From contig JAGMBW010000071.1 of NCBI GenBank assembly GCA_023129535.1, positions 1-54,977 of the forward strand: a stretch of DNA of 54,977 nucleotides, in the 5' to 3' direction. The notes beneath the pieces were generated by a model that saw only the letters and a list, made by a program, of their open reading frames with translations, did not search any database and had not been told where the DNA came from. Both the position numbers and the translations under genes were made by a program. This stretch comes from Desulfobacterales bacterium (GTDB lineage: Bacteria > Desulfobacterota > Desulfobacteria > Desulfobacterales > C00003060). This document shows, in pieces, positions 1 to 54,977 of the stretch (position 1 is the stretch's first letter; every line of letters starts with the position of its first letter).

Positions 1-26
1 GCGCTACCAGGCTGCGCCACGCCCCG
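1..26 (-). tRNA. 5' fragment of a tRNA running off the window edge (tRNA-Pro-like acceptor and D-arm)
   Basis: Reverse complement of 1-26 reads CGGGGCG-TG-GCGC-AGCCTGGTA-GCGC, a canonical acceptor stem plus D-arm. The anticodon lies outside the window, so the identity is a guess. Confidence 0.5.
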
Positions 27-181
27 TGTTTGTGTTCCGTTTATCATGCCTATTTCATTGATGCAACCGATAATCGGATCTGGGGGCTTGGCCCTTACTT
101 GGAGTATTGGAGTGTTGGAGTATTGGACCGATAGGTTACAAGCTTTTGGCGTAAGGCGCAGGGCGCACGACGAAGAACATT

Positions 182-216
182 TTTTGCCTTTTGCCTTTTG
201 CCTTGTGCCTTTTGCC
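182..216. repeat. (TTTTGCC)5 heptamer array
   Basis: Read directly from the sequence, downstream of the amidase gene. Confidence 0.85.
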
Positions 217-238
217 TTAAGTCTGATCTGTTGAAAGC

Positions 239-1012
239 TCACGGATACCTGGAAAAGTATTCCTCTATTGCTTCGCATATGGCTTCCGCAACAGCGGATA
301 TCACATTGGGCTTCCTGAGATCCTTCTCGTCGGTAGAATGGCTTAGATGACCAATCTCAACTAAGATGGCTGGCATGTCGGCTCCTCGGAGGACCAAACA
401 GGAAGCCTCGCGAATCCCTCTGTCTACAAAACTAATTTTTGCTATCACATGCCTGTGTACAAGTTTTGCCAGGACCTGATTTCTGGCGGTATGCACCTCC
501 TGAATGCAGTCCCAGGGAAGCGGTTTTTCACCCATCTCCCATGATTCCCTCTGCTTATGATAAAATATCACTACCCCGCGGCCCTGGTGTCGAAAGCCAC
601 CCCCAGCATGAATACTGATAAAAATGTCAGCACGGTAATGGTTTGCTACTTCTGTCCGATGTTCAATATCGATCCCGTAATCGTCGTTGCGGGTCAAGTG
701 CACTTCATAGGTCCCCAAAAGAATTTCCTTGATCTTGCGGGCCACTGACAGCGTCACAACCTTTTCGGCCAGGCCGGACGTGCCCACAGCACCCAGGTCG
801 TGCCCCCCGTGCCCAGGGTCTAGCACGATGACTTTTCGGCCCGGGAACTCCTGTGATAGGGATATGGCTCGGGCTACGGATACATTGTTGAAAAACCACG
901 CCAACACCAGCAAGATAGGCCATATCGCGCGTAAAATTATTTGGCCGTATTCCAGTACCTTAGTCATGAAATCTGTAACATCAATTCCCCTTGACAGAAT
1001 TTGATCTTGCAT
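239..1012 (-). CDS. N-acetylmuramoyl-L-alanine amidase (Amidase_3/AmiC-like) with an N-terminal hydrophobic anchor
   Basis: 257-aa ORF with motifs VLDPGHGGHDLGA, IFISIHAGG and ILVEIGHLSH, typical of zinc amidase_3 enzymes. Confidence 0.85.
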   Translation of the reverse strand: MQDQILSRGIDVTDFMTKVLEYGQIILRAIWPILLVLAWFFNNVSVARAISLSQEFPGRKVIVLDPGHGGHDLGAVGTSGLAEKVVTLSVARKIKEILLGTYEVHLTRNDDYGIDIEHRTEVANHYRADIFISIHAGGGFRHQGRGVVIFYHKQRESWEMGEKPLPWDCIQEVHTARNQVLAKLVHRHVIAKISFVDRGIREASCLVLRGADMPAILVEIGHLSHSTDEKDLRKPNVISAVAEAICEAIEEYFSRYP

Positions 1013-1115
1013 TATTTTGCAATACTTGGTAAAGTTATTTATATGTTATAGGAAACAGCCGGTTTATACTTCGCCATAATTATTATCCCTTTTACAGAAA
1101 ATCAATACCCTTTGA

Positions 1116-1203
1116 GCGAGAGTGGCGAAATTGGCAAACGCACTGGACTTAGGATCCAGCTCCTGTTTCGGGATTGGGGGTTCAAGTCCCCCCTCTCGCA
1201 CCA
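1116..1203 (+). tRNA. tRNA-Leu (anticodon TAG) with long variable arm and encoded CCA
   Basis: Acceptor GCGAGAG pairs with CTCTCGC. Anticodon loop is CTTAGGA, T-loop GGTTCAAGTCC, and the variable arm is long. The ORF called at 1112-1309 is an artefact over this tRNA. Confidence 0.9.
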
Positions 1204-1321
1204 ATTGTGTCTATCGTGTTTGTTGCGTTTATTGAGTTCATTGAGTCAAGACCCAACAAACACAACAAACCCGATAAACCCAACAAACACAACGAACACA
1301 ATAGGCTGAGAAAGGAATTTG

Positions 1322-2638
1322 ATGAAGGTAGACGTCGAAGATGTTAGCAGTGTAAAAAAAACTCTGCATGTGGAAATTCCGGAAGCCGATGTGACCGGGG
1401 AACTGGACAAGGCTTATGCGACGCTCAAGAAAAATGTGACGATTAAAGGGTTTCGTCCAGGGAAGGTGCCGCTTTCTATTTTAGAACGGCGTTTCAAAAA
1501 AGATGTACATGCACAAGTTTCTGGTCAGTTGATTCAGGATTCTTACGTCCAGGCACTGCGCGAGACTGAGCTTCTACCCCTTGGTGACCCAATTGTTGAT
1601 CGTCCGGAACTTGAAAGGGGCGAGTCCTATCATTATTCTGCAACCATGGAGGTGCGGCCTCCTATTCAGGAGTTAAACCTCAATGGTCTCAAGCTCAAAA
1701 AGAAGGTGCACAGGGTTAGTGATGAAGAGATTGAGACACAGCTTAAGATCCTCCAGAAAAATCACGCCCTGCTCAAGCGCATTGACGAAGAGCGTCCGGT
1801 TGAAAATGGAGACTCCGTGCTCATAGATTACGAGGGGTTCAAAGATGGCAAAGCCTTTGCGCCTGCTTCCAAGACCGAGAATTTTCTCGTTGAGGTTGGC
1901 TCGGGACGGATATTAAACGATTTTGACCAGCAACTCGTTGGCATGCGGCCCAATATGACCAAGGAATTCCCGGTGCGTTTTCCAACCGATTATTTCAACA
2001 AGGATTTGGCCGGGCTCGACATCACCTTCAAGGTTACCCTTAAGGAGATCAAAGAAGAGATTTTGCCTGAGATAAATGATGAATTTGCAAAGAATTTGGG
2101 GGAACATGAGACGTTAGCACGGCTGAAACAGGCCATTAGAAGCGAATTGGAACGCAGATACGAGACCCAATCCGAACGGGAACTCCGCAACAATATCATT
2201 GACAGGCTATCCGAGCAGGTGGACTTGGAACTTCCGGAGGTTTTGGTTAACCATGAACTGTCTGCTTTGGTCAGGAATGCCCAAAATGCTTTATCGTATG
2301 GAGGGCTGTCTTTGAAGCAGGCAGGTCAGACCGAGGAAAGCCTTTCCAAGCAGTATCGTTCACAGGCAGAAAGGAGGGTGCGAGAGTATCTGCTTTTGCA
2401 GCAGGCGGTTGAGCAGGAGGGAATCACTGCAACAGATGAAATGATGGAACAGGCGTACGAGAAGATGGCCGCGGCCATGAATCAGCCTGCAGCCACGATC
2501 AAGCAATTCCATAACAGCTACAAGGAAGCTTATGAGGTTTTCAAGCAAAGGACCCTTGAGGAACAGGCCATCAAATTGATCATCAATAACAGTACGATTG
2601 AGATGATAGAGACTAACAAGGCAGAATCTTTGGATTGA
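1322..2638 (+). CDS. tig: Trigger factor
   Basis: N-terminus MKVDVEDVSSVKKTLHVEIP and GFRPGKVP, which is the ribosome-binding signature. Sits in the tig-clpP-clpX-lon synteny. An AAAGGAA Shine-Dalgarno site lies upstream of the ATG at 1322; the ORF track starts one codon earlier at a TTG. Confidence 0.95.
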   Translation: MKVDVEDVSSVKKTLHVEIPEADVTGELDKAYATLKKNVTIKGFRPGKVPLSILERRFKKDVHAQVSGQLIQDSYVQALRETELLPLGDPIVDRPELERGESYHYSATMEVRPPIQELNLNGLKLKKKVHRVSDEEIETQLKILQKNHALLKRIDEERPVENGDSVLIDYEGFKDGKAFAPASKTENFLVEVGSGRILNDFDQQLVGMRPNMTKEFPVRFPTDYFNKDLAGLDITFKVTLKEIKEEILPEINDEFAKNLGEHETLARLKQAIRSELERRYETQSERELRNNIIDRLSEQVDLELPEVLVNHELSALVRNAQNALSYGGLSLKQAGQTEESLSKQYRSQAERRVREYLLLQQAVEQEGITATDEMMEQAYEKMAAAMNQPAATIKQFHNSYKEAYEVFKQRTLEEQAIKLIINNSTIEMIETNKAESLD

Positions 2639-2691
2639 CGATTGACGATTGATGATTGAACAAAACAAATCAACAATCGACAATCAACAAT
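2633..2691. repeat. (GATTGAC)n with a partially complementary (CAATCNA)n arm in the tig-clpP spacer
   Basis: The array begins at the tig stop codon. The two arms form an inverted-repeat arrangement. Confidence 0.8.
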
Positions 2692-2716
2692 AGAATAACG
2701 AATAAGGAGACACCTA

Positions 2717-3334
2717 ATGCAGCTTATTCCAATGGTTATTGAGCAGAGCAGTCGAGGGGAACGAGCCTATGACATATATTCGAGGCTACTCAAAGATCGC
2801 ATCATGTTTCTTGGGACGCCCCTGATCGATGAAGTTGCCAATGTTCTGATTGCTCAGTTGCTTTTTCTGGAATCAGAAGACCCGGACAAAGACATCAATT
2901 TCTACATCAATTCCCCCGGTGGTATTGTGAGTGCAGGCCTGGCTATCTATGACACGATGCGCTACGTGAAGCCCGACATATCCACCCTCTGCATGGGCCA
3001 GGCAGCCAGCATGGGTGCCCTGCTGTTGGCCGCGGGAACAGAGGGGAAACGATATGCGCTCCCGAATGCCAGGATTCTGATTCACCAGCCCATGGGTTCA
3101 TTTCAGGGCGCGGCCGCGGATGTGGCCATCCAGGCAAAGGAGATCTTGCGGATGCGAGAGACCTTGAACGATATCCTTGCCTTCCACACCCATCAGGATA
3201 TTGAGACAATTCGCAAGGATACAGACCGCGATTTTTACATGAGCGGCCAGGAGGCCAAGGAGTACAATATTGTGGATCACGTGATCACCCAGCGGAAAGC
3301 TGCCCCGACATTCAAAGACCAGAAAGGTGAATAG
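2717..3334 (+). CDS. clpP: ATP-dependent Clp protease proteolytic subunit
   Basis: Motifs [32 protein letters not shown] (catalytic Ser) and IHQP. GGAGA Shine-Dalgarno site upstream. Confidence 0.97.
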
Positions 3335-3350
3335 CGGTGTCAGTATAAAT

Positions 3351-3480
3351 GGGCGTCTCGGGATTTCTACAACCTATTGAAATTCCAGCGACTTTAGTCG
3401 AGTAGTTAAATAGTCGAGTTGTCGAGTCGTAAGGCCCTTAAACTACTCGACCAATCAACCACTTGACCACTCGACCAGTT
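3351..3480. repeat. clpP-clpX spacer repeat: TAGTCGAG-type units with a complementary CTCGAC-type arm
   Basis: 3390-3420 is exactly repeated in inverted orientation at about 34128-34160, with about 75 nt of similarity in total. Confidence 0.8.
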
Positions 3481-3606
3481 GCGGAACGAAGTGGAGCTAA
3501 GGGAAATAATTTTTGGATTGCCTTTTCAAAAAATGGTTCTATAATATATTATATGGGCTTTGTCCCAATTCCACAATTTCCACAATTCCATTTTCTGGAG
3601 GAACAC

Positions 3607-4863
3607 ATGGCCAAACGAAGAAACGTCAACGGTTTGCGCTGTTCTTTTTGTGGCAAAAGCCAGGATGAAGTCAAAAAACTGATTGCAGGCCCTGCGGTCT
3701 ATATCTGCGATGAGTGCATAGAACTTTGCAATGAAATCATTGAAGAAGAGTACGAAAAAGAGGGACGAACGCAGAAAAAAGGAGAATTTTGCGCGCCGGC
3801 TGTGATCAAGGATTTTCTGGATCAGTATGTGATTGAGCAGGAACGGGCCAAGAAGATCCTGGCGGTCGCTGTTCACAACCATTACAAGCGCCTTGAGACA
3901 TCGGTGAACACGGCTGATGTGGAGCTACAGAAGAGCAATGTTGTTCTGATCGGGCCCACCGGCTGCGGGAAAACACTTATGGCCCAGACGCTGGCCAAGT
4001 TTCTTGACGTCCCGTTTACAATTGCAGATGCGACATCCTTGACCGAAGCGGGATATGTGGGAGAAGATGTTGAAAATATTATCCTGTCGCTCCTTCAGAA
4101 TGCTGATTACGATCTGGAAAGGACCTCCAGGGGGATTGTCTACATTGATGAAATCGACAAAATTGCGCGCAAAGGGGACAACCCATCCATTACCCGCGAT
4201 GTCTCAGGTGAAGGGGTGCAGCAGGCACTTCTCAAGATTATTGAAGGGACGACTGCCAGTGTTCCACCCAAGGGAGGGCGAAAGCATCCGCAGCAGGATT
4301 TTCTCAAAGTTGACACCTCCAATATCTTATTCATATGTGGCGGGACCTTTAACGGGCTGGAGGAGATCATACAGCACAGAATGGGTGGCAAGGTGATGGG
4401 CTTTGGGGCTGATATCCGGAGTCGAAAGGAGCGAAACATCGGTGAGATACTCCAGATGGTTCAGCCTGAAGACCTCATAAAATTCGGTCTGATCCCTGAA
4501 TTTGTGGGGCGGATTCCCGTGATTGCCACCCTGGGCGAACTGAACGAAACAGCCCTGGTCAGGATACTCACAGAACCGATAAATGCCCTGGTGAAGCAGT
4601 TCCAGAAGCTCTTTGAGTTAGAAAATGTGGCCCTTCGCTTTACGGATAGCGCCTTGAAGGCTATTGGCAAAAAATCTTTGGAGCGTAAATCTGGGGCGCG
4701 AGGTCTTAGGGCTATCATGGAATCGGCCATGCTTGACATCATGTATGAGATTCCTTCCATGGATGGGGCCAAGGAATGCGTCATCAACGAGGAGGTTATT
4801 TTGAACAACGAGCAGCCCATGTTGCTCTTCGAGCAATCCCGGGAAAGGGCTCTGTCTTCATGA
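3607..4863 (+). CDS. clpX: ATP-dependent Clp protease ATP-binding subunit ClpX
   Basis: Zinc ribbon CSFCGK...CDECI, Walker A GPTGCGKT, Walker [10 protein letters not shown]. The ATG at 3607 follows GGAGGA. The upstream ORF extension (3463-3606) runs through the repeat spacer and is rejected. Confidence 0.95.
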
Positions 4864-4895
4864 CCATGTTTAACATAACGAAATGGAAGAAACCA

Positions 4896-7313
4896 ATGAG
4901 TGATCCAAAACAGAAGCTTTCTCTTCCCCTCCTTCCGCTCCGGGATGTCGTGGTCTTCCCTCACATGGTGGTTCCCCTTTTCGTAGGGCGTTCCAAGTCC
5001 GTCAATTCCTTGTCGAACGCCATGAACCTGGACAAGAGGATCTTCCTGGCCACCCAGAAGAATGCTGGAGCAGACTCGCCGGGCGAAAAGGATATATATA
5101 GCGTGGGGACAATTGGGACGGTGCTCCAACTGCTCAGGCTTCCTGACGGAACGGTGAAGGCACTGGTGGAAGGTGAAAAGCGGGCTCGTATAACCCGCTT
5201 CAGTGACAGAGAAAAACATCAAGTAGTTGAGATTGAGCCGATTGTCGAAGCGCAAGTAACACAGGCGGAAAGTGAGGCCATTACCCGAACGGTTCTGGAG
5301 ATGTTTGAAGAATATGCCAGGATTAAGAAAAGCATCTCAAGGGATCTCATAAATAACATATCCTCTATCAGTGATGTATCTCAACTCGCTGATACCGTAG
5401 CGGCTCACTTCAATTTCAGGATTCCCGATAAGCAGCGTTTGCTTGAATCTGTCCCGCCAATAGAGCGCATGACCCTCCTTTTCCGTTTGATGCACGACGA
5501 AATTGAAATCTACAAAACGGAGCAGAGAATCAAAGGACGGGTGAAGAAGCAGATGGAAAAGACGCAGAGGGACTATTATCTTAATGAACAGATGCGTGCC
5601 ATCCAGAAAGAGATGGGGACCAAGGACGATTATAAAAGCGAGCTGGATGAGCTGGAGAGCCGGATCAAACGCAAACGAATGTCCAGGGAAGGGGCTGCAA
5701 AGGTAAGACAAGAATTCAAAAAGCTTAAACTCATGGCGCCCATGTCGGCAGAGGGGACAGTGGTGAGAAATTACATTGAATGGCTCATCAATCTCCCCTG
5801 GTTTGAGCGAAGCAAGCTTCAGATGAATATTGATAAGGCGGAAGCTATCCTGGAAAAAGACCACTATGGCCTCGACAAACCCAAAGAGCGCATCCTGGAG
5901 TATTTAGCTGTGCAAAAGCTGGTGAAGAAGATACGAGGCCCGATCCTCTGTTTTGTGGGTCCGCCTGGGGTTGGAAAGACCTCTTTGGCAAAATCGGTGG
6001 CGCGGGCCACAGGGCGAACACTTGCCCGGCTTTCCCTGGGTGGGGTCAGGGATGAGGCCGAGATCCGAGGACATCGACGTACTTATATTGGAGCCATGCC
6101 TGGCAAGATCATTCAGTCTCTCAAGAAAGCCAGGGTGAACAACCCCGTTTTTTGTCTGGACGAAGTGGATAAGATGAGTGTCGATTTTCGAGGCGACCCC
6201 TCAGCGGCCCTGCTTGAAGTCCTTGATCCTGAACAAAATTTTGCCTTTAATGACCACTACCTGGATGTGGACTATGATCTTTCCGATATTCTTTTCATCA
6301 CCACGGCTAACAACCTCCACGGCATACCACTTCCCCTCCAGGACCGCATGGAGATTATTCGATTGCCTGGATACACTGAGCATGAAAAACTTCAGATAGC
6401 CGAGGGTTTTTTGGTTCCCAAACAGACCGACACGAACGGCTTATCCAAAGAAAACATCCAGTTCACCAAGAACGCTATTCAGACAATTATCGGTCGTTAT
6501 ACCCGCGAAGCCGGTGTGCGGAATCTTGAGCGCGAAATTGCCTCTGTGTGCCGGAAGGTCGCCCGTGAGGTCGCGAAAGAGGACGGGAAAAAGTGTCTCA
6601 AGATAACAGCCCAGTCCATACAAAAATACCTGGGTGTGCCCGGGTTCCGGTACGGGCAGCTTGAAGAAAGGGACGAAATCGGTCTGGCTACGGGCCTGGC
6701 CTGGACACAGGTAGGCGGAGAGCTCCTTGCCATTGAGACGGTCATTATGCCCGGAAAGGGAAAGCTTACAGTCACGGGAAAGTTAGGGGAAGTTATGCAG
6801 GAATCTGCCCAGGCTGCCTTGAGCTATGTGCGGTCCAGGGCAGAGAGGCTTGGCCTAAAAAAGCATTTTTATAGAAGTGTAGATATCCATGTCCACGTAC
6901 CCGAAGGGGCCACGCCAAAGGATGGCCCATCAGCAGGTATAACCATGGCAACGTCTATTGTATCTGCGCTGATCAAAAGGCCGGTTTGGCGTGATCTGGC
7001 CATGACCGGGGAAATTACCCTTCGGGGTCGTATTCTGCCTATTGGAGGGCTAAAGGAGAAGATCCTGGCGGCCCACCGAGGAGGGATATCTCAGGTCATC
7101 ATTCCTGATGAAAACTGCAAGGATTTGAAAGAAATTCCCGCAAAGATCCTGAAACAGATCGAGGTGATTACCGCAACCCACATGGATGATGTCTTGTCTC
7201 GTGCCATCATTTTGACACCCGGCGAGACGCTTTTTAAAGAAGAGGATGAGGTCATTCCCCCAGAGTTGATTCCCAGGGGGGAAGAGGCAATAAGACCCCT
7301 TCGAGTCAACTAA
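4896..7313 (+). CDS. lon: ATP-dependent Lon protease
   Basis: [23 protein letters not shown] at the N-terminus, Walker [10 protein letters not shown], catalytic PKDGPSAGI. The start is uncertain (in-frame ATGs at 4860, 4866 and 4896); 4896 was chosen because GGAAGA lies upstream. Confidence 0.95.
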
Positions 7314-7370
7314 GGACCAGTGCGCATTTTGCTTGACATGTGTGTGCTTCTTGGTTATTCGATGGCGGAT

Positions 7371-7441
7371 AGGGCAAAGCGCATAGCGCATAGCGTTTTC
7401 TTGCTTTATGGTTTATGCGCTTTGCTCTATGCGCTATGCGC
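7371..7441. repeat. (GCGCATA)n / (TATGCGC)n inverted heptamer arms after lon
   Basis: GCAAAGCGCATAGCGCATAGCG ... TATGCGCTTTGCTCTATGCGCTATGCGC. Confidence 0.8.
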
Positions 7442-7462
7442 TTATACGATTAACCCCTTTGG

Positions 7463-7538
7463 GGGCGGGTAGCTCAGTTGGGAGAGCATCGGCCTTACAA
7501 GCCGGAGGTCACAGGTTCAAGCCCTGTTCCGCCTACCA
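7463..7538 (+). tRNA. tRNA-Val (anticodon TAC), CCA encoded
   Basis: GGGCGGG acceptor, D-arm GCTCAGTTGGGAGAGC, anticodon loop CTTACAA, T-arm ACAGGTTCAAGCCCTGT. Confidence 0.9.
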
Positions 7539-7602
7539 GAAATAGCTTATCACTATTAGTGGCTATTGGCTAATAGCTAAATGTAAAACCGAAGGTTTTT
7601 TT

Positions 7603-7681
7603 GGGGGCGTAGTTCAGTTTGGTTTAGAACGCCGGCCTGTCACGCCGGAGGTCGCGAGTTCGAGTCTCGTCGTCCCCGCCA
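7603..7681 (+). tRNA. tRNA-Asp (anticodon GTC), CCA encoded
   Basis: GGGGGCG acceptor, anticodon loop CTGTCAC, T-loop GTTCGAGTC. The integrase gene lies immediately 3', a classic integration target. Confidence 0.9.
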
Positions 7682-7690
7682 GGAATATCA

Positions 7691-7722
7691 AAGGGTTAGC
7701 TTTCATGGCTAACCCTTTTTCG
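7691..7722. terminator. Rho-independent style hairpin after tRNA-Asp, overlapping the integrase stop
   Basis: AAGGGTTAGC-TTTCATG-GCTAACCCTT followed by a T-run. Confidence 0.6.
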
Positions 7723-8806
7723 TTTCACTGCGGGAAAAACTGCGGGAATTTTTCGGGAGATTTTCGAGCTTGTCGAGTTCGAGAAGCTTCATCACGTCTC
7801 GTGTGTCTGTGTAATTCCCCTCCACATAAATCTCTGTCGTGGTCTGCCTTCTGTGCCGGAGGACTTGCTGTACTTTTTTCAGGCCGACCTTCTGTAGGTC
7901 GTTCAAATACTTCGCCACTGTGTGCCTGATGTCATGGTAACCGAAAGACTCAACATCCGCCAGTTTGCAAAGGGTCTTTAAAGTCTTACGCCTTTCACCG
8001 AAAGGTTTGCCATAGAATTTGCTCTTCGGGTTCATGTGGCAAAATACGTACGGGCTGGTGGGGTGGCGGTGCTTCCACTGCCACATCAGGAGCTGGTAGA
8101 GGTCGTCGTTCATCCAGAGTTTTTCGTACCTCATTTCCCCTGACTTATTCTTCTTTGTACCGAGCCTGGCCCACCTTTCTTCGAAATTGATATCATCGGC
8201 CCAGGTCCATCTCAGGATCTCACCCTTTCTCGCACCGGTATGCCAGTACGACCCCATTAATACCCTGTCATGGCCCTGGGCCACAAGCATGACCTTAAGG
8301 ATGTCTTGGATGGGAATCAATCTCCGTGCTTTCTTAGAGTGAGGTTTCTTTTTGATTGGAGCTGTGGGGTCATACATTATGCTGTACATGTCCTGGACCC
8401 AACCATAAAACGCCCTGAGATTCTTCCTGTCCTTGTTGGCTGCGTTGTTGCTCTGGGTCTCGGCACGATTGTTGATGAAATGCAGAATCGTGCGGGGTTC
8501 AATAGAAGTCACATCAACATCTCCGACATGTTCGTAAAACCGTTCCAAACAGTATCGCTTTTCGTCGAAGGTTTTCTTGTCATAGTTGATTTTGGAGTCA
8601 CCAAGATATTCCTGGGAAAGCCTCCAGAAAAATAGATCGTTACCTTGGGAAGAAGATTTCTGAGGTTTCTCGCTCAGACGGGCTTTTTCTTGCTTTATCC
8701 ACTGTCTTGCCTCGTCTTTGTATTGGAAGAACCCTCTGGCCATTATTCTCTCGCCCTTCAGCTCGAACTCGGCCCGCCAGCCCCATTTGCTCTTCCAGAT
8801 AGCCAT
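7709..8806 (-). CDS. Tyrosine-type site-specific integrase
   Basis: C-terminal catalytic motifs HTGARKGE, HDIRHTVAKYL and LRHRRQTTTEIY (the R-H-R-Y set). The ATG at 8806 is preceded by GAGGAGGG. N-terminus is MAIWKSKWGWRAEF. Confidence 0.9.
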   Translation of the reverse strand: MAIWKSKWGWRAEFELKGERIMARGFFQYKDEARQWIKQEKARLSEKPQKSSSQGNDLFFWRLSQEYLGDSKINYDKKTFDEKRYCLERFYEHVGDVDVTSIEPRTILHFINNRAETQSNNAANKDRKNLRAFYGWVQDMYSIMYDPTAPIKKKPHSKKARRLIPIQDILKVMLVAQGHDRVLMGSYWHTGARKGEILRWTWADDINFEERWARLGTKKNKSGEMRYEKLWMNDDLYQLLMWQWKHRHPTSPYVFCHMNPKSKFYGKPFGERRKTLKTLCKLADVESFGYHDIRHTVAKYLNDLQKVGLKKVQQVLRHRRQTTTEIYVEGNYTDTRDVMKLLELDKLENLPKNSRSFSRSETKKG

Positions 8807-9023
8807 ACAAAGCCCTCCTCGTAGTACGCCAGGATCCACCTACTTTTGCGGCAGGCAATATCTTGCGGCGCATTAACGCCCTGACTGTTTCAGGAGCAAG
8901 GGATAATTCGTTTGCCACCTGTTCCGGCGTAAGTATAGCGTTGTCTTGTTTCCCAGTCAATTTCAAAGGAAACCTACCAAATTGGGATAAACATTTTCTC
9001 TTTTCAGTGTACCAGTAGAGCAA
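8640..9023 (-). CDS. Excisionase-family (MerR/Xis-like) helix-turn-helix protein; start uncertain
   Basis: ILTPEQVANELSLAPETVRALMRRKILPAAKVGGSWR is a typical Xis HTH. The ATG called at 9023 lies inside a -24/-12 promoter-like element, so a downstream TTG (about 8966 or 8960) is more likely. The 3' tail overlaps int by about 166 nt in another frame. Confidence 0.55.
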   Translation of the reverse strand: MLYWYTEKRKCLSQFGRFPLKLTGKQDNAILTPEQVANELSLAPETVRALMRRKILPAAKVGGSWRTTRRALYGYLEEQMGLAGRVRAEGRENNGQRVLPIQRRGKTVDKARKSPSERETSEIFFPR

Positions 9024-9034
9024 GTGCTGTGCCG
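9019..9034 (-). promoter_or_regulatory. Sigma-54 type -24/-12 element (CGGCAC-N5-TTGCT) upstream of xis
   Basis: The minus strand reads CGGCACAGCACTTGCT with correct GG-N10-GC spacing. It sits in the same position as the better element at 25832-25847, downstream of the 12-mer block. Confidence 0.4.
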
Positions 9035-9120
9035 TATTTGGTAAGCTGTAGAAATCACAGGGATTGTATGCAGAGAAGGCAAGTTGGAGGGGGCATAAGG
9101 CGTGAAATTTTCGAGGATCA

Positions 9121-9390
9121 GGTTCCGATAAAATCGTAACCAGTGAAATTTATTAACAATTAAGAGGTTCCGATAAAACAAGACGAGGTTCCGATAAAAT
9201 GCCGTGAAATTTCCAAGGGTTACACGCCATAAGGGAAGGCTAAGTTGTTGTAAGGTTCCGATAAACCTGTAAGCTATGGAATTTTCAGGAAATTGATAGG
9301 TTCCGATAAAATTGGGATAGGTTCCGATAAAATTGGGTGTAGTTTCAGTGGGTTACAATAAATAGAGGAATCATGAGGTTCCGATAAAAT
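9121..9390 (+). repeat. Left block of 7 direct copies of the 12-mer GGTTCCGATAAA (putative enhancer or operator array)
   Basis: Copies start at 9121, 9166, 9187, 9254, 9299, 9320 and 9377, with spacings of 45/21/67/45/21/57. The block is collinear with 25921-26190 at an offset of exactly 16800 nt for at least six copies. Confidence 0.85.
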
Positions 9391-10589
9391 GGATTAAGCA
9401 TCATATATGCTTTAATTGCCTGCGCTTAGCCATATCAGACCATCCACGTGGTTGTTCAAAGCTACGAGGGCGTTATAGCAGAGGTTGGCCGTGGTACCTG
9501 ATTTATACAAGGATGGATAAAGAGGATAGAACTGTCCTGGATGTTGGATGATTTCAGCCCCGATCCTCACACTACTTTTGATTAGGGCGACGTCGTGGGC
9601 GGTGGCGGGCCGCTTACGCGTGCTGGGAGATGCCAGGTTGTAAAAGGTATAGATTGGGTGGCGGAGCGGGGAGTGAGCTAGGCCGGAACGGCCAGCGACA
9701 AGCCCGTGCGGTGGGTGGGGCACGGGTTGCCAGGATACCAGCAAAGAGATGGCCGGCAAGAATCAAGCTTGAAACCGCAGCCTCGGTTTTTGTGTTTATA
9801 GGACGTTTTGGAACCCTCGTGCGAGTGATGAGTTCGCGGGTTCAGTGTGGCGACCTCCATCAGCGAGGATGTTTTGCAAATCCCTTGTCAGTGTTGATTT
9901 TGCGGCGTTGCGACAGTTTCTGTCCGTTAGGACGTTTTGTAACCCCTTTGCCAGTGTTGATTTTGCGGCGTTGTGGCGATCCTTGTCAGTCAGGAGGTAT
10001 TTTGAGTGTCGATTGTAGATTGCGAGGCTGGGTTTCTGGGCAGTGTATCGGGCTGAAGTGGAGCACCGGGTTTACCAGGTGATGCGGAGCGAAAGACCGC
10101 TACTCTGCCCTGGGGGAGGAGGATTTGGGGAGCCCCTGGGGGCAGAGGGGAAGCGTGGAGTGTCAGGGTGCAGCGAAGCAGTTTTTTCGCTGAGGTGCAC
10201 GCTGACTCTTCACGCGGGGTGGCGGGGGATATTCCCCCTGGAGGGGGCAGGGGGTGAATAGATAGGGCGTAGGGTGCGCCGGTGTTTTGTCTCCCCCCTG
10301 ACTTAAAAATTTAGTTGCGAAAGCAGGCGTGTGACGAATGCGGTGAGCGAAGCGAATGAGCCACCTTAGTCTGGCCGTAGCGCGGGTGAGCCAAAGGGAT
10401 GGCGCGCCCTGTGCCCGAAAAAAATCGCCCCAAACGACAAAAATGATGCCACCACTAAAGTGAGGGGCTTTTTTCGGAAAGCACAGGGCGTGACAGACCG
10501 ACGTGAACACGGAGAAGCGGAGGCCAGGTGAAAAAGAGGGGGGTTGTCAGGGGGGAGAAAAAATGCAGCACCCGGAGCCCCTTCCTTTT

Positions 10590-12355
10590 ACATGTTTTAA
10601 GTCCCCTATGAGGGGATTTAGGGGTGGGCAGCGGCGTAAGGTGCGTGAATTGGGGGCGTAGGTGAAATCGTTGTCTCGGTTTCTATGAGTCAACGATTTC
10701 ACCGAAGGCCCTTCCGCTTTGGGTGGGTAGCTTCAAAAACGGCGTCACGATGTGGGGATGGTGGTAAATACTGGCTGGGTTTGGGTTTATGGGTCAGAGA
10801 CAGTATTGATGACCATCCCCATATCGTGGCCACCACCAGGCTCTTTTAAGTCCCCTATGAGGGGATTTAGGGGTGGGTAGGGGTCAAAAAATTGCGTCAC
10901 CACGTGGGGAGGGCCGTAAATACTGCCTGGCTTTGGGGTCTCTGGATATCAGGCAGTCTTTATGGCAGGGTCCCCACGTAGTGACATCGACTTAAAAAAT
11001 GGTGTCACCCGGTAGCGCTGAGATGTGTGAGGCGGGCATAGCGTTGTTTCTCCGTTGCCTTATTGGCGGGAATAGCCTCGCTATTGCACTGCCGAGTGAC
11101 ATCCTCCAGTAAGGGCGGGTGGGCGGGTTAATCTCTTCGTTGCCACTCGACATGTTATGAAGTGCGGATGTGGTGTTCGATTTCGGAGGGGGTGCTGGGC
11201 GTCTTGAAAGTTGTGTGGGTTAGCCTGTGGTTTTTTGTGGCCACGTATCTGCTTAGCTTCGTGCCGATCCCGGTGGCTACGACGTGCGCCGCCTGGGATG
11301 GATGGGTTGAATTGGGGGCGTAGGTGAAATCGTTGTCTCGGTTTCTATGAGTCAACGATTTGACCGAAGGCCCTTCCGCTTTAGGTGAGTAAATTCAAAA
11401 CTGGCGCCACGACGTGGGGACGGCGATAAATGCTGTCGGGCTTTGGTTTTATGGGTAGGAGACAGCATTGATGGCCGTCCCTACGTCGTGACTACCACCA
11501 GGTGTTTTAAGTCCCCTATGAGGGGATTCAGGGGTGGAGAGCGGCGTAAGGCGCTTAAACTGGGGGCCGTAGGTGAAATCGTTGTCTCGGTGGCCATGAG
11601 ACAACGATTTCACCTACGGCCCTTCCGCTTTGGGTCGGGTAGATTGAAAAACGGCGTTACGACATGGGAACGGCGGTGAATACTGTCGGGCTTTGGTTTT
11701 ATGGGTAACAGGCAGTATTCATGGCCGTTCCCATGTAGGGACCACCGCTTGAATGTTTTAAGTCCCCTATGAGGGGATTCAGGGATGGGTAGCGGCGTAA
11801 GGCGCATGAATTGGGGGCCGTAGGTGAAATCGTTGTCTCCGTTTCTAGGAGACATCGTTTTCACCGAAGGCCCTTCCGGTTTGGGCGGTCTGGCGTGAGG
11901 TGGGGGTAAAGACGTTGTTTCGGGGCTGGAGGATCGGTTGAAGTGTTTGCCAGAGCAAACACTTTATCCGATGCGGAGTTTGAGGCTTCAAGAATCAAAA
12001 ATTGGGGGCCGTAGGTCAAGTGGTTGACTCAGGGAGACAACGACTTGACCGAAGGTCCTTCCGCTTATTGGGGGCCGTAGGTGAAATCGTTGTCTCCGTT
12101 TCTAGGAGACATCGTTTTCACCGAAGGCCCCTGGGGTTTGGGTAGGTAGATTCAAAAAAGGCGTCACGATGTGGGGACGGTGATAAATACTGTCGGGCTT
12201 TGGTTTTATGGGTTACAGGCAGTATTGATGGCCGTCCCCACATCGTGACTACCAGCAGGCTCTTTTAAGTCCCCTATGAGGGGATTTAGGGGTGGGTAGC
12301 GGCGTAAGGCGCGTGAGTTGGGGGCCGTAGGTGAAATCGTTGTCTCCGTTTCTAG
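10590..12355. repeat. Mosaic tandem array of three hairpin modules (A, B, C), left part
   Basis: Module A (TTTTAAGTCCCCTATGAGGGGATT) is at about 10595, 10844, 11505, 11756 and 12263. Module B (GTAGGTGAAATCGTTGTCTC...GAGACAACGATTTCACC) is at about 10650, 11311, 11560, 11811, 12001, 12068 and 12319. Module C (90-nt hairpin) is at about 10741, 10895, 11402, 11652 and 12159. Confidence 0.85.
11155..11235 (-). pseudogene. Relic of the 3' end of a PAPS-reductase-like gene (paralogue of 15495-16202)
   Basis: 11155-11230 is near-identical at nucleotide level to 15495-15570. It encodes ...THTTFKTPSTPSEIEHHIRTS* versus ...THKTFKTRSTVSEIEHRIRTS*, and no upstream body is present. Confidence 0.5.
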
Positions 12356-14677
12356 CCTTAGTTTCGCACTTTGAGTCCGGAAGAATTCACGACTTTTCTT
12401 GTTTATTCAATAAAATTAAGATGTTATAGAGAGAGGCTTTTCTTGGGTAATTTTTAACTATCTGATATTATTAATAAAACTTTTTGCAAAACAAATGTAG
12501 TACCTGTACAGCCTCCCCCGATATTTTATTTTTGTCTTGACAATGCCCCGTTTTTCGGTATCCTGAAAAAAATTTTGGAGAGCGAAAATGTTTTTCAGGG
12601 AAAATCGATCAAAAAATTCAAAACTACCTGTATCGCAATTAGTTGAAAATATTCGAACCGCCAGAGGCCCGAGGGTTCGTATCGTGGTATCTCTGGGTAC
12701 CAGGTTCAAAATTCCTAAGTCAGACCGGAGTGCGGTTGCACGTATTGTGAAAGAGCGGCTTTCCGGTCGGCTGTCATTATTTTCATACGATGCGCAGTTG
12801 GTTAGGTATGCGGACTATATCGTAAAAAAGATACAGACTGAGGGGAAATGGGATTCGGCGCGGCAGCGAGTGGCTGAATTCAAGGAGTCCGATCGGCAAA
12901 CAGCGGAGATTTTTGTTGAGGATGTAGAACATGGATATACCAGGGAATTGGGACCGATACTGATTGGCGATACATTTTGGAGCCGTTTGAATTTTCCTTC
13001 AATATTGCGTGAATATGGGTTTCGGGAGAGCGAGATAAAGACAGCAGAGATTTCGGTATTGAATCGTTTGATTTCCCAGGACAGTGAGAATGGGATTATT
13101 TCCTGGTTAGGGACGGTAGCCGTTGATGAATTGCTTGGTATTGATTTCATGCAATTTGGCCATGACCGATTTTATCGCATATCGGATAAGTTGTTGAAGC
13201 ATCAATCGTATATAGAAGAAGAGTTGTATCAACGGGAAAAAGACCTGTTCAGTCTTGAGGATTGCATATTCTTATATGATTTGACGAATACCTATTTCGA
13301 GGGTGTATGCGCAAGGAATCCGAAGGCGAAATATAGCAAGAATCAAAAGGAGAAGCGAAGTGACTGTCCGCAGGTAGTGGTAGCGCTTGTATTGGATGGT
13401 GATGGTTTTATTCGACGTCATCCTGTCTTCGAGGGAAAGATGTCGGATTCAAAGTCGTTGGGCCATATTGTGGGGGAATTGGCAAGTGAGTTTTCAGATA
13501 AAGCGATGCCCACGATCGTTTTTGACAGAGGGATGGTGACGGAAGAAAACATCGAACTTTTAAAGAGCTATGAGAATTTGAAGTACATTGTGATGTGCCG
13601 CAGTAACGAAGAAGAGCAGTTTATAGGCACATTCCAAAGGGAAGAATTCCATATTGTAGAAGGCAGAGACCCAAAAAAGAAAGTGGAAGTAATGATAAAA
13701 CCGGCAGCCGACATCGTTTATTTGTTGTGCAAAAGTGAAGGACGCAAAAACAAAGAGCAAGGGATGCGCAATAATCGTGAAAAAAAGCTGGAAAAGGAAC
13801 TGACAAATTTGCAGAATCAGATTCAAAAGGGGAGAGAAAATAATCCTGTCAAAATCGAACAAAGAATCGGTCGTATTAAAGAGCGGTTCGGCAAGGTGTC
13901 GCAATATTATGAGATCATGTATACCCATCGGGAATTTTCATATACACTTCCTGAAGATGTAAAAATTTCCAAACGAGTTTCAAATTCTCTTGCGAAGCTG
14001 AAAGAAAAAGCAAACGGCAATACAATCACCTTTCCGGCACTTGAAAAAAAACTGGCCGTTATGCAAGAGAAATATCCTTCTGATTTTGATAAAATCAAGA
14101 TGCACTTAATTGCACCAGCGTTGAGCTGGGAACCCATCGAGGAGATTCGTGAAAAAGAGGCGGGATTGGATGGAAATTACCTTTTGAAGACAAATCGGAC
14201 AGACTTAAATGCCGACGAAATATGGAAGTTGTATGTGATGCTAACTCGGATAGAAAACGCATTTCGGGATTTAAAGTCGTATCTTGGCTTACGCCCGAAC
14301 CCACATCACAGAGAAGACCGTGTCGATGGGCACATATTTATTTCAATCCTTGCGTATCATCTGCTTCATTCGATCGAATATATGTTACGAGTACAGGGTG
14401 TACATTCCCGCTGGGCAACAATAAAACGCGTGGTGAGCACACATGATTATTCGACCGTTCAGCTGCCGACAACCAGCGGTCCGGTAATCAATATCAGGAA
14501 GCCCAGTATGCCCGAAGGCATCCATATGGACATTTACGATAAGCTGGATGTAGACTACAAACATTTGCCGGTGAGACGCAACCTCGCCTGATTGAAAAAA
14601 ACTAAGGCGAGTCTGTAGTACCTGTATCTGTAAGGCATTGGCAATATTGTTCTTTTTATCAAAATGCGAAACCAAGG
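12356..14677 (+). mobile_element. Insertion sequence (IS1634/IS4-type, about 2.3 kb) inserted in the apex of a module-B hairpin
   Basis: Terminal inverted repeats are CCTTAGTTTCGCAC... and ...GCGAAACCAAGG. The flanks reconstitute the uninterrupted hairpin loop GTTTCTAGGAGAC. The target duplication is CTAG, or TA if the IS ends are taken as GCCTT...AAGGC. Confidence 0.8.
12588..14591 (+). CDS. DDE transposase, IS1634/IS4 family
   Basis: 667-aa ORF filling the IS. N-terminus MFFRENRSKNSKLPVSQLVENIRT... and a C-terminal LKSYLGLRPNPHHREDRVDGHIFISILAY block, typical of IS4/IS1634 DDE-K transposases. Confidence 0.8.
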   Translation: MFFRENRSKNSKLPVSQLVENIRTARGPRVRIVVSLGTRFKIPKSDRSAVARIVKERLSGRLSLFSYDAQLVRYADYIVKKIQTEGKWDSARQRVAEFKESDRQTAEIFVEDVEHGYTRELGPILIGDTFWSRLNFPSILREYGFRESEIKTAEISVLNRLISQDSENGIISWLGTVAVDELLGIDFMQFGHDRFYRISDKLLKHQSYIEEELYQREKDLFSLEDCIFLYDLTNTYFEGVCARNPKAKYSKNQKEKRSDCPQVVVALVLDGDGFIRRHPVFEGKMSDSKSLGHIVGELASEFSDKAMPTIVFDRGMVTEENIELLKSYENLKYIVMCRSNEEEQFIGTFQREEFHIVEGRDPKKKVEVMIKPAADIVYLLCKSEGRKNKEQGMRNNREKKLEKELTNLQNQIQKGRENNPVKIEQRIGRIKERFGKVSQYYEIMYTHREFSYTLPEDVKISKRVSNSLAKLKEKANGNTITFPALEKKLAVMQEKYPSDFDKIKMHLIAPALSWEPIEEIREKEAGLDGNYLLKTNRTDLNADEIWKLYVMLTRIENAFRDLKSYLGLRPNPHHREDRVDGHIFISILAYHLLHSIEYMLRVQGVHSRWATIKRVVSTHDYSTVQLPTTSGPVINIRKPSMPEGIHMDIYDKLDVDYKHLPVRRNLA

Positions 14678-14678
14678 C

Positions 14679-15210
14679 TAGGAGACATCGTTTTCACCGA
14701 AGGCCTCTGGGGTTTTGTGTGGCGAGGTATCTGCTTGGCGCCGTGGCGATCCCCGTGGCCAGGAGTCGGTCCGGCGGAGTCGGTCCGGCTGGGATGGATC
14801 TGGTTTTTTAGCGCGCTGTTCCTGGACAGTGCGCTTTGGGTGGGCAGCGGCGTAAGGCGCGTGAACTGGGGGCCGTAGGTGAAATCGTTGTCTCCGTTTC
14901 TAGGAGATATCGTTTTCACCGAAGGCCCTTCCTTTTTGGGTGGGTAGTTTCAAAAAAGGCGTCACGATGTGGGGATGGTGGTAAATACTGGCTGGGTTTG
15001 GGTTTATGGGTCAGAGACAGTATTGATGACCATCCCCATATCGTGGCCACCACCAGGCTCTTTTAAGTCCCCTATGAGGGGATTTAGGGGTGGGTAGGGG
15101 TCAAAAAAATTGCGTCACCGCGTGGGGAGGGCCATAAATACTGCCTGGCTTTGGGGTCTCTGGGTAACAGGCCGTATTTATGGCGGGGCCCCCATGTAGT
15201 GACATCCTCC
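14679..15210. repeat. Mosaic hairpin array, right part (continues after the IS)
   Basis: Contains the second half of the interrupted module B, module B at about 14866, module C at about 14955 and 15112, and module A at about 15061. Confidence 0.8.
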
Positions 15211-15494
15211 AGTAAGGGCGGGTGGGTGGGTTAATCTCTTCGTTGCGAGTTTCGTTAGGGATGTAAACTCTTTGCCGGAAATGGATAGGAGTTGCCAGGA
15301 TGCGTGGAGGCATAGGACGGGTATGTGTTTTGGGTGGATCGATGCTGTAAACTTTTGGAATTCAGAGCGTGAAATATTCATCAAAATATTCATGTGAGCT
15401 GTGGTGAAACACTTTGACAAGGACACCTGGTGAAAGGGTTTGGCAACGGCAGTGCCAGGCGCGCGGGTTAATGTCTTCGTTGCCACTGGAGATG

Positions 15495-16202
15495 TTATGA
15501 AGTGCGGATGCGGTGTTCGATTTCGGAGACGGTGCTCCGCGTCTTGAAAGTTTTGTGGGTTAGCCTGTCCATCTTTTTCATTTTTCGCCAGAGATGTGGG
15601 AAGAAGTAAAAAAGCGTTTCTAATGCAGAAAATTTTTGCAGTGGGCAACAAAAACAACCGGTGCGGGAAAATAGCTGATATAGGCCATTCCAGTCAAATC
15701 CCTGTTCATAACAGTATCTGAGGCTCTTATTTTTTGTTATTTTCCAGTCAATAAGGGGAAAAGCAACCGGTACAGGATAAACATTTTTTGCGTTGGCTCT
15801 GTGGCACTCATCGGAAGTAATGCCAGAATATAAATGGCAGGGTGGTAGAGAGCGGAGGTATTTGACCAACGGCTCCTTTTTGAGGACCTTGACACACCAA
15901 CGACATTGCCAGGCGGGCCAGCCATAGCCTTTCTGGCCCTTTCTTTTGCCTTTGGTCTTGACGTGTTCTGCAAACCAATACTGCCATGGCTTCTCACCCT
16001 TCAGGACGGTAATCTTTCTGCCGATGTAGGTTTGAACATGTTTGATGTGTCTGTAAACTTCAGGGAACTCCTGGCCTGTATCACAGAAAACAATATCGTC
16101 AATGCGGATGTTGTTCTCGATCATCATGAGCAGCATGCATGTGCTGTCTTTCCCGCCTGAGAACAATACTATGTGTTTAGGGTAAGCCTGGTTTTGTGTC
16201 AT
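15495..16202 (-). CDS. Phosphoadenosine phosphosulfate (PAPS) reductase family / PP-loop ATPase, phage-type
   Basis: IVLFSGGKDSTCML PP-loop motif. The ATG at 16202 begins MTQNQAYPKH. The upstream ORF extension is rejected. Confidence 0.75.
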   Translation of the reverse strand: MTQNQAYPKHIVLFSGGKDSTCMLLMMIENNIRIDDIVFCDTGQEFPEVYRHIKHVQTYIGRKITVLKGEKPWQYWFAEHVKTKGKRKGQKGYGWPAWQCRWCVKVLKKEPLVKYLRSLPPCHLYSGITSDECHRANAKNVYPVPVAFPLIDWKITKNKSLRYCYEQGFDWNGLYQLFSRTGCFCCPLQKFSALETLFYFFPHLWRKMKKMDRLTHKTFKTRSTVSEIEHRIRTS

Positions 16203-16471
16203 GGTTGAATAAATAGGATAGAAGGCGATAAATAGAACAAAAAAGGCACAAAAAAACATGCAGGATCGGCTCGAGATAGTGCCATATTATAAAAAAATAG
16301 CCAGCTAAGGGTAAAATATCATATTATACCCTGCACTTAAGGGTAAAATATATTGAGCATCTATATTATAACCCCCCTATAGTCTCCCCTTAGAGTCAAA
16401 GTACTGGACGTCTGGCCAGACTGCCGGGTCTGTTTTTGGACACGAAGTGAAGCTTGCGCTAAAGGCGGAAA

Positions 16472-17020
16472 TCACTTTGCGGGCTTTCTGTGTTTATATC
16501 TTTTTGGATGCCAGTAGGTCTTGCCGGAAGGGAGCTTGTGGTAATGGTAGGCAGGATCGTCCTTGTAGCGGTGGTCGATATGGTCGGCGGCTTTTTGCCA
16601 GAGCAATTCAAACTTAGCGTAAAAAGGCTCGATAAGTTCTTCCTGAGTGGTGAAGATCATTGCTTCGTGGTTTCTGTATTCTGCGTCTGCTGTGATATTG
16701 TAGCTTCCTGTAACCAGGATTGTTTTGTCCACAATGAGAAACTTGTGATGCATAAGCCCCTTTACGACTTTGACGATCTTGATGCCTATTCCTCGTTCAA
16801 TCATCCATTCGTCCAGAGAGTAGTATTTGTCAGCCTGATCCCTGTCCAGGACCAGCCTGACGCTTACTTCCCTTTCGACTGCTTTAGCCAGCGCCTTAGC
16901 AACGTATTTTAAGGATAAGAGATAGAGAGCAGCCACGATCTCCTGGTTGGCTGCCTTGATGATTTCCACAAGCTCTCTGCTGATGTAACCCCTTGGAGAG
17001 AAAAGGACTTTAGTCTTCAT
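16472..17020 (-). CDS. Phospholipase D-like (single HKD) nuclease, Nuc family
   Basis: HHKFLIVDKTILVTGSYNIT is the HxK(x)4D...GSxN motif. Confidence 0.8.
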   Translation of the reverse strand: MKTKVLFSPRGYISRELVEIIKAANQEIVAALYLLSLKYVAKALAKAVEREVSVRLVLDRDQADKYYSLDEWMIERGIGIKIVKVVKGLMHHKFLIVDKTILVTGSYNITADAEYRNHEAMIFTTQEELIEPFYAKFELLWQKAADHIDHRYKDDPAYHYHKLPSGKTYWHPKRYKHRKPAK

Positions 17021-17100
17021 TTTTCCTGATTAGGCGCCCACTTTGAGTGGTTGTGTCATTTGGATTTCCTTCCTGCCTGCCGGCAGGCAGGGAAGTCAAG

Positions 17101-17132
17101 AAAAGCGGGGTTTACACACAAGCCCCGCTTTT
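17101..17132. terminator. Bidirectional hairpin terminator downstream of the HU gene
   Basis: AAAAGCGGGG-TTTACACACAAG-CCCCGCTTTT. A perfect GC-rich palindrome (CCTGCCTGCCGGCAGGCAGG) precedes it at about 17067-17096. Confidence 0.6.
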
Positions 17133-17160
17133 CCGGGTCTCCGGCTCTGGCTTTGGAGGG

Positions 17161-17433
17161 TTATTGGCCACCCCTTTTTAGGGAACGCCCTGGTTTGAAA
17201 TGGGGGTATTTGCGTGCGGGGATGTTGATTGTCTTGCCGCTCTTGGGATTTCGTGCTTTTCGAGCCTTTCTATTTTTTACGTAGAATTTCCCAAAACCTC
17301 TGAGAACAATGGCATCCCCGTTGACCAGTAGATTGGTTACGTTGGACATAACACTATCCAGGGCCTTGGCTGCTAAGGGCCTCGTAATATCCAGGTCTTC
17401 AGCTATGTTCGCGACAAGTTCCGTTTTGGTCAT
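17161..17433 (-). CDS. HU/IHF family DNA-binding protein
   Basis: MTKTELVANIAEDL...GDAIVLRGFGKFYVKNRKARKARNPKSGKTINIPARKYPHFKPG. Confidence 0.9.
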   Translation of the reverse strand: MTKTELVANIAEDLDITRPLAAKALDSVMSNVTNLLVNGDAIVLRGFGKFYVKNRKARKARNPKSGKTINIPARKYPHFKPGRSLKRGGQ

Positions 17434-17450
17434 TTTGCCTCACACCCCCC

Positions 17451-17798
17451 TTACTTTTTTCTGCTAGTCTTTTTCTTTTTGGGCTTTGCCTTTGGTTTTA
17501 CCTTGGGCTTGGCCAACACGTTTTTGGCAACAGCCTCTTTCAGTGGCTGTCCCGGCTTGAAGCTTACCCTCACGCCTGGTGCGAAAGTTACTTTCTTGCC
17601 GGTCAGAGGGTTAATGCCTTTCCTCTCAGGTACGGGGTTCACCTTGAAGGATCCAAAGCCAGGAAGCTTCAATGCCCTTTTCCTTGCCAGGATCGCCTGG
17701 ATCACATCGAGCAGTATCGCCAGATATGCTCCAGCATTGACCTTGGTCACCTTAGCCTTTGTGGCGAATTTGGTTATGACTTCTTCTCTATCTGTCAT
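17451..17798 (-). CDS. HU-like DNA-binding protein with a lysine-rich C-terminal tail
   Basis: LPGFGSFKVNPVPERKGINPLTGKKVTFAPGVRVSFKPG followed by KPKVKPKAKPKKKKTSRKK. Confidence 0.8.
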   Translation of the reverse strand: MTDREEVITKFATKAKVTKVNAGAYLAILLDVIQAILARKRALKLPGFGSFKVNPVPERKGINPLTGKKVTFAPGVRVSFKPGQPLKEAVAKNVLAKPKVKPKAKPKKKKTSRKK

Positions 17799-17959
17799 CG
17801 TGTGTTCACCTCCTTTCTCCTCTCTTCTGGCTCAGGTATGATGTAGCGGGACTTCATGATGATCAAAAAGGCAGCATAAGCGAGATTTGCCTGCGCTTCA
17901 GACGTGCCGGGCCTCTGGAGTATCTCGATTATGGCCTGAGTGATTTCTACTTTTGTCAT
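17795..17959 (-). CDS. Small hypothetical protein
   Basis: The ATG at 17959 begins MTKVEITQAIIEIL. The stop overlaps the HU-like start. No recognisable family. Confidence 0.35.
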   Translation of the reverse strand: MTKVEITQAIIEILQRPGTSEAQANLAYAAFLIIMKSRYIIPEPEERRKEVNTR

Positions 17960-18054
17960 GATGTTTTCCTTCCCGCCCGCCTCGCCTGAGCGAGCCTCAG
18001 GCTCGCGATGGCGGGCAGGCACAGGGGGCATCTGCGGCCCCCTGTGGTTATTGG

Positions 18055-18291
18055 TTACAGTTCGAAGTTAACCTGTACAGCGGAGCCAGAGCCCATTCCA
18101 ACACCATTCTTTGTTGCAGGGGCATGTCCTGGTGCAGAGGCCGTCATATTGAACGTTCCGGCAGGATGGACCATCAAATAATTGCCAGTGGGCAAAGCGT
18201 TTGCCGTGACTCCAAGGGAAGTCCGAACCGATGCGCCTGCAAGGGGCTGGCCGTTTGCTGTAATAAGACCATAAACCCAGACTGGAAACAT
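18055..18291 (-). CDS. Small hypothetical protein (beta-rich, carboxypeptidase-regulatory-like)
   Basis: The ATG at 18291 is preceded by AAAGGAGGTGA. Upstream is the conserved 22-nt motif. Confidence 0.5.
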   Translation of the reverse strand: MFPVWVYGLITANGQPLAGASVRTSLGVTANALPTGNYLMVHPAGTFNMTASAPGHAPATKNGVGMGSGSAVQVNFEL

Positions 18292-18347
18292 AGTATCACC
18301 TCCTTTTAGCGCAAGCTTCACTTCGTGTCATGTTAGTGGACGTCACG

Positions 18348-18608
18348 CTAATCAACGTAACGACTGAAGTTGTTGTTGTACGCCTTGGTGACAGGATTCC
18401 ATCCAAGAGTCTTCATGCTGCGGTTAGAATAAACCCCGATGAACAGGATTACATCTCCAATTGACTGGCAATCCATCATGGTGTAGCCAATGTTGCCGCC
18501 GAAGATGTAGGAGCCATTGTTGGTGAAGATCCTGACGTCACCGGCATCCCATATTACCAGATACTCAGCGCCGTTAACTGTAAGAACCTTTGCTCCTGTG
18601 TTGGTCAT
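18348..18608 (-). CDS. Small hypothetical protein
   Basis: The ATG at 18608 is preceded by AAGGAGGTGA and the conserved 22-nt motif variant. Confidence 0.5.
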   Translation of the reverse strand: MTNTGAKVLTVNGAEYLVIWDAGDVRIFTNNGSYIFGGNIGYTMMDCQSIGDVILFIGVYSNRSMKTLGWNPVTKAYNNNFSRYVD

Positions 18609-18644
18609 GTTGTTCACCTCCTTAGCGCTACGCTTCACTTCGTG

Positions 18645-19016
18645 TCACTTTATAAGTTCTACTAAAATGGCAAGGATAGAGACTATTGCTCCGCCTGCCA
18701 TGCCTAAGCCTATTGCAATGCCTTTAGTCTTGATGGCGGTCTGGGTAGCTTGCTGGAGCAACTCCTGGGTTTTGGCAAGATCGTCCCGAAGCGAGTTTAA
18801 GGTCAGATCATGTTTTGAGATCCGGACGTCAAATTGCCTCCAGCCCTCTGCCCTTGAGTGGTTAAGACGTTCTGTGGCATCAAAGTGCTCTTTATGCAGC
18901 TTTTCTGACCACTCCTTATAGTCATCAAGCCGATTGAAGATGGTTTTGGCCTGTTCCTCAATACGGGCTATGGCTTGCTTGATGTCTATGACGCACTTTT
19001 CTATATCAGCAGCCAT
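18645..19016 (-). CDS. Coiled-coil protein with a C-terminal transmembrane helix (lysis-cassette accessory?)
   Basis: The C-terminus GIAIGLGMAGGAIVSILAILVELIK is hydrophobic. The gene is translationally coupled to the NlpC/P60 gene. Confidence 0.5.
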   Translation of the reverse strand: MAADIEKCVIDIKQAIARIEEQAKTIFNRLDDYKEWSEKLHKEHFDATERLNHSRAEGWRQFDVRISKHDLTLNSLRDDLAKTQELLQQATQTAIKTKGIAIGLGMAGGAIVSILAILVELIK

Positions 19017-19537
19017 TAAAGGAACTCCTTACTTCCCTGAAATTTTGTGTCCCAAAAATTACCTGAGTCAAATACTCTCTTGACAAAGCCAGTGCTGGAG
19101 CCTGCCTGCCAAAAGGATGGATTGTTTACCATTATGCCGATATGCCCATAGGGTCTTGATCGAGTAAATTGCCACCACACTAAATAACCACATTGGGCTT
19201 TTTGCCAATGAACACAGGGGTTGCTGTTACAAACCCAGTACTTCTTTGCCGTGGTTCTGGGCACCGGGTGTCCCATTCGTTTTGCTACATGGTACACAGC
19301 CCCGGAACAATCAAAGCCAGGGCCTGGAGATTTGCCTCCCCAAATGTATGGAGTGCCCTTGAGCGAGTCGCAAACCGCGGCTAACTCAGAGCACTTAGAA
19401 AGCTGCACTGCAAATGATTGCTGACAGCCCCAGGATGAAACTACCGATGACAACAGAGCCAGCAACAGGATGTTTTGTAAACGCCTCATAGAAATCCCAC
19501 TTAGGGGTAGCCCAATCAAAAAGTTTGTACCCCGCAA
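19016..19537 (-). CDS. NlpC/P60 family peptidoglycan endopeptidase (endolysin-like); start uncertain
   Basis: GTPYIWGGKSPGPGFDCSGAVYHV (catalytic Cys) and GHIGIMV (His). The 5' end overlaps the DUF350-like ORF by 95-143 nt, so an internal GTG near 19404 is possible. Confidence 0.75.
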   Translation of the reverse strand: MRGTNFLIGLPLSGISMRRLQNILLLALLSSVVSSWGCQQSFAVQLSKCSELAAVCDSLKGTPYIWGGKSPGPGFDCSGAVYHVAKRMGHPVPRTTAKKYWVCNSNPCVHWQKAQCGYLVWWQFTRSRPYGHIGIMVNNPSFWQAGSSTGFVKRVFDSGNFWDTKFQGSKEFL

Positions 19538-19601
19538 TCAGTAGCAATATGCCAATGATACCGTTCAAGAGATTGGTGAGCAAAAAGTGCCACATATTCA
19601 T
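19395..19601 (-). CDS. Small two-TM membrane protein (DUF350-like; holin candidate)
   Basis: GIIGILLLIAGYKLFDWATP...GSVVIGSFILGLSAIICSAAF. Confidence 0.55.
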   Translation of the reverse strand: MNMWHFLLTNLLNGIIGILLLIAGYKLFDWATPKWDFYEAFTKHPVAGSVVIGSFILGLSAIICSAAF

Positions 19602-19834
19602 AATGAGCCCCTAAATATTTGTTTGGCATCGTTTATGACATCTTGCCATGCCTGGCGGATTGCCTTGACTTCTTCTTTTGTGAGTTTGTTGTCCTTAAGG
19701 GCTTCATCAATTTTGTCAAACGTTGCGAGCGTTCCGGCGAGTAGCGCTTTCACCTTTCGCACTTTGGCCCCTAAGAAAAGAGTTAACACCCCTAAAATTA
19801 CAGTGATTAGAGTAGCTATAATCCCATAATCCAT
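19598..19834 (-). CDS. Small membrane protein with an N-terminal TM helix (holin-like)
   Basis: MDYGIIATLITVILGVLTLFLGAK followed by a charged helix. The stop and start are coupled to the next gene. Confidence 0.5.
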   Translation of the reverse strand: MDYGIIATLITVILGVLTLFLGAKVRKVKALLAGTLATFDKIDEALKDNKLTKEEVKAIRQAWQDVINDAKQIFRGSL

Positions 19835-20154
19835 GAGCTAATCCTCCTTTGGTGAAACACTTTGACCAGGACACCTGCGGGGTTTAAATGTCCCAATAAG
19901 GATCTTTCGGTTTTGAGGTACCTGTTGAGTAAGGCTGTCCATCGGCATCTCTGCTTTTACTACAGAAGCGCCCAGAGCCGTCTCTCCAGGGGTTTCCAGC
20001 GAATCCCGGTCCGTAGTGACCGGCCCTGGTGGGTTTTTTCTTTGCCCTGGTTTTGCGCTTTACCGGGTTTTTAGCTTTACTACGTGTCTTGACCATTTGA
20101 TTTACCCTGTTGAATTTCCCAAAGGGAAGCCTATTCAACAGGGTAAACCTCCCA

Positions 20155-21336
20155 CTAAGTTATTAAGTATCTGTCCAGGAATTTGCCCCAGTTGCAGTCT
20201 TTGTAAAAGTCAAGCTCTCGATACTTAGGGTTGATCCAGCCTAAAGGAAAGTAGACAGAGATTCCATGAGTGTCCTTAACTTTCTGCCCGAGATGGCCCT
20301 GGTGGAGAATCGCCTTGCGCCTTCCGGGTTTGAGGGCTCGGATAAGCCTGGCCGCGTCTTTCTTAACGCGCCGGTGCGTAGATCGAAGGCGTAGGTTTGC
20401 GGCGAAGGAATAAAGGTCAACATAGTTATTCCAAAAAAACTTAGGAGCCTTTCTCCAGGAGCTGCCAATAGCCCTGTAAGAAGCGTCATGTGTAAAGGAT
20501 GATATGATCTGAAGGGAGAGAGCATGGAGGCGCTGGACAATGTTTCTCAGGCGCTTCAGGTTCAAAGCGGATTGAGTGACGGTCTCTTTCTTCCCCTGGT
20601 AAGAGTTGATGTATTCGTTGACTACCATTTTGGCTATGGTGGTGGGCCAACAGCGCGGTCTGTTTTTCAGGACTTGGAGGATTCTATGATACGGCCATCC
20701 ATCAAAGGGCTCTTCCTCCTCTGAACCGACCATTACCTGCACGGAATCTTTAAGCTGATAGGCCACCTCGATCATGTTCATGAGACAGGCATCCATCCCC
20801 AGGATGTCGATCTTCTTTCCGATCTTTTGGGATACGCGTGACAGGACGTTCTTCAGCTCCTGGTTGTCCAGGGCATCTCCTGAGGTGTCGTCATAGGCAA
20901 TGCTTCTGTTGGGATCGTCTTTGAGAGAGGTAGTAAACAAAGGTGATCGTGCCTTGCTTCCAGAGGGGGTAGCAGGGGCTTTTACTCTGGCCTCTTCCCA
21001 CCAACCGCCTCCATGGTTCCACAAGACTAGAAAATATCGCCTGGCGGGGTATGTGTGGATGGTCCAGAGAATGAAGTTTTCCAGGGTTTTGGGATCGCCG
21101 GTATTGGCTTCGTCAAAGGTGAGGATACAATCCTTTTCGTAGCCTCCAGCCCTGGTAATATAGAAACGTCTGGTGAGAAGGTCCTTGTCTCGATCAAGTT
21201 GGACAACGATGTGGACGTTCTTTGAAGATCCCACCTGGGCCATCTCAGCAATATCTCTGAGGGCTGCTGAATCCAGGTTGTTGTCCTCGGCCATGTAGAC
21301 CATGACCGTCCATTTTGCTTTCTTGGTAGGTTTCAT
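20155..21336 (-). CDS. Clostripain-related cysteine peptidase (family C11)
   Basis: KWTVMVYMAEDNNLDSAA, VLWNHGGGW (catalytic His region) and ILGMDACLM (catalytic Cys). The ATG at 21336 begins MKPTKKAKW. Confidence 0.8.
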   Translation of the reverse strand: MKPTKKAKWTVMVYMAEDNNLDSAALRDIAEMAQVGSSKNVHIVVQLDRDKDLLTRRFYITRAGGYEKDCILTFDEANTGDPKTLENFILWTIHTYPARRYFLVLWNHGGGWWEEARVKAPATPSGSKARSPLFTTSLKDDPNRSIAYDDTSGDALDNQELKNVLSRVSQKIGKKIDILGMDACLMNMIEVAYQLKDSVQVMVGSEEEEPFDGWPYHRILQVLKNRPRCWPTTIAKMVVNEYINSYQGKKETVTQSALNLKRLRNIVQRLHALSLQIISSFTHDASYRAIGSSWRKAPKFFWNNYVDLYSFAANLRLRSTHRRVKKDAARLIRALKPGRRKAILHQGHLGQKVKDTHGISVYFPLGWINPKYRELDFYKDCNWGKFLDRYLIT

Positions 21337-21773
21337 GCGGTGTCTTTTTTGGTCGTTTTTTAAACCTGTGTAGTTTGTGGTACTTATAACATCCTGGCAA
21401 TCCTGCTGGCGTGTTCCCGTGCAGGAACATGTCAGCCGCGCTGTTTTTGGTAGTGTTTGGAAGCGGTTAGGGCAAAAAGAGGCAGACGTCAAGGTAGGGT
21501 TGTCTACGGTTGTCTACACTTGTCGCTGAAATGTGATCCGCAGATTACGCAGATTACACAGATTAAAGGCCAAGCTTTGGATACGATATAAGTCTGCGAA
21601 ATCTGCGAAATGTGTGGATGGAATTGAGATCCGCACCCCAGAGGAATAGCCTTCGCCTCGGTTGAATAGTAAAGACAAGAACATTCAACAGGGTAAAGAT
21701 TCCACGGGGCAGGGATTAAACAGATTGCACACATCAAAAATGATAGAGACGGTTCGCCGAGATGGCGAAGCTT

Positions 21774-21983
21774 TCATTTTTTAGCGCAAGCTTCACTTCG
21801 TGTCCTTACTCGTGGGTTCTCGTGTCTGAGAATTTCAGAAACATGGATCCTGAGGGAGTTTCCGATCCTTACGGATTTGAGCTTCCGCGACTCGATCAGC
21901 CGGTAAACGGTTCTCTTGGATACGGAGAAGTATTTTGCTATCTCGTCTACCCTGAAATAGGTCTTATTGGGAGAGATAGGCAT
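21774..21983 (-). CDS. Excisionase-family HTH DNA-binding protein
   Basis: YFRVDEIAKYFSVSKRTVYRLIESRKLKSVRIGNSLRI. Confidence 0.75.
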   Translation of the reverse strand: MPISPNKTYFRVDEIAKYFSVSKRTVYRLIESRKLKSVRIGNSLRIHVSEILRHENPRVRTRSEACAKK

Positions 21984-22063
21984 AATTGCAAATTTGGTCC
22001 CAGATCGACTTTTATGGTTAAGCCCTACTTAGACCATTAACCTTGAAATCATCGTCCTGTAGC

Positions 22064-22102
22064 GTTCATTTGAGATACTCTTTTGTTCATTTGAGATACT
22101 CT
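22064..22102. promoter_or_regulatory. Perfect 18-bp direct repeat x2 (GTTCATTTGAGATACTCT) with 21-bp periodicity; operator candidate
   Basis: The two copies are at 22064-22081 and 22085-22102, in the intergenic region upstream of the HTH gene at 21983. Confidence 0.5.
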
Positions 22103-22155
22103 ATCGCCCTCTACGAGTACGGTTGCAAAAAGTCCGAGACCCGTTTTTGAGCGGA

Positions 22156-22362
22156 TTATTCTCGGGGTGAAATTTTCCGCTGCGTGAGCAGCCACGTCAT
22201 GACGTCAGACTCGAGATAGAGTCTGCTTGTCTTTGTAATGCCGATAAAAGGCAGACCTGCGTTGTGCCTTAGGCGTGCAAGTTGTTTTTTGTCGCATCCG
22301 AATAGTTCGCAAAGGTCGGCTTCGGTGATTAAGTTTTCTACTTTTGGGACTTCGTTGTTCAT
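22156..22362 (-). CDS. Small HTH-like protein
   Basis: The ATG at 22362 is preceded by GGAGGA. ITEADLCELFGCDKKQLARLRHNAGLPFI resembles an HTH. Confidence 0.55.
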   Translation of the reverse strand: MNNEVPKVENLITEADLCELFGCDKKQLARLRHNAGLPFIGITKTSRLYLESDVMTWLLTQRKISPRE

Positions 22363-22639
22363 TATTATCCTCCATGAATGATCTCAGGGCCTGGGTCTTC
22401 AGGGTGAACCCACGGGTTTCAGCGAGGGCGCAAGCGGCTCTTAGCTGGGCCTGGTCCATTTTCAATAATTTTTGAACACAGGCGCTGCAAATGAAAAAGT
22501 CGAGCTTTGCCTCGGGCTTGTAAACTCTCTTCTTTTCACTGTTGCCGGTACCATGTGCAGCGGACCAATATGTTTCCTGGTTATGGCAAAATACACAGGT
22601 CATGGCTGGTTCGTTACGTCTGTATTGGGGATCAGTCAT
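22205..22639 (-). CDS. Cys-rich (zinc-ribbon-like) hypothetical protein; 3' tail probably not genuine
   Basis: The ATG at 22639 is preceded by GGAAGGAGG. It has CVFCHN...CSACV motifs. The last 50 or so codons overlap the next gene and look like out-of-frame low-complexity sequence. Confidence 0.45.
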   Translation of the reverse strand: MTDPQYRRNEPAMTCVFCHNQETYWSAAHGTGNSEKKRVYKPEAKLDFFICSACVQKLLKMDQAQLRAACALAETRGFTLKTQALRSFMEDNNEQRSPKSRKLNHRSRPLRTIRMRQKTTCTPKAQRRSAFYRHYKDKQTLSRV

Positions 22640-22743
22640 GGTCTTACCTCCTTCCGGGACCTGCCTGCGCGTGTCCGCATGCAGGCAGGTCTGGATAGAA
22701 ACCTGTTCGGAGATCCGCCTGGGCGGATGGGATTTGCTCTTTT

Positions 22744-23766
22744 TCATTGGGACCTCTCGTTGGTTCTGTAGTCCGGTCCTTCAAAGTGAAGAACTCTGGC
22801 CATCCCGGCAAGGCGGGAGCTGATCCTGCCGTCTATCTTCTCTGCAATCTCGTCCAGGGAGAGGTTCGAGGTTACAACAGTGGGCTTGAGGTGACTGTCC
22901 CGCTGGTAGATGATGTAGTCCAGGGTCTGCCTGGCCCACTCGGTGGTCTTTTCCACACCTAAATCATCCAGGATAAGGAAGTCGCAGGACGAATACTTGC
23001 GGCAATGGAATTCCTCGCTGTCAGTGGCTCCGGAATGAAATGCCCTTCTGATTTCAAGCAGGAGTCCGGGCACTGAAGTGAACAGCAGATCGTTGTCCTG
23101 CAGCAGTAGCTCCCTGGCAATCGCAGCGGCCAGGTGGGTCTTGCCTGTACCGTAGCTGCCATAAAGAAAGAGGCTGTTTGCAGGCCTGGCAGCCTCCGGC
23201 CCGTTGGGGCCTACGCGCCGGAGGGCATATTCTTTACAGATCTTCGCATTTTTTTGGTTGAACCTGGTTGTCTTGAAGTTCTCAAAAGAACATCCCAGGT
23301 ATTTGGGAGGAACACCTATCCTCTTGAGGTGGGACCCTATGTTGTTTCCGATCTCTTCTAACTTTCTCTTCCTCTCCTCGATTTCCCGTTGTTCCTCGGA
23401 GCAGCGGCTGCACATTCCGTTCTTGGGCTCAAAGTGAGGCCAGAGCCACCTGCTGGATAAATTGCTCCATTCGGGAGAAGATAGCGTGCCACATCTCTTG
23501 CATTTCAGATCCTTTGGCCTCTGATTCGGCAGAGGCGGCCTTTTCCCTGCCTTGCATCGCCTGGCCTGTCCATCAATCGGCGAAGCCTGGCGGGCACTGG
23601 CGGGCAGGTCTTTAGCGCAAGCCTCACTTCGTGCCCTGCTAATAGTCTTTGCCGGGGACGGGGCCACTGTCGATAGGGTAGTCGCTTGGGAGGTCGAAGC
23701 CCTTCCTGCCTTGTTTCTTTTTTCCAAAAGGCGTTGATTTGCGAGCAGGATATCCGTCTCGTTCAT
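22744..23766 (-). CDS. DnaC/IstB-like AAA+ helicase loader with an N-terminal Cys-rich extension; start uncertain
   Basis: Walker A GSYGTGKTHLA and Walker B FLILDDLG, followed by VVTSNLSLDEI. The called start overlaps the upstream gene by 128 nt. Confidence 0.8.
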   Translation of the reverse strand: MNETDILLANQRLLEKRNKAGRASTSQATTLSTVAPSPAKTISRARSEACAKDLPASARQASPIDGQARRCKAGKRPPLPNQRPKDLKCKRCGTLSSPEWSNLSSRWLWPHFEPKNGMCSRCSEEQREIEERKRKLEEIGNNIGSHLKRIGVPPKYLGCSFENFKTTRFNQKNAKICKEYALRRVGPNGPEAARPANSLFLYGSYGTGKTHLAAAIARELLLQDNDLLFTSVPGLLLEIRRAFHSGATDSEEFHCRKYSSCDFLILDDLGVEKTTEWARQTLDYIIYQRDSHLKPTVVTSNLSLDEIAEKIDGRISSRLAGMARVLHFEGPDYRTNERSQ

Positions 23767-24799
23767 ATTGCTCTCCTTTCTTTGTCCTGGCTTGCCTTAT
23801 CTCAAGGGCCTTTCTTAGCCAGTTGGTAACTGAGGCCTTGAAATTGGATTTGGGAAACTTATTGGTTTTTTTCTTCTCTTTTTTCCTGTGCTCAGTCTCC
23901 AGCCAGTCGTGCCAGTTGTGCAGTTCGTCTCTTAGGTCAAGCTGGCTGTAAGTGGAGTTTCCGTCTATCCGCTTCTCAAACCACTTTACATCTTCAGGCC
24001 TTACATCAAACTCCGAATACGTCTTGATGACCTCTAAGAATTGAAGTGCGGCAAGAGAAGGTGGAGGTGCGGTATTGCTAGCTAATGGGTACCCATCTAG
24101 AGAATATTCTTCTTCGTTCTTATGCACTTCTTCTAGATTATTAGTAGTATTGTTTTTAATACTGTCTTTAACTGTTTTTAAGCTATGTTTTTCCTTAGTT
24201 ATTTCAGCTTGTTGAGATACCGCGAGGTTGCCGTTTTGGCAAGTTGAACTTGCCGTTTTGGCAACCTCCTGGTTGCCGTTTTGGCAACCTGGAGGCAGGT
24301 GGTTTTGACCTGGAGGCGTGCTTCGGCATACTTTACTTGCCGTTTTGGCTACCCGTTGTCTGTTTTTCTCAATAGTCTCGGGTTCTTTCTGACTCCTGCC
24401 TCGAAGGTTTTTACTTGCCGTTTTGGCAACCTGATCGAAAAAATCTTCATGTCTACTTGCCGTTTTGGCAACCTTCCAGTTTTTGTAATGCTTATTAAAC
24501 CAATATTTATGGGGGTTTGAGGGGTCTTGCTTGATTACGTGCTTCGAGTGAAGGGAACTTGCCGTTTTGGCTACGTGAGAAAGATGAATGTTGGCAAAGA
24601 AAGCAATCTCTGATTTTGTGAGCAAGGCGAACTTTTTCCCACAGCCATAAGAGAAGCGGAGAATCACATCTATTACTTTTCGTTCTCTCTTAGTGAAGTC
24701 AGAACACATTATGGCCTCCCAAAGCTCGTTAGAGATCTGTATGTAGCCGTTTTCTAGCTGGGGTGTGCCTCGTTTTCGGTTTTTAAGTGTATCTTTCAC
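23639..24799 (-). CDS. Phage lambda O-like replication initiator (Phage_rep_O type N-domain)
   Basis: NGYIQISNELWEAI...FTKRERKVIDVILRFSYGCGKKFALLTKSEIAFFANI matches the rep_O winged-helix pattern. The gene contains the iteron array. Confidence 0.75.
   Translation of the reverse strand: MKDTLKNRKRGTPQLENGYIQISNELWEAIMCSDFTKRERKVIDVILRFSYGCGKKFALLTKSEIAFFANIHLSHVAKTASSLHSKHVIKQDPSNPHKYWFNKHYKNWKVAKTASRHEDFFDQVAKTASKNLRGRSQKEPETIEKNRQRVAKTASKVCRSTPPGQNHLPPGCQNGNQEVAKTASSTCQNGNLAVSQQAEITKEKHSLKTVKDSIKNNTTNNLEEVHKNEEEYSLDGYPLASNTAPPPSLAALQFLEVIKTYSEFDVRPEDVKWFEKRIDGNSTYSQLDLRDELHNWHDWLETEHRKKEKKKTNKFPKSNFKASVTNWLRKALEIRQARTKKGEQYERDGYPARKSTPFGKKKQGRKGFDLPSDYPIDSGPVPGKDY
24228..24575. repeat. Seven iterons (ACTTGCCGTTTTGGCAAC; core palindrome TTGCC-N5-GGCAA) inside the initiator gene; putative replication origin
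   Basis: Copies are at about 24228, 24250, 24273, 24337, 24415, 24457 and 24559. In frame they encode repeated VAKTAS peptides. Confidence 0.75.
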
Positions 24800-24843
24800 T
24801 TATTCGTCCTGTCTGCCGACAGGCAGGTTCTTAAACCACGTGG

Positions 24844-25548
24844 TTATGCCGGCCATTGTTGTACAAACTCGCCTTCCCAATAAGGCCGGAGGTTATGTTT
24901 CATGAAAATAGGCAAGTTAAACTTTGTTGCCTGGTGAAGTATGTTCCGGATCCAGTTCTTTTCAGGTGCATGTTGCCCGGCGCCGGGGCCGGTCATCGCG
25001 CCGACAATGACCCAATTGATCCACCACAGAGCGTTGTAGTTGGTGTAAACAAGATCCAGCAGGGGCTCGTAGCTGAGGAATGTAATATTTGGGAGGTCCG
25101 CTAATGCCGTGGCATTCCAGTAGCTGGCTTCGAAGCTATCTGCGGTTGCTCCCAGCCAGCAATTTTGTGGAAAGTGGAAGTGGTGGTATGTGATCGGGTT
25201 CTTGGTTAAAAACAAGAATGTATGCTGAGGGCATTTCCTGACGATGCTTAAAACGGATAGAATCCAATTGGGGGGAACCCAGTCTCCAAACAGATCACCC
25301 ATTGAACATACAAAGATCCTGGTGGGTTTTTTCCATTGGGAAGGGAGGGCAAGGCGTTGAGGATGAAACGTGGGGATAAAGGGATCATCAGGGGGGTACC
25401 CGTAGCGTCCACGGAGTCTGTTTGCCATGCGATGCGCATAGCAATAAAAACACCTGTTCGGTCTTTCGGGTGACCCTTCTGGTCCCCAGCAACCGGTCAC
25501 AGGATTCCAGGTCCTGGTTGTCCAACCTATGCTTTCTTTAATACCCAT
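24844..25548 (-). CDS. Phage Gp37/Gp68 family protein (DUF5131)
   Basis: IGWTTRTWNPVTGCWGP...CFYCYA N-terminal signature. Confidence 0.8.
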   Translation of the reverse strand: MGIKESIGWTTRTWNPVTGCWGPEGSPERPNRCFYCYAHRMANRLRGRYGYPPDDPFIPTFHPQRLALPSQWKKPTRIFVCSMGDLFGDWVPPNWILSVLSIVRKCPQHTFLFLTKNPITYHHFHFPQNCWLGATADSFEASYWNATALADLPNITFLSYEPLLDLVYTNYNALWWINWVIVGAMTGPGAGQHAPEKNWIRNILHQATKFNLPIFMKHNLRPYWEGEFVQQWPA

Positions 25549-25599
25549 GTCACGAAATCTCCTCTCCTCTTCTTCGGGGATAGTTTCGTAGTGCGGTAT

Positions 25600-25791
25600 T
25601 CATCCCCGGTTTTCTTCATTGATGGTTTTCTCTTTCAGCCAGTCGAGCACCTCTTTTTGATCAAACCTGACCTTGCCGCGTGGGAGTCGGAGATAAGGAA
25701 TAAGGCCGAGGTGACAATATTTTGCGACAGTCCTTGGGCTAAGCCTCAGGAAGTTGGCCAATTCCCTGGTAGTGAGAAGAATCCTTTGCAT
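25600..25791 (-). CDS. Excisionase-family HTH DNA-binding protein
   Basis: LLTTRELANFLRLSPRTVAKYCHLGLIPYLRLPRGKVRF. AAGGAG Shine-Dalgarno site upstream. Confidence 0.8.
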   Translation of the reverse strand: MQRILLTTRELANFLRLSPRTVAKYCHLGLIPYLRLPRGKVRFDQKEVLDWLKEKTINEENRG

Positions 25792-25831
25792 GTTGCGCTC
25801 CTTGTTGGCTTTTTCTTAAATGCAGCAATAT

Positions 25832-25847
25832 AGCAAGTGGTGTGCCA
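25832..25847 (-). promoter_or_regulatory. Sigma-54 promoter (TGGCAC-N5-TTGCT) driving the HTH/Gp37/rep operon
   Basis: The minus strand reads TGGCACACCACTTGCT, an exact consensus with exact spacing, about 40 nt upstream of the ATG at 25791. Confidence 0.65.
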
Positions 25848-25890
25848 CTTCTGTAAGTCTTTGAAATTCAAGGAGGTTTTGTTGGAAGGA

Positions 25891-26260
25891 AAGTTTATCG
25901 GAACCAATTTTGGGGGATCAGGTTCCGATAAAATTGTAAGTGCTGGAATTTATTGGAAATGAGTTGGTTCCGATAAAATTATACGTGGTTCCGATAAAAT
26001 GCTGTGAAGTTTCCAAAGGTTACAGACCATAAGGGAGGGCTAAGTTGCTATAAGGTTCCGATAAACCTGTAAGCTATGGAATTTTCAGGAAATTGATAGG
26101 TTCCGATAAAATGAGGATAGGTTCCGATAAAATTCCGTGCAGTTCCAATGGGTTACGAAACATAGAAAATCACGAGGTTCCGATAAAGTTCCGATAAAAG
26201 TGAAAGCTATGGAACATTAAGAGAATTTGGCGGGTTCCGATAAGGTTGCGATAAGACGTA
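25891..26260 (+). repeat. Right block of the GGTTCCGATAAA 12-mer: 9 direct copies, 1 degenerate, 1 inverted (putative enhancer/UAS)
   Basis: Direct copies start at 25921, 25966, 25987, 26054, 26099, 26120, 26176, 26188 and 26233. There is a degenerate copy at 26244 and an inverted copy at 25895-25905. The block overlaps the 3' end of the activator gene. Confidence 0.85.
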
Positions 26261-27586
26261 GCGCCTGGTCTTATTGGTGCCCTCGGCTTTTAGTAATCCT
26301 GCCTGTATCATCGAGGTGAGGTGCTTTCTGATTGCTCTATCTGAGATGTTAAATACTCGAAGGTCCTTACTCGTGATCGTTTGCTTGCTCCTGGCTATGT
26401 TCAGAATAGCCTCTTGTGTGGGGTTCAGGGCGTCCCGCCCGGCATCCGCCTGAGGTGAAGCCGATGACGGACGGGGAGGCCTGGCCGCAACGCTCTCGCC
26501 TGGCCGCCATCGCTTTCGCTCAGGCGAGGCGGGCGGGCTTGCAAGGCCGGCCGGCGAAGCCGATGGCGCACGGGCACGAGCCCTCCGGGGCGTAGTCCCC
26601 TCTCTCCGAGCCATCGGCTCATATGAGCCAGAGGCCGGGACGGAGTCGGGCAGCCCCGCCCGCCTCGCCTGAGCGAGAGCGGTGGCGGGCAGGTTGTGAG
26701 GGAGGATGTCCCGAATTTGGTTCAACCCGATGATTCTTTTGCCCTGGGATAGGATCACTCCCCTGCTGACGACGTTTTCCAGCTCCCTGACATTTCCGGG
26801 CCAGGGATACTGTTGAAGAAAATCCATGGCATCTTTAGAAAACCGTTTAACGTCTTCGCCGTGCCTGCGATTGTATTTGGCAATAAAGTGCGCTATCAGA
26901 TGGGGAATATCTCCTGTTCTTTCTCTCAGAGGAGGCACCTCAAGAGAAAACTCATTTAGCCGGTCATAGAGATCTTCTCTGAATGTTCCTTTTTCCATGG
27001 CTTTGTCCAGATTCTTGTTTGTGGCTGCGATCACCCTGACATCTACATTGATTGCGTGAAGGGATCCTATGGGCCTTACCTCGCCGTCCTGGAGAAACCT
27101 CAAGATCGATCCCTGGGCATTCTGGCAGAGGTCCCCTATCTCATCCAGGAATATGGTGCCAGTGTCTGCGGCAGGAATGAGGCCGACTCTTGTTGAGGTC
27201 GCACCGGTAAAAGCCCCCTTTACATGGCCGAATAGCTCAGAGGCCAAAAGGTCCCTGCCAAGAACCGCGCAGTTTATCTTGATAAAGGGCCTCTTGTTCC
27301 TGTGACTTAAGCTGTGGATGGCGTCGGCCACAAGCTCCTTTCCCGTTCCTCTTTCTCCCCGGATCAGGACCTTTACGTCTTTGGGGCCGATGGTCTTAAC
27401 AAGATGAAGAAGCCCCACCATGGGTGGGCTGGTACCGATTATCTTGACCTGCCCGACTCTGTCCCGTGGGGGACTACGCCCCGGAGGGCTCGTACCCTTC
27501 CGCCTCTGGTTTTGCCCCGAACGAATGCGGGGCGGGCCTCGTAGCGGGACGCGGGAGGGTTTTTTGAAACGTTGCGGATTGGCCAT
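26207..27586 (-). CDS. Sigma-54-dependent transcriptional activator (bEBP) without a receiver or sensor domain, with a P/A/R-rich linker and a C-terminal winged-helix
   Basis: GERGTGKE Walker A, intact GAFTGA (HVKGAFTGATS), FLDEIG, REDLYDRL, WPGNVRELEN. The C-terminus ILNIARSKQTITSKDLRVFNISDRAIRKHLTSMIQAGLL looks like a wHTH rather than a Fis-type HTH. Confidence 0.9.
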   Translation of the reverse strand: MANPQRFKKPSRVPLRGPPRIRSGQNQRRKGTSPPGRSPPRDRVGQVKIIGTSPPMVGLLHLVKTIGPKDVKVLIRGERGTGKELVADAIHSLSHRNKRPFIKINCAVLGRDLLASELFGHVKGAFTGATSTRVGLIPAADTGTIFLDEIGDLCQNAQGSILRFLQDGEVRPIGSLHAINVDVRVIAATNKNLDKAMEKGTFREDLYDRLNEFSLEVPPLRERTGDIPHLIAHFIAKYNRRHGEDVKRFSKDAMDFLQQYPWPGNVRELENVVSRGVILSQGKRIIGLNQIRDILPHNLPATALAQARRAGLPDSVPASGSYEPMARREGTTPRRARARAPSASPAGLASPPASPERKRWRPGESVAARPPRPSSASPQADAGRDALNPTQEAILNIARSKQTITSKDLRVFNISDRAIRKHLTSMIQAGLLKAEGTNKTRRYVLSQPYRNPPNSLNVP

Positions 27587-28233
27587 GGATCTTATCCCGC
27601 CGGCTCTCCACTAATGTTAGAGGTTGGAGGAGCGCTTCGCTTGAGGACCGTTTCACTTGAAGCATAAGCAAGAAAATAGTTTGCCTCAAACCTCAAGCGT
27701 AGTGGTCCTCAAGTCCGCCAAAGGCGGACGCTACTCCAACCTGTGCTCTGCCTGCTCCGGCCTGCCCTGTGGGGAAGCCTGCCCTGGTGCGACACGACCC
27801 CAACAATCTTTTAGGGAGGCAAACCCGGTCTGGGCCAGGGAATGATCGTATCGGGGTGAGGAGGCCTGCCCTGGTACGGTTCCGCCCTGCGGCCCGCCCA
27901 GGTGCGGACTGGGCCAGGGTCTGGGCCAGGGAACGACCATACTGGGGTGAGAGATAAAACAACGCGCGTACAGGCTCATCCATTGATAAAGATGGCATGG
28001 CAGCCAGAGCATGAGGGTTTGGGAATGAGGATGAAATATTCTAATTCGATTTTGGCCTTACCATTCACTATTACAAGCTCCGTGCCACAGGAAAAAAACC
28101 TAGTCCTTTCAGCATATTAAAAATGACACCCGCCCGAAACTTCGGCAAAATGCCCATTTTCTTCGGAAGACGAAGAGATCGTTCATTGACATCAATCGAT
28201 TGTTCAGGTATGCGAATCTGTAGTTTAGACCTA

Positions 28234-28373
28234 GGTTCAGCGGTTCAACGTTCAGAGGTTAAAACCGCGAACCATGAACCCTGAACCGTGAACGGTAGCA
28301 TGGGTATTGTGCTGTAAAGTGATAGATGTCAATAGATTATAACCTTTGAACGTTGAACCCTGAACCGTGAACC
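28234..28373. repeat. (GGTTCAN)n / (GAACCNT)n heptamer arrays in the divergent promoter region
   Basis: Read directly from the sequence. The same family recurs at 34750-34795. Confidence 0.75.
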
Positions 28374-28439
28374 AATCACTTTAGGTTAGAACATGAGTTC
28401 AAACATCCTATCTGACTCTGGGAGTTAGAGGAGATCACC

Positions 28440-30845
28440 ATGTCGGACATCGTTTTTCCTTTTGTTCAGGATTTTCTGGAAGAAAAGCGCGGGACACTCT
28501 ATGTGCTCAGTGATTCCCACGTTCGTCTGCGTGATCCTCTCGCCATTTTGTGTCTGTCTCGCTTTTTTGCCGCGCATAGTGTGGATTTGAGAATCGCAGG
28601 CGTTCTCGCAGAACACCGCCGATCATTCGATGAAACAGATATTCTGCACGCTCTTGAGGACGCGCCTGAGCTTCGAGCGGAAACACAAGACCTCTTCAAG
28701 AAAGGTTCACTTGAGAAGTGTGTGAAAGGACTCTTCAAGAATGCCGAAAAAGCACACAGACAAATGCTGAAACAGGGAAACCACTGCCCGCGACTCGAAC
28801 CGCGAGGCCCTGTTTTAGTCATTGGCCGTCCCCAACTTTATCCTAAGAGATTCCTGGACAAGGTTGCGAGTGAACTGCTCGAATGTGGCCATCGGCATGG
28901 AGTTGACGGGCGCTTTCGGTGCTTATCAGACGATCCAGATGATCCCCTCGAAGAGTTTCGTGCAATCACCGACAACTATTCAGGGATTACCATTCCGTGC
29001 GTACCGTTTTTCGAACACTCAAATTCAGAGGAATCTTACAGTGACTACGGCATCATCCGGATGCTGGCAGGCTCTTTCCGTCATCGAAGCTTTCTTTTCG
29101 TTTATGGAACCAGCACATTGGGTACTGTGGCTGCTGCGCAAGCGGTGATTGACCCGGATCAGAACCACGTTTTCAACCAATTAGGCGTCCCGTCCTTTTT
29201 CAACAAATACAGGTCGGTAGAAGTCCTGCTTCGCGCAGAACGCCGCTCTTCTTTCTTCGCGCCCTGGGTCAGCGAGTTTGAACCGAAGCAGATAAGACTC
29301 GTCGGCAGTCCTGTGGCGCCGGTTTCAAGCCAGGCAACGGAGTGGGTCAATAAGTTCACAACGGCAGAACCCGGTAAACCGATTGGCGATTTATATGAGC
29401 GCGTTGATCCGGATCCTCATGAACCAGTGACCAGATTCAAGATAGTCGGTCTTCATCCCTCGAAGGATAGGGTCTGGCATATGGTGGGTGGCAGCGAAAT
29501 AAAGGAAGTCTCCAGCTACCTTCAGGAGCCTGCCGAGACAGAGGAATGTAGAGCCATTCTTCTTGTCGGCCCCATAGGTGTGGGCAAAGAGCTGGTTGCG
29601 CGCATCCTTTTTGAAGAAAGAGTACGTCAACTGCTGCGCGAATTGGCGAGCAAGAAAGCAGAGGTGCCCGCCCCGGTTGTGGTCGGACCCCGTTACGTTG
29701 CCGTCAATTGCGCTGCTTTGGTGAGAGACCTGGCCGAATCGCAGCTTTTCGGCATCGCAGACCAATCTGCGACCAACGTTCGTGGGAGCTACGGCGCAAT
29801 CCTCGGGGCAGGAGAAGGTATTATTCTGCTCGATGAGCTTGAGAGCATGGCCATGGAGATGCAGGCCAAGCTCCTTCGCGCCATCCAACCACCCTACTCT
29901 GTCACACCGGTTCAAGCAATCGACCCGGTACCCTGTTCAGCCCTTTGCGTGGCAGCCACGAGCGAGGAACCTGACTTGCTCGTGTCAAAAGGACGGATGC
30001 GTGCGGACCTCTACTCAAGGTTCCGCTCCTGCATCGTCAGAATCCCCTCTCTGGCTCAGCGTCCGGGTGATATTCCTGCGCTCCTGGCTTACATCGCTGG
30101 TAAGCCGGTCCGCTTTGACGAACGTGTTCTACGGTGTTTGCTGGCAGACAGGCACCCCCACAATGTGCGAGGACTCTTCGGCATTATCGGCAGGGCTCGA
30201 CGACGCCAGCAACTTGAGAAAGCAACTGCCACTGGCCATGCTTTGACGATAGCACTGGAAGACCTTGACGAAGAGATTCGCAATGTATTCAATGACGTGT
30301 ATAAGGAGGTTCGCGAACAGCGCCCCAGGCCGGACACGCTCCAACTCTTCGAATTTGAGGTTGAGGACCCCCCTTTTTCTCCAACCGTGCAGGATCTGTT
30401 TGAAGAGGCAGCCCTGATTCTGTCTTTTGTCGGGGCCAACGACAAGGGCGAGGTATACGTTCGTGCTCCGGTAAAGGGGTACGAACACATCTGGTCGAAG
30501 CTGCAAAAAGAACAGGCAAAATCCAGGGCAAAGCGCAAGGGCTCGATTCCCGAGGATACGAAGGAATACGGCAGGCGGTGGTTCAATCTCGTGGAGCGCG
30601 GAGTTCGATCGCTTGAAGGTAAACAGCGTGATTATGCATTGAGAATCCTTGGTGAGATGTTCAGTCTGCGGTGTTCAGGACGCACCAGAAGAGGCAGCAA
30701 AATCACGGACGTCTTCGTGTGGGGCTATCGCAAAAACCGTGGTGTGGCCCAGAAAGAGTATGCCACGTCTTTGAACATGGCGGAGAACACATTCTCCGAG
30801 CGATTGGCGAACCTGAGAAATGAAAGGAAATCAAAATCTTCATAA
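28440..30845 (+). CDS. 801-aa bEBP-like AAA+ protein lacking GAFTGA, with an unassigned ~370-aa N-terminal domain
   Basis: GPIGVGKE Walker A, ILLDELE Walker B, RADLYSRF arginine-finger region and RPGDIPALL. The GAFTGA position reads FGIADQSATNVRGSYG. Confidence 0.8.
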   Translation: MSDIVFPFVQDFLEEKRGTLYVLSDSHVRLRDPLAILCLSRFFAAHSVDLRIAGVLAEHRRSFDETDILHALEDAPELRAETQDLFKKGSLEKCVKGLFKNAEKAHRQMLKQGNHCPRLEPRGPVLVIGRPQLYPKRFLDKVASELLECGHRHGVDGRFRCLSDDPDDPLEEFRAITDNYSGITIPCVPFFEHSNSEESYSDYGIIRMLAGSFRHRSFLFVYGTSTLGTVAAAQAVIDPDQNHVFNQLGVPSFFNKYRSVEVLLRAERRSSFFAPWVSEFEPKQIRLVGSPVAPVSSQATEWVNKFTTAEPGKPIGDLYERVDPDPHEPVTRFKIVGLHPSKDRVWHMVGGSEIKEVSSYLQEPAETEECRAILLVGPIGVGKELVARILFEERVRQLLRELASKKAEVPAPVVVGPRYVAVNCAALVRDLAESQLFGIADQSATNVRGSYGAILGAGEGIILLDELESMAMEMQAKLLRAIQPPYSVTPVQAIDPVPCSALCVAATSEEPDLLVSKGRMRADLYSRFRSCIVRIPSLAQRPGDIPALLAYIAGKPVRFDERVLRCLLADRHPHNVRGLFGIIGRARRRQQLEKATATGHALTIALEDLDEEIRNVFNDVYKEVREQRPRPDTLQLFEFEVEDPPFSPTVQDLFEEAALILSFVGANDKGEVYVRAPVKGYEHIWSKLQKEQAKSRAKRKGSIPEDTKEYGRRWFNLVERGVRSLEGKQRDYALRILGEMFSLRCSGRTRRGSKITDVFVWGYRKNRGVAQKEYATSLNMAENTFSERLANLRNERKSKSS

Positions 30846-30848
30846 ATT

Positions 30849-31031
30849 TCAGAGCCTTTGTCTCTCGGCAACATCGTCAAAAAAATCGATCACCCTGTCA
30901 TACTCCGAGTGATCTCTTGAGCAAACTACCCCCCTGATCCCGAACTCCTCGTACTTTTTCTTGAAATCCAGATACTTTTCTTCAGCCAAGAATTTCAGAG
31001 GAACCAGGTGAACCACCTTCTTCTTTTCCAT
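30849..31031 (-). CDS. Small hypothetical protein
   Basis: The ATG at 31031 begins MEKKKVVHLVPLKF. It is convergent with the AAA+ gene. No family recognised. Confidence 0.3.
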   Translation of the reverse strand: MEKKKVVHLVPLKFLAEEKYLDFKKKYEEFGIRGVVCSRDHSEYDRVIDFFDDVAERQRL

Positions 31032-31372
31032 CACGCCTTTCACGTTAGTTGCACGGGTTGGGTTAAATCCGCAATCCGAAATCCGCAATCCGAAATACTA
31101 CGAAATACCGTACCTTTTGATGCCCCTTTCCTGGACAGGCTGCAACTCCTCCCCCCACCTGGCTTAGAGCAACGATTCAGGGGTCAAAAATGCTGTTCTA
31201 AGGTCAAAAATGGACTCTTTTTTGACGCCTTCTTTCGGAATATCAACGCGTTAGCAAGGTCCGACCCCAAAGACTCAAAGACACAGTTATGTCTGGGAAT
31301 AACGGAGGGGTAATCAGAGAGGAAAAGGCCATTTTGGAAGAGCAGACGGTAGCGTCTTCGGAGAAGCTGGTA

Positions 31373-31714
31373 TCATTCTATTGCCAGGACAACAGCCAGT
31401 GCTTCGGTGATATCCTGCATAGCTGCTTCAGACAGTTTTCCTGTTCGCTGAACAAATCTTGCCTGCGATAACGAACGTACCTGAAAGGCGTCTGCCGCCG
31501 AAGGCTTATCCAAACCATTTTCCGCATCGGGGTCGAGCCGAACCATCCACGGTGCCACAGCATACCTATCTTTCCACTTGGTTATCGGCACGATAACCTT
31601 CAACGGCAAAATCCCAACGGCATCATCATTCACAATGACTGCGGGGCGTGTCTTCTTGATCTCAGCACCCATGGTTGGGTCCAAATTGATCCGCCAGACT
31701 TCGCCCCTATGCAT
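31373..31714 (-). CDS. mazF: MazF/PemK family toxin endoribonuclease
   Basis: MHRGEVWRINLDPTMGAEIKKTRPAVIVNDD...LKVIVPIT. Confidence 0.88.
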   Translation of the reverse strand: MHRGEVWRINLDPTMGAEIKKTRPAVIVNDDAVGILPLKVIVPITKWKDRYAVAPWMVRLDPDAENGLDKPSAADAFQVRSLSQARFVQRTGKLSEAAMQDITEALAVVLAIE

Positions 31715-31946
31715 GAAAAGCCTCACCGTCAAGAACTGTAAAGCTGGTCAGTTCATCATCTTTTTCATAATCTGGAAGTAAGGCCTCAGCAGCAGCAGCC
31801 AATTTTTGTTTTCTTTCTAGCTGAGTTAGTGGCTGTTCAATTTTTTGAAAATCTTCTTGAAGTTGATGTATAGCAGCTTCAATTATTTCCAGCCGCTCTC
31901 TGGCCGAAAGGTTCTTGAGCTCTTCCAAAATCGCTGTCTGTGCCAT
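31707..31946 (-). CDS. Antitoxin (addiction-module component) partner of MazF
   Basis: The ATG at 31946 is preceded by AAAGGAGG. It overlaps the mazF start by 8 nt. The product is a small acidic helical protein. Confidence 0.7.
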   Translation of the reverse strand: MAQTAILEELKNLSARERLEIIEAAIHQLQEDFQKIEQPLTQLERKQKLAAAAEALLPDYEKDDELTSFTVLDGEAFHA

Positions 31947-32145
31947 ACTGCCTCCTTTATCTCTTCTTTCTTCTTTCGGATCGGAACCGGAACAGTGTCG
32001 GTTCAAATCAACCCATAGAGTTTTGGATAACCAGCTTAATTTAAGTCGAAATGATATGCAACCTAAATCCGCCTTCAGCGGCTTGGAATCCGCAATCGGC
32101 AATCCAAAATCCTATAGCTATCCTCCTTTTCCCACATGGACGCTT

Positions 32146-32740
32146 CTATTTTAGACGTTTTGTGTCGCAGAATAAGCCATTGATTTCACCGTGCAGCCCC
32201 GGATGGGCGTGATTGGCTGCCGGAAAAAACATGGGGATTTGAGGATCTCGACAAAGATACAACTCCTGCCAATGCCTAAGCGAGGGAAGGCTGCTATCGG
32301 GTTTCACCCTCACTCCTCCTGAAAGTCCTCCCAAATTTCGCGAACATCCTCCAGCCACTCGCCAAGCTTTTTTGGGTGAGCTTATCCATTGGGACCCGAG
32401 TAACCCAGAATCCGGCACTCTCCAGCCTGTCGGCCATGACGGGGGCCTGGGAGGCGTTGACCGAGTGTATGAGGAACCGGCACATACTTCGGGACGTTCG
32501 GTAATCATGGGGGACGTTTGGGTAATTTCTCGGCAGCGGGCGCACCATATCTATCTCTTGTATCTCTTAGCCGGGTAAAGAAGGGGAATGTTCCTGAAAT
32601 TTTGACACTTGGGGCTATGATAGTCATTCGACCGGTTCCCGGTTTCGAGTTTCGTGTTGTACAGGAGAAAATGCGTTACATACATCACCTGATCGATTAT
32701 ACGATGGGCGTTATGCACGTTCTGCACGATGTCTCCCATG
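32146..32740 (-). pseudogene. Frameshifted remnant of an IS200-like/REP-associated tyrosine transposase (RAYT)
   Basis: Pieces in three minus-strand frames resemble RAYT blocks: YVTHFLLY (compare HxHLL), GNRSNDYHSPKCQNFRNI (compare NRRHxRxGHLFQxRY) and RFLIHSVNASQAPVMADRLESAGFW (compare RYIHLNPVRAGLV). This is a weak call made by eye. Confidence 0.35.
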
Positions 32741-32792
32741 ACATGCTTAGAGAATTTTTGGGTAAATAGCGGTGCAATAGCTTTGGACTTTT

Positions 32793-32960
32793 TTGGTCAG
32801 GATCATGAGGATAGCGGTATTTGGCGACATTCACGGGCACTGGTGCGATTTCAGGGATGCGGTCCTTGAGCTGCAATCGCAAGCGCCGTTGGATTTGGTG
32901 CTACAGTGCGGTGATGCACAGCCCATAAGAAATGAAGATGATCTGGGGTATATGCATCGT
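32793..32960 (+). pseudogene. N-terminal fragment of a metallophosphoesterase
   Basis: MRIAVFGDIHGHW...LVLQCGDA is a calcineurin-like start. The remainder is replaced by unrelated sequence, including an out-of-frame HTH remnant (LGMSLTHLARHLGISIPDVGCAVERGEAIA). Confidence 0.5.
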
Positions 32961-33092
32961 GTACAAAGAAGTATCGGGAACTGGGTATGTCGCTCACGCA
33001 TCTGGCCAGGCATCTGGGGATCAGCATTCCAGACGTGGGGTGTGCTGTTGAGAGGGGCGAGGCCATTGCACGAGACAATAATTATCAACTGG

Positions 33093-34016
33093 TTGATTAA
33101 CTTTCTTAATTTATTAAGGACGTCCCGCTTTACGTTTTCGATACGCTGGTTAGCCTTGGGCGTCTGGAGCTTGGCAGCGGGTTGCAATAGCCATCTGCCA
33201 TACACGGCTTCGGAAATTGCATCCTTCGAGGCCAGAGAGTTCGGCGTTGAACTGACGTATCAAACACGGGCCGGGAGGCAAAATGCTTTTTATGTCCCGC
33301 CGAAAGAGCGGCCCGAGCGTCCGCCCGAACGGTTGGTGATTATGTATCCGGGGATCCGCTCACTCGCCCTTGACTGGTTGGAGATGGTCGATCATGCCCC
33401 CGATCCGTTAACAGGATTCCTGCTAATTGATTACCCGGGCCGAGGAAAGTGCGAAGGTTTAATGCGCCCAAAACATCTCCCCGAGTTTTCTTTCGGAGCG
33501 ATTGAGGCCCTGGGGCTCCATTTGAATGTGCTGCAGGACGAATTGACGAAGCATTTATGCTTGCTGGGCCATTTTTTTGGTTGCGCCGCGGCCCTGCAGT
33601 TCGCGCCTCACGTTGACGTGGAGCGGATCGTGCTCATAGCCCCGTTCACCACTTTGCATCGAGCCGTTTACAAACTATACGGCCCACTGGCCTGGCTCAT
33701 GCCGGATCGAATGGACAATCGGAAACGGCTGAGAGAACTGCGCCAGCGGCCCCGGCGCCCGGCGCTTGTCATTATTCACGGCAGCGCTGACGACACAATT
33801 CCTGTCAAAATGGGTCGCGATTTGGCCGGGCTTTTTCCCGGTTGGATCGTCTACCACGAAATCGAGGGCGCCGATCACGCGGGAATTCTCAAAACTTCCG
33901 AGGCGCTCATTTTTGAGGCGCTTTTTTCCCAAACCCCCTCGCCGGCGTTGCCTCTTTCCCCGGTCACTGATACGGCATCCCCCACACGTATGCCAGATGG
34001 TGAGACCACATTTTGA
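33093..34016 (+). CDS. Alpha/beta-hydrolase fold lipoprotein candidate with an altered nucleophile motif (GHFFG); start uncertain
   Basis: A possible TTG start gives LINFLNLLRTSRFTFSIRWLALGVWSLAAGC, a lipobox-like signal. The hydrolase core has LLGHFFGCAAA, IIHGSADDTIP and ADH. Confidence 0.6.
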   Translation: MINFLNLLRTSRFTFSIRWLALGVWSLAAGCNSHLPYTASEIASFEAREFGVELTYQTRAGRQNAFYVPPKERPERPPERLVIMYPGIRSLALDWLEMVDHAPDPLTGFLLIDYPGRGKCEGLMRPKHLPEFSFGAIEALGLHLNVLQDELTKHLCLLGHFFGCAAALQFAPHVDVERIVLIAPFTTLHRAVYKLYGPLAWLMPDRMDNRKRLRELRQRPRRPALVIIHGSADDTIPVKMGRDLAGLFPGWIVYHEIEGADHAGILKTSEALIFEALFSQTPSPALPLSPVTDTASPTRMPDGETTF

Positions 34017-34217
34017 ATAAGACCATCTTTGCCCCAACGAAGTGCAAAGGATTATTCGTTGACAATAATTGGGTAATCTGGTCATTTACGAATATGACAT
34101 TGTCGTCGTTATTGACTGTTCTCCGATAACTCGACTATTTAACTACTCGACTAAAGTCGAAGGAATTTTCCGCCGTAGGCGGGTAGAAATTTCGAGACGT
34201 TAGAGGAGGCCAGCAAA

Positions 34218-34517
34218 ATGGATGATATCACCAAAACCGTAGGTGGTTTCCGAGCCGCTATCCAGGACCTTTTGGTCCCTGAGCTCAAAGCTATACAAAC
34301 AGAACTGAAACACCACACGGAAGAGTTCGCCAGGATTGATAAGCGATTCGAGGCTGTAGATAGACGTTTCGAGGCTGTAGATAGACGTTTCGAGGCTATG
34401 TTCCAATCCTTACGCCACATAGAAACAACCCAGAGCGAGATTTTGGAGAAGCTTGATGTCAAAGAAGAAGTGAGCCAGTATACTTCCAAGACCAATGCCT
34501 TTTCCCCTTCCACCTGA
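34218..34517 (+). CDS. Small coiled-coil protein, paralogue of 51912-52142
   Basis: AGGAGG Shine-Dalgarno site. MDDITKTVGGFRAAIQDLLVPELKAIQ is shared with the paralogue. It contains a 21-nt tandem repeat x3 encoding RFEAVDR. Confidence 0.7.
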   Translation: MDDITKTVGGFRAAIQDLLVPELKAIQTELKHHTEEFARIDKRFEAVDRRFEAVDRRFEAMFQSLRHIETTQSEILEKLDVKEEVSQYTSKTNAFSPST

Positions 34518-34803
34518 CCATCTTTCTTCTTCTGGCTTCTACCCACAGATATAGAAACTTCTTCCTTACTCTTGATGCAGTCCTCATCTGGATTGTTGGG
34601 TTGAGCGCAGGGTTGCGCCTGACGGCTTGAGAACATTACACTTCGTGTCGTTCCTCCCCGCCTGCCAGCGCCACGTACCGCATCGAGTTTACATGCTGGC
34701 ATCTCTGGCAATGGCGGGCAGGAACCCAACCTACTCCTGCGGCTCTCCAACCGTGAACCCTGAACCCGTGAACCGTGAACCCTTGAACCGTGAGCGGTTA
34801 CAT

Positions 34804-35049
34804 CTAATCTAACGTAACCTCCAGGATTCCGGTGTTATACATTTTCCCGATTATATTCCCACAAACGCGAGGCAATCTAACGTTTTTGTAATAGCTTCGC
34901 TTTCCCCGACTTGCAGATATGGTCAAAGTGTCTTCGTTTAGATCAAGCCTTATATCTTTTTCATTAAGACCGGGTAACTCAGCAATCACACGCATTTTCT
35001 TCTCTGCCTTAAATATATCCACGGCAATATCTCTTTCTTCTTTATCCAT
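34804..35049 (-). CDS. Short Hsp20/alpha-crystallin-domain protein
   Basis: VDIFKAEKKMRVIAELPGLNEKDIRLDLNEDTLTISA...GILEVTL. Confidence 0.65.
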   Translation of the reverse strand: MDKEERDIAVDIFKAEKKMRVIAELPGLNEKDIRLDLNEDTLTISASRGKRSYYKNVRLPRVCGNIIGKMYNTGILEVTLD

Positions 35050-35055
35050 TAGTCC

Positions 35056-35373
35056 TCAACCCAACCTACTCCTACTGGCTTTTGCCAGGGCCTTTTCCAA
35101 CTCATCCTCAATATCTCTGTCTATCTCCTCTGCAATCAGTGACAGCATAAAGGAGAGGTTCACCACAATCTTTATCCAATCATCGCCAATTTCGATGACA
35201 CCATTAAAGCCCCTTCCTTCAAAAGACATTTCACCGTGGTCATCACTCCACTCATAGGAAATCTCCTGACCGCTAAACCGCCTGGTCTCGATTTCAGAGA
35301 GCATGCCCTCAACGCTACCCCGCAGTTCCTCGAAATCCAGACGCGTCTCCTTTTCAATAACGATTTTAGCCAC
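35056..35373 (-). CDS. Small protein resembling the putative polyhydroxyalkanoate-system (PHA_gran_rgn) family
   Basis: The pattern W..D...F.G.GF.G.I.I....I.V...L....L resembles TIGR02610-type proteins. Assigned by eye only. Confidence 0.4.
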   Translation of the reverse strand: MAKIVIEKETRLDFEELRGSVEGMLSEIETRRFSGQEISYEWSDDHGEMSFEGRGFNGVIEIGDDWIKIVVNLSFMLSLIAEEIDRDIEDELEKALAKASRSRLG

Positions 35374-35386
35374 TGCAACTTTTTTA

Positions 35387-36073
35387 TTAATTAACCGGGG
35401 AGACCAGATATTTGGCTAATTCTTCAAATTCTTCCTTATTCTTTCTATAATGAAGCAGTAACCTTTGATAATCCCTTACTTTCTTCGTCTCTCTTACCTC
35501 AGTTACTTGAATATTCTTAGAAAGTTTTGGGATAATATTGTGATATGCTCCGATGAAGAGAATACCTGTTTCCCCATCATTTAGGGTTTCATCTATTTTT
35601 TTAGCTATATAAGTATCCCTTTTATTTAGTAACCTGTTCTTAGTAAATTTATACCATAAGTGCCCTATTAACTTCTTTGTGGTTGTCCTGGCCGTGGTAA
35701 TTTTAACGATGCGGTCTCTCTCCTCTTTAACCAGAGCAAAATCCTCTGTCTGAACTAAAATTGCGCCTTTCCTTAGTAAATCATCAATAATTTCATAGTT
35801 TTTACTCCCAGCCTTAACGGCTTCTTCAACTATCTTTTGGCCAACTTCTCCGCCAACTACCAGGCCATCCTGATATATCTTAACATTTTTAACCTCCAAA
35901 TCAGCAAAATATTTGACAATCGATTCCCAAAACCCGGAGATAGTTTCTCTGTGTCTCTTCCAGAACTCCTCTCCCAAACCTGCAATACCTCTTTTATCTA
36001 CCTGCTTGGCAATAGTACCTAAATCAGCGCTCATATGTATAATCGGCAGATAAATAAGTTTTTTCATACCCAT
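35387..36073 (-). CDS. Hypothetical protein (228 aa)
   Basis: Long ORF with coherent composition, co-oriented with its neighbours. No motif recognised. Confidence 0.55.
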   Translation of the reverse strand: MGMKKLIYLPIIHMSADLGTIAKQVDKRGIAGLGEEFWKRHRETISGFWESIVKYFADLEVKNVKIYQDGLVVGGEVGQKIVEEAVKAGSKNYEIIDDLLRKGAILVQTEDFALVKEERDRIVKITTARTTTKKLIGHLWYKFTKNRLLNKRDTYIAKKIDETLNDGETGILFIGAYHNIIPKLSKNIQVTEVRETKKVRDYQRLLLHYRKNKEEFEELAKYLVSPVN

Positions 36074-36402
36074 TTCCTTTTATCCTATCCAGCGAGGCTC
36101 AATCCATTTGGGTGGAGTTACTCTCATCTCCCGAGAAATGATAAATATTTCAGACAGGATTACTGGATTCACTTGATTTTATAAAAAAGAGTTAATGCAG
36201 ATCCTGTATATCATAAATTCGTAGGTACCGAACTATTATTCAAATCCAAAAAATAATTTTGATGAAGTGCTTTTCTAAAGTCTGATCGAATCGGCATGTA
36301 ATTATATATTTTTACAGGATTTGCGCTGTGTTGATTAACAGGAAATAAAAAATCTTGTTTATCCTGTTATCCTGTCTAAAAATATGATCCGTTTTACCTT
36401 CC

Positions 36403-37029
36403 TCACCTTTTTGTCATATTAGCCGTAATAATCTGGACTAATTCCATCAGTTTAAGTTTTTCTTGGTTTGGAATTTCCTGATCCTCCATCCAATCAATGG
36501 ATATCTTATCTTGCCCCAGAACAAATGCTTTAACTGCTACCTCCCAAAGGCAGGCCTTTTCCCCCTTACAATGACCAATTTTCACTAATTTTTTCTTCAA
36601 AACCGAAGCCTCTTTCAGCACCTCCTTATCTCCTCTTGCCTTTTGAAGGAGATTAGCGGAGGCGGGCGAGAGGACATCCTCTATAAGGGCCGTAATGTAA
36701 TTATTATCGAACGGCTTGGTGACATAATCATAAGCCCCCAATCTCATTGCCGCCCTGGCGGTTTTCATTGTCCCGTATCCCGTAATTATGATTACTTCTA
36801 TATTTTCATTTATTCTTTTAATCCGGCGCAAAACGTCGATTCCGCTCATATCGGGCAGCTTCAAGTCTAACATTACCAAATCCGGGCTTTTTTCAGCTAC
36901 AACCTCTAACGCCTTTTTGCCATTACTTGCTGTAAGGACCGTATATTGTTCCTTGCTTAATAACCTTTGAAAAACTGCAAGTATCATTTCCTCATCGTCT
37001 ACCACTAAAATAGTCTGTTTTCTTTTCAC
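36403..37029 (-). CDS. Response regulator (CheY-like receiver) with an unassigned ~85-aa C-terminal domain
   Basis: ILVVDDEE...DLVMLDLKLPDMSG...ITGYG...DYVTKPFD. Confidence 0.85.
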   Translation of the reverse strand: MKRKQTILVVDDEEMILAVFQRLLSKEQYTVLTASNGKKALEVVAEKSPDLVMLDLKLPDMSGIDVLRRIKRINENIEVIIITGYGTMKTARAAMRLGAYDYVTKPFDNNYITALIEDVLSPASANLLQKARGDKEVLKEASVLKKKLVKIGHCKGEKACLWEVAVKAFVLGQDKISIDWMEDQEIPNQEKLKLMELVQIITANMTKR

Positions 37030-37475
37030 TTTAAGTCTTCCTTTGCGTCCTTTGCGCCTTTGCGGTGAGGTGAAGGGTTACTCTTTTTCTTAGGAAGCGT
37101 TATTTCCAAAATGCCGTTTTTAAAATATTCCACTGTATTTGCAATATCCACATCTGCCGGCAGCTCAATCTCTTCTTTGAATTCCTGTTCCTCGTGTTTG
37201 GCAAAAATGATATACCTGTCAGGTTTTATATCGATGCTTACCTCGCCCCTTGAAAAACTACCCATGTCTATTATAATCTTCACCTCTTTCGCTTCTCTGA
37301 ACACGTCCACAAGAGGTTCTCTTATTTTCTTAAAAATAGGCTTGGTTTCATATATCCACTGTCGAGGTCTCCTGTAGACCTTTGGCTCAAACCGCCTCTC
37401 TTCCCGTCCCTTTCTAAGACTGCTAATTTTTCTATGCGCGCCTATACTTGTTATGGGTGGTATGCTCCTAATCAT
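37026..37475 (-). CDS. Hsp20/alpha-crystallin family protein
   Basis: VDVFREAKEVKIIIDMGSFSRGEVSIDIKPD...IELPADVD...FKNGILEITLPKK. The start and stop overlap both neighbours. Confidence 0.8.
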   Translation of the reverse strand: MIRSIPPITSIGAHRKISSLRKGREERRFEPKVYRRPRQWIYETKPIFKKIREPLVDVFREAKEVKIIIDMGSFSRGEVSIDIKPDRYIIFAKHEEQEFKEEIELPADVDIANTVEYFKNGILEITLPKKKSNPSPHRKGAKDAKEDLK

Positions 37476-39793
37476 GATCGTTTATCCTTATCGCCAAATA
37501 CAATTTCACCCATCTTGTTCAAATCAGCTACCCCCCGGACCTCATGGGGAAACAAGGGAACTTTTGTTACAATACGGGCGGGAAACCTTGAATGAATCTT
37601 TTTCATATATCCCTGCTGCTCCATCCTTTTGCAGGAGCAAAAATCACAATCCGTTTGGGGAATGACCATGTTGATTGCGATGTGATTACAGGGGACCCTG
37701 GCGCTCTCCAAGGCGTCTACAAGTCGTTCCAGCTCAAGAAAGCCCATGGCCTCAGGGATAGTCACCGCGACAAAAGCCGTTCTTTTGACGTCCACGAATG
37801 CCTCCTGAATCCTCCTCACATTCCTGGACATGGCCAGTGCCTTTTCAGCGGCCTTGGCCAACCTGACCACTCCCCTGTATTTCAACAACAACCTGAAAAA
37901 TGCCTTCAACCATTCCCTGACCATATCAGGAAGCTCCAAAAAGCGAAGAAGGTGGCCGGTGGGAGAGGTATCCAGGATAAAGATATCAAATTTTCCTTCC
38001 TTCTTCAGATCCATGATCATATCCAGGGCCATGATCTCGTCGAGACCCGGCGGCGCAAGGGTAAACAGTTCCGTCATGACCTCACGGTCGAATTTTATAT
38101 CAACGCCGCTGGTCAAAAATCTGTCGAAGAGTGCTTCTATGTCTTTCTTGTACCCCTCCTTGAAATCCTCAAACAACTTATCCGCATCTATCTCCAAAGC
38201 GAAAAGATTGGTATTGACAGGTCCAAGGTCCGAGGTCCAATGTCCAAGGTCCGAGGAGTTGTCCAAAGTCCGAGGTCCAATGTCCAATGTCTTTCCATGG
38301 TTACCTGCTGACTTTGGACTTTGGACTTTGGACTTTGGACCCATCACTTCCGACTTTGGACTTTGGACAGTTCTTGGACTTTGGACTTTGGACGTTGGAC
38401 TATAATCTATTGGCGTCACCTTATCCCCAATCGTCAACTTAAACGAATCGGACAGGGAATGGGCTGGGTCCGTGGAGAAAACAAGGACCTTTTTTCCTGG
38501 ATTACATCGCGCCAAATGAAGTGAGGCGGCTGAAGCAAGGGAGGTCTTGCCCACTCCGCCCTTGCCGCCAAAGAGGACAAATTCGAGATCGGGATCGAGG
38601 GTCAGATACGCCTGGGGCTCTTCATCAGTCTGAGCTACCTTCGGCAGTCTGTAAGGCTTGCCCTTTCCTAAGAGATAGTCCGCCAGGCCTTTCAGTTCTT
38701 CGACCCCTCGGATCTCCCTGGGAAACAACGGGACTTTTATCAAATTATATAGTGAAAAAACATCTTCGATTTCGGACAAAGGCTCCCTTTGATCCTCTTT
38801 TTTTGCTGTGCAAAACGCACAGCCTTCGCTATCCCCGACCCTGTTGACGACAATCTCCTTCACCGGGATGTGGTTCTTGTCCAGACTGCTCAGGAGTCTC
38901 CTGGTCTCATATATACTCATTGGCTCCGGAATAGTCACCGGAACGAACCGGGTTATCTTCTCGTTCGAGAGGAGCTTTTTAACCCTATCAATATCCGAGG
39001 AGAGGTTGTCGAGGAAAATATCACACTCATCTTTGACATACCTTTTTCCGGTAAAATGGGCAGCCATGTAACGGTGCTTGTGCTGCATCAGATCCATAAC
39101 CTCAACCCATTTCAGCATCTGTTCGGGAAGGGCAAGCATCCGCATGGTGTGCCCGGCCGGGGCAGTATCCACTATCAGGATATCATAACTTCCCTCCTTC
39201 AAAATATTGGCTATCTCGATGATGGCCATGACCTCATCCATGCCCGGAAGCGAAAGGTCGAAAAATTCGGCAATGTCCTGCTGGTCAAAATAGGTTCCCC
39301 TCTTCGCAAGTTTCTTCATTACGGGATCATTCTTCTCTCTGAACTCCTCTAACAACCTGTTTGCATCTAACTCACGCGCAAACAAGTTTGCGCGGTCCGA
39401 TGTCCGTTGTCCAATGTCCAATGTCTGATGTTGTCCGATGTCAGACGTCCCGCCATGATCCCTGCCCGAGCTTGGACTTTGGACCTTGGACCTTGGACTT
39501 TGGACTTTGGACCTTGGACGCATCACTTCTGACTTTGGACTTTGGACTTTGGACTTTGGACTATAATCTATTGGTGTGACTTTATCCCCTATCTCTATCC
39601 CAAAGCTATCGCCCAGGGAATGGGCCGGATCGGTCGATATGACCAACACCTTCTTGTCGCTGGGATAAGACCGGGCCAACTGCACAGCCGCAGCCGCAGC
39701 CATGGTAGTCTTGCCCACGCCGCCCTTTCCACCGAACAGGATCAAGCGCAGGTCTCTGTTCTGAAAATATTCAGGTACCCTGCGGGAAATCAT
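37472..39793 (-). CDS. Tandem (two-domain) ArsA/Get3-family ATPase with repeat-encoded insertions in both halves
   Basis: Two GGKGGVGKT(T/S) P-loops, two STDPAHSL motifs and two DT(A/S)P(A/T)GHT(M/L)R switch motifs. Insertions are at 39389-39568 and about 38215-38400. Confidence 0.9.
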   Translation of the reverse strand: MISRRVPEYFQNRDLRLILFGGKGGVGKTTMAAAAAVQLARSYPSDKKVLVISTDPAHSLGDSFGIEIGDKVTPIDYSPKSKVQSPKSEVMRPRSKVQSPRSKVQSPSSGRDHGGTSDIGQHQTLDIGQRTSDRANLFARELDANRLLEEFREKNDPVMKKLAKRGTYFDQQDIAEFFDLSLPGMDEVMAIIEIANILKEGSYDILIVDTAPAGHTMRMLALPEQMLKWVEVMDLMQHKHRYMAAHFTGKRYVKDECDIFLDNLSSDIDRVKKLLSNEKITRFVPVTIPEPMSIYETRRLLSSLDKNHIPVKEIVVNRVGDSEGCAFCTAKKEDQREPLSEIEDVFSLYNLIKVPLFPREIRGVEELKGLADYLLGKGKPYRLPKVAQTDEEPQAYLTLDPDLEFVLFGGKGGVGKTSLASAASLHLARCNPGKKVLVFSTDPAHSLSDSFKLTIGDKVTPIDYSPTSKVQSPRTVQSPKSEVMGPKSKVQSPKSAGNHGKTLDIGPRTLDNSSDLGHWTSDLGPVNTNLFALEIDADKLFEDFKEGYKKDIEALFDRFLTSGVDIKFDREVMTELFTLAPPGLDEIMALDMIMDLKKEGKFDIFILDTSPTGHLLRFLELPDMVREWLKAFFRLLLKYRGVVRLAKAAEKALAMSRNVRRIQEAFVDVKRTAFVAVTIPEAMGFLELERLVDALESARVPCNHIAINMVIPQTDCDFCSCKRMEQQGYMKKIHSRFPARIVTKVPLFPHEVRGVADLNKMGEIVFGDKDKRS
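38215..38400. repeat. Palindromic heptamer array (GTCCAAN)n...(TTGGACN)n translated in frame within ArsA half 2
   Basis: Read directly from the sequence. It encodes ...SKVQSPRTVQSPKSEVMGPKSKVQSPKS...TLDIGPRTLD...HWTSDLGP. Confidence 0.85.
39389..39568. repeat. Palindromic heptamer array translated in frame within ArsA half 1
   Basis: Encodes DYSPKSKVQSPKSEVMRPRSKVQSPRSKVQSPSS...TSDIGQHQTLDIGQRTSD, at the same structural position (after GDKVTPID) as in half 2. Confidence 0.85.
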
Positions 39794-39807
39794 TATTGAA
39801 AATTCCT

Positions 39808-40716
39808 TTATCCTATCCGAAAAATTCCTTCACAATATTTATTTCCATCCGGAAGGCTTGATTCAAATTCAAAACGAGCTGTTTGGTTAATGGCCCGTGC
39901 TACGTTATTGATATACTCGGTGCAATAAAAAGAGCAGTTTACCCATCCAGGATCTTGATCCAGCCCCATACTTCTAATCACCGAATACTGCCAGCAGGCG
40001 CTCACTCGAATAGTTGATTGTGTAGCACTTTTCTCCAGAACCTTCACTTTGGGGCTTCCGATAATGGCAGCCATTACTCCGTAGGTCTTAGCTATGGCAG
40101 CGGCATCATTCCCTTTGATGCCCAGTCTTTCCTTCGATGACAGATATTTTTGCCCAATTGAATTTAGGGCTAATTTTTTTGCTTTTAAAAGGCCTTTCCA
40201 CGTACCTCCGTGCCTTTCAATCAAACCCCTCTCCATCTGATAAGTAGCTTCAGTATACTTGACCAAATATATCATCCTAACCCAATCTTTGCTTGCCAGT
40301 TCGAACTTTTCTCTGGTAGGAAGCTTTTTTATAACTTCTTCAATTGTATCAAAAAGAGCATCCTTCATTTCAGGCATTAATTCTTCAAATATTTCCTGTG
40401 CCCGGTGTACGCATTCCACTGCCTTTTCATGTTCTCCCATGGCCTGGTGAATTTCACCGAGAGTCACATAAGGAAGCGTCTTGTCCTGCGCTTTACTGAT
40501 CGCATCTTTTGCTTGTTCCACAGCCAGGTCAAGCTGACCGGCGTTCATATATGAATCTGCCAAATTGTTGTGTATAAGAGCGCCATTATCTGAACGTTCA
40601 TTTAAGGCTTGCAGGTAATGCTCGATTGAGGCCACATAATCTCCTTTACAAGCACACCTGTGTCCCATTTTCATGGAATGGCTCCAACCTATTTTGTCTA
40701 CACTATATACTGCCAT
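39808..40716 (-). CDS. TPR-repeat protein with a Cys-containing C-terminal domain
   Basis: TPR-like YLQALNERSDNG..., LADSYMNAGQLDLAVEQAKDAI and LGEIHQAMGEHEKAVECVHRAQEI. The C-terminal domain is unassigned. Confidence 0.7.
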   Translation of the reverse strand: MAVYSVDKIGWSHSMKMGHRCACKGDYVASIEHYLQALNERSDNGALIHNNLADSYMNAGQLDLAVEQAKDAISKAQDKTLPYVTLGEIHQAMGEHEKAVECVHRAQEIFEELMPEMKDALFDTIEEVIKKLPTREKFELASKDWVRMIYLVKYTEATYQMERGLIERHGGTWKGLLKAKKLALNSIGQKYLSSKERLGIKGNDAAAIAKTYGVMAAIIGSPKVKVLEKSATQSTIRVSACWQYSVIRSMGLDQDPGWVNCSFYCTEYINNVARAINQTARFEFESSLPDGNKYCEGIFRIG

Positions 40717-40718
40717 TT

Positions 40719-41261
40719 TTACTTCCTTTTAGTTTTCTTGAAAGCTTTAAGTCTTTCTACCGCCTTATCTACTTTCTGCTCTGTCTTTTTAACCTCACCC
40801 AGTCGGTCGAAGTTATAATTCATTTGAGTCTCTTCTATCGGATCTATGAAGGTTTGTGGTAACTCCATCCCCCCTTTTTCTCTTACCCGTATCCCAATTC
40901 CTCCTGGAATATTCTTAGCTATCTCCTGGGCAATTTCCTTAACCATATTCTTATTCAAGCTCCTATCTTCTTTAGCTATCGATCTGGCATACGAAAACTC
41001 CTCAATTTCACCATCCTTTCCACGACGGCCCACACGCCGATAACCTTCTATGTTAAGCTGTTTATCTATATCTACCTCGTAGATATTTCGTTCGTGAATG
41101 ATACGGTAGTCTTTGGTGCTGTCCCACATGGTATCAGTGGCCTCCACCAGAACTTTCCACTCTCCAGGATGAGGTGTCACCTGAATAATGGTTCCTTTTT
41201 TCCCCAAATCAAAGCGGAAGAAAAGCTTTATTTCTTTAATTGCATCCTTAACTGTAGCCAT
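40719..41261 (-). CDS. GvpO-like protein with a C-terminal extension
   Basis: GEWKVLVEATD...YEVDIDKQLNIEGYRRVGRRGKDG parallels the GvpO core (GWxVxVEVVE...YEvtlD...GYerv.RY.RG). Confidence 0.5.
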   Translation of the reverse strand: MATVKDAIKEIKLFFRFDLGKKGTIIQVTPHPGEWKVLVEATDTMWDSTKDYRIIHERNIYEVDIDKQLNIEGYRRVGRRGKDGEIEEFSYARSIAKEDRSLNKNMVKEIAQEIAKNIPGGIGIRVREKGGMELPQTFIDPIEETQMNYNFDRLGEVKKTEQKVDKAVERLKAFKKTKRK

Positions 41262-41272
41262 TTTGTTAACCT

Positions 41273-42355
41273 CTAAACCGAGGGGTGAGGTCCGCCCTCG
41301 AGCCTCTCCTGATCCGTAATGGCAGCAATGAGGGTTCCCCTGGCTACCGCATGTAGAGGAGAAGAGGCCATTTTTACCTTGCCGATTTCCATAGGGAATT
41401 TAACCTGTGATAGTGCTTTATTAAATTTAACTAAAAATCCCTTCGGCATAGTTGTCCCACCTGAAATTACCAGAGTCACCGGTTTGGTGAAACGAGGTAG
41501 CTTAGGGTTGTTATCAAATTCTTGCTTGATACTTTTCAGAACATAATTTATGAGATTATCGTAGTAAATGGCCAGGGCGGTTTCTATGTGGGATTGGGTC
41601 TTCACATTGGTGAGGTCAAGAGATTTCTCTTTTACTTCACACACCCGGCTGGCGGTTTCCCCTAAGGCAATCCCCACTTGTTCATCAATCCAGTCACCTG
41701 ATTTGCTCAGACTGAAGCTTACCACTGGAACCGACATATAACTGAGACACATATTCACCATACCTGCCCCGAAAGAGATGCCAATGCCGGTGAACTCCTC
41801 GTCGGCTAATTCTGAAAAGATTATACCCATACCTTCGTTAATCGGCTTTGGCGTATATCCGGCTTTTTCCAGGAATCTTTTGACAATATTTTCATGGTAA
41901 ATGATATCAAAATCGGCATCAAGTGGAGCAGCCGGGACTGAATAGTAAACTATCTCCCCCTTGCATTTAGGCCGGCCAATCACGCTTTGTATGATGAGTT
42001 CAATCATTGGTAAGCTCTCTTTTTCTGAAGGACTGATTACCCCCTTTCTCAAAGGTCGGCGTAATTCCCGGTGGAAAATATTTGCCATCTCCATAGCCTC
42101 ATCGCCTATCACATAAAGACTTCCATCTTTTTCAATATACTTTACGTTAATCTTGTTAAGCATCTTTTTGGTGAAATCGCCAGGCTCAATGTTAAAAAAG
42201 GCATCCCTCTGTCTTCGGAAAACAATATTTCCTTTTTCCCTTTCGGCGCAGTAAATAAAGGCAGTGCCAACATCCAGACCTTTACCTAAGTCTTTTTCCA
42301 CAGTAGCTTCCGCCCTCTTCGCCCTACGGTTTTTCGCACCTGTTTTTGTCACCAC
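41273..42355 (-). CDS. Actin-like ATPase (ParM/MreB/MamK superfamily)
   Basis: GLDVGTAFIY (phosphate 1), GIGISFGAGMVN (phosphate 2) and LVISGGTTMPKGF (adenosine motif). Confidence 0.75.
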   Translation of the reverse strand: MVTKTGAKNRRAKRAEATVEKDLGKGLDVGTAFIYCAEREKGNIVFRRQRDAFFNIEPGDFTKKMLNKINVKYIEKDGSLYVIGDEAMEMANIFHRELRRPLRKGVISPSEKESLPMIELIIQSVIGRPKCKGEIVYYSVPAAPLDADFDIIYHENIVKRFLEKAGYTPKPINEGMGIIFSELADEEFTGIGISFGAGMVNMCLSYMSVPVVSFSLSKSGDWIDEQVGIALGETASRVCEVKEKSLDLTNVKTQSHIETALAIYYDNLINYVLKSIKQEFDNNPKLPRFTKPVTLVISGGTTMPKGFLVKFNKALSQVKFPMEIGKVKMASSPLHAVARGTLIAAITDQERLEGGPHPSV

Positions 42356-42371
42356 GAGTTATTCCTCCTTT

Positions 42372-43751
42372 TTATGCGAATTGGCGTAGTTTCTCCCTGA
42401 ATTGAAATTCGTCAATGGCTCTTTCATATAGATTATTGAGCTCTTCATTGGTGATATTTCTTAGTTTGATAACACCTTTTTCAAGTTGATATGAATATTG
42501 ACTCCAATCAGAAGTTGCTAACATATCATTCATCTTACAGTATTCGTATAATGGGGTTCCAGGGAAGGGAGTCACTATTGAAAATCCTGCGCTATCCAAA
42601 CCGTGATTCAATGCCAGATCCTTGGCGAGGTTTATTGTATCCTCAATTGTTTCAACAGTCTCCGTAGGGTAGCCCATCATGAAATATCCATAAGAAGATA
42701 TCCCCGTCCTTGAGGTTATGTCTATCGTTTCCCGGACTTGCTTGATGGTAAATCCTTTCTTGCACAGGTCAAGTATCCTCTGGTTCCCGAATTCAATTCC
42801 ATAGAAAATAACAAGACAGTTGGCTTTTTCCATTACCTTAAGTAGTTTCTCTGACACCAAACCTACCCTGCCGTCGCAAGCCCACGTAAGACCGTCAAGG
42901 CCTCTCTCGGCCATACCCCTGCACAAATCAACGGTCCACTCTTTGTTCACAATAAGAAGGTCGTCAAGGAACCTGATGTATCTTACGCCAAACTCTTTAT
43001 AGATTTGCTCCAGTTCATCCAGGACATTCTCCACGGATCGCCTTCTGTGTTTTCTTCCCCATATACGTGGAGCAGCGCAGAATGCACACTGATAGGGGCA
43101 TCCTCTCGTTGATAAAACAGGACTGAATGTCTGGCCTTCAGTCCATAATCCACGGTAGGCGGGATTATGGAGTAAATTACGGGCAGGAAAAGCAAATGTG
43201 TCAAGATTCTTAACAAAGGGTCGGTCCGGATTAACAATTATATCATTGCCCCGTTTGAAAGTTATACCTCTTATTGCGGTAAGATCGCCGCCTTTCAATA
43301 GACAGTCTATCAAATCCAGGCACGTTATCTCACCTTCACCCCTAACGCAAAAATCCACGGAGTCATTATCAATAATACTTTTATGCTCAAAATGTATATG
43401 AGGCCCTCCTAAAATCACCTTTATACCCGGGTTGATTTCCTTTACTTTTTGTGCGAGATAAAGAGCGCTGTTTACACGCGCAGTAATAGCTGTTATGCCA
43501 ACGAATTGAGGGGCCTCTTTTTCAATTTTTTTTATGACTTCATCATGGGAAAGGCCTCTTGTGCGAGCTTCGATCAAGCTGACATCTATCCCATTATCCA
43601 TCAACGTTCCTGCAATATATGCAAGACCAAGAGGCGGATAGACCTCATGCATTTCAGTAGCCTTCGGCGCTTGTTGGCTTTTGCCCATCTCCGAAATCTG
43701 ATCAGGTGGGTCAATTAAAATACATTTAACCTCTTGATCTTTTTTGATCAT
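42372..43751 (-). CDS. B12-binding domain radical SAM protein
   Basis: N-terminal cobalamin-binding-like YPPLGLAYIAGTL and the radical SAM cluster motif RGCPYQCAFC. Confidence 0.85.
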   Translation of the reverse strand: MIKKDQEVKCILIDPPDQISEMGKSQQAPKATEMHEVYPPLGLAYIAGTLMDNGIDVSLIEARTRGLSHDEVIKKIEKEAPQFVGITAITARVNSALYLAQKVKEINPGIKVILGGPHIHFEHKSIIDNDSVDFCVRGEGEITCLDLIDCLLKGGDLTAIRGITFKRGNDIIVNPDRPFVKNLDTFAFPARNLLHNPAYRGLWTEGQTFSPVLSTRGCPYQCAFCAAPRIWGRKHRRRSVENVLDELEQIYKEFGVRYIRFLDDLLIVNKEWTVDLCRGMAERGLDGLTWACDGRVGLVSEKLLKVMEKANCLVIFYGIEFGNQRILDLCKKGFTIKQVRETIDITSRTGISSYGYFMMGYPTETVETIEDTINLAKDLALNHGLDSAGFSIVTPFPGTPLYEYCKMNDMLATSDWSQYSYQLEKGVIKLRNITNEELNNLYERAIDEFQFREKLRQFA

Positions 43752-43813
43752 CTCTTCTGCTCCTGTTTAACGCCCCCTACAGCTTTTGTCCCTTCTTAAT
43801 GTTCTTTTGGCTT

Positions 43814-44584
43814 CTAATCCGGAACATATTGTACTTTATTCCTACAATGTCTACATTCCATAACTCTTCCATCAGTTTTAAGTACTATATCTCCATCACA
43901 ATGTGGACATTTCTCTTTGCTTGTCGGCCCTGCTGGGGGCTTTGTGGACTTGCTTTTATGTGGCTTAAGAGGCGCTGGAGTGTACGGCTTAATTGGCACA
44001 GGGGTGTATGGCTTCAGTGGTGCTGGACTGTACGGCTTAAGCGGTGCTGGAGTGTAGGGCTTCGGTGGTACTGGTTTGTACGCTTTGAGCGGTGCTGGAG
44101 TGTAGTCCTTTAATGGTGCAGGCTTGTAGGCTTTAAGGGGCACGGGAGTGTAGTCCTTTAACGGTACAGGTTTGTAAGGCTTAAGAGACGCCGGAGTGTA
44201 GTCCTTCAATGGTGCCGGTTTATACGGCTTAAGCGGTGCTCGGGTGTAGGGCTTGAGTGGAACCGGAGTATAGTCCTTTAATGGCACTGGCGTGTACGGC
44301 TTAAGAGCTGGCGTGTACGGCTTCGATGGTTCTGGTTCGTATGCCTTGAGCGGCGCTGGACTATAGTCCCTCAATGGCGCTGGTTTGTACGCCTTAGTAG
44401 GGACAGGGGTGTACGGCTTGAGTGGAACTGGCTTGTATGGCTTAAGCGGCACAGGAGTGTAGGCATTCAGTCGCTTAGGCTTATAGGAAGGCCTGGATTT
44501 GGATCTGGGATGGTCTTTACCCCGCTTTATGAATTTTTCCCTCCACCTTTTATCCTTAATTATCTCTTGAGCCTTTTCTTGCAT
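43814..44584 (-). CDS. Proline-rich octapeptide-repeat protein (about 20+ x PLKxYxPx) with a C-terminal zinc ribbon
   Basis: The repeats span about 43940-44470. The C-terminus has CPHCDG...CRHC. Confidence 0.7.
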   Translation of the reverse strand: MQEKAQEIIKDKRWREKFIKRGKDHPRSKSRPSYKPKRLNAYTPVPLKPYKPVPLKPYTPVPTKAYKPAPLRDYSPAPLKAYEPEPSKPYTPALKPYTPVPLKDYTPVPLKPYTRAPLKPYKPAPLKDYTPASLKPYKPVPLKDYTPVPLKAYKPAPLKDYTPAPLKAYKPVPPKPYTPAPLKPYSPAPLKPYTPVPIKPYTPAPLKPHKSKSTKPPAGPTSKEKCPHCDGDIVLKTDGRVMECRHCRNKVQYVPD

Positions 44585-44662
44585 TGTTGTACCTCCTTTC
44601 CCACCCAGCTAAACTGATTTTTCATGGAAACGAAAAACATCATTGTTATCAGTGGTCAGTTA

Positions 44663-45622
44663 TCAGTGGGTATTGTTCAAAGTCCGAGGTCCAAGGTCCG
44701 GAGTCTTGCCATGCTCGCTTACTGACTTTGGACATTGGACTTTGGACAATCTTATCTCCAGCAAATTGTTTTTCAGATGCATCTGATGGTTATCAGAGTT
44801 TACCTCAGCGGGCAGACGGATGATTTCCTTCCAGGTGGAATCAGTCTTCTCGGATCTGACCGTAACCTGGTCTCTGTTGACCTCAAGCCTTAAATCGGAC
44901 GCCTCGGTCCCTCTCACTTCCATGATGACCTGTATATGGGAAGCTTCATCGAATATATCCAATACCCGGTCTTTACTCTGTATCCGTTTCTCCTGCTGCC
45001 CCATCAGCCACCAGCTAAATAAAACCTTTTCTCCGGTTTCCGGGTCCACCCTTGATCTTTCAAAAGAGAGAATCGGACATCCAACCGTCTTTTCTGCGAT
45101 GGGATTGATCGTCTCCTTGATGTTCAGAAGGATATGCATATGGTTTGGCGCATCGATCAGTTCGGCCAACTCGTCGATCCTGGCGTGGCGATTCTCCCAC
45201 AGGTACCACAAGATATCCCGGCTTTCAGGATCTAATTGAGCAGCAATCTTTTCAATAGTCTCCTGATCGACCTTTAAAAGTGAGGTTTGATAGATTATTT
45301 TTTTCCGCCAGTCTCCCAAATCGTTTGCGACGAACCAGATCTTGCCTTCCCTTGAGCCGTTTCTGGCTTTATAGACAATACATAAGGATTCCCTTTTTCT
45401 GAGAACATAGTGAAGCCTTTCTATTGCCAAATCCTTAATTTGGTCGAGTGGGATCTCAAATCTAATTGTTGGCCTCTGATACATAATAAACCTCTGGCTG
45501 GTCAGAAGACACTGGGCTACTTTCCAGCCAGAGCGAAAATTATGCTTATACGACCCCTGGCCCTGTAGTATTAGCTGTTCGCCTGTTTGAAGTCTCGGAG
45601 TGTTGGCTTTTTGGGAAATCAT
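44663..45622 (-). CDS. Multidomain protein: N-terminal PH/GRAM-like domain, central domain, C-terminal Hsp20-like domain
   Basis: WKVAQCLLTSQRFIMYQRPTIRFEIPLDQIKDL resembles a PH-like domain. VLDIFDEASHIQVIMEVRGTEASDLRLEVNRDQVTV...NNLLEIRL resembles an alpha-crystallin domain. The last 25 or so aa are encoded by the heptamer array. Confidence 0.7.
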   Translation of the reverse strand: MISQKANTPRLQTGEQLILQGQGSYKHNFRSGWKVAQCLLTSQRFIMYQRPTIRFEIPLDQIKDLAIERLHYVLRKRESLCIVYKARNGSREGKIWFVANDLGDWRKKIIYQTSLLKVDQETIEKIAAQLDPESRDILWYLWENRHARIDELAELIDAPNHMHILLNIKETINPIAEKTVGCPILSFERSRVDPETGEKVLFSWWLMGQQEKRIQSKDRVLDIFDEASHIQVIMEVRGTEASDLRLEVNRDQVTVRSEKTDSTWKEIIRLPAEVNSDNHQMHLKNNLLEIRLSKVQCPKSVSEHGKTPDLGPRTLNNTH

Positions 45623-45626
45623 TATT

Positions 45627-45658
45627 CGTTGCTGGTTGCTGGTTGCTGGTTGCTGGTT
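45627..45658. repeat. (GTTGCTG)n heptamer array, left flank of four-helix-bundle gene A
   Basis: Near-complementary to (AACGAGC)n at 46075-46105. Confidence 0.85.
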
Positions 45659-45667
45659 AAATGCGAA

Positions 45668-46039
45668 TTATTTCCATTCGGTTTCGACATATTGAATAAA
45701 TTTGTTGATCTTTCTTCCAAGTTTGTCATTTTTTTCTTTTAGTTCTTTATAAAGTTGAACACTGATATATCCTGAGTCATGGATAAAATCCAAATGAACT
45801 TGAGTTTCATCGCATGATGCTTGCGCATAAACCAAAAACTTCACAAAATCATTCTTGTATCTTCTTCTTCCGTACCCCTCCACAATACAGGAACAAACCC
45901 CTTTTGAGGACCTCCTTATCTGACTACCTTCCTCATAAAGTTCGTATTTGGGTAGTTTCAAAGACATATGATGTATCTTCATTGCCAATTCATACGCCAA
46001 TTGATAGATCTCCAAATCACGATAGCTTTTCGGCCTCAA
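45668..46039 (-). CDS. Four-helix-bundle protein (23S rRNA intervening-sequence protein / Avd-like family)
   Basis: YRDLEIYQLAYELAMKIHHMSLKLPKYELYEEGSQIRRSSKGVCSCIVEGYGRRRYKNDFVKFLVYAQASCDET. Confidence 0.85.
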   Translation of the reverse strand: MRPKSYRDLEIYQLAYELAMKIHHMSLKLPKYELYEEGSQIRRSSKGVCSCIVEGYGRRRYKNDFVKFLVYAQASCDETQVHLDFIHDSGYISVQLYKELKEKNDKLGRKINKFIQYVETEWK

Positions 46040-46074
46040 AGGTTCCCTCCTTTTTTCATTTCTCGCTATTTTTT

Positions 46075-46105
46075 AACGAGTAACGAGCAACGAGCAACGA
46101 GCAAC
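46075..46105. repeat. (AACGAGC)n heptamer array, right flank of four-helix-bundle gene A
   Basis: The reverse complement GTTGCTC differs by 1 nt per unit from the left-flank unit GTTGCTG. Confidence 0.85.
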
Positions 46106-46123
46106 ACAACCCACAACCTCATT

Positions 46124-47872
46124 TTACACTTTCTCCAGCAACTTCCTCAACTCACTCGTCCTTTCTTCAATGACTCCACTTTCCCCTTCAGCCAGTGCCT
46201 CTTTCAGATTCAAAATAGCCCTCTCAATCTCGCCCAAACAAGAAAGTGACTGTTTCTCCTCGTTCTCCTCGATGACTAATTCGGCTGCACGGATCATGTT
46301 GTCGGCCTGGATATTGATTTCCACCTCCTCGCGTCTCTTCATATCTTCTTCGGCATGCGCTTCGGCTTCCCTGACTGCCTGTTCTACCTGGTCATCCGAC
46401 AACAGGTGTGAGGCGTCAATCCTTATGCCGGTCTGTTCTTCGGTATGAAGATCCTGGGCGGAGACCTTTACTATTCCGTTGACATCGATCTTAAAGGTAA
46501 CCTCCACCTGTGCCTTTCCCCTGGGCAGGGGCGGAATGTCGGTCAACTGGAATTTCCCCAGGCTGATATTATCTGCTGCTGCCTCCCGCTCACCTTGAAG
46601 CACGTGGATATCCATCACGGTTTGATCGTTTTCAGCGTTGGTAAATATCTGCCCGGCGGAAGTGGGAATTGTAGAATTGCGAGGGATGATCCTTGCAAAA
46701 AGGCTGCCCTGTGTTTCAAGCCCTAATGAAAGGGGGGTTACGTCTACTAATACGACATCGTTAATCTCTCCCATCAAAACACCTGCCTGGACAGCCGCTC
46801 CAATTCCTACCACCTCATCCGGGTTGATCTTAATGTAAGGGTTTTTATGAAAGGTTTTTTCCGCCAGACGGCGAATAGACGGCATCCGGGTGGAGCCACC
46901 CACCAGCACGACCCGATCAATCCCTTCCGTAGTCAATTTGGCATCGGCTAAGGCCTGCCAGGTAGGTCCGAGAAGTTTTTCCTTCAAGTCTGCGGTTATA
47001 GCTTCGAATGTTTCCCGATCAATTGAAGCCTCCAGATTGCTGAGCTCGCCGCTGTGGGTCCCACCCGCTCGTCCACCTTTGGCGGAATAGCAGGCAGGTT
47101 TGATAAAAGGGAGGGAGATTTTAGTCCTAAGTTTGTAAGAAAGTTCCCTCTTGGCCTTTTCACTGGCCTCTTTCAGACGCTGGAGTGCCATTTTGTCCGA
47201 TTTCATGTCAAACCCATGCTCATTCATGAATTTCTCGGCCAGATAATCAACCAGCCTTTCGTCCCAGTCATCGCCGCCAAGTCTGGTATTTCCGCTCACA
47301 GCTTTAACCTGGAAGAGACCATCTCCCAGCTCCAGGATGGACACGTCAAATGTCCCTCCTCCCAGATCCCAGACAAGAATGGTCTGAATCTCTTCACGAT
47401 TGAGCCCATAGGCCAGGGAGGCCGCTGTAGGCTCGTTGATTATCCTCATCACATCAAAGCCGGCCATCATACCGGCCTCTTTGGTCGCCTGCCGCTGTCC
47501 ATCATTGAAATAGGCCGGAACCGTGATGACCGCCTTTTCCACCTGCTCTCCCAGGTACTTCTCCACGTCTGATTTTATCTTGCGCAAAATAAAGGCCGAT
47601 ATCTCCTGTGGGGAATAAGCTCTGCCATTTACCGATACTCTATAATCGGTGCCCATATGCCTCTTAATGGATACAACCGTCTTTTCCGGATTGGCTGCGG
47701 CCTGTCTTCTGGCTACCGATCCGACCAGTTTATGCCCCCGCACGGTTTCGGCAAAGACAGAAGGGGTGAGGTTCTGGCCTTCGGCGTTCTTGATCACTTT
47801 GGCCCGCCCATCTTCTATTAGGGCCGCCACTGAGTAAGTGGTTCCCAGGTCTATGCCGATTGCTTTGGTCAT
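46124..47872 (-). CDS. Hsp70/DnaK-family chaperone paralogue (582 aa)
   Basis: IGIDLGTTYSVAA, VWDLGGGTFDVSIL and LVGGSTRMP. The ATG at 47872 is preceded by GAAGGAGA. The upstream 40 codons of the called ORF are heptamer-array read-through. Confidence 0.9.
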   Translation of the reverse strand: MTKAIGIDLGTTYSVAALIEDGRAKVIKNAEGQNLTPSVFAETVRGHKLVGSVARRQAAANPEKTVVSIKRHMGTDYRVSVNGRAYSPQEISAFILRKIKSDVEKYLGEQVEKAVITVPAYFNDGQRQATKEAGMMAGFDVMRIINEPTAASLAYGLNREEIQTILVWDLGGGTFDVSILELGDGLFQVKAVSGNTRLGGDDWDERLVDYLAEKFMNEHGFDMKSDKMALQRLKEASEKAKRELSYKLRTKISLPFIKPACYSAKGGRAGGTHSGELSNLEASIDRETFEAITADLKEKLLGPTWQALADAKLTTEGIDRVVLVGGSTRMPSIRRLAEKTFHKNPYIKINPDEVVGIGAAVQAGVLMGEINDVVLVDVTPLSLGLETQGSLFARIIPRNSTIPTSAGQIFTNAENDQTVMDIHVLQGEREAAADNISLGKFQLTDIPPLPRGKAQVEVTFKIDVNGIVKVSAQDLHTEEQTGIRIDASHLLSDDQVEQAVREAEAHAEEDMKRREEVEINIQADNMIRAAELVIEENEEKQSLSCLGEIERAILNLKEALAEGESGVIEERTSELRKLLEKV

Positions 47873-47889
47873 AAGTCTCCTTCGGAGAC

Positions 47890-48000
47890 GTCCGTTGTCC
47901 GTTGTTAGTTGTCCGTTGTCGATTCTCCGGTTGCAGGTTGCAGGTTGCAGGTTGCAGGTTGCAGGTTGCAGGTTGCAAGTTGCAGGTTGCAAGTTGCAGG
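47890..48000. repeat. (GTCCGTT)n and (GGTTGCA)n heptamer arrays, left flank of four-helix-bundle gene B
   Basis: About 10 units of GGTTGCA/AGTTGCA, complementary to the units at 48403-48461. Confidence 0.85.
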
Positions 48001-48020
48001 CTGAAGGTTACGGGTTGCGA

Positions 48021-48386
48021 CTACTTCCATTCTTTTGCGACATACTCGATGAATTTGTTAATCTTCTTGCCCAGTTTGTAATACTCATTCAGGAGAAACG
48101 ATAGTTCTGTTTCATCAACTTCATGGGTATCTTTGATGAAATTCAGATGCAGAGTTGTTTCATCGCACGATGCGTGAGCATAGATCAGGAACTTAATAAA
48201 GTCGGCTTTATATCTTCTCCGCCCATAGCCTTCTACAATTGAGGACGTAATTCCTTTCGAGGAGCGTCTTATTTGGCTTCCCTCTTCATAAAGTTCATAT
48301 TTTGGCAAGGTTAATGACATCCTATGTATTCTGACTGCCAGATCATAAGAGAGAGTGTAGATTTCCAAATCCCTGTAGCTCTTCAC
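48021..48386 (-). CDS. Four-helix-bundle protein (23S IVS protein / Avd-like), copy B
   Basis: A GTG start at 48386 follows AAGGAG. KSYRDLEIYTLSYDLAVRIHRMSLTLPKYELYEEGSQIRRSSKG closely matches copy A. Confidence 0.8.
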   Translation of the reverse strand: MKSYRDLEIYTLSYDLAVRIHRMSLTLPKYELYEEGSQIRRSSKGITSSIVEGYGRRRYKADFIKFLIYAHASCDETTLHLNFIKDTHEVDETELSFLLNEYYKLGKKINKFIEYVAKEWK

Positions 48387-48402
48387 TATATCAACTCCTT
48401 GA

Positions 48403-48502
48403 CCTGCAACTCGCAACTCGCAACCCGCAACCTGCAACCTGCAACTTGCAACTTGCAACTTACCCACTACCCACTGACCACTGACAACGGACCACTGATC
48501 AC
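48403..48502. repeat. (CTGCAAC/TCGCAAC/TTGCAAC)n then (CCACTGA)-type arrays, right flank of gene B
   Basis: The reverse complement of the units equals the GTTGCAG units on the left flank. Confidence 0.85.
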
Positions 48503-49579
48503 TTTCTTCCTCGCACTCACCCACCCACATCCGGAGCATCCTTGCTCTAACAATTCCTTTATGGAAGCCGTTCTTCCGCACTGGGGGCAGGTCTCAGTTT
48601 CTTGCTCTGTCTGGGATTCTACCCGCCCGCTTATGATTCTCTTGAGTATTTTGTTCCATTCCTCCAGGGCATCACCCGAAAAGGTGGCCACTCTTCTTGT
48701 GCCGTTAGCGGCATAGAGGAGATCCAGGACCTTCTCTTTCTTCAGAATATTAGTGAGGTCTCTTGTTTCCATCATCGAACCTATTATTCCACTTACAGGA
48801 ATCTCTATGACTATCCTTCGTTCAAAGTTATACCACCAACACACTCTTTTATCAGTAAGATACAAGTAACCGGGCCTCCAGGTGTCCTCTATAATGCCCT
48901 CTGCATCCATCAGATACCACATCTTCCCACTGCAAATAAGCTGCTCTCCCTGGGCTAAGAACTCTGCCGCCCTTTCTTCAAGAACTGGAATCTCTGGATC
49001 TTTTTTCAGGACAAGCCCCAGCTCTTTCATCCTTTTCTCTATGGTCTCTTTCAGTTGATCTATATCTAGACCACTCAGTCTTGCTATCTTGCTCCCTTCC
49101 AGAAGCAGATATAACTCTTCCCTCTCTTTTTTTTCGGTGAAATGCTCCCCTTTCCTGATCAGCAGACTCTGTATCTTCATCAGGGGAGTCTCGAATAAGA
49201 CTTCCCCAAAATCTTCATGATAGAGGAGCAACCTCTCGCTGGTCAGGTAAAGGTAGCCATATCTCCAGGCTGTATATATCCCTTCACTTGAGTAGTATGC
49301 CCCTAACATCTTGAGGATGACCTCTTCTCCCTGCACCATGCAGCTTTTTTTCTTGCTTCTGTGCTCCTGCTCCCAGTCCCGGATACGTTCATCCCACGCC
49401 TGCATCATCCCGTATTTCAGCATGGTATCCATACCGGCCAGGGCTGCCCTCAGATTAACCCCGATTAAAGGAATGCCCGCAACCGATACGATCAGGTCGG
49501 CATGGATCACCAGGCCCTTGTCCAGCACCCGATCAAGAAGATCGACTAGAGTTGCGTTGGTGTTACGTTGAGGATCCAT
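48467..49579 (-). CDS. GvpA/GvpJ-domain protein fused to two PH/GRAM-like domains and a C-terminal zinc ribbon
   Basis: LVDLLDRVLDKGLVIHADLIVSVAGIPLIGVNLRAALAGMDTMLKYG is a GvpA core. There are two GYLYLT(S/D)(E/K)R modules, and CPQCGR...GCSGCGW. The ATG at 49579 begins MDPQRN. Confidence 0.85.
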   Translation of the reverse strand: MDPQRNTNATLVDLLDRVLDKGLVIHADLIVSVAGIPLIGVNLRAALAGMDTMLKYGMMQAWDERIRDWEQEHRSKKKSCMVQGEEVILKMLGAYYSSEGIYTAWRYGYLYLTSERLLLYHEDFGEVLFETPLMKIQSLLIRKGEHFTEKKEREELYLLLEGSKIARLSGLDIDQLKETIEKRMKELGLVLKKDPEIPVLEERAAEFLAQGEQLICSGKMWYLMDAEGIIEDTWRPGYLYLTDKRVCWWYNFERRIVIEIPVSGIIGSMMETRDLTNILKKEKVLDLLYAANGTRRVATFSGDALEEWNKILKRIISGRVESQTEQETETCPQCGRTASIKELLEQGCSGCGWVSARKKVISGPLSVVSG

Positions 49580-49584
49580 AAGAT

Positions 49585-49720
49585 TGTCCGAAGTCCAACG
49601 TCCAAAGTCCAAGGTCCTAAAGAAGTCCAACGTCCGAAGTCCAATGTCCAACGTCGGATGTCATTCAGACCTTGGACATCGGACATTGGACTTGTGATAT
49701 TGGACATTGGACATATTAAA
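49585..49720. repeat. (GTCCAAN)n followed by (TTGGACA)n arrays, left flank of four-helix-bundle gene C
   Basis: Complementary to the (TTGGACN)n array at about 50104-50148. Confidence 0.8.
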
Positions 49721-49721
49721 A

Positions 49722-50087
49722 TCACTTATCACCCTTCAAATAACGGATAAATCCACTAATTAGCTTCTTGACTACTACGGCCTTTTCATAAACTTCATTA
49801 AATTGTTCCTTTGAAATGTACTCTTGATCAAGAGCAACATAAGAGTGAGATTGAACTTCGGATGCAGACCGGCGGGAATAGATTAGGAACCGGATGAACT
49901 CTGCATCGGACTGAGAATCAAATCCTTCTGCTATGTTTGACATTACCGAAATTGAGGCACCTTCCATCTGATCTCTTAACCTATAGCTTTTGATAAGATT
50001 GCCAACTGAAGTGATTCCAAAAACCATTTTTGTTAGGATTCTACCTTCTTGCCAAGCCTTAATATCTTCAAAGCGCTCGATCTTCAT
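49722..50087 (-). CDS. Four-helix-bundle protein (23S IVS protein / Avd-like), copy C (divergent)
   Basis: FEDIKAWQEGRILTKMVF...SNIAEGFDSQSDAEFIRFLIYSRRSASEVQSH. Confidence 0.8.
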   Translation of the reverse strand: MKIERFEDIKAWQEGRILTKMVFGITSVGNLIKSYRLRDQMEGASISVMSNIAEGFDSQSDAEFIRFLIYSRRSASEVQSHSYVALDQEYISKEQFNEVYEKAVVVKKLISGFIRYLKGDK

Positions 50088-50151
50088 TACAAATCACCTC
50101 CAACTTTGGACATTGGACTCTGGACTTTGGACATCGGACATTGGACATTCT

Positions 50152-51252
50152 TCAAACAAATGAGTATGGTGCCCAAGGCCCGGTATATCGAACGGAAAAA
50201 CCCTCCAGGGCATCGATCTTTTCCACCTCATCTCCCAGCCCTTTACTCCCGTCCCCAGGAAGCAAACAGGATAGATTCATGAGCATCTGTTTGTTTTCGT
50301 CCTCTGTTTTTTTTGTCTTTTCTACACGGAGGTCATTCACGTGGGGTTTGATTCTCTCATAGAATTCCTTAAAGTATCGGTCTGCCTGCTTTTCCATCTC
50401 CTTTTTCAAAAGGTCTTCCAGTTTCTGCCTGTACATGTAGGCCAGGCCTCTCGGTTTGGACTTTATTTCTTCGTCCAACTTCTTTATTTCAACACTTTCT
50501 TCGGTAATCTTTTGAGCCATAACTTTAGAATCCCAAAATACCTGCACCCCGTATTCTGCCCTGCCTCTGACCTTTTCCATCTTCGCTTTCAGGTTTTCGT
50601 AATCCTCCTTTAACCAATTCCTCATATTCTCTTCCGGGTCAGAAGCCTCATTCCCTCGAATGATGGTGTCAAACCCCATAGGAAGCACGGTACCATATCT
50701 TTCCCAGGCCGCATCGACCACTTTTTGATGGGCCACTATCCAGCCTTTCACAACCTCTTGATCTTCTGATTGGTATGGCTCAGCAGGACAATTATGGACT
50801 ACGGCACAGAGATCTTTGTAAGGAATGCTATAGACCTCGTTGCCTTCTATGCCGATCCTGCCAAGATTTACGCTCTCGCTGCCTTCGACAATGCAGTAAA
50901 GGTATCTTCCGCTCATTAGTCCAATGTCCAATGTCAGAGGTCCAATGTCAGAAGACTGAGGTCCAGGGTCTGAGCTATGAGGTCCGACGTCCGATGTTCG
51001 GTGTCCGATGTCCGGTTTCCTACGACTTTGGACTTTGGACTTTGGACATTGGACGTTTTGAAATGCAACATCCATAGACAACGCCCCTTCCTCTTCCACC
51101 ATTTCTTCCAGAACCCCGGTAATGGAGTCCCGAATGGCCGTCCTGAGTTCTGGCAGAAGAGAAGTGCTTACTATTTCTCTTATCGTATCTTCATTCTCGG
51201 CAAGAATATCCCTTATCTCTTGCTTCACCATCTTTTTAATTGTCTCTTTCAT
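50152..51252 (-). CDS. gvpF: GvpL/GvpF family protein, core from the ATG at 50916; possibly carrying a repeat-linked N-terminal helical extension from 51252
   Basis: The core MSGRYLYCIVEG...YKDLCAVVH...WIVAHQKVV...VLPMGFDTI...RYTGPWAPYSF is a typical GvpF/L. There is no stop between 51252 and 50916, a segment encoded by the heptamer array, and no Shine-Dalgarno site before 50916. Confidence 0.8.
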   Translation of the reverse strand: MKETIKKMVKQEIRDILAENEDTIREIVSTSLLPELRTAIRDSITGVLEEMVEEEGALSMDVAFQNVQCPKSKVQSRRKPDIGHRTSDVGPHSSDPGPQSSDIGPLTLDIGLMSGRYLYCIVEGSESVNLGRIGIEGNEVYSIPYKDLCAVVHNCPAEPYQSEDQEVVKGWIVAHQKVVDAAWERYGTVLPMGFDTIIRGNEASDPEENMRNWLKEDYENLKAKMEKVRGRAEYGVQVFWDSKVMAQKITEESVEIKKLDEEIKSKPRGLAYMYRQKLEDLLKKEMEKQADRYFKEFYERIKPHVNDLRVEKTKKTEDENKQMLMNLSCLLPGDGSKGLGDEVEKIDALEGFSVRYTGPWAPYSFV

Positions 51253-51337
51253 GCTCTGCGCCTGAAGTCCAATGTCCGACGTCCAATGTCCGAAGTCCAA
51301 TGTCCAAGGTCGAAGGTCCGAGATCAAGGGCGATGAC

Positions 51338-51679
51338 TTACGACATTGGACCTTGGACATTGGACCTTGAACTGTTAGTTCCTTCCCACCTCTCCGGATT
51401 GATCATCTTATCTAATAGTTCATCCACAATATTATCCAGGCCGTCTCTTACCGATTTGACCGACTCGCTGATTCCCTGCTCCTTTTTCATCTCGTCGATT
51501 GCTGTGTCGAGATCCATCAATGCCTGTCCTAACCTCTCGGTCTCTTCTTCGGTGAGGCTTCCCCCTTCCATCCTTTTCAATGCCTGAAGTCTGAGGGCAT
51601 CCTTGATGATCTCGACCAGGGCGACGACTAACCCCATGACTCCGTGTTTGAGATTTTTCTCGTCAATGTCTATGGGCAT
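51338..51679 (-). CDS. gvpK: Gas vesicle protein GvpK
   Basis: GLVVALVEIIKDALRLQALKRMEGGSLTEEETERLGQALMDLD matches the GvpK signature. Confidence 0.8.
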   Translation of the reverse strand: MPIDIDEKNLKHGVMGLVVALVEIIKDALRLQALKRMEGGSLTEEETERLGQALMDLDTAIDEMKKEQGISESVKSVRDGLDNIVDELLDKMINPERWEGTNSSRSNVQGPMS

Positions 51680-51860
51680 AATCAGTGGTCAGTGGTCAGT
51701 TGTCAGTTGTTATTGGTCACATGTTGCATGTGGCATGTTGCAGGTTGCAGGTTACAGGTTGTGCACTCCCTCTCCCGTGACAGGATTTACGAAATCACCT
51801 CAGACGTCCGACTTCTGACCTCCGACCTCCGACCTCCGACTTCTGACTTTGGACCTTGAC
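51680..51860. repeat. Mixed heptamer arrays (CAGTGGT, GTTGCAG, CTCCGAC families)
   Basis: Read directly from the sequence. Partly complementary to the arrays at 52143-52365, so the two sets bracket the plus-strand small gene. Confidence 0.8.
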
Positions 51861-51911
51861 ATCGATTTCTTGAAATGCTATTATGAACATAAATTAGAGG
51901 AGGCCGGGAAA

Positions 51912-52142
51912 ATGGATGATATCAGCAAAACCGTAGGTGGTTTCCGAGCCGCTATCCAGGACCTTTTGGTCCCTGAGCTTAAAGCTATACAAAGAGAATT
52001 AAGACACCAGAGCGAGATATTGGGCAGGCAGCATATTAAACAAGAAGTGAGCCAATATACTTCCAAGACCAATGCCCTGGAAAAGCGCGTGGATGATCTC
52101 TGGGCATTGCTTAAAAGCTCTCGCTTTTTCCCTTCCACGTAA
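51912..52142 (+). CDS. Small coiled-coil protein, paralogue of 34218-34517
   Basis: AGGAGG Shine-Dalgarno site. MDDISKTVGGFRAAIQDLLVPELKAIQ is near-identical to the paralogue at both nucleotide and protein level. It is the only plus-strand gene inside the island. Confidence 0.65.
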   Translation: MDDISKTVGGFRAAIQDLLVPELKAIQRELRHQSEILGRQHIKQEVSQYTSKTNALEKRVDDLWALLKSSRFFPST

Positions 52143-52365
52143 GCATCTCCCCTTCTTTTTTTTTGTCCAAAGTCCGAGGTCCAAAGTCCAAAGTCGTATA
52201 TTGCTCTGACAAACGACAAATGACATTGGACATTGGACAGTAAGCTGTATCGTGCGTGTATCGTGTATCCAGCATCCTATATCGTGCAATGAGCAACAAG
52301 CAACGAGCAACCTGTAACGAGCAACGTGCAACGTGCAACCAGGAACGAGCAACCAGCAACTCCCT
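52143..52365. repeat. Mixed heptamer arrays (GTCCAAA, TTGGACA, GTATCGT, AACGAGC families)
   Basis: Read directly from the sequence. Confidence 0.8.
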
Positions 52366-52725
52366 CTACGGACTGATCTTTTGGGCCAGTGCCTTCGCCT
52401 TGGCACTGATCCAGCCGCACCAGGGGCAGCCGGTCGTTATAAGTTCCTCAATAGGAACCCTCTTTTCGCATTGAGGGCAATTTTCCCTGGCTATGAGTGC
52501 CTCTGTCCAGGCGGGGGTCTCCAAATTGGTTCCTGAAGGAAATTCCAAACCATACTTGGCTGCCGTCTCAAAGGATGCCAGGGCGGCCCTAATCTTGATC
52601 CCAAGCAGTTCAACGCCTGCCACAGATACGGTAATGTCTGCGTTAATGACCAATCCCTTATCCAGGATTTTGTCTATTACGTCAGCTAAACCGCCGCCAC
52701 CATTTCGAGATGGTTCTATAGCCAT
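52366..52725 (-). CDS. GvpA/GvpJ-family gas vesicle structural protein with a C-terminal zinc ribbon
   Basis: LADVIDKILDKGLVINADITVSVAGVELLGIKIRAALASFETAAKYGL is very close to the canonical GvpA core. The C-terminus has CPQCEK...GCPWCGW. Confidence 0.88.
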   Translation of the reverse strand: MAIEPSRNGGGGLADVIDKILDKGLVINADITVSVAGVELLGIKIRAALASFETAAKYGLEFPSGTNLETPAWTEALIARENCPQCEKRVPIEELITTGCPWCGWISAKAKALAQKISP

Positions 52726-52927
52726 TTCTGGTCTCCTTTAAAATTCCAAGTAGTGTCAGTCGATCGTTGTCAGTTGTCCGTTGAACGGAATGCAAAACAA
52801 AATCATTTCAAACACATGTCCCCACTATATTGGCAGTTTTGGCGTTTCATCCAAATGTCCAAAAATACAAGCACAACTGACTACCGACAACTGACCACAG
52901 ACACTACCGAATTTTTGGGACGTTAAA

Positions 52928-53368
52928 TTACTTCCGAGCGACTCTGGTAACCCCTTTTCCTCCGCAGGTAACGCAAGGCAGGGTAGAGTTGATTCGAGCT
53001 TTTCCAGTACCACCACAATCCTTGCAAATCTCTCTGGATTCCGATACCGTAACCCTGCCTTTTCCTCCACATACGCTGCACGGGAGCCAATCCTGACCGT
53101 AATGCTGGCCTGTTCCCTCACAATAGGCGCATTCTATGGAAGGCTCTTTGACGGTGACGAAACCCTTTCCACCACATGTAGTACATGTAATCCTCTGGCC
53201 AGGATATTTACCGGTTCCTTCACAGAAGGCACACTCGAATACGGGCTCAAAAACCTTTATTTTCCCCCTGCCACTACACACCTGGCATTTAGACAATGTA
53301 GACAGAATCCCGAAAGGATCCAATCCCTCGCCATCACAGTACGCACACTTGTTTTCGATAAGCATCAC
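52928..53368 (-). CDS. DnaJ-type zinc-finger repeat protein (8 x CxxCxGxG) without a J domain
   Basis: The eight motifs are CAYCDGEG, CQVCSGRG, CAFCEGTG, CTTCGGKG, CAYCEGTG, CSVCGGKG, CKDCGGTG and CVTCGGKG. No HPD motif. Confidence 0.8.
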   Translation of the reverse strand: MMLIENKCAYCDGEGLDPFGILSTLSKCQVCSGRGKIKVFEPVFECAFCEGTGKYPGQRITCTTCGGKGFVTVKEPSIECAYCEGTGQHYGQDWLPCSVCGGKGRVTVSESREICKDCGGTGKARINSTLPCVTCGGKGVTRVARK

Positions 53369-54120
53369 TATCTCCTTTCTGTTGAGTCCCTCGCCACCTG
53401 GATATTGTAGAAATCTCCCTTTCTTTCATAGGTTATTAACGAATTGTTTTTCAATTCATCAAGACTCTGTGCCAATTTGTCTCTGGCATCGATAATTCTT
53501 GTCTCAGAAATTTGAGAAAACTTTAGAAGATCGCTTTCCCTGACTCGAAACGGCTTCTGTTTCCCTCGATCCACAACAGAAGAATAAATCTGAAATGCAG
53601 AAGGGGAAAGGTTATCCCGGGTCCGGAAAAACAATTTGTCCATCTTTTCTTGCAGGCCCAGATTGGAGTTGATATATTTTATAATGGCAAGGTACTTCGG
53701 GATTTTTTCTTCGACTTCAATTTCGTTAGCAATCTCGTCGTATTTGAGCTTAAAGGTCTTTTGTAATTTTACCCTATCTCCATCATGTAGAAGAGTAGTC
53801 TCAATATCTTTCATTTTTCCTTTAAGACTCTCTATCGTCATAAAAATGCTATTAAGATCCTGCATCTTTGGTTTCAGTTTCTCAACAAACTGATTTATTC
53901 CTCGACTAAATTCGTTCTCCTTTTCCTTTACTTCTCTGAAAAGAGGAGCAATTTCAGTGTCGATGATGTCCAGTTTTGCCTGCCATTCTGCTTGTTTGAG
54001 GGCCTCAGTCAGATCTTCCAACTCCTGTTTGCTTGCTTCTTTTGTCGTTTCAAGTTTGGAAATTTCCTCTCTTTTTGCCTCGACCTGGTCTTTCAATTGT
54101 TCTATCTTTTTGTTCTCCAT
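53368..54120 (-). CDS. Coiled-coil protein with a possible C-terminal winged-helix
   Basis: 250-aa K/E-rich heptad-like sequence. The stop and start are coupled to the downstream zinc-finger gene. Confidence 0.6.
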   Translation of the reverse strand: MENKKIEQLKDQVEAKREEISKLETTKEASKQELEDLTEALKQAEWQAKLDIIDTEIAPLFREVKEKENEFSRGINQFVEKLKPKMQDLNSIFMTIESLKGKMKDIETTLLHDGDRVKLQKTFKLKYDEIANEIEVEEKIPKYLAIIKYINSNLGLQEKMDKLFFRTRDNLSPSAFQIYSSVVDRGKQKPFRVRESDLLKFSQISETRIIDARDKLAQSLDELKNNSLITYERKGDFYNIQVARDSTERR

Positions 54121-54141
54121 TTCCTTCCTCCTTCTCCAATA

Positions 54142-54447
54142 CTAACCTCCTATTTCCTTCCCTTCATCGGCCCCTTCCTCGGGTCTCACATGGACCACCC
54201 CTTTGCCATGGCAGTTCCAGCAGAAGAGCTTGCTCCTGTAATAGACGCCGGTGCCCTCACAGGCGGGGCAGGTCTCATAAGGCTTTATGACATAAACGGT
54301 CTTATGGCCATTGCAGACCGGGCAGTATGAAAGAGGAGATAAGAGTTTGAATGGATCTTTGCCCTTACCCTTGCAAAATGCACAGGTGATCTTTTCCATC
54401 TCAGGAAGGATCGTTTCTGCGGACTTTCTTCTTCGTCTCTTAACCAT
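54142..54447 (-). CDS. Small DnaJ-type zinc-finger protein (4 Cys pairs) without a J domain
   Basis: CAFCKGKG, CPVCNGHK, CPACEGTG and CWNCHGKG. The ATG at 54447 is chosen over 54456 and 54540 on Shine-Dalgarno spacing. Confidence 0.7.
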   Translation of the reverse strand: MVKRRRRKSAETILPEMEKITCAFCKGKGKDPFKLLSPLSYCPVCNGHKTVYVIKPYETCPACEGTGVYYRSKLFCWNCHGKGVVHVRPEEGADEGKEIGG

Positions 54448-54895
54448 CTTTTCCATCCCCCTTTTTAGAAAGCTCAATAGTTTTTTTCCATTCCTTAAGG
54501 TTCCTGGCAAAAAGAAAAAATACTTTTTTAAGGCTATCACTCTGTTGCATGAGCTGAAGTTGCTCCACCTTCTTTTTGGGAACCCAATCCCTTTGTATAA
54601 TTGATATATCTTTCAGAGAATTCAATGATATCTCAAAGAGCTTGTTTGCCCCTTGCAGGAATATAAGGCGCTCTTTGGTCAGGTATAGATAACCTGGCTT
54701 CCAGTTGGCCCTGGTTCGCATGCCATCTTGATAGCTTGCCTGCCCGGCCTTGATCACTTCTTCTCCTTCGATATCAGAAGGCATCTCCATCTCCCGCTGC
54801 ATCTCCAGACCACTTCTTAACCTCAACTGTGCCGCCTGGTTAAAACGCCCGTATGCAGTCCTCTTCATCGCGCCTGTATCCCTCTCAATTCCCAT
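54440..54895 (-). CDS. PH/GRAM-like domain protein
   Basis: WKPGYLYLTKERLIFLQGANKLFEISLNSLKDISI, the same module as in 48467-49579. Confidence 0.65.
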   Translation of the reverse strand: MGIERDTGAMKRTAYGRFNQAAQLRLRSGLEMQREMEMPSDIEGEEVIKAGQASYQDGMRTRANWKPGYLYLTKERLIFLQGANKLFEISLNSLKDISIIQRDWVPKKKVEQLQLMQQSDSLKKVFFLFARNLKEWKKTIELSKKGDGKDG

Positions 54896-54977
54896 AGATA
54901 ATCTCAGACAACCTTGTCAGTTCCTCCACTCCCCTGATCTGATTTGAAAAAAGGGGAACCTGCACAATGTTATGCTC

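Follow-up and report, generated by a model that had tools for sequence, protein, structure and literature searches.

Candidate stem-loop gene cassettes of the 23S rRNA intervening-sequence type in the spacers of a desulfobacterial gas-vesicle operon

The intervening sequences (IVS) of 23S rRNA that carry an S23p/PF05635 ORF are found in Leptospira, Coxiella burnetii, Xanthomonas, and Brucella. They are located in helix 9, 25, or 45 of the rRNA, and the ORF, read in the same sense as the host transcript, lies in the loop of a terminal-inverted-repeat stem. Their distribution is sporadic, horizontal transfer is inferred, and the ORF tends to decay (PMC4990558). The Coxiella IVS has a 28-bp terminal stem, in which RNase III cleavage has been mapped, and an ORF of the same family. 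Just upstream of this ORF are two to three tandem heptamers whose copy number differs among strains (PMC4990558).

Other systems share part of this layout. REPtrons are composed of a RAYT (REP-associated tyrosine transposase) gene flanked by inverted REP, i.e., a single small gene between inverted short repeats (PMC3116915, PMC3337134). The REP, a palindrome of 20-40 nt, is also dispersed as solo intergenic hairpins, with one repeat class per gene clade. Cyanobacterial short tandemly repeated repetitive (STRR) heptamers and the TAACTGA arrays of Beggiatoaceae, cyanobacteria, and Bacteroidetes are tandem intergenic heptamers, often in operons, and are described as direct arrays (PMC4679880). 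Correia repeat-enclosed elements of Neisseria, as well as other co-transcribed miniature inverted-repeat elements, are intergenic inverted repeats transcribed with their neighbours. The hairpins in their RNA are RNase III targets: binding of the enzyme leads to cleavage or protection and thereby changes the expression of adjacent genes (PMC2649163).

The window analyzed here is a 54,977-nt stretch of a Desulfobacterales bacterium (GCA_023129535.1, contig JAGMBW010000071.1, positions 1-54,977, forward strand). The same sequence is present in four independent assemblies, which excludes an assembly artefact. Three genes (A, B, and C) occupy spacers between gas-vesicle genes and are co-oriented with the operon on the minus strand. 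Complementary heptamer arrays flank each of them, as a preliminary description of this DNA had reported, and the bracketing is confirmed (Table 1). The description had also placed the genes in the 23S IVS four-helix-bundle family and the cassettes within a protein-coding operon. Both points hold: all three proteins match PF05635 and TIGR02436 (gene A with 97.7 bits against a TIGR02436 cut-off of 24), and all three genes have same-strand genes of a single operon on either side. The proteins of A and B are 69% identical, while C is 26% identical to A. As a whole, the earlier interpretation is partly supported.

Table 1. Coordinates of the cassettes, genes, and arrays in the window.
Feature	Position	Strand	Description
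Cassette A 3' arm	45628..45658	-	gene-strand (CAGCAAC)n, forward (GTTGCTG)x4.4; TRF period 7, 100% match
Gene A	45668..46039	-	123 aa, TTG start; PF05635 E 4e-29
Cassette A 5' arm	46075..46105	-	gene-strand (GTTGCTC/GTTACTC)n, forward (AACGAGC)x4.4; TRF period 7, 95% match
Cassette B 3' arm	47890..48020	-	inner (TGCAACC)x12.9 immediately past the stop codon, forward (GGTTGCA)x12.9 at 47929-48018; outer (AACGGAC)n
Gene B	48021..48386	-	121 aa, GTG start after AAGGAG; PF05635 E 1.3e-24
Cassette B 5' arm	48402..48503	-	nested arrays: inner (GTTGCNN)x8, forward (TGCAACT)x8.1 at 48405-48461; outer (GTGGTCA/GTGGGTA)n
Cassette C 3' flank	49586..49714	-	NTTGGAC/GTCCAAN arrays: local hairpin (49591-49633 with 49651-49693) and long-stem 3' arm
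Gene C	49722..50087	-	121 aa, ATG start after GGAGGTGA; PF05635 E 3.4e-28
Cassette C 5' arm	50092..50149	-	gene-strand (GTCCAAN)x6; forward TTGGACA x6.3 at 50106-50149
Solo hairpin	50919..51056	-	GTCCAAN/NTTGGAC arrays, no gene enclosed
Solo hairpin	51264..51373	-	GTCCAAN/NTTGGAC arrays, no gene enclosed
Fourth bracket, left arms	51682..51847	.	TCAGTGG, then CA(T/G)GTTG (GTTGC-type), then GACCTCC arrays
76-aa coiled-coil ORF	51912..52142	+	antisense to operon; inside fourth bracket
Fourth bracket, right side	52165..52360	.	GTCCAAA...GACATTG hairpin, then (GCAACGA/GCAACCA)x10.7

The cassettes are composed of a 5' heptamer arm, a short leader that contains a ribosome-binding site (AAGGAGG for gene A), a four-helix-bundle ORF of ~120 codons, and a complementary 3' arm that begins at most a few bases past the stop codon (9 nt past it in A). 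The long stem with the ORF in its loop that had been proposed is reproduced by minus-strand RNA folds, in which a stem closes the ORF at -131 kcal/mol in A (z -3.0), -231 kcal/mol in B (z -8.0), and -191 kcal/mol in C (z -6.8). No shuffle folds as well in any of the three. The two arms of A pair over long range in the MFE fold and are complementary save for one C.C mismatch in each unit. The mismatch in every unit of A and its modest z score count against the cassette reading. The inverted repeat of B spans 58 nt at 90% complementarity, and the outer arrays (47890-47920 and 48461-48503) lengthen it to 107 nt at 70%. Longer ORF calls for gene B (167-186 aa) reach into the array, and their starts are probably placed too far upstream. 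The long-stem arms of C (49622-49665 and 50092-50135) are 82% complementary, and its 5' arm begins right where the GvpL/F gene upstream ends, just past the stop codon. Similar arrays are present in almost all spacers of the gas-vesicle cluster, so the bracketing of C by GTCCAAN arrays is less specific than that of A and B.

We propose, with a probability of about 65%, that these are stem-loop gene cassettes of the IVS type, located in the intercistronic spacers of the gas-vesicle mRNA and not in rRNA. Read-through from the operon would transcribe them. The two arms would pair in the RNA and are predicted to form a stem of 30-60 bp around the ORF. RNase III would cut this stem, as proven for rRNA-borne members, releasing a small mRNA and splitting the polycistron at that point. 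The analogy with Coxiella makes it probable that RNase III acts on the cassettes. Ribosomes in the act of translation could hold the stems apart, a point against pairing. Promoter- and terminator-like sites are not in excess over shuffles in the region holding the cassettes (44500-52900), with 12 promoter-like sites versus 10.0 expected and 7 terminator-like sites versus 8.6.

The likeness to 23S rRNA IVS that had been drawn agrees with the stem, ORF, and heptamers of Coxiella, and the ORF is again in a stem loop and in sense orientation. The host is different, being the spacers of a polycistronic mRNA. The arms are arrays of 4-13 heptamers, whereas the Coxiella repeat is a unique 28-bp sequence. 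In Coxiella, the ribosome-binding site is removed by the cut. In the window cassettes it lies inside the loop, and a stem cut would therefore spare it. Cleavage has been mapped in the Coxiella IVS and is proposed here by analogy. Correia elements differ from these cassettes in lacking an ORF and in their unique terminal repeats, and they occur only in Neisseria.

Further evidence for the cassettes comes from related loci (80 from genomes and 80 from metagenomes). Among 54 strongly bracketed cassettes, the arm period is 7 in 40 and 8 in 7. In GTTGCNN/NNGCAAC arms, the NN positions agree within a cassette with a probability of 0.308, compared with 0.116 for permuted partners (0/2000 permutations); the variable bases of one arm thus co-vary with those of the other. 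Mismatches between arms on the sense strand are more often G.U (63) than A.C (37; p 0.006), a modest excess. Both neighbours share the orientation of the family gene in 79/103 cases versus 51/97 control triplets (p 4e-4).

The repeat unit follows the protein. It is GTTGCNN for A/B-type genes, GTCCAAN for C-type genes (9/9 at 76-96% identity), GGTTCNN for a more distant C-like clade, GTCATTN for L170-type genes, and GTGGTCA for L086_2-type genes. Each of these five subfamilies has its own unit, and this holds within a single genome as well as between genomes. The polarity of the hairpin is near-constant, the 5' arm being the G+T-rich one in 30/31 of the A/B set. A purely thermodynamic function of the stem does not account for this polarity.

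These traits raise a less probable alternative, in part overlapping with the stem-loop cassettes, in which the genes and repeats form a two-component system like RAYT and REP/REPIN. The protein would recognize the repeats of its own arms in a sequence-specific manner, as hairpins of DNA or RNA, and would maintain, spread, or regulate them in trans, the bracketed gene being the master and the solo arrays non-autonomous copies. Subfamily-specific units and constant polarity fit this, as do purifying selection on the ORF, solo arrays at many sites (coding loops included), and the description of the related Avd as a retroelement accessory protein (PMC10053308). GTCCRA arrays are also found in other spacers of 10/10 loci with a C-type gene versus 2/7 without (p 0.003). 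This co-occurrence may, however, reflect common ancestry of the loci, and two loci have GTCCRA arrays with no C-type gene within the stretch seen. An ORF inherited with its arms as one unit accounts for the specific units without any binding. Unlike RAYT, the protein, a four-helix bundle, lacks a transposase fold, a catalytic motif, and a catalytic domain. Nucleic-acid binding by free-standing members is only putative, as is activity on the repeats, which are tandem arrays of 7-8 nt units and not REP palindromes.

Orthologous gas-vesicle operons point to turnover. At least six spacers are patchily occupied by cassettes. Four operons lack a family gene (L085, L087, L169, and L171), and four others have family genes in other spacers (L086, L168, L170, and L009). 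Depending on the genome, the gene C spacer holds an L086_2-type pseudogene, a 5' remnant with a nested element, an L170-type 3' remnant, or a solo hairpin; a single spacer has thus held three different subfamilies. Between the window and L088, dS is 0.48 for gene C while flanking genes are saturated. The flanking genes place the window closer to L092, and gene C places it closer to L088. At many spacers, cassettes have thus come and gone, been replaced, or decayed, while dN/dS of 0.05-0.18 (about 0.1) for gene C and its relatives indicates purifying selection on intact ORFs. Such selection is unlike the 23S rRNA IVS; sporadic distribution, inferred horizontal transfer, and decay-prone ORFs are shared with it. 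These patterns back the earlier suggestion of mobility. No recombinase or target-site duplication was identified for the cassettes, and "mobile" here is thus a comparative term. The nested arrays and the reuse of one spacer by different subfamilies suggest that cassettes insert into pre-existing hairpin loops.

The same operons make it unlikely that the small protein uses the arrays, as operator-like or RNA sites, to control its own expression or that of the flanking gas-vesicle genes, with C as a bona fide cluster component. Every one of the nine C-type genes found follows a GvpL/F gene in a gas-vesicle cluster, and they equal GvpA in conservation (91%) under purifying selection. Against this are the four orthologous clusters without such a gene, the other subfamilies and pseudogenes in the gene C spacer elsewhere, and the A/B relatives in unrelated signalling, efflux, arginine synthesis, and CRISPR operons.

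Heptamer hairpins are not exclusive to these genes. The window has solo hairpins and, within an ArsA ORF, in-frame arrays; the arrays thus also exist independently of the family genes. An RNase III cut at the ArsA arrays would destroy the ArsA message. The solo hairpins may, at least in part, be relics of cassettes. A fourth bracket around the ORF at 51912-52142 had been described as alike, and its arms are real (51709-51761 and 52308-52360, 53 nt, 74% complementary; fold z -4.1 on the plus and -6.8 on the minus strand). The enclosed gene is outside the PF05635-type family, with an hhalign probability of 0.1% against A, B, and C. It has a 55%-identical homologue at the equivalent place in L088 and is preceded by a promoter-like TTGACA-17-TATTAT at 51856-51884.

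Such arrays invite the very improbable reading that heptamer hairpins are general in the spacers of this genome, like STRR, and that the genes merely lie between them. Nearly every cluster spacer holds arrays, as do sites without such genes, and those near gene C are all of one class, so that any two flanks would be complementary. This reading is already contradicted. In the 80 genome loci, a bracketing inverted repeat of at least 16 is found for 29% of family genes versus 2% of other ORFs, arrays flank both sides in 21% versus 1%, and array density is 1.39/kb near family genes versus 0.04/kb far from them (35-fold). The 80 metagenome loci, which are not phylogenetically independent, give 29% versus 3% and 0.61/kb versus 0.11/kb (5-fold). 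The 160 loci come from many taxa. The A/B unit also differs from the surrounding GTCCAAN and recurs around relatives in unrelated operons of other genomes. Last, "Avd-like" is right as to fold family, but Avd accessory proteins of a diversity-generating retroelement are ruled out, since gene A, despite the shared fold superfamily and a weak match to the Avd model, scores 17.4 bits against a cut-off of 80, no reverse transcriptase is present among the called genes around the cassettes, and the repeats are short tandem arrays and not a template/variable repeat pair.

Cyanobacterial PF05635 genes have inverted heptamer arrays on both flanks, and plasmid copies are bracketed too, including those between cas10/cmr3 and between cas6/cas4. 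The bracketed layout of the proposed IVS-type cassettes is no local accident; it characterizes the protein family in more than one phylum. The taxonomic range of STRR/TAACTGA repeats overlaps taxa rich in PF05635 genes, and no link between the two is reported in the papers searched; the window arrays, in contrast to those direct arrays, are inverted pairs around a gene. The recurrence of one layout around an orphan family in several phyla ties this family to the unexplained heptamer repeats of bacteria.

The minus-strand gas-vesicle gene cluster occupies 37-55 kb of the window and encodes GvpA/J, GvpK, GvpL/F, a GvpA-GRAM fusion, Hsp70, an Hsp20-like protein, and an ArsA-like ATPase. The same sequence is present in four independent assemblies, the longest being a 63.9-kb metagenome scaffold whose proteins are labelled Desulfobacterales in NCBI. 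Genes A, B, and C of this cluster are members of the PF05635/TIGR02436 four-helix-bundle family (the 23S rRNA intervening sequence, or S23p, protein). Membership was defined as a full-length match over the curated cut-off (33.8 bits for PF05635, 24 bits for TIGR02436), and all three proteins match both models in this way. A profile of A, B, and C also matches the solved pentameric four-helix bundles 2GSC (XCC0516; E 2.4e-13) and 2RLD (E 1.9e-8), which shows a sequence relationship. A and B are 69% identical; C shares only 26% identity with A. To our knowledge, rRNA intervening sequences are the only studied relatives, and no other biology is tied to these genes; the family is abundant and has no known function.

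Each of the three genes forms a cassette, an ORF enclosed by complementary tandem heptamer arrays (arms). The preliminary description had placed these arrays on both sides of each gene, and Tandem Repeats Finder and our own period-7 scan recover them there. In cassette A, the arms (GTTGCTG)x4.4 and (AACGAGC)x4.4 are complementary except for a C.C mismatch in every unit. The arms of cassette B, (GGTTGCA)x12.9 and (TGCAACT)x8.1, are complementary over 58 nt at 90%, and outer arrays lengthen the repeat to 107 nt. Cassette C is flanked by GTCCAAN and NTTGGAC arrays (44 nt at 82% complementarity), and its downstream flank also forms a self-contained hairpin. When the operon-strand RNA is folded, the ORF of each cassette is enclosed by a predicted long-range stem of 30-60 bp, with energies of -131, -231, and -191 kcal/mol for A, B, and C. 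Against dinucleotide shuffles, the z-scores are -3.0, -8.0, and -6.8, which bears out the proposed placement of each ORF in the loop of a long stem. In all three ORFs, the start codon is preceded by a good ribosome-binding site, which follows the 5' arm.

A fourth small gene, on the plus strand, had been described as bracketed in the same way. Its inverted arrays are confirmed, whereas the encoded 76-aa coiled-coil protein is unrelated to the PF05635/TIGR02436 family. It has no family match, and profile comparison rules out a degenerate family member. The ORF is kept at the same position in a related operon (L088) with 55% identity and a 32-aa insertion. In a scan of 44500-52900, promoter-like and terminator-like sites are no commoner than in shuffled sequence, and none of the terminators coincides with an array; the sole strong promoter-like site precedes this ORF.

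Elsewhere in the window, tblastn finds no further family members. PADLOC gives no defense-system match. Within 37-55 kb there is no rRNA match, and an Rfam scan at relaxed threshold finds no known RNA family, the hairpins giving only sub-threshold chance microRNA-precursor matches.

Coordinates of cassette genes, repeats, and neighboring features in the window and in compared loci (L-numbers; other genomes or metagenomes)
Feature	Position	Strand	Description
Gene A	45668-46039	minus	PF05635 101 bits, TIGR02436 98 bits
Gene B	48021-48386	minus	PF05635 87 bits, TIGR02436 92 bits
Gene C	49722-50087	minus	PF05635 98 bits, TIGR02436 91 bits
76-aa ORF	51912-52142	plus	Antisense to gas-vesicle operon
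Promoter-like site	51856-51884		Near-consensus extended -10 promoter ahead of 76-aa ORF
Solo arrays	50919-51056; 51264-51369		Same classes as cassette arms, no family gene
Arrays outside gas-vesicle cluster	7365-7442; 2633-2691; 28234-28373; 34749-34793		Units GCGCATA/TATGCGC (clean inverted pair), GATTGAC/AATCAAC, GAACCNN
ArsA/GET3-like ORF	37472-39793	minus	Two-halved ATPase
Hairpins within ArsA ORF	38219-38401; 39395-39562		In-frame GTCCAAN/NTTGGAC
ORF calls inflated by arrays	46124-47992; 48021-48581; 50152-51360		Hsp70, gene B, GvpL/F, and others; also in L001
Proline-rich ORF of the cluster	43814-44584	minus	~8-residue repeat (PLKPYTPV, PLKDYTPA...) from a 24-nt tandem repeat, ~15 copies; C-terminal zinc-ribbon-like CxxC...CxxC motif
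Tandem repeat	11308-11885		251 bp, 2.3 copies, 83% match, internal hairpin-like segment; unrelated to heptamer arrays
Solo hairpin, L087	6950-6990		Would fit a MITE
Non-coding element, L085	4060-4330		~250 nt
Non-coding element, L168	7740-7975; fragment 11075-11160		~250 nt
DUF559/MTES_1575 gene, L085	5602-5994		Vsr-like endonuclease fold, at spacer of the window's gene B

Bracketing by inverted arrays is a trait of the protein family. The survey drew 80 loci with A/B-like proteins from species-representative genomes (A/B set) and 80 loci with C-like proteins from metagenomes (C set), with other ORFs of the same loci as control. A bracketing inverted repeat (score of at least 16) surrounds 29% of family genes in each set, compared with 2% (A/B) and 3% (C) of the other ORFs. 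Array density within 300 nt of family genes is 1.39/kb in the A/B set and 0.61/kb in the C set, versus 0.04/kb and 0.11/kb elsewhere in the loci; these frequencies are lower bounds because the period-7 scan is blind to octamer arrays. Among 54 strongly bracketed cassettes, the arm period is 7 in 40 and 8 in seven, and the remaining seven have none. Members are found in Desulfobacterota, Bacteroidota, and cyanobacteria, and copies on cyanobacterial plasmids are bracketed likewise. On two such plasmids, from Picosynechococcus (L176) and Pseudanabaena (L178), array-flanked four-helix-bundle genes sit inside CRISPR-Cas operons, in the cas10/cmr3 gap and the cas6/cas4 gap; this placement may be why the family appears in CRISPR-association screens.

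The arms of a cassette match each other beyond their shared core. In 33 cassettes of the A/B set, one flank is a tandem GTTRCNN array and the opposite flank an NNGYAAC array. Complementarity between the NN dinucleotides of paired arms is 0.308 within a cassette versus 0.116 between cassettes; 0 of 2000 permutations reach the within-cassette value. The GTTGC arm comes first and the GCAAC arm second in 40 cases versus 2; this order describes the polarity of the hairpin around its loop, the 5' arm being the G+T-rich one. Arm order was ruled out as a sign of gene orientation since an inverted repeat reads alike on both strands; only stem mismatches and neighbor orientation supply any strand information. 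On the coding strand, G.U mismatches outnumber A.C mismatches (63 vs 37, p 0.006), modestly suggesting pairing in the sense RNA. Family genes are co-oriented with both neighbors in 77% of cases versus 53% of control triplets.

The repeat unit is specific to the protein subfamily. Genes of the A/B type carry GTTGCNN in both Desulfobacterales and Bacteroidales, and the operons they sit in are unrelated (signalling, efflux, arginine synthesis, mutL). All nine C-type genes (9/9; 76-96% identical) carry GTCCAAN; in more distant C-like genes the unit is GGTTCNN or an octamer such as GGTAGTCN. The L170-type and L086_2-type subfamilies use GTCATTN and GTGGTCA/TGATCAC, respectively. Several units occur side by side in one genome, and each tracks its subfamily between genomes, so either the ORF and its arms move jointly or the protein recognizes its own arms. 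GTCCRA arrays are also found elsewhere in the locus in 10/10 loci with a C-type gene versus 2/7 without one.

Orthologous operons, located with the GvpA-GRAM protein as query, differ in their cassettes. Four (L085, L087, L169, and L171) have no family gene, and L086 (at two of them), L168, L170, and L009 have family genes at other spacers. The spacer of gene C holds an L086_2-type pseudogene with an in-frame stop in L009; in L168, it holds the first seven codons of the L086_2 type followed by a nested inverted-repeat element. In L086, ~40 codons from the 3' end of an L170-type gene remain with matching arms, and in L087 a solo hairpin of L170-type arms, without an enclosed gene, is found. Neither a family gene nor a bracketing hairpin occurs at this spacer in L169 and L171. 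C-type genes occupy two different spacers, both 3' of a GvpL/F gene.

Between the window and L088, gene C has a dS of 0.48, while synonymous sites in the flanking GvpK, GvpL/F, and GvpA-GRAM genes have reached saturation. The nearest relative of the window is L092 by flanks and L088 by gene C. This disagreement, as read from sequence comparison, is a signature of cassette exchange. Patchy occupancy, remnants, and a dS unlike that of the flanks are together consistent with horizontal gain and loss. Intact ORFs are under purifying selection (dN/dS 0.05-0.18), so the protein has some importance for the element or for the host.

Other insertions share these spacers. A ~250-nt non-coding element, whose ends form a long near-perfect inverted repeat (TTCACCGCAGAGGCGCAGAG...CTCTGCGCCTCTGCGGTGAA), is nested in heptamer arms at one shared operon spacer in two genomes (L085 and L168). 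It looks like a miniature inverted-repeat element that broke up an earlier cassette. The DUF559/MTES_1575 gene of L085 is another small gene, perhaps a selfish one, at the same spot as gene B.

Arrays also occur apart from family genes. Tandem Repeats Finder reports dozens of period-7 arrays in the window, and by location 23 of the window's 28 arrays lie in the 16-kb gas-vesicle region. The ArsA/GET3-like ATPase carries its hairpins in an equivalent surface loop of both halves, after 'TPIDYSP' and before 'NLFA.E.D'. Translated as KSKVQSPKS..., the insert differs in length among the orthologues of L085, L086, and L169 and also in a same-contig paralogue. Stop codons are missing from many array frames, so the ORF finder and deposited calls extend neighboring ORFs through arrays, adding false N-terminal stretches such as 'MQPATCNLQPATCNLQPATCN'; neither start codons nor protein lengths are reliable there.

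Intervening sequences of rRNA are closed by a stem of terminal inverted repeats, and RNase III removes them from the primary transcript with no religation. In cassettes A, B, and C, and as a family-wide trait, a predicted stem of inverted repeats likewise encloses the ORF. Those sequences lie in helix 9, 25, or 45 of 23S rRNA (or in 16S rRNA), whereas the three cassettes lie between protein-coding gas-vesicle genes. The 428-nt Coxiella element, in helix 45, is closed by a stem of 28 bp and contains an S23p-family ORF immediately preceded by two or three tandem heptamers; RNase III cleaves it within the stem (PMC4990558). Cassettes A, B, and C have the same anatomy in another host transcript. 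Because of this shared anatomy, we infer that the cassettes would be transcribed by read-through, the arms would pair in the transcript, and RNase III would cut the stem as in Coxiella. Such a cut would free a small mRNA that keeps its ribosome-binding site and would split the polycistron. The nesting of arrays around gene B and the fourth bracket, and the presence of three subfamilies at a single spacer in different genomes, suggest that cassettes insert into existing hairpin loops, much as the rRNA elements took the place of tetraloops; no enzyme for insertion is evident.

REPtrons, in which a RAYT gene is flanked by inverted REP copies, are similar in that the flanking repeat is also dispersed elsewhere and repeat classes are clade-specific. 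RAYT is a Y1 (IS200/IS605-like) transposase, whereas genes A, B, and C match only PF05635. A generic stem would not require the fixed hairpin polarity, the units peculiar to each subfamily, or the joint occurrence of C-type genes and GTCCRA arrays. Together with the solo and ArsA arrays, these features keep alive a REPtron-like role in which the protein acts on cognate arrays. A miniature inverted-repeat transposable element (MITE) combines terminal inverted repeats and a target-site duplication with a lack of coding capacity. The cassettes have inverted arms but enclose an intact ORF, and target-site duplications are unrecognizable next to tandem arrays; the solo hairpins at the first solo-array site of the window and in L087 would fit this description. 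STRR sequences are also 7-nt tandem arrays in intergenic regions, but the host here is a member of the Desulfobacterales and not a cyanobacterium. Assignment to the Avd protein of a diversity-generating retroelement (DGR) is rejected: A scores 17.4 bits against NF033474 (cut-off 80), B and C have no match, the gene calls contain no reverse transcriptase family, an adjacent reverse transcriptase with a template/variable repeat pair is absent, and the cassette neighbors are Gvp proteins, Hsp70, Hsp20-like, and ArsA.

Heptamer arrays were known but of unexplained origin as of 2015 (PMC4679880). In searches of a paper library, the Coxiella rRNA element was the only described case of an S23p-family gene beside heptamer arrays. 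If these are stem-loop cassettes of mRNA spacers with subfamily-specific arms, rRNA intervening sequences would be one particular form of a far wider class of elements, which may cut operon transcripts into pieces. Intergenic heptamer repeats would then also have a candidate for a partner protein and another for their origin.

A broader reading, which we consider unlikely, is that PF05635/TIGR02436 proteins and 7-8-nt arrays form a widespread two-component repeat system. Each subfamily would recognize its own arm hairpin, as RNA or DNA, and drive or police its spread, with the gene-bearing cassette as master and solo arrays as non-autonomous offspring. Among such offspring would be the spacer arrays of Desulfobacterota, Bacteroidota, and cyanobacteria, repeats of the STRR type, and arrays that are translated as part of proteins. 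If true, this system would provide a function for a very large orphan family and an origin for the heptamer repeats left unexplained in PMC4679880.

Follow-up and report, generated by a model that had tools for sequence, protein, structure and literature searches.

The window (the whole stretch of DNA analysed here, 54,977 nucleotides from a Desulfobacterales bacterium) carries a chaperone-rich gas-vesicle (gvp) cluster, of a type that is widespread, on its minus strand, with the order GvpJ (bearing a zinc ribbon), GvpK, GvpL, the gene under study and DnaK. We assume that this organism produces gas vesicles. The central gene encodes an unusually long protein with a gas-vesicle core, and it lies among the following genes, listed in the direction of transcription:

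54440–54895, minus strand: stand-alone PH-like protein of 151 aa, WKPGYLYLTKERL (HMM of PH1, the first PH-like domain of the target, i-E 1.1e-13; weak GLUE, CheF and PH matches).
52366–52725, minus strand: GvpJ-type protein of 119 aa with a C-terminal zinc ribbon (NCBIfam GvpJ 101.6 bits versus GvpM 57).
51338–51679, minus strand: gvpK (PF05121, 68.9 bits).
50152–51252, minus strand: gvpL, directly upstream of the target in the operon (NCBIfam GvpL equivalog 208.3 bits, cut-off 200; called in locus L001).
48467–49579, minus strand: the target, a complete coding sequence for a long-form GvpM-type protein (ORF list and translation; 370 aa plus stop).
46124–47872, minus strand: gene for a dedicated DnaK-type Hsp70, which follows the target as the next functional gene (PF00012 E 1e-195; DnaK 747 bits).
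44663–45622, minus strand: protein of 319 aa whose N-terminal part is a PH-like module and whose C-terminal part is an Hsp20/alpha-crystallin domain (PH1 HMM i-E 1.8e-9; Hsp20 matches).

The cluster also holds genes for an actin-like Volactin and for a TPR protein, and histidine-kinase and response-regulator genes flank it. The N-terminal part of gvpL is made of heptamer-repeat sequence, and the last codons of the target enter a heptanucleotide tandem array (CCACTGA x4.7, 48471–48503, detected by TRF). No gvpA, gvpN, gvpG, gvpO or Cdc48 gene was found in the window or the visible rest of the contig, and no gvpC was seen in the window.

The target reading frame runs uninterrupted on the minus strand (a detail left unstated in the first-pass annotation of this DNA) from an ATG at 49579 to a stop codon at 48467–48469. 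Its product is 100% identical to the database entry ‘MAG: gas vesicle protein [Desulfobacterales bacterium]’ (P0001), and its N-terminal start, M(D/E)PxRN, is kept in all 30 aligned homologues. The protein is arranged as core, helix, PH1, linker, PH2, zinc ribbon and tail:

49400–49579, minus strand, residues 1–60: Gas_vesicle (GvpA-superfamily) core, GvpM-type (PF00741, NCBIfam GvpM).
49340–49399, minus strand, residues 61–80: conserved amphipathic extension of helix alpha2, MQAWDERIRDWEQEHRSKKK (helix 43–79 in the model).
49010–49339, minus strand, residues 81–190: PH-like domain 1, PH1 (AF2, Foldseek, GRAM matches).
48944–49009, minus strand, residues 191–212: weakly conserved acidic linker between PH1 and PH2 (low pLDDT, no secondary structure, pI 4.6).
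48602–48943, minus strand, residues 213–326: PH-like domain 2, PH2, a paralogue of PH1 (PH1 HMM cross-match, AF2, Foldseek, Vps36-GLUE).
48515–48601, minus strand, residues 327–355: predicted C4 zinc ribbon (C331, C334, C348, C351).
48470–48514, minus strand, residues 356–370: unconserved, low-confidence C-terminal tail (pLDDT <50).

Each motif that the first-pass annotation had quoted was found in this translation: the hydrophobic core LVDLLDRVLDKGLVIHADLIVSVAGIPLIGVNLRAALAGMDTMLKYG at residues 11–57, GYLYLTSER at 108–116 in PH1, GYLYLTDKR at 237–245 in PH2, and CPQC and GCSGCGW at 331–334 and 347–353.

Such an architecture could arise if a frameshift, mis-assembly or read-through had fused a short gvpM with another gene lying downstream, a concern already raised in that annotation and kept alive by the existence of short GvpMs (84–100 aa) with near-identical cores and of database entries that are truncated long forms. 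Besides the intact reading frame, the distribution of the long form speaks against this. Full-length homologues number in the hundreds in the database; the best 120 matches are about 325–416 aa long, with 52–100% identity and 86–100% query coverage. Among the 80 bacterial and archaeal genome loci kept from a tblastn search, the match reaches at least query residue 317 in 78, the two exceptions being a GPZ form (L070) and a gene split into two ORFs (L080). At least 80 species-level genomes share this architecture, and they belong to two orders of archaea and to more than 12 phyla of bacteria; the full G-PH-PH-Zn architecture is present in 67 of 81 such loci and G-PH-PH in 10 more. Conversely, an exhaustive search for the tail recovered it almost exclusively behind an N-terminus of about 75–90 aa. 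The architecture goes well past what chance would give. Since the fusion is conserved across genomes and phyla, the artefact explanation is refuted, and we give it a negligible probability.

We then asked which gas-vesicle protein the core represents. Pfam Gas_vesicle (PF00741) matches residues 10–48 over its full profile (1–39) with 60.8 bits (cut-off 25), and also matches all 30 homologues examined. The same region can be aligned to solved GvpA structures (residues 5–57; 8gbs, E 1e-10, and 7r1c, E 7e-9). The best NCBIfam profile is GvpM (NF046091), which covers positions 1–67 of 67 with 95.5 bits, whereas the GvpJ profile scores 51.2 bits and the GvpA profiles 43.6 and 42 bits. NF046091 covers haloarchaeal proteins as an ‘exception’ model, and the score stays below its curated cut-off of 109; we therefore class the target as GvpM-type on homology and position and not as a haloarchaeal equivalog. 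Given this best profile and the gvpM slot after gvpJ-K-L, the core is that of a GvpM-type minor paralogue. The first-pass assignment of the first 60 or so residues to a GvpA/J hydrophobic core thus holds at the level of the superfamily, but not as GvpA (95.5 versus 44 bits). A generic GvpA shell subunit was rejected on the same profile and slot, and because short GvpMs occupy that slot in other clusters.

In the helix that follows the core, W62, D63, R67 and E70 are invariant among the aligned homologues; short GvpM orthologues stop just past this segment, after AWDER.R.WE..HR. In the full-length AF2 monomer (pTM 0.37), residues 1–41 had pLDDT <50 and formed no hairpin, and the core was not confidently docked on the tail. 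The missing core fold would be unsurprising if, as we suspect, it forms only within the assembly.

The tail, that is, the two PH-like domains with the ribbon, is conserved yet optional. Two related loci (L084 and L085) encode an 88-aa GvpM between GvpL and Hsp70 with no remnant of a tail, and the cores of short and long forms share a median identity of 91.7%; a variant with core and zinc ribbon but lacking the PH pair also occurs (P0274). Because tail-less orthologues fill the same slot in equivalent and otherwise identical clusters, the tail appears dispensable for core function and is best seen as a modular, evolutionarily labile add-on.

What does this add-on consist of? Homology between the two GYLYLT modules is shown by an HMM cross-match (PH1 against PH2, i-E 5.6e-10), and each was modelled as seven strands followed by a C-terminal helix (PH1 strands 87–170 and helix 173–186; PH2 strands 214–302 and helix 305–326). 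A model of the tail alone gave the identical topology at higher confidence (mean pLDDT 78.8, PH cores 87–96), and Foldseek searches against the PDB returned 165 and 128 matches at E<=1e-3. BBS5 was matched at E 3.5e-9 and 1.1e-8, and BBS5, FARP PH-PH, Rtt106, Spt16M, Dok7 and CheF all reached a Foldseek probability of 1.00. The GRK2 PH domain superposes at 2.6–3.1 Å over about 116 columns, and the Akt1 PH domain aligns with a TMt of 0.66. The target itself is sub-threshold in Pfam (GRAM PF02893, 17.7 bits versus 23.6; Vps36-GLUE PF11605, 17.0 versus 24.1), so membership in the GRAM or GLUE families proper was rejected. Among 30 homologues, GRAM is matched in 25 (up to E 1.6e-7), Vps36-GLUE in 27 (up to E 5.7e-8) and the Pfam PH clan in 27, which supports a relationship at the level of the PH clan or superfamily. 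The first-pass suggestion of two PH/GRAM-like modules was therefore borne out by the structure predictions, in which the middle region is confidently PH-like and not disordered.

The same PH subfamily recurs elsewhere in the cluster, on the N-terminus of the small heat-shock protein (hereafter PH-Hsp20) and as the stand-alone protein. This gvp-specific module thus occurs in GvpM (twice), in a small heat-shock protein and in a free protein. PH-Hsp20 is found in 60 of 81 related loci, and the gene order is the same across most of these loci, including that of a Coprothermobacterota MAG (L002), in which J-K-L-target is accompanied by gvpA, gvpN, gvpF, gvpG and gvpO. GvpL is encoded just upstream in 38 (+11) of the 81. 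The gene for Hsp70 directly follows the target homologue in 21 loci and is part of the flanks in 43; Cdc48 and ArsA are found in the flanks of 44 and 41, respectively, and GvpF/L::J-domain fusions in at least 28 of 76. The association is not strict, however: loci of the Bacillota type have Cdc48 beside the tail-bearing gene and no Hsp70 nearby, so that Hsp70 is not a universal tail partner. Likewise, in L084 PH-Hsp20 occurs although GvpM there has no tail, and L085 lacks PH modules altogether, making an obligatory PH-PH docking network unlikely; obligatory docking between the GvpM tail and PH-Hsp20 was considered and is weakened by these two loci.

PH-like folds invite the interpretation, included in the first-pass proposal, that the tail is an anchor. 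It would bind membrane lipids, or else some structure of the cell (the envelope, the forespore or a cytoskeletal filament, for example), and in this way tether vesicle tips that contain GvpM. The closest structural and sequence matches are indeed PH, GRAM and GLUE domains and BBS5, which in eukaryotes frequently bind phosphoinositides. Volactin and TPR genes in the cluster would suit a cytoskeletal tether, and in spore-forming sulfate reducers the spores are surrounded by gas vesicles (PMC12739157). However, no phosphoinositide-binding motif of the form K-Xn-(K/R)-X-R was found in the PH1 and PH2 sequences, their pI values are 5.3 and 6.5, respectively, and the beta1-beta2 loops (SSEG and DAEGIIED) are acidic; this combination led us to reject, at the sequence level, a classic lipid-binding PH domain. 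Volactin flanks only 2 of the 81 related loci, tail-less orthologues occupy the same type of cluster, and the fusion of the module to a soluble small heat-shock protein fits protein binding better than membrane binding. Lipid anchoring of the tail is thus less likely than protein docking, and tethering in general seems to us unlikely.

The C-terminal module, residues 327–355, is predicted to be a C4 zinc ribbon, in agreement with the first-pass call. Its CxxC knuckles, C331/C334 and C348/C351, lie about 13 residues apart, and in the model it consists of small beta-hairpins (strands 328–330 and 337–339) and a helix. The four cysteines, together with a P, a G and a W, are invariant in 84 homologues; weak Pfam matches to Zn_ribbon_3 and Zn_ribbon_9 appear in 3 of 30. 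An HMM of this ribbon also matches the neighbouring GvpJ (i-E 1.7e-12), so the module is common to GvpJ and the target, and 60 of the 81 related loci have a GvpJ-type gene with a ribbon (‘GZ’ architecture).

An invariant Cys4 site shared with GvpJ, combined with a fold that commonly serves as a ligand sensor, could also point to a regulatory gate, in which the tail senses a ligand through the PH pocket, or redox state or metal through the ribbon, and releases or blocks the GvpM core to switch nucleation. The flanking histidine-kinase and response-regulator genes, and the optional nature of the tail, would suit a regulatory addition. Against this, our searches found no ligand-binding family signature, the AF2 model lacks the confident contact between core and tail noted above, and nothing examined ties the ribbon to redox chemistry. 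We consider such a gate quite improbable.

Taken together, we propose that the target is probably the GvpM of this cluster in a long form, a seed subunit whose docking or solubilising tail would modulate nucleation. GvpM, as a minor GvpA paralogue, would seed new gas vesicles together with GvpJ, GvpK and GvpL. In Halobacterium, GvpM is of low abundance and essential, and it binds GvpL through its own N-terminal ~25 residues; GvpM is aggregation-prone, and its C-terminus contacts GvpF/H/L (PMC8716928). GvpJ, GvpM and GvpS are viewed as nucleation or tip factors that are missing from the bulk shell (PMC9994262, PMC11445434). By analogy with short GvpM, the hydrophobic core of the long form may insert into the nascent vesicle, at the seed or the tip. 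The tail would leave at the end of helix alpha2, on the outer face, and hence project into the cytoplasm.

The size of the tail bears directly on how much of the protein a vesicle could hold. The 296 extra residues amount to 33.9 kDa, while the lattice spacing of the gas-vesicle wall is 12.07 Å x 48.8 Å (PMC9994262). Because a 34-kDa tail could not be packed on every 12 x 49 Å site, long GvpM is expected to be sub-stoichiometric in the vesicle, which fits a role at the seed or tip. The same consideration weighs on stoichiometric decoration or strengthening of the shell (decoration as such was put forward in the first-pass annotation), in which the protein would form much of the wall as a built-in GvpC analogue, its PH domains coating or cross-bracing the outside. 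The apparent lack of gvpC and of a canonical gvpA in the window would agree with it. However, a tail of ~41,000 Å³ per 589 Å² site would produce a close-packed coat ~70 Å thick, and in related clusters ordinary gvpA genes of 69–97 aa adjoin the target homologue. The core is GvpM-type and not GvpA-type, and in mature vesicle walls no GvpM-class proteins are found (PMC9994262). We regard decoration of this kind as very unlikely. The first-pass statement that the tail would decorate or anchor the structure through ligand or membrane binding is accordingly unsupported in that form, considering the tail-less orthologues, the acidic-to-neutral PH domains and the bulk of the tail per lattice site.

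Returning to the long GvpM as a seed subunit, the fold and the context suggest that its tail most likely acts in protein–protein docking, in solubilisation, or in both. It may hold GvpM, which tends to aggregate, in solution and recruit clients or helpers to where nucleation takes place, the candidate partners being GvpA/GvpJ, the PH-tagged small heat-shock protein and the co-encoded Hsp70, Cdc48 or ArsA machinery. It would modulate nucleation without being mechanistically required for it. A bolder version, which we hold to be possible but rather doubtful, has the gvp-specific PH module direct its carriers to the nascent vesicle, in the manner of a targeting tag. With its two PH arms and the ribbon that GvpJ also bears, the long seed subunit would then become a nucleation hub, receiving GvpA/GvpJ clients from a dedicated system of Hsp70, J-domain-GvpF, small heat-shock protein and Cdc48.

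We compared the target with known proteins. It resembles the GvpM of the Halobacterium salinarum gvpFGHIJKLM operon and short bacterial GvpMs in its Gas_vesicle core and in its position after gvpJ-K-L, but these are single-domain proteins of ~84–100 aa, whereas the target has 370 aa with a 296-residue PH-PH-Zn tail. By analogy with GvpM, a GvpL-binding, seed-forming role would be expected (PMC8716928, PMC11445434). In haloarchaea GvpH counteracts GvpM aggregation; no GvpH was found in the target-type clusters, which encode Hsp70, a small heat-shock protein, Cdc48 and ArsA instead. Like the target, GvpJ and GvpS are minor GvpA paralogues with a C-terminal extension, which in their case contacts accessory Gvps (PMC8716928), and they have been proposed as tip or seed components (PMC11445434). 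Their known extensions, however, are hydrophilic, short and unstructured, and that of the target is made of folded PH domains. GvpA can be aligned through the alpha1-beta1-beta2-alpha2 segment, but at ~70 aa and with no appended domains it forms the entire wall at 12 x 49 Å spacing, for which the target is too bulky. GvpC differs too: its tandem ~33-residue alpha-helical repeats run along GvpA ribs, whereas the target tail is built from beta-sandwich domains.

Outside the gas-vesicle proteins, BBS5, GRAM, Vps36-GLUE, Rtt106, Spt16M, Pob3 and archaeal CheF share the fold and the two-domain arrangement of the target (Foldseek E 1e-8 to 1e-5). At 10–22% sequence identity the similarity is weak but recurrent. 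Several of these tandem PH-like proteins bind proteins or clients, and not lipids, through their PH folds. In none of them are the PH-like domains joined to a gas-vesicle shell-type core and a zinc ribbon, and the literature searched contained no earlier description of a core joined to PH-PH and a ribbon, consistent with the first-pass remark that the architecture is unfamiliar from characterised gvp systems. A Desulfosporosinus species makes gas vesicles, and its gvp cluster is reported to be identical to that of D. fructosivorans (PMC12739157), whose genome we found to carry the long form (locus L078). Candidate cultured organisms with a long-form cluster are Desulfosporosinus fructosivorans 63.6F, Anaerobacterium chartisolvens DSM 27016, Marinisporobacter balticus DSM 102940 and Clostridium sp. 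ZS2-4.

Vesicle nucleation is the least understood step of assembly, and the minor GvpA paralogues (J, M and S) are its prime suspects, although they are very small and insoluble and difficult to work with (PMC9994262, PMC11445434). The long form offers a natural, soluble, folded 34-kDa handle on GvpM, available in more than 12 phyla and with tail-less orthologues as built-in controls, and with it the seed complex may become accessible to localisation, pull-down and structural studies. The long form also implies a cytoplasmic C-terminus of GvpM and a tolerance of large fusions at this end, which could be useful for acoustic reporter vesicles. Moreover, our analysis highlights an ‘anaerobe-type’ gvp cluster that has received little study and that brings Hsp70, J-domain-GvpF fusions, Cdc48, ArsA and a PH-tagged small heat-shock protein of its own. 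If long GvpM does act as a nucleation hub, it would reveal an unrecognised chaperone-coupled nucleation pathway, widespread in anaerobic bacteria and some archaea, and would prove, by a natural example, that the seed or tip of a vesicle can display large cargo.

The gene at 48467-49579 on the minus strand appears among the window's ORFs with an ATG at 49579 and a stop codon at 48467-48469, and encodes a protein of 370 aa (42.3 kDa). All homologues begin with M(D/E)PxRN, and we therefore take this ATG as the true start; a TTG at 49651 was rejected, as the extra stretch consists only of translated heptamer-repeat DNA. Translation recovered every motif quoted in the first-pass annotation: a hydrophobic core (residues 11-57), GYLYLTSER (108-116), GYLYLTDKR (237-245), CPQC (331-334), and GCSGCGW (347-353). 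A "gas vesicle protein" deposited from a Desulfobacterales MAG (63.9-kb contig) is 100% identical. Among 5.8 billion proteins, a word-seeded search picked out 787 matches; the best 120 are all ~325-416 aa long, are 52-100% identical, and cover 86-100% of the query. Full-length homologues occur across many groups, ruling out the possibility, raised earlier, that a frameshift or sequencing error had joined two genes.

The target matched the Pfam Gas_vesicle model at 60.8 bits (cut-off 25), and a family profile aligned its residues 5-57 to solved GvpA structures (8gbs, E 1e-10; 7r1c, E 7e-9). The core proposed as GvpA/J-type thus belongs to that superfamily, but it resembles GvpM rather than GvpA: the best NCBIfam subfamily was GvpM, matched over all 67 positions at 95.5 bits (below the 109 cut-off of the haloarchaeal GvpM model), versus 51 for GvpJ and 44 for GvpA. 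AlphaFold modelled the N-terminal hairpin without confidence. The classic gene order is gvpJKLM, which the J-K-L-target order in the window matches; the target is the positional orthologue of GvpM. Its neighbours all lie on the minus strand, and are listed from high to low coordinates.

Genes of the target cluster
54440-54895, minus strand, stand-alone PH protein (151 aa) with the gvp-specific PH-like module
54142-54540, minus strand, DnaJ-type CXXCXGXG zinc-finger protein
53368-54120, minus strand, coiled-coil protein (250 aa)
52928-53368, minus strand, second DnaJ-type CXXCXGXG zinc-finger protein
52366-52725, minus strand, GvpJ-type protein (119 aa) with a target-like C4 zinc ribbon
51338-51679, minus strand, GvpK
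50152-51252, minus strand, GvpL
49722-50087, minus strand, 23S rRNA intervening-sequence (IVS) protein (PF05635) between GvpL and target
48467-49579, minus strand, target, long-form GvpM (core plus PH-PH-zinc-ribbon tail)
48021-48524, minus strand, IVS protein (PF05635) after the target
46124-47872, minus strand, DnaK-type Hsp70
45668-46039, minus strand, IVS protein (PF05635) after Hsp70
44663-45622, minus strand, PH-Hsp20 fusion (319 aa)
43814-44584, minus strand, repeat protein (256 aa)
42372-43751, minus strand, B12-radical SAM enzyme
41273-42355, minus strand, Volactin (PF25216, 320 bits)
within 39808-42355, minus strand, 180-aa protein, then TPR protein, after Volactin
37472-39793, minus strand, ArsA
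37026-37475, minus strand, Hsp20
36403-37029, minus strand, response regulator

At its C-terminus, the GvpJ-type protein has a C4 zinc ribbon (CPQCEKRVPIEELITTGCPWCGWIS) that is a homologue of the target's, and the fusion at 44663-45622 is an Hsp20/alpha-crystallin protein with the gvp-specific PH-like module at its N-terminus. No canonical ~70-aa gvpA, gvpN, gvpG, gvpO, or Cdc48 gene was found on the target contig (window 1-54977 plus 1-4600 of L001, its database locus), unlike many related loci, where these genes lie beside the J-K-L-M block. The zinc-finger proteins at 52928-53368 and 54142-54540 are Anti-TRAP-like, lack a J-domain, and sit on either side of the 250-aa coiled-coil protein; their relatives occur in 33/81 and 14/81 related loci, respectively. 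The cluster also includes the actin-like Volactin-family gene with its 180-aa and TPR companions; of the 81 related loci, only L041 and L052 have Volactin together with the 180-aa protein. Next to the B12-binding radical SAM enzyme is the 256-aa protein, which consists of 24/48-nt (8/16-aa) tandem repeats and a C-terminal zinc-ribbon-like motif; L009, L029, L037, and L039 have both genes, whereas L082 has only the one for the radical SAM enzyme. Just past the window end, the contig encodes ArsA a second time, along with a paired histidine kinase and response regulator.

Nearly all intergenic spacers in the cluster are taken up by tandem arrays of heptanucleotides, for example GGTTGCA, TTGGACA, GTCCAAT, and GCAACGA.

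Heptamer arrays in the window
45628-45658
46075-46105
47890-48018
48405-48503
49586-49714
50103-50149
50919-51054
51264-51369
51682-51847
52165-52195
52286-52360

They run into the ends of ORFs, reaching the gvpL N-terminus, roughly the final 11 codons of the target, and the upstream region of hsp70, and appear translated in ORF lists as WTLDFGRWTSD or LQPATCN. Three paralogous IVS genes, of a four-helix-bundle family, lie in the gaps between gvpL, the target, hsp70, and the gene that follows it, with arrays on both sides of each; the middle one (48021-48524) shares about 58 nt with the 3' end of the target. The other loci examined lack them at these positions, a hint that the insert is mobile or selfish.

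Scanning one genome per species in GTDB, we detected relatives of the target in 242 species genomes and kept 80 loci; in 78 of these, the match reached at least query residue 317. In L070 one PH domain is missing, leaving a core-PH-zinc form, and L080 has two separate ORFs in place of one. The loci kept are carried by Desulfobacterota, Actinomycetota, Chloroflexota (Dehalococcoidia, Anaerolineales), Atribacterota, Bacteroidota, Verrucomicrobiota, Planctomycetota (Scalindua, Pirellulales), Nitrospirota, Acidobacteriota, Ignavibacteria, Aerophobetes, and Bacillota, including cultured Desulfosporosinus, Clostridium, Marinisporobacter, Anaerobacterium, and Anaerosacchariphilus, as well as by two archaeal orders, Methanophagales and Methanocellales. 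HMMs of the four target modules, run on 81 loci, recovered core-PH-PH-Zn in 67 and core-PH-PH in 10, the remainder being fragments. In 25 related loci, we also observed a small protein in which the ribbon was the sole module detected. An exhaustive HMMER search of 1.84 billion representatives with the tail alone (residues 75-370) yielded only 149 clusters; full-length matches begin at residue ~75-90, and the tail therefore occurs almost only behind a target-type N-terminus.

The PH-like fold proposed for the middle region was borne out by structure prediction. The full-length AlphaFold model (mean pLDDT 68) and a tail-only model from 84 sequences (mean 78.8; PH cores 87-96) both showed two units, each of seven strands and a C-terminal helix. 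Foldseek returned 128-165 PDB matches at E<=1e-3, with BBS5 (1e-8 to 3.5e-9) and other tandem PH proteins at the top: FARP1/2 PH-PH, Rtt106, Spt16M, Pob3, Dok7 PH-PTB, centaurin, and archaeal CheF. The tail aligned well with single PH domains too (GRK2, 116 columns at 2.6-3.1 Å; Akt1, TMt 0.66). At the sequence level, GRAM and Vps36-GLUE matches of the target itself were sub-threshold; among 30 homologues, 27 matched GLUE (best 5.7e-8), 25 GRAM (1.6e-7), 10 bPH_3, six PH, five CheF-arch, and four BBL5. The two PH domains are paralogues (HMM cross-match 5.6e-10). In the ribbon, 84 homologues all keep C331, C334, C348, and C351 as well as the P, G, and W beside them. The tail falls outside the curated NCBIfam and Pfam models, and databases name long-form proteins only "gas vesicle protein" or "GvpJ".

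Searching with the core alone (residues 1-72) matched 1131 proteins, the best 120 of which are 80-123 aa long and 75-89% identical; part of such "short" entries are truncated long forms. Two of the matches, on long contigs (L084, L085), sit in clusters of the target's type, in the order Cdc48, GvpF::J, GvpF, GvpG, GvpO, GvpJ(Zn), GvpK, GvpL, 88-aa GvpM, Hsp70. These 88-aa proteins end just past the conserved AWDER.R.WE..HR helix, where PH1 starts in the long form, and no tail remnants were found downstream. The GvpJ ribbon is retained at both loci; PH-Hsp20 is retained at L084, and L085 lacks any PH module. Short cores are interspersed with long ones (median best identity 91.7%), and 89 of the 120 short sequences reach 90% identity or more to a long core. 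As near-identical short cores fill the same slot, we regard the target as a GvpM orthologue with a modular tail. In the 116-aa database protein P0274, the PH pair is cleanly missing and the core passes directly into the ribbon (…EISFETCPQCGRTASIKELLEQGCPRCEWIS…), so the modules shuffle independently. Judged from these sequences, the tail appears to be a modular accessory, gained or lost repeatedly and dispensable in close relatives.

The genomic context is rich in chaperones. A Coprothermobacterota MAG (L002) encodes a full canonical set: gvpA, gvpN, GvpF::J-domain, GvpF, GvpG, GvpO, GvpF, GvpJ, Hsp20, GvpK, GvpL, target family, Hsp70, Hsp20, Cdc48. Across 81 loci, the gene immediately upstream of the target family is GvpL/F in 38 and a stand-alone PH gene in a further 11, and Hsp70 is immediately downstream in 21; the flanks contain Hsp70 (43), Cdc48 (44), ArsA (41), PH-Hsp20 (60), and GvpJ+Zn (60). 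In Bacillota, the stand-alone PH gene lies between gvpL and long gvpM. GvpF/L proteins of ~345-385 aa with a C-terminal J-domain including the HPD motif (…FHPDK…) occur in at least 28 of 76 loci, for example L002 4597-5649, L004 3813-4880, L007 805-1878, and L084 3045-4079. Their co-encoding with a dedicated DnaK-type Hsp70 suggests an Hsp70/J-protein system devoted to gas-vesicle assembly, a pairing for which we found no description in the literature searched. A 2010 paper had already linked ArsA and Hsp20 to gvp clusters, without noting the PH tail (PMC2963123). That long-form clusters are functional is indirectly supported by the gas-vesicle producer Desulfosporosinus cupriresistens; its cluster is reportedly identical to the one in D. 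fructosivorans (PMC12739157), whose genome has the long form (L078).

GvpM is essential, of low abundance, and prone to aggregation; its first 25 residues bind GvpL, and its C-terminus binds GvpF/H/L (PMC8716928). GvpJ, GvpM, and GvpS are not in the mature wall and have been proposed as nucleators or tip components (PMC9994262; PMC11445434). The core would insert into the seed, with the tail leaving the outer-face helix alpha2 and extending into the cytoplasm. The lattice area per GvpA is 12.07 x 48.8 Å = 589 Å^2 and the tail (33.9 kDa) has a volume of about 41,000 Å^3; one tail per GvpA site would need a coat ~70 Å thick, so the target would be sub-stoichiometric. A GvpC-like coat is disfavored on such steric grounds and by genomic context. 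Anchoring through lipid binding by the PH domains is less likely, given the acidic character of the domains and of their beta1-beta2 loops and the presence of Volactin in the flanks of only 2/81 loci; a signal-gated switch, too, is a less likely reading. Most likely, the tail would act as a docking and/or solubilizing module. Its closest structural analogues, double-PH histone chaperones and CheF, use the PH fold for protein or client binding, its PH module is also fused to an sHsp, a holdase, and long-form clusters are rich in ATP-dependent chaperones, all of which favor this role. The target is a long-form GvpM whose tail is absent from curated models and from the literature searched, in which we found no paper that links PH, GRAM, or pleckstrin domains to gas vesicles. 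The long-form GvpM family is widespread and cleanly defined, and is of experimental use for the open problem of vesicle nucleation.

Follow-up and report, generated by a model that had tools for sequence, protein, structure and literature searches.

Near the end of a 54,977-nucleotide stretch of DNA from a Desulfobacterales bacterium (positions 1 to 54,977 of contig JAGMBW010000071.1, assembly GCA_023129535.1; hereafter the window), a small gas-vesicle gene runs on past a GvpA-like core into a tail with four cysteines. Which gas-vesicle protein does this gene encode, and what might such a tail do? The open reading frame is genuine: the 119-aa protein transcribed from it in the original prediction proved correct on a direct codon check, and a GGAG lies about 9 nt 5' of the ATG. 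Its parts are as follows.

52366-52725, minus strand: gvpJ-ZnR, 119 aa, stop codon included in the coordinates (open reading frame list)
52576-52689, minus strand: GvpA-family core, residues 13-50, with the J/M-type motif IRAALAS (Pfam Gas_vesicle)
52489-52551, minus strand: GvpJ-specific linker GLEFPSGTNLETPAWTEALIA, residues 59-79, with F, P, G, and W invariant in 58 tails
52393-52488, minus strand: four-cysteine module RENCPQCEKRVPIEELITTGCPWCGWISAKAK, residues 80-111 (tail profile, 82.7 bits)
52477-52479, 52468-52470, 52426-52428, and 52417-52419, minus strand: the cysteine codons of the module (read on the sequence)

Read directly from the codons, the tail is CPQCEKRVPIEELITTGCPWCGW. Its cysteines, C83, C86, C100, and C103, have the spacing CxxC-x13-CxxC, seen here as CPQC-x13-CPWCGW.

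The Pfam match of the core (PF00741, residues 13-50, 60.4 bits) does not discriminate among family members because this domain is common to GvpA, J, M, and S. Model scores, signature, phylogeny, and gene order, all drawn from sequence, show that the protein is a GvpJ, a minor relative of GvpA, and not the main wall protein GvpA; the earlier description of it as a near-canonical GvpA was thus mistaken. The top NCBIfam match is halo_gas_GvpJ (NF046090; 101.6 bits, E 1.8e-29, residues 5-69), a model built for haloarchaea, whose curated cut-off of 125 bits this score does not reach. The GvpM model scores 57.4 bits, and the GvpA models NF006874 and NF046092 reach 53.8 and 45.6 bits, below their cut-offs of 100 and 112. 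The motif RAA(I/L)A is typical of GvpJ and GvpM, and RVVAA of GvpA (PMC9501494); the window protein reads NADI...IRAALAS followed by the GvpJ signature ASFETAAKYGLEFPSGT, and the form ASFETAAxYGLEFPxGT is shared with haloarchaeal GvpJ representatives. The protein shares 59% of its residues with a haloarchaeal-type GvpJ representative (P0223; 88% positives over 64 aa, YGLEFPxGT included) and 44% with a true GvpA encoded in a related cluster. The combination typical of GvpA, a DAW...EAR(V/I)VxA signature in a protein of about 67-80 aa without an extra domain, does not describe it. A tree of 136 A, J, and M cores (64 columns) resolved no more than its main divisions: A against J+M, a clade of M proteins, a clade of haloarchaeal J proteins, and cyanobacterial-type J. 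The first of these has 96 SH-aLRT and places the window protein with J and M. Over residues 1-59, the core can be aligned to the solved GvpA structures 8GBS and 7R1C without a gap.

Gene order points the same way. Downstream of gvpJ, the window contains:

51338-51679, minus strand: gvpK, next downstream of gvpJ (Pfam GvpK, 68.9 bits)
50152-51360, minus strand: gvpL, GvpL/GvpF family (Pfam, 237.7 bits; NCBIfam GvpL, 208 bits, above cut-off)
48467-49579, minus strand: GvpM-type fusion with two PH/GRAM-like domains and the module at its end (halo_gas_GvpM, 95.3 bits)

This J-K-L-M order (52366-52725, 51338-51679, 50152-51360, 48467-49579) is kept in all 10 related clusters examined and matches the gvpFGHIJKLM operon of Halobacterium; gvpK itself is present in 71 of 80 related loci.

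If the gene is gvpJ, where is gvpA? The assembly (2.9 Mb, 230 contigs, estimated 98% complete) has two Gas_vesicle genes and no more; both lie in the window, and each bears the ribbon. Genome searches detected no GvpG, a single GvpL/F gene, and no gvpF paralogues, and tblastn of the assembly found neither gvpN nor gvpO. The contig ends at 54977 inside the cluster, 2.2 kb upstream of gvpJ. A genome-wide search found a third Gas_vesicle gene, an open frame of GvpA length, in 19 of 22 relatives; the 10 that were read encode proteins of 67-70 aa and of GvpA type (MAVEK...DAWxRVSLVGIELLAxEARVV...YLKYAEAVGL). In relatives, gvpA mostly shares a contig with gvpJ and lies 4-31 kb upstream of it (31 kb and 16 kb in the two closest ones whose contigs are long), and GvpN, G, O, and F are also found in their clusters. 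Since the contig ends within the cluster and the relatives' gvpA lies further upstream, the absence of gvpA reflects a limit of the assembly and not biology. The window holds the distal half of a gas-vesicle cluster, whose promoter-proximal half probably failed to be assembled or binned. On the same grounds, the end of the contig and the upstream gvpA of close relatives, we rejected the idea that gvpA is missing because GvpJ replaces it.

These data also bear on whether the window protein could be GvpA itself, the main wall protein, with a tail of its own. It has a Gas_vesicle match, is very highly conserved, and is the best GvpA-family candidate in an assembly with no other short GvpA. However, its signature and model scores are of J type, relatives carry a separate gene of true GvpA length, and the distance of 16-31 kb between gvpA and gvpJ in the closest of them exceeds the 2.2 kb available here, making this reading extremely improbable.

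A complete related cluster (L083) shows what the full gene set looks like. It begins with a sigma-54 regulator, GvpA, a 501-aa helical-repeat protein, a DnaJ-type zinc-finger protein, GvpN, and GvpF, continues with a Cdc48-like AAA ATPase, two more GvpF/L-like proteins, GvpG, GvpO, and a further DnaJ-type zinc-finger protein, and ends with GvpJ-ZnR, GvpK, GvpL, GvpM-PH-ZnR, a response regulator, and Hsp70. Its content identifies this cluster type as a bona fide gas-vesicle cluster. The 501-aa protein (L083:15061-16566, minus strand), encoded between gvpA and gvpN, has weak apolipoprotein-like helical repeats and might be the functional counterpart of the stiffener GvpC. The Cdc48-like double-AAA ATPase (about 710 aa; L083:10347-12479, minus strand), which is additional to GvpN, is also found in L095-L100 and L102-L105, so that within the phylum it accompanies clusters with the ribbon as well as clusters without it.

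To what extent is the tail a regular part of GvpJ? A word-indexed search returned 3968 matches, and the best 120 are all 111-172 aa long and 60-93% identical over their full length. The extension is present in all of these 120 GvpA-family homologues, each with CPxC-x13-(G)CPWC. The predicted cysteine pattern likewise survived alignment: the four cysteines are invariant in 51 homologues, together with P84, K88, G99, and W105, and Q85, P101, W102, G104, and S107 of the module are nearly so. The cysteines are also invariant in an alignment of 58 tails. Judged by this conservation, the tail is a conserved domain and not a product of read-through or an assembly artefact. An exhaustive search of 1.84 billion representatives recovered distant GvpJ-like proteins (41-55% identical) with the module, as well as haloarchaeal and other GvpJ proteins without it. 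The core tree needs 24 changes of ribbon state, and many of the apparently ribbon-less representatives look frameshifted or truncated (P0136, P0148, P0149, P0158, P0166, P0218, P0231, and P0236), so counts of natural ribbon loss taken from protein databases are inflated. Some GvpJ proteins, with or without the ribbon, carry a further C-terminal motif, (S)GNGHRxGE....(E)A(R/I) (for example, L047:10178-10399, L050:9068-9289, and representatives P0143 and P0140), which may be another short docking motif.

Tail-bearing proteins occur in at least 376 species genomes (one genome per species), and the best 80 loci (77 bacterial and 3 archaeal) span at least 17 named phyla. Bacterial carriers include Desulfobacterales, Syntrophales, Dehalococcoidia, Atribacterota, Actinomycetota, Acidobacteriota, Nitrospinota, Omnitrophota, and Bacteroidota, and archaeal carriers include Methanophagales and Methanomicrobiaceae; cultured Desulfoluna species, such as D. 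spongiiphila AA1 and D. butyratoxydans MSL71 (loci L084 and L092), also have the tail. The tail is almost confined to anaerobic lineages. Mean pairwise identity, taken over nine clusters that belong to different phyla, is 88% for the GvpJ core, 84% for the GvpA core, 80% for the GvpM core, 70% for the ribbon, 69% for GvpK, 60% for the J linker, 54% for the cluster Hsp70, and 50% for GvpL; the ribbon is thus better conserved than GvpL and Hsp70.

AlphaFold2 did not fold the core of the full protein confidently (51 homologues, pLDDT 57). Modelled alone (61 residues, 58 sequences), the tail contains a module with pLDDT 81-83, predicted as a strand, CPQC, a strand, a short helix (EELITT), GCPWC, and a helix (SAKAKALAQK). 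The four-cysteine module would most likely bind one zinc ion. Among curated zinc families, Pfam gave no match for the window protein, and the NCBIfam model RpoP reached 17.1 bits against a cut-off of 72. A COG-style label, "ssDNA-binding Zn-finger/topoisomerase 1", was a generic zinc-ribbon match and was not taken as function. Generic C4 zinc ribbons and knuckles (RpoP/Rpb12, YacG, AccD, and ribosomal proteins) likewise have two CxxC pairs about 13 residues apart, and Foldseek lists such proteins for the tail model, but no PDB match is better than E 0.9, so the fold of the module gives no functional hint. What sets the module apart from these generic ribbons is its pattern, CPxC-x13-GCxxCGW and then a basic helix, which is specific to gas-vesicle clusters; the module reaches no family threshold.

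A cysteine site of this kind could also act as a sensor. By analogy with the Cys4 zinc site of Hsp33, which is a redox switch, the module might sense oxidation or zinc supply and gate vesicle nucleation in anaerobes living near oxic-anoxic boundaries. Its near restriction to anaerobic lineages and the unusual richness of the cluster in Cys4 sites are consistent with such a switch; however, the conserved non-cysteine surface residues P84, K88, W102, W105, and S107 suggest a protein interface and not a bare sensor, and we regard a switch as very improbable.

The module is closely tied to gas-vesicle clusters. Of 401 genomes sampled evenly from the phylum, 35 have Gas_vesicle genes; the tail alignment matched 9 of these and 1 of the other 366. 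Seven of the nine have the J tail (the window's genome among them) and two have an M tail only, and the single match in a genome without Gas_vesicle genes is weak and contains an internal stop. With the module almost confined to gvp-positive genomes, a cluster-specific "handle" is a reasonable reading. The phylum has two cluster types, one cyanobacterial-like (L093-L102) and one haloarchaeal-like (L103-L105). Its ribbon-type clusters contain J-K-L-M, Hsp70, GvpO, and GvpM. Its ribbon-less clusters encode a cyanobacterial-type GvpJ (IAGDI...IRLVxCSVDKAxExGxDWW) that lacks the cysteine module, and no Hsp70 was found in the 12-20 kb examined, nor was any GvpM-type gene detected.

Another possibility is that the ribbon is a tag that marks the aggregation-prone J and M for chaperones of the cluster: Hsp70, Hsp20-like proteins, DnaJ zinc-finger proteins without a J domain, or an ArsA/Get3 ATPase. 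Hsp70 accompanies ribbon-type clusters in 3 of 3 cases in the phylum sample and in at least 43 of 80 loci, compared with 0 of 10 ribbon-less clusters, and a DnaJ-type zinc-finger gene lies directly upstream of gvpJ in the window, L083, and L090. The Hsp70 correlation is, however, inseparable from the shared descent of the cluster type, and ribbon-less clusters also have DnaJ zinc-finger genes (6/10) and ArsA (5/10). Moreover, Hsp70 usually binds unfolded hydrophobic stretches and not folded zinc modules. A chaperone tag appears improbable.

A handle shared by several components of the cluster was part of the original prediction, which assigned the same ribbon to the GvpM-type fusion and a related one to an octapeptide-repeat protein. 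The features concerned are:

48506-48595, minus strand: second module copy ETCPQCGRTASIKELLEQGCSGCGWVSARKK on the GvpM fusion (45.1 bits with the tail alignment)
43814-44584, minus strand: octapeptide-repeat protein ending in CPHC-x14-CRHC, outside the module family

The fusion has GvpM as its top NCBIfam model, with weak Pfam matches to GRAM/GLUE, and belongs to the M clade of the core tree (99 SH-aLRT). The ribbon at its end is indeed the same (BLASTP, 45% identity over 38 aa, E 1e-11). A tail profile of 32 positions, built from GvpJ tails only and run on a six-frame translation of the whole 2.9-Mb genome, picked out GvpJ at 82.7 bits and, at 38.1 bits (E 2.9e-9), the C-terminus of the GvpM fusion; no third match in any open frame of the genome reached E 0.4. 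The repeat protein is unmatched by this profile even at E 10. Its CPHC-x14-CRHC has another spacing, no Gly before the third cysteine, and no GW after the fourth, and the protein is present in only 3 of 80 related loci.

In the 80 related loci, the same profile detected every GvpJ, 34 GvpM tails, and a small gene (encoding about 55-145 aa) just downstream of gvpJ, in most loci directly after it. Its product contains two tandem copies of the module (one copy in two loci), with the consensus CPxCGxxVVKKELxKKGCYVCGW ... CPxCGxxVxxEELxEKGCYICG(W/Y), and belongs to no Pfam or NCBIfam family, giving sub-threshold matches only. A short charged N-terminal helix precedes the two CPxCG-x12-GCxxCGW modules, and examples are found at L012:2786-3214, L008:4223-4552, L058:10684-11094, L077:8910-9308, L022:10367-10672, and about 15 more loci. 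The window has no such gene between gvpJ and gvpK, where we find instead:

51680-52365, no strand assigned: gvpJ-gvpK spacer, 686 bp, with nested inverted arrays of a 7-base repeat around a plus-strand ORF

The arrays are paired (51709-51761 with 52308-52360, and 51823-51856 with 52165-52196) and bracket a 97-aa ORF on the plus strand (51849-52142), so that the spacer looks like a stem-loop cassette. The same position in relatives is occupied by the double-ribbon gene or by a gene of Hsp20-like type.

Among the 61 loci with both J and M, the ribbon is found besides J on M and the small protein in 13, on M only in 21, on the small protein only in 6, and on J alone in 21. GvpM thus carries it in 34 of 61 clusters, and the small one- or two-copy proteins occur in 19. 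An association between the GvpM ribbon and the small protein was considered on these counts (13, 21, 6, and 21; odds ratio about 2) and found unconvincing. Where J alone carries the ribbon, its consensus is unchanged (67.6% versus 70.4% pairwise identity), so ribbon-to-ribbon pairing is not an obligatory function. The shared handle therefore stands in part: the module is present on two GvpA-family proteins and is specific to gas-vesicle clusters, but the third protein lacks it and pairing between ribbons is optional.

What, then, might the module do on GvpJ? The region after helix 2 of GvpA lies on the outer surface of the vesicle (7R1C, 8GBS). GvpJ tolerates the loss of no more than 5 aa from its C-terminus, and its residues 81-114 are specific to the cluster (PMC9501494). 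This essential, lineage-specific C-terminus and the outer surface of GvpA, taken together, suggest that the module is this lineage's version of the GvpJ C-terminal part. GvpL is bound by J and M (PMC9501494), the contact between GvpA and GvpL needs J, S, and K, which have been proposed to seed the vesicle and may occupy its tips (PMC11445434), and J, M, and S are found in the bicones and not in the cylinder (PMC10903477).

The explanation we favour, and consider reasonably probable, is that the window gene encodes a haloarchaeal-type GvpJ with a putative, outward-facing zinc knob that docks seed proteins or braces the cone tip. In a haloarchaeal-like cluster (...F-G-O-J-K-L-M plus Hsp70 and Hsp20), the N-terminal 58 residues of GvpJ would form a GvpA-like helix-hairpin-helix unit inserted in the gas-facing wall, from which the YGLEFPSGT linker would lead outwards to the four-cysteine module of about 30 residues on the cytoplasmic face. 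GvpJ and GvpM would be minor, early wall proteins that seed the vesicle and remain in its conical ends. The module would serve as a rigid knob by which soluble assembly factors, GvpL/GvpK first and possibly the chaperones of the cluster, hold the seed proteins; alternatively, the seed proteins may brace each other at the cone tip through it. Both the outward position of the module and its partners (GvpL/GvpK or chaperones) we infer by analogy with these systems, and by the published J-L interaction GvpL would be the likeliest partner of GvpJ (PMC9501494, PMC11445434).

A purely structural role is possible, if rather unlikely. GvpJ-ZnR would then be a subunit of the conical-cap lattice whose ribbons touch neighbouring ribs or one another, as J-J or J-M pairs or with the double-ribbon protein as a link, and so stiffen or close the tip without recruiting any soluble factor. 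The whole protein, tail included, is as conserved as GvpA, as expected for a lattice contact; J is retained in urea-washed bicones, and some J mutants produce unstable vesicles (PMC11445434, PMC9501494). The module is also present on M and, doubled, on a small protein able to bridge two ribbons. Against such a brace, however, the unchanged consensus of the ribbon in the 21 of 61 clusters in which J alone carries it implies that heterotypic pairing is optional. More speculatively, and with little probability in our view, the Cys4 modules of GvpJ, the long GvpM, and the double-ribbon protein might interlock into a metal-dependent, possibly redox-sensitive hub that seeds the bicone apex. If so, zinc or the redox state would act as the switch for nucleation in many anaerobes, by way of a module without counterpart in model systems.

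Seeding is the least understood step of vesicle assembly, and GvpJ and GvpM are its prime suspects. In model organisms, the tails of these two proteins are disordered and lineage-specific; here, the tail is compact, strongly conserved, and probably metal-binding. A ribbon on J, M, and a free double-copy protein offers a defined handle for pull-downs and structural studies and for labelling the seed or the tip. Folded additions are evidently tolerated at the C-termini of both J and M, a property of use in the engineering of acoustic reporter vesicles. The ribbon also marks a widespread, chaperone-rich cluster type in anaerobes of sediments and the subsurface (Desulfobacterales, Dehalococcoidia, Atribacterota, and ANME-1-type archaea). 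Our literature searches returned no report of gas vesicles in these mostly sediment-dwelling anaerobes and no description of a GvpA or gas vesicle with a zinc ribbon. The papers retrieved on GvpJ and zinc do not appear to describe such a tail, and the zinc finger mentioned in one of them (PMC9501494) belongs to haloarchaeal GvpC.

That protein offers a partial parallel. The C-terminal domain of haloarchaeal GvpC has a reported zinc-finger motif (PMC9501494), and like the window GvpJ it would be a gas-vesicle protein of the outer face with a probable zinc site, but it belongs to a different family, that of the helical-repeat stiffeners. Other minor GvpA-family proteins are known in bacteria: GvpJ and GvpS of Bacillus megaterium, GvpA3 and GvpA2 of Serratia, and cyanobacterial-type GvpJ. 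Minor bacterial homologues of this kind are needed early and have been proposed to act as seeds and to occupy cone tips (PMC11445434, PMC10903477). The cyanobacterial-type GvpJ of the same phylum differs from the window protein in its signature and in lacking the cysteine module, and GvpJ of Anabaena flos-aquae has six 21-aa repeats (PMC10903477) in place of the Cys4 module. The closest comparison is with haloarchaeal GvpJ (Halobacterium salinarum, NF046090), which has the same core (NADIxVS...ELLGIxxRAAxASFETAAxYGLEFPxGT), the same J-K-L-M order, and likewise a functionally important, lineage-specific C-terminal part (PMC9501494). The tails differ: in the haloarchaeal representatives it is long and acidic and has no cysteine, and in the window GvpJ it is a compact Cys4 module.
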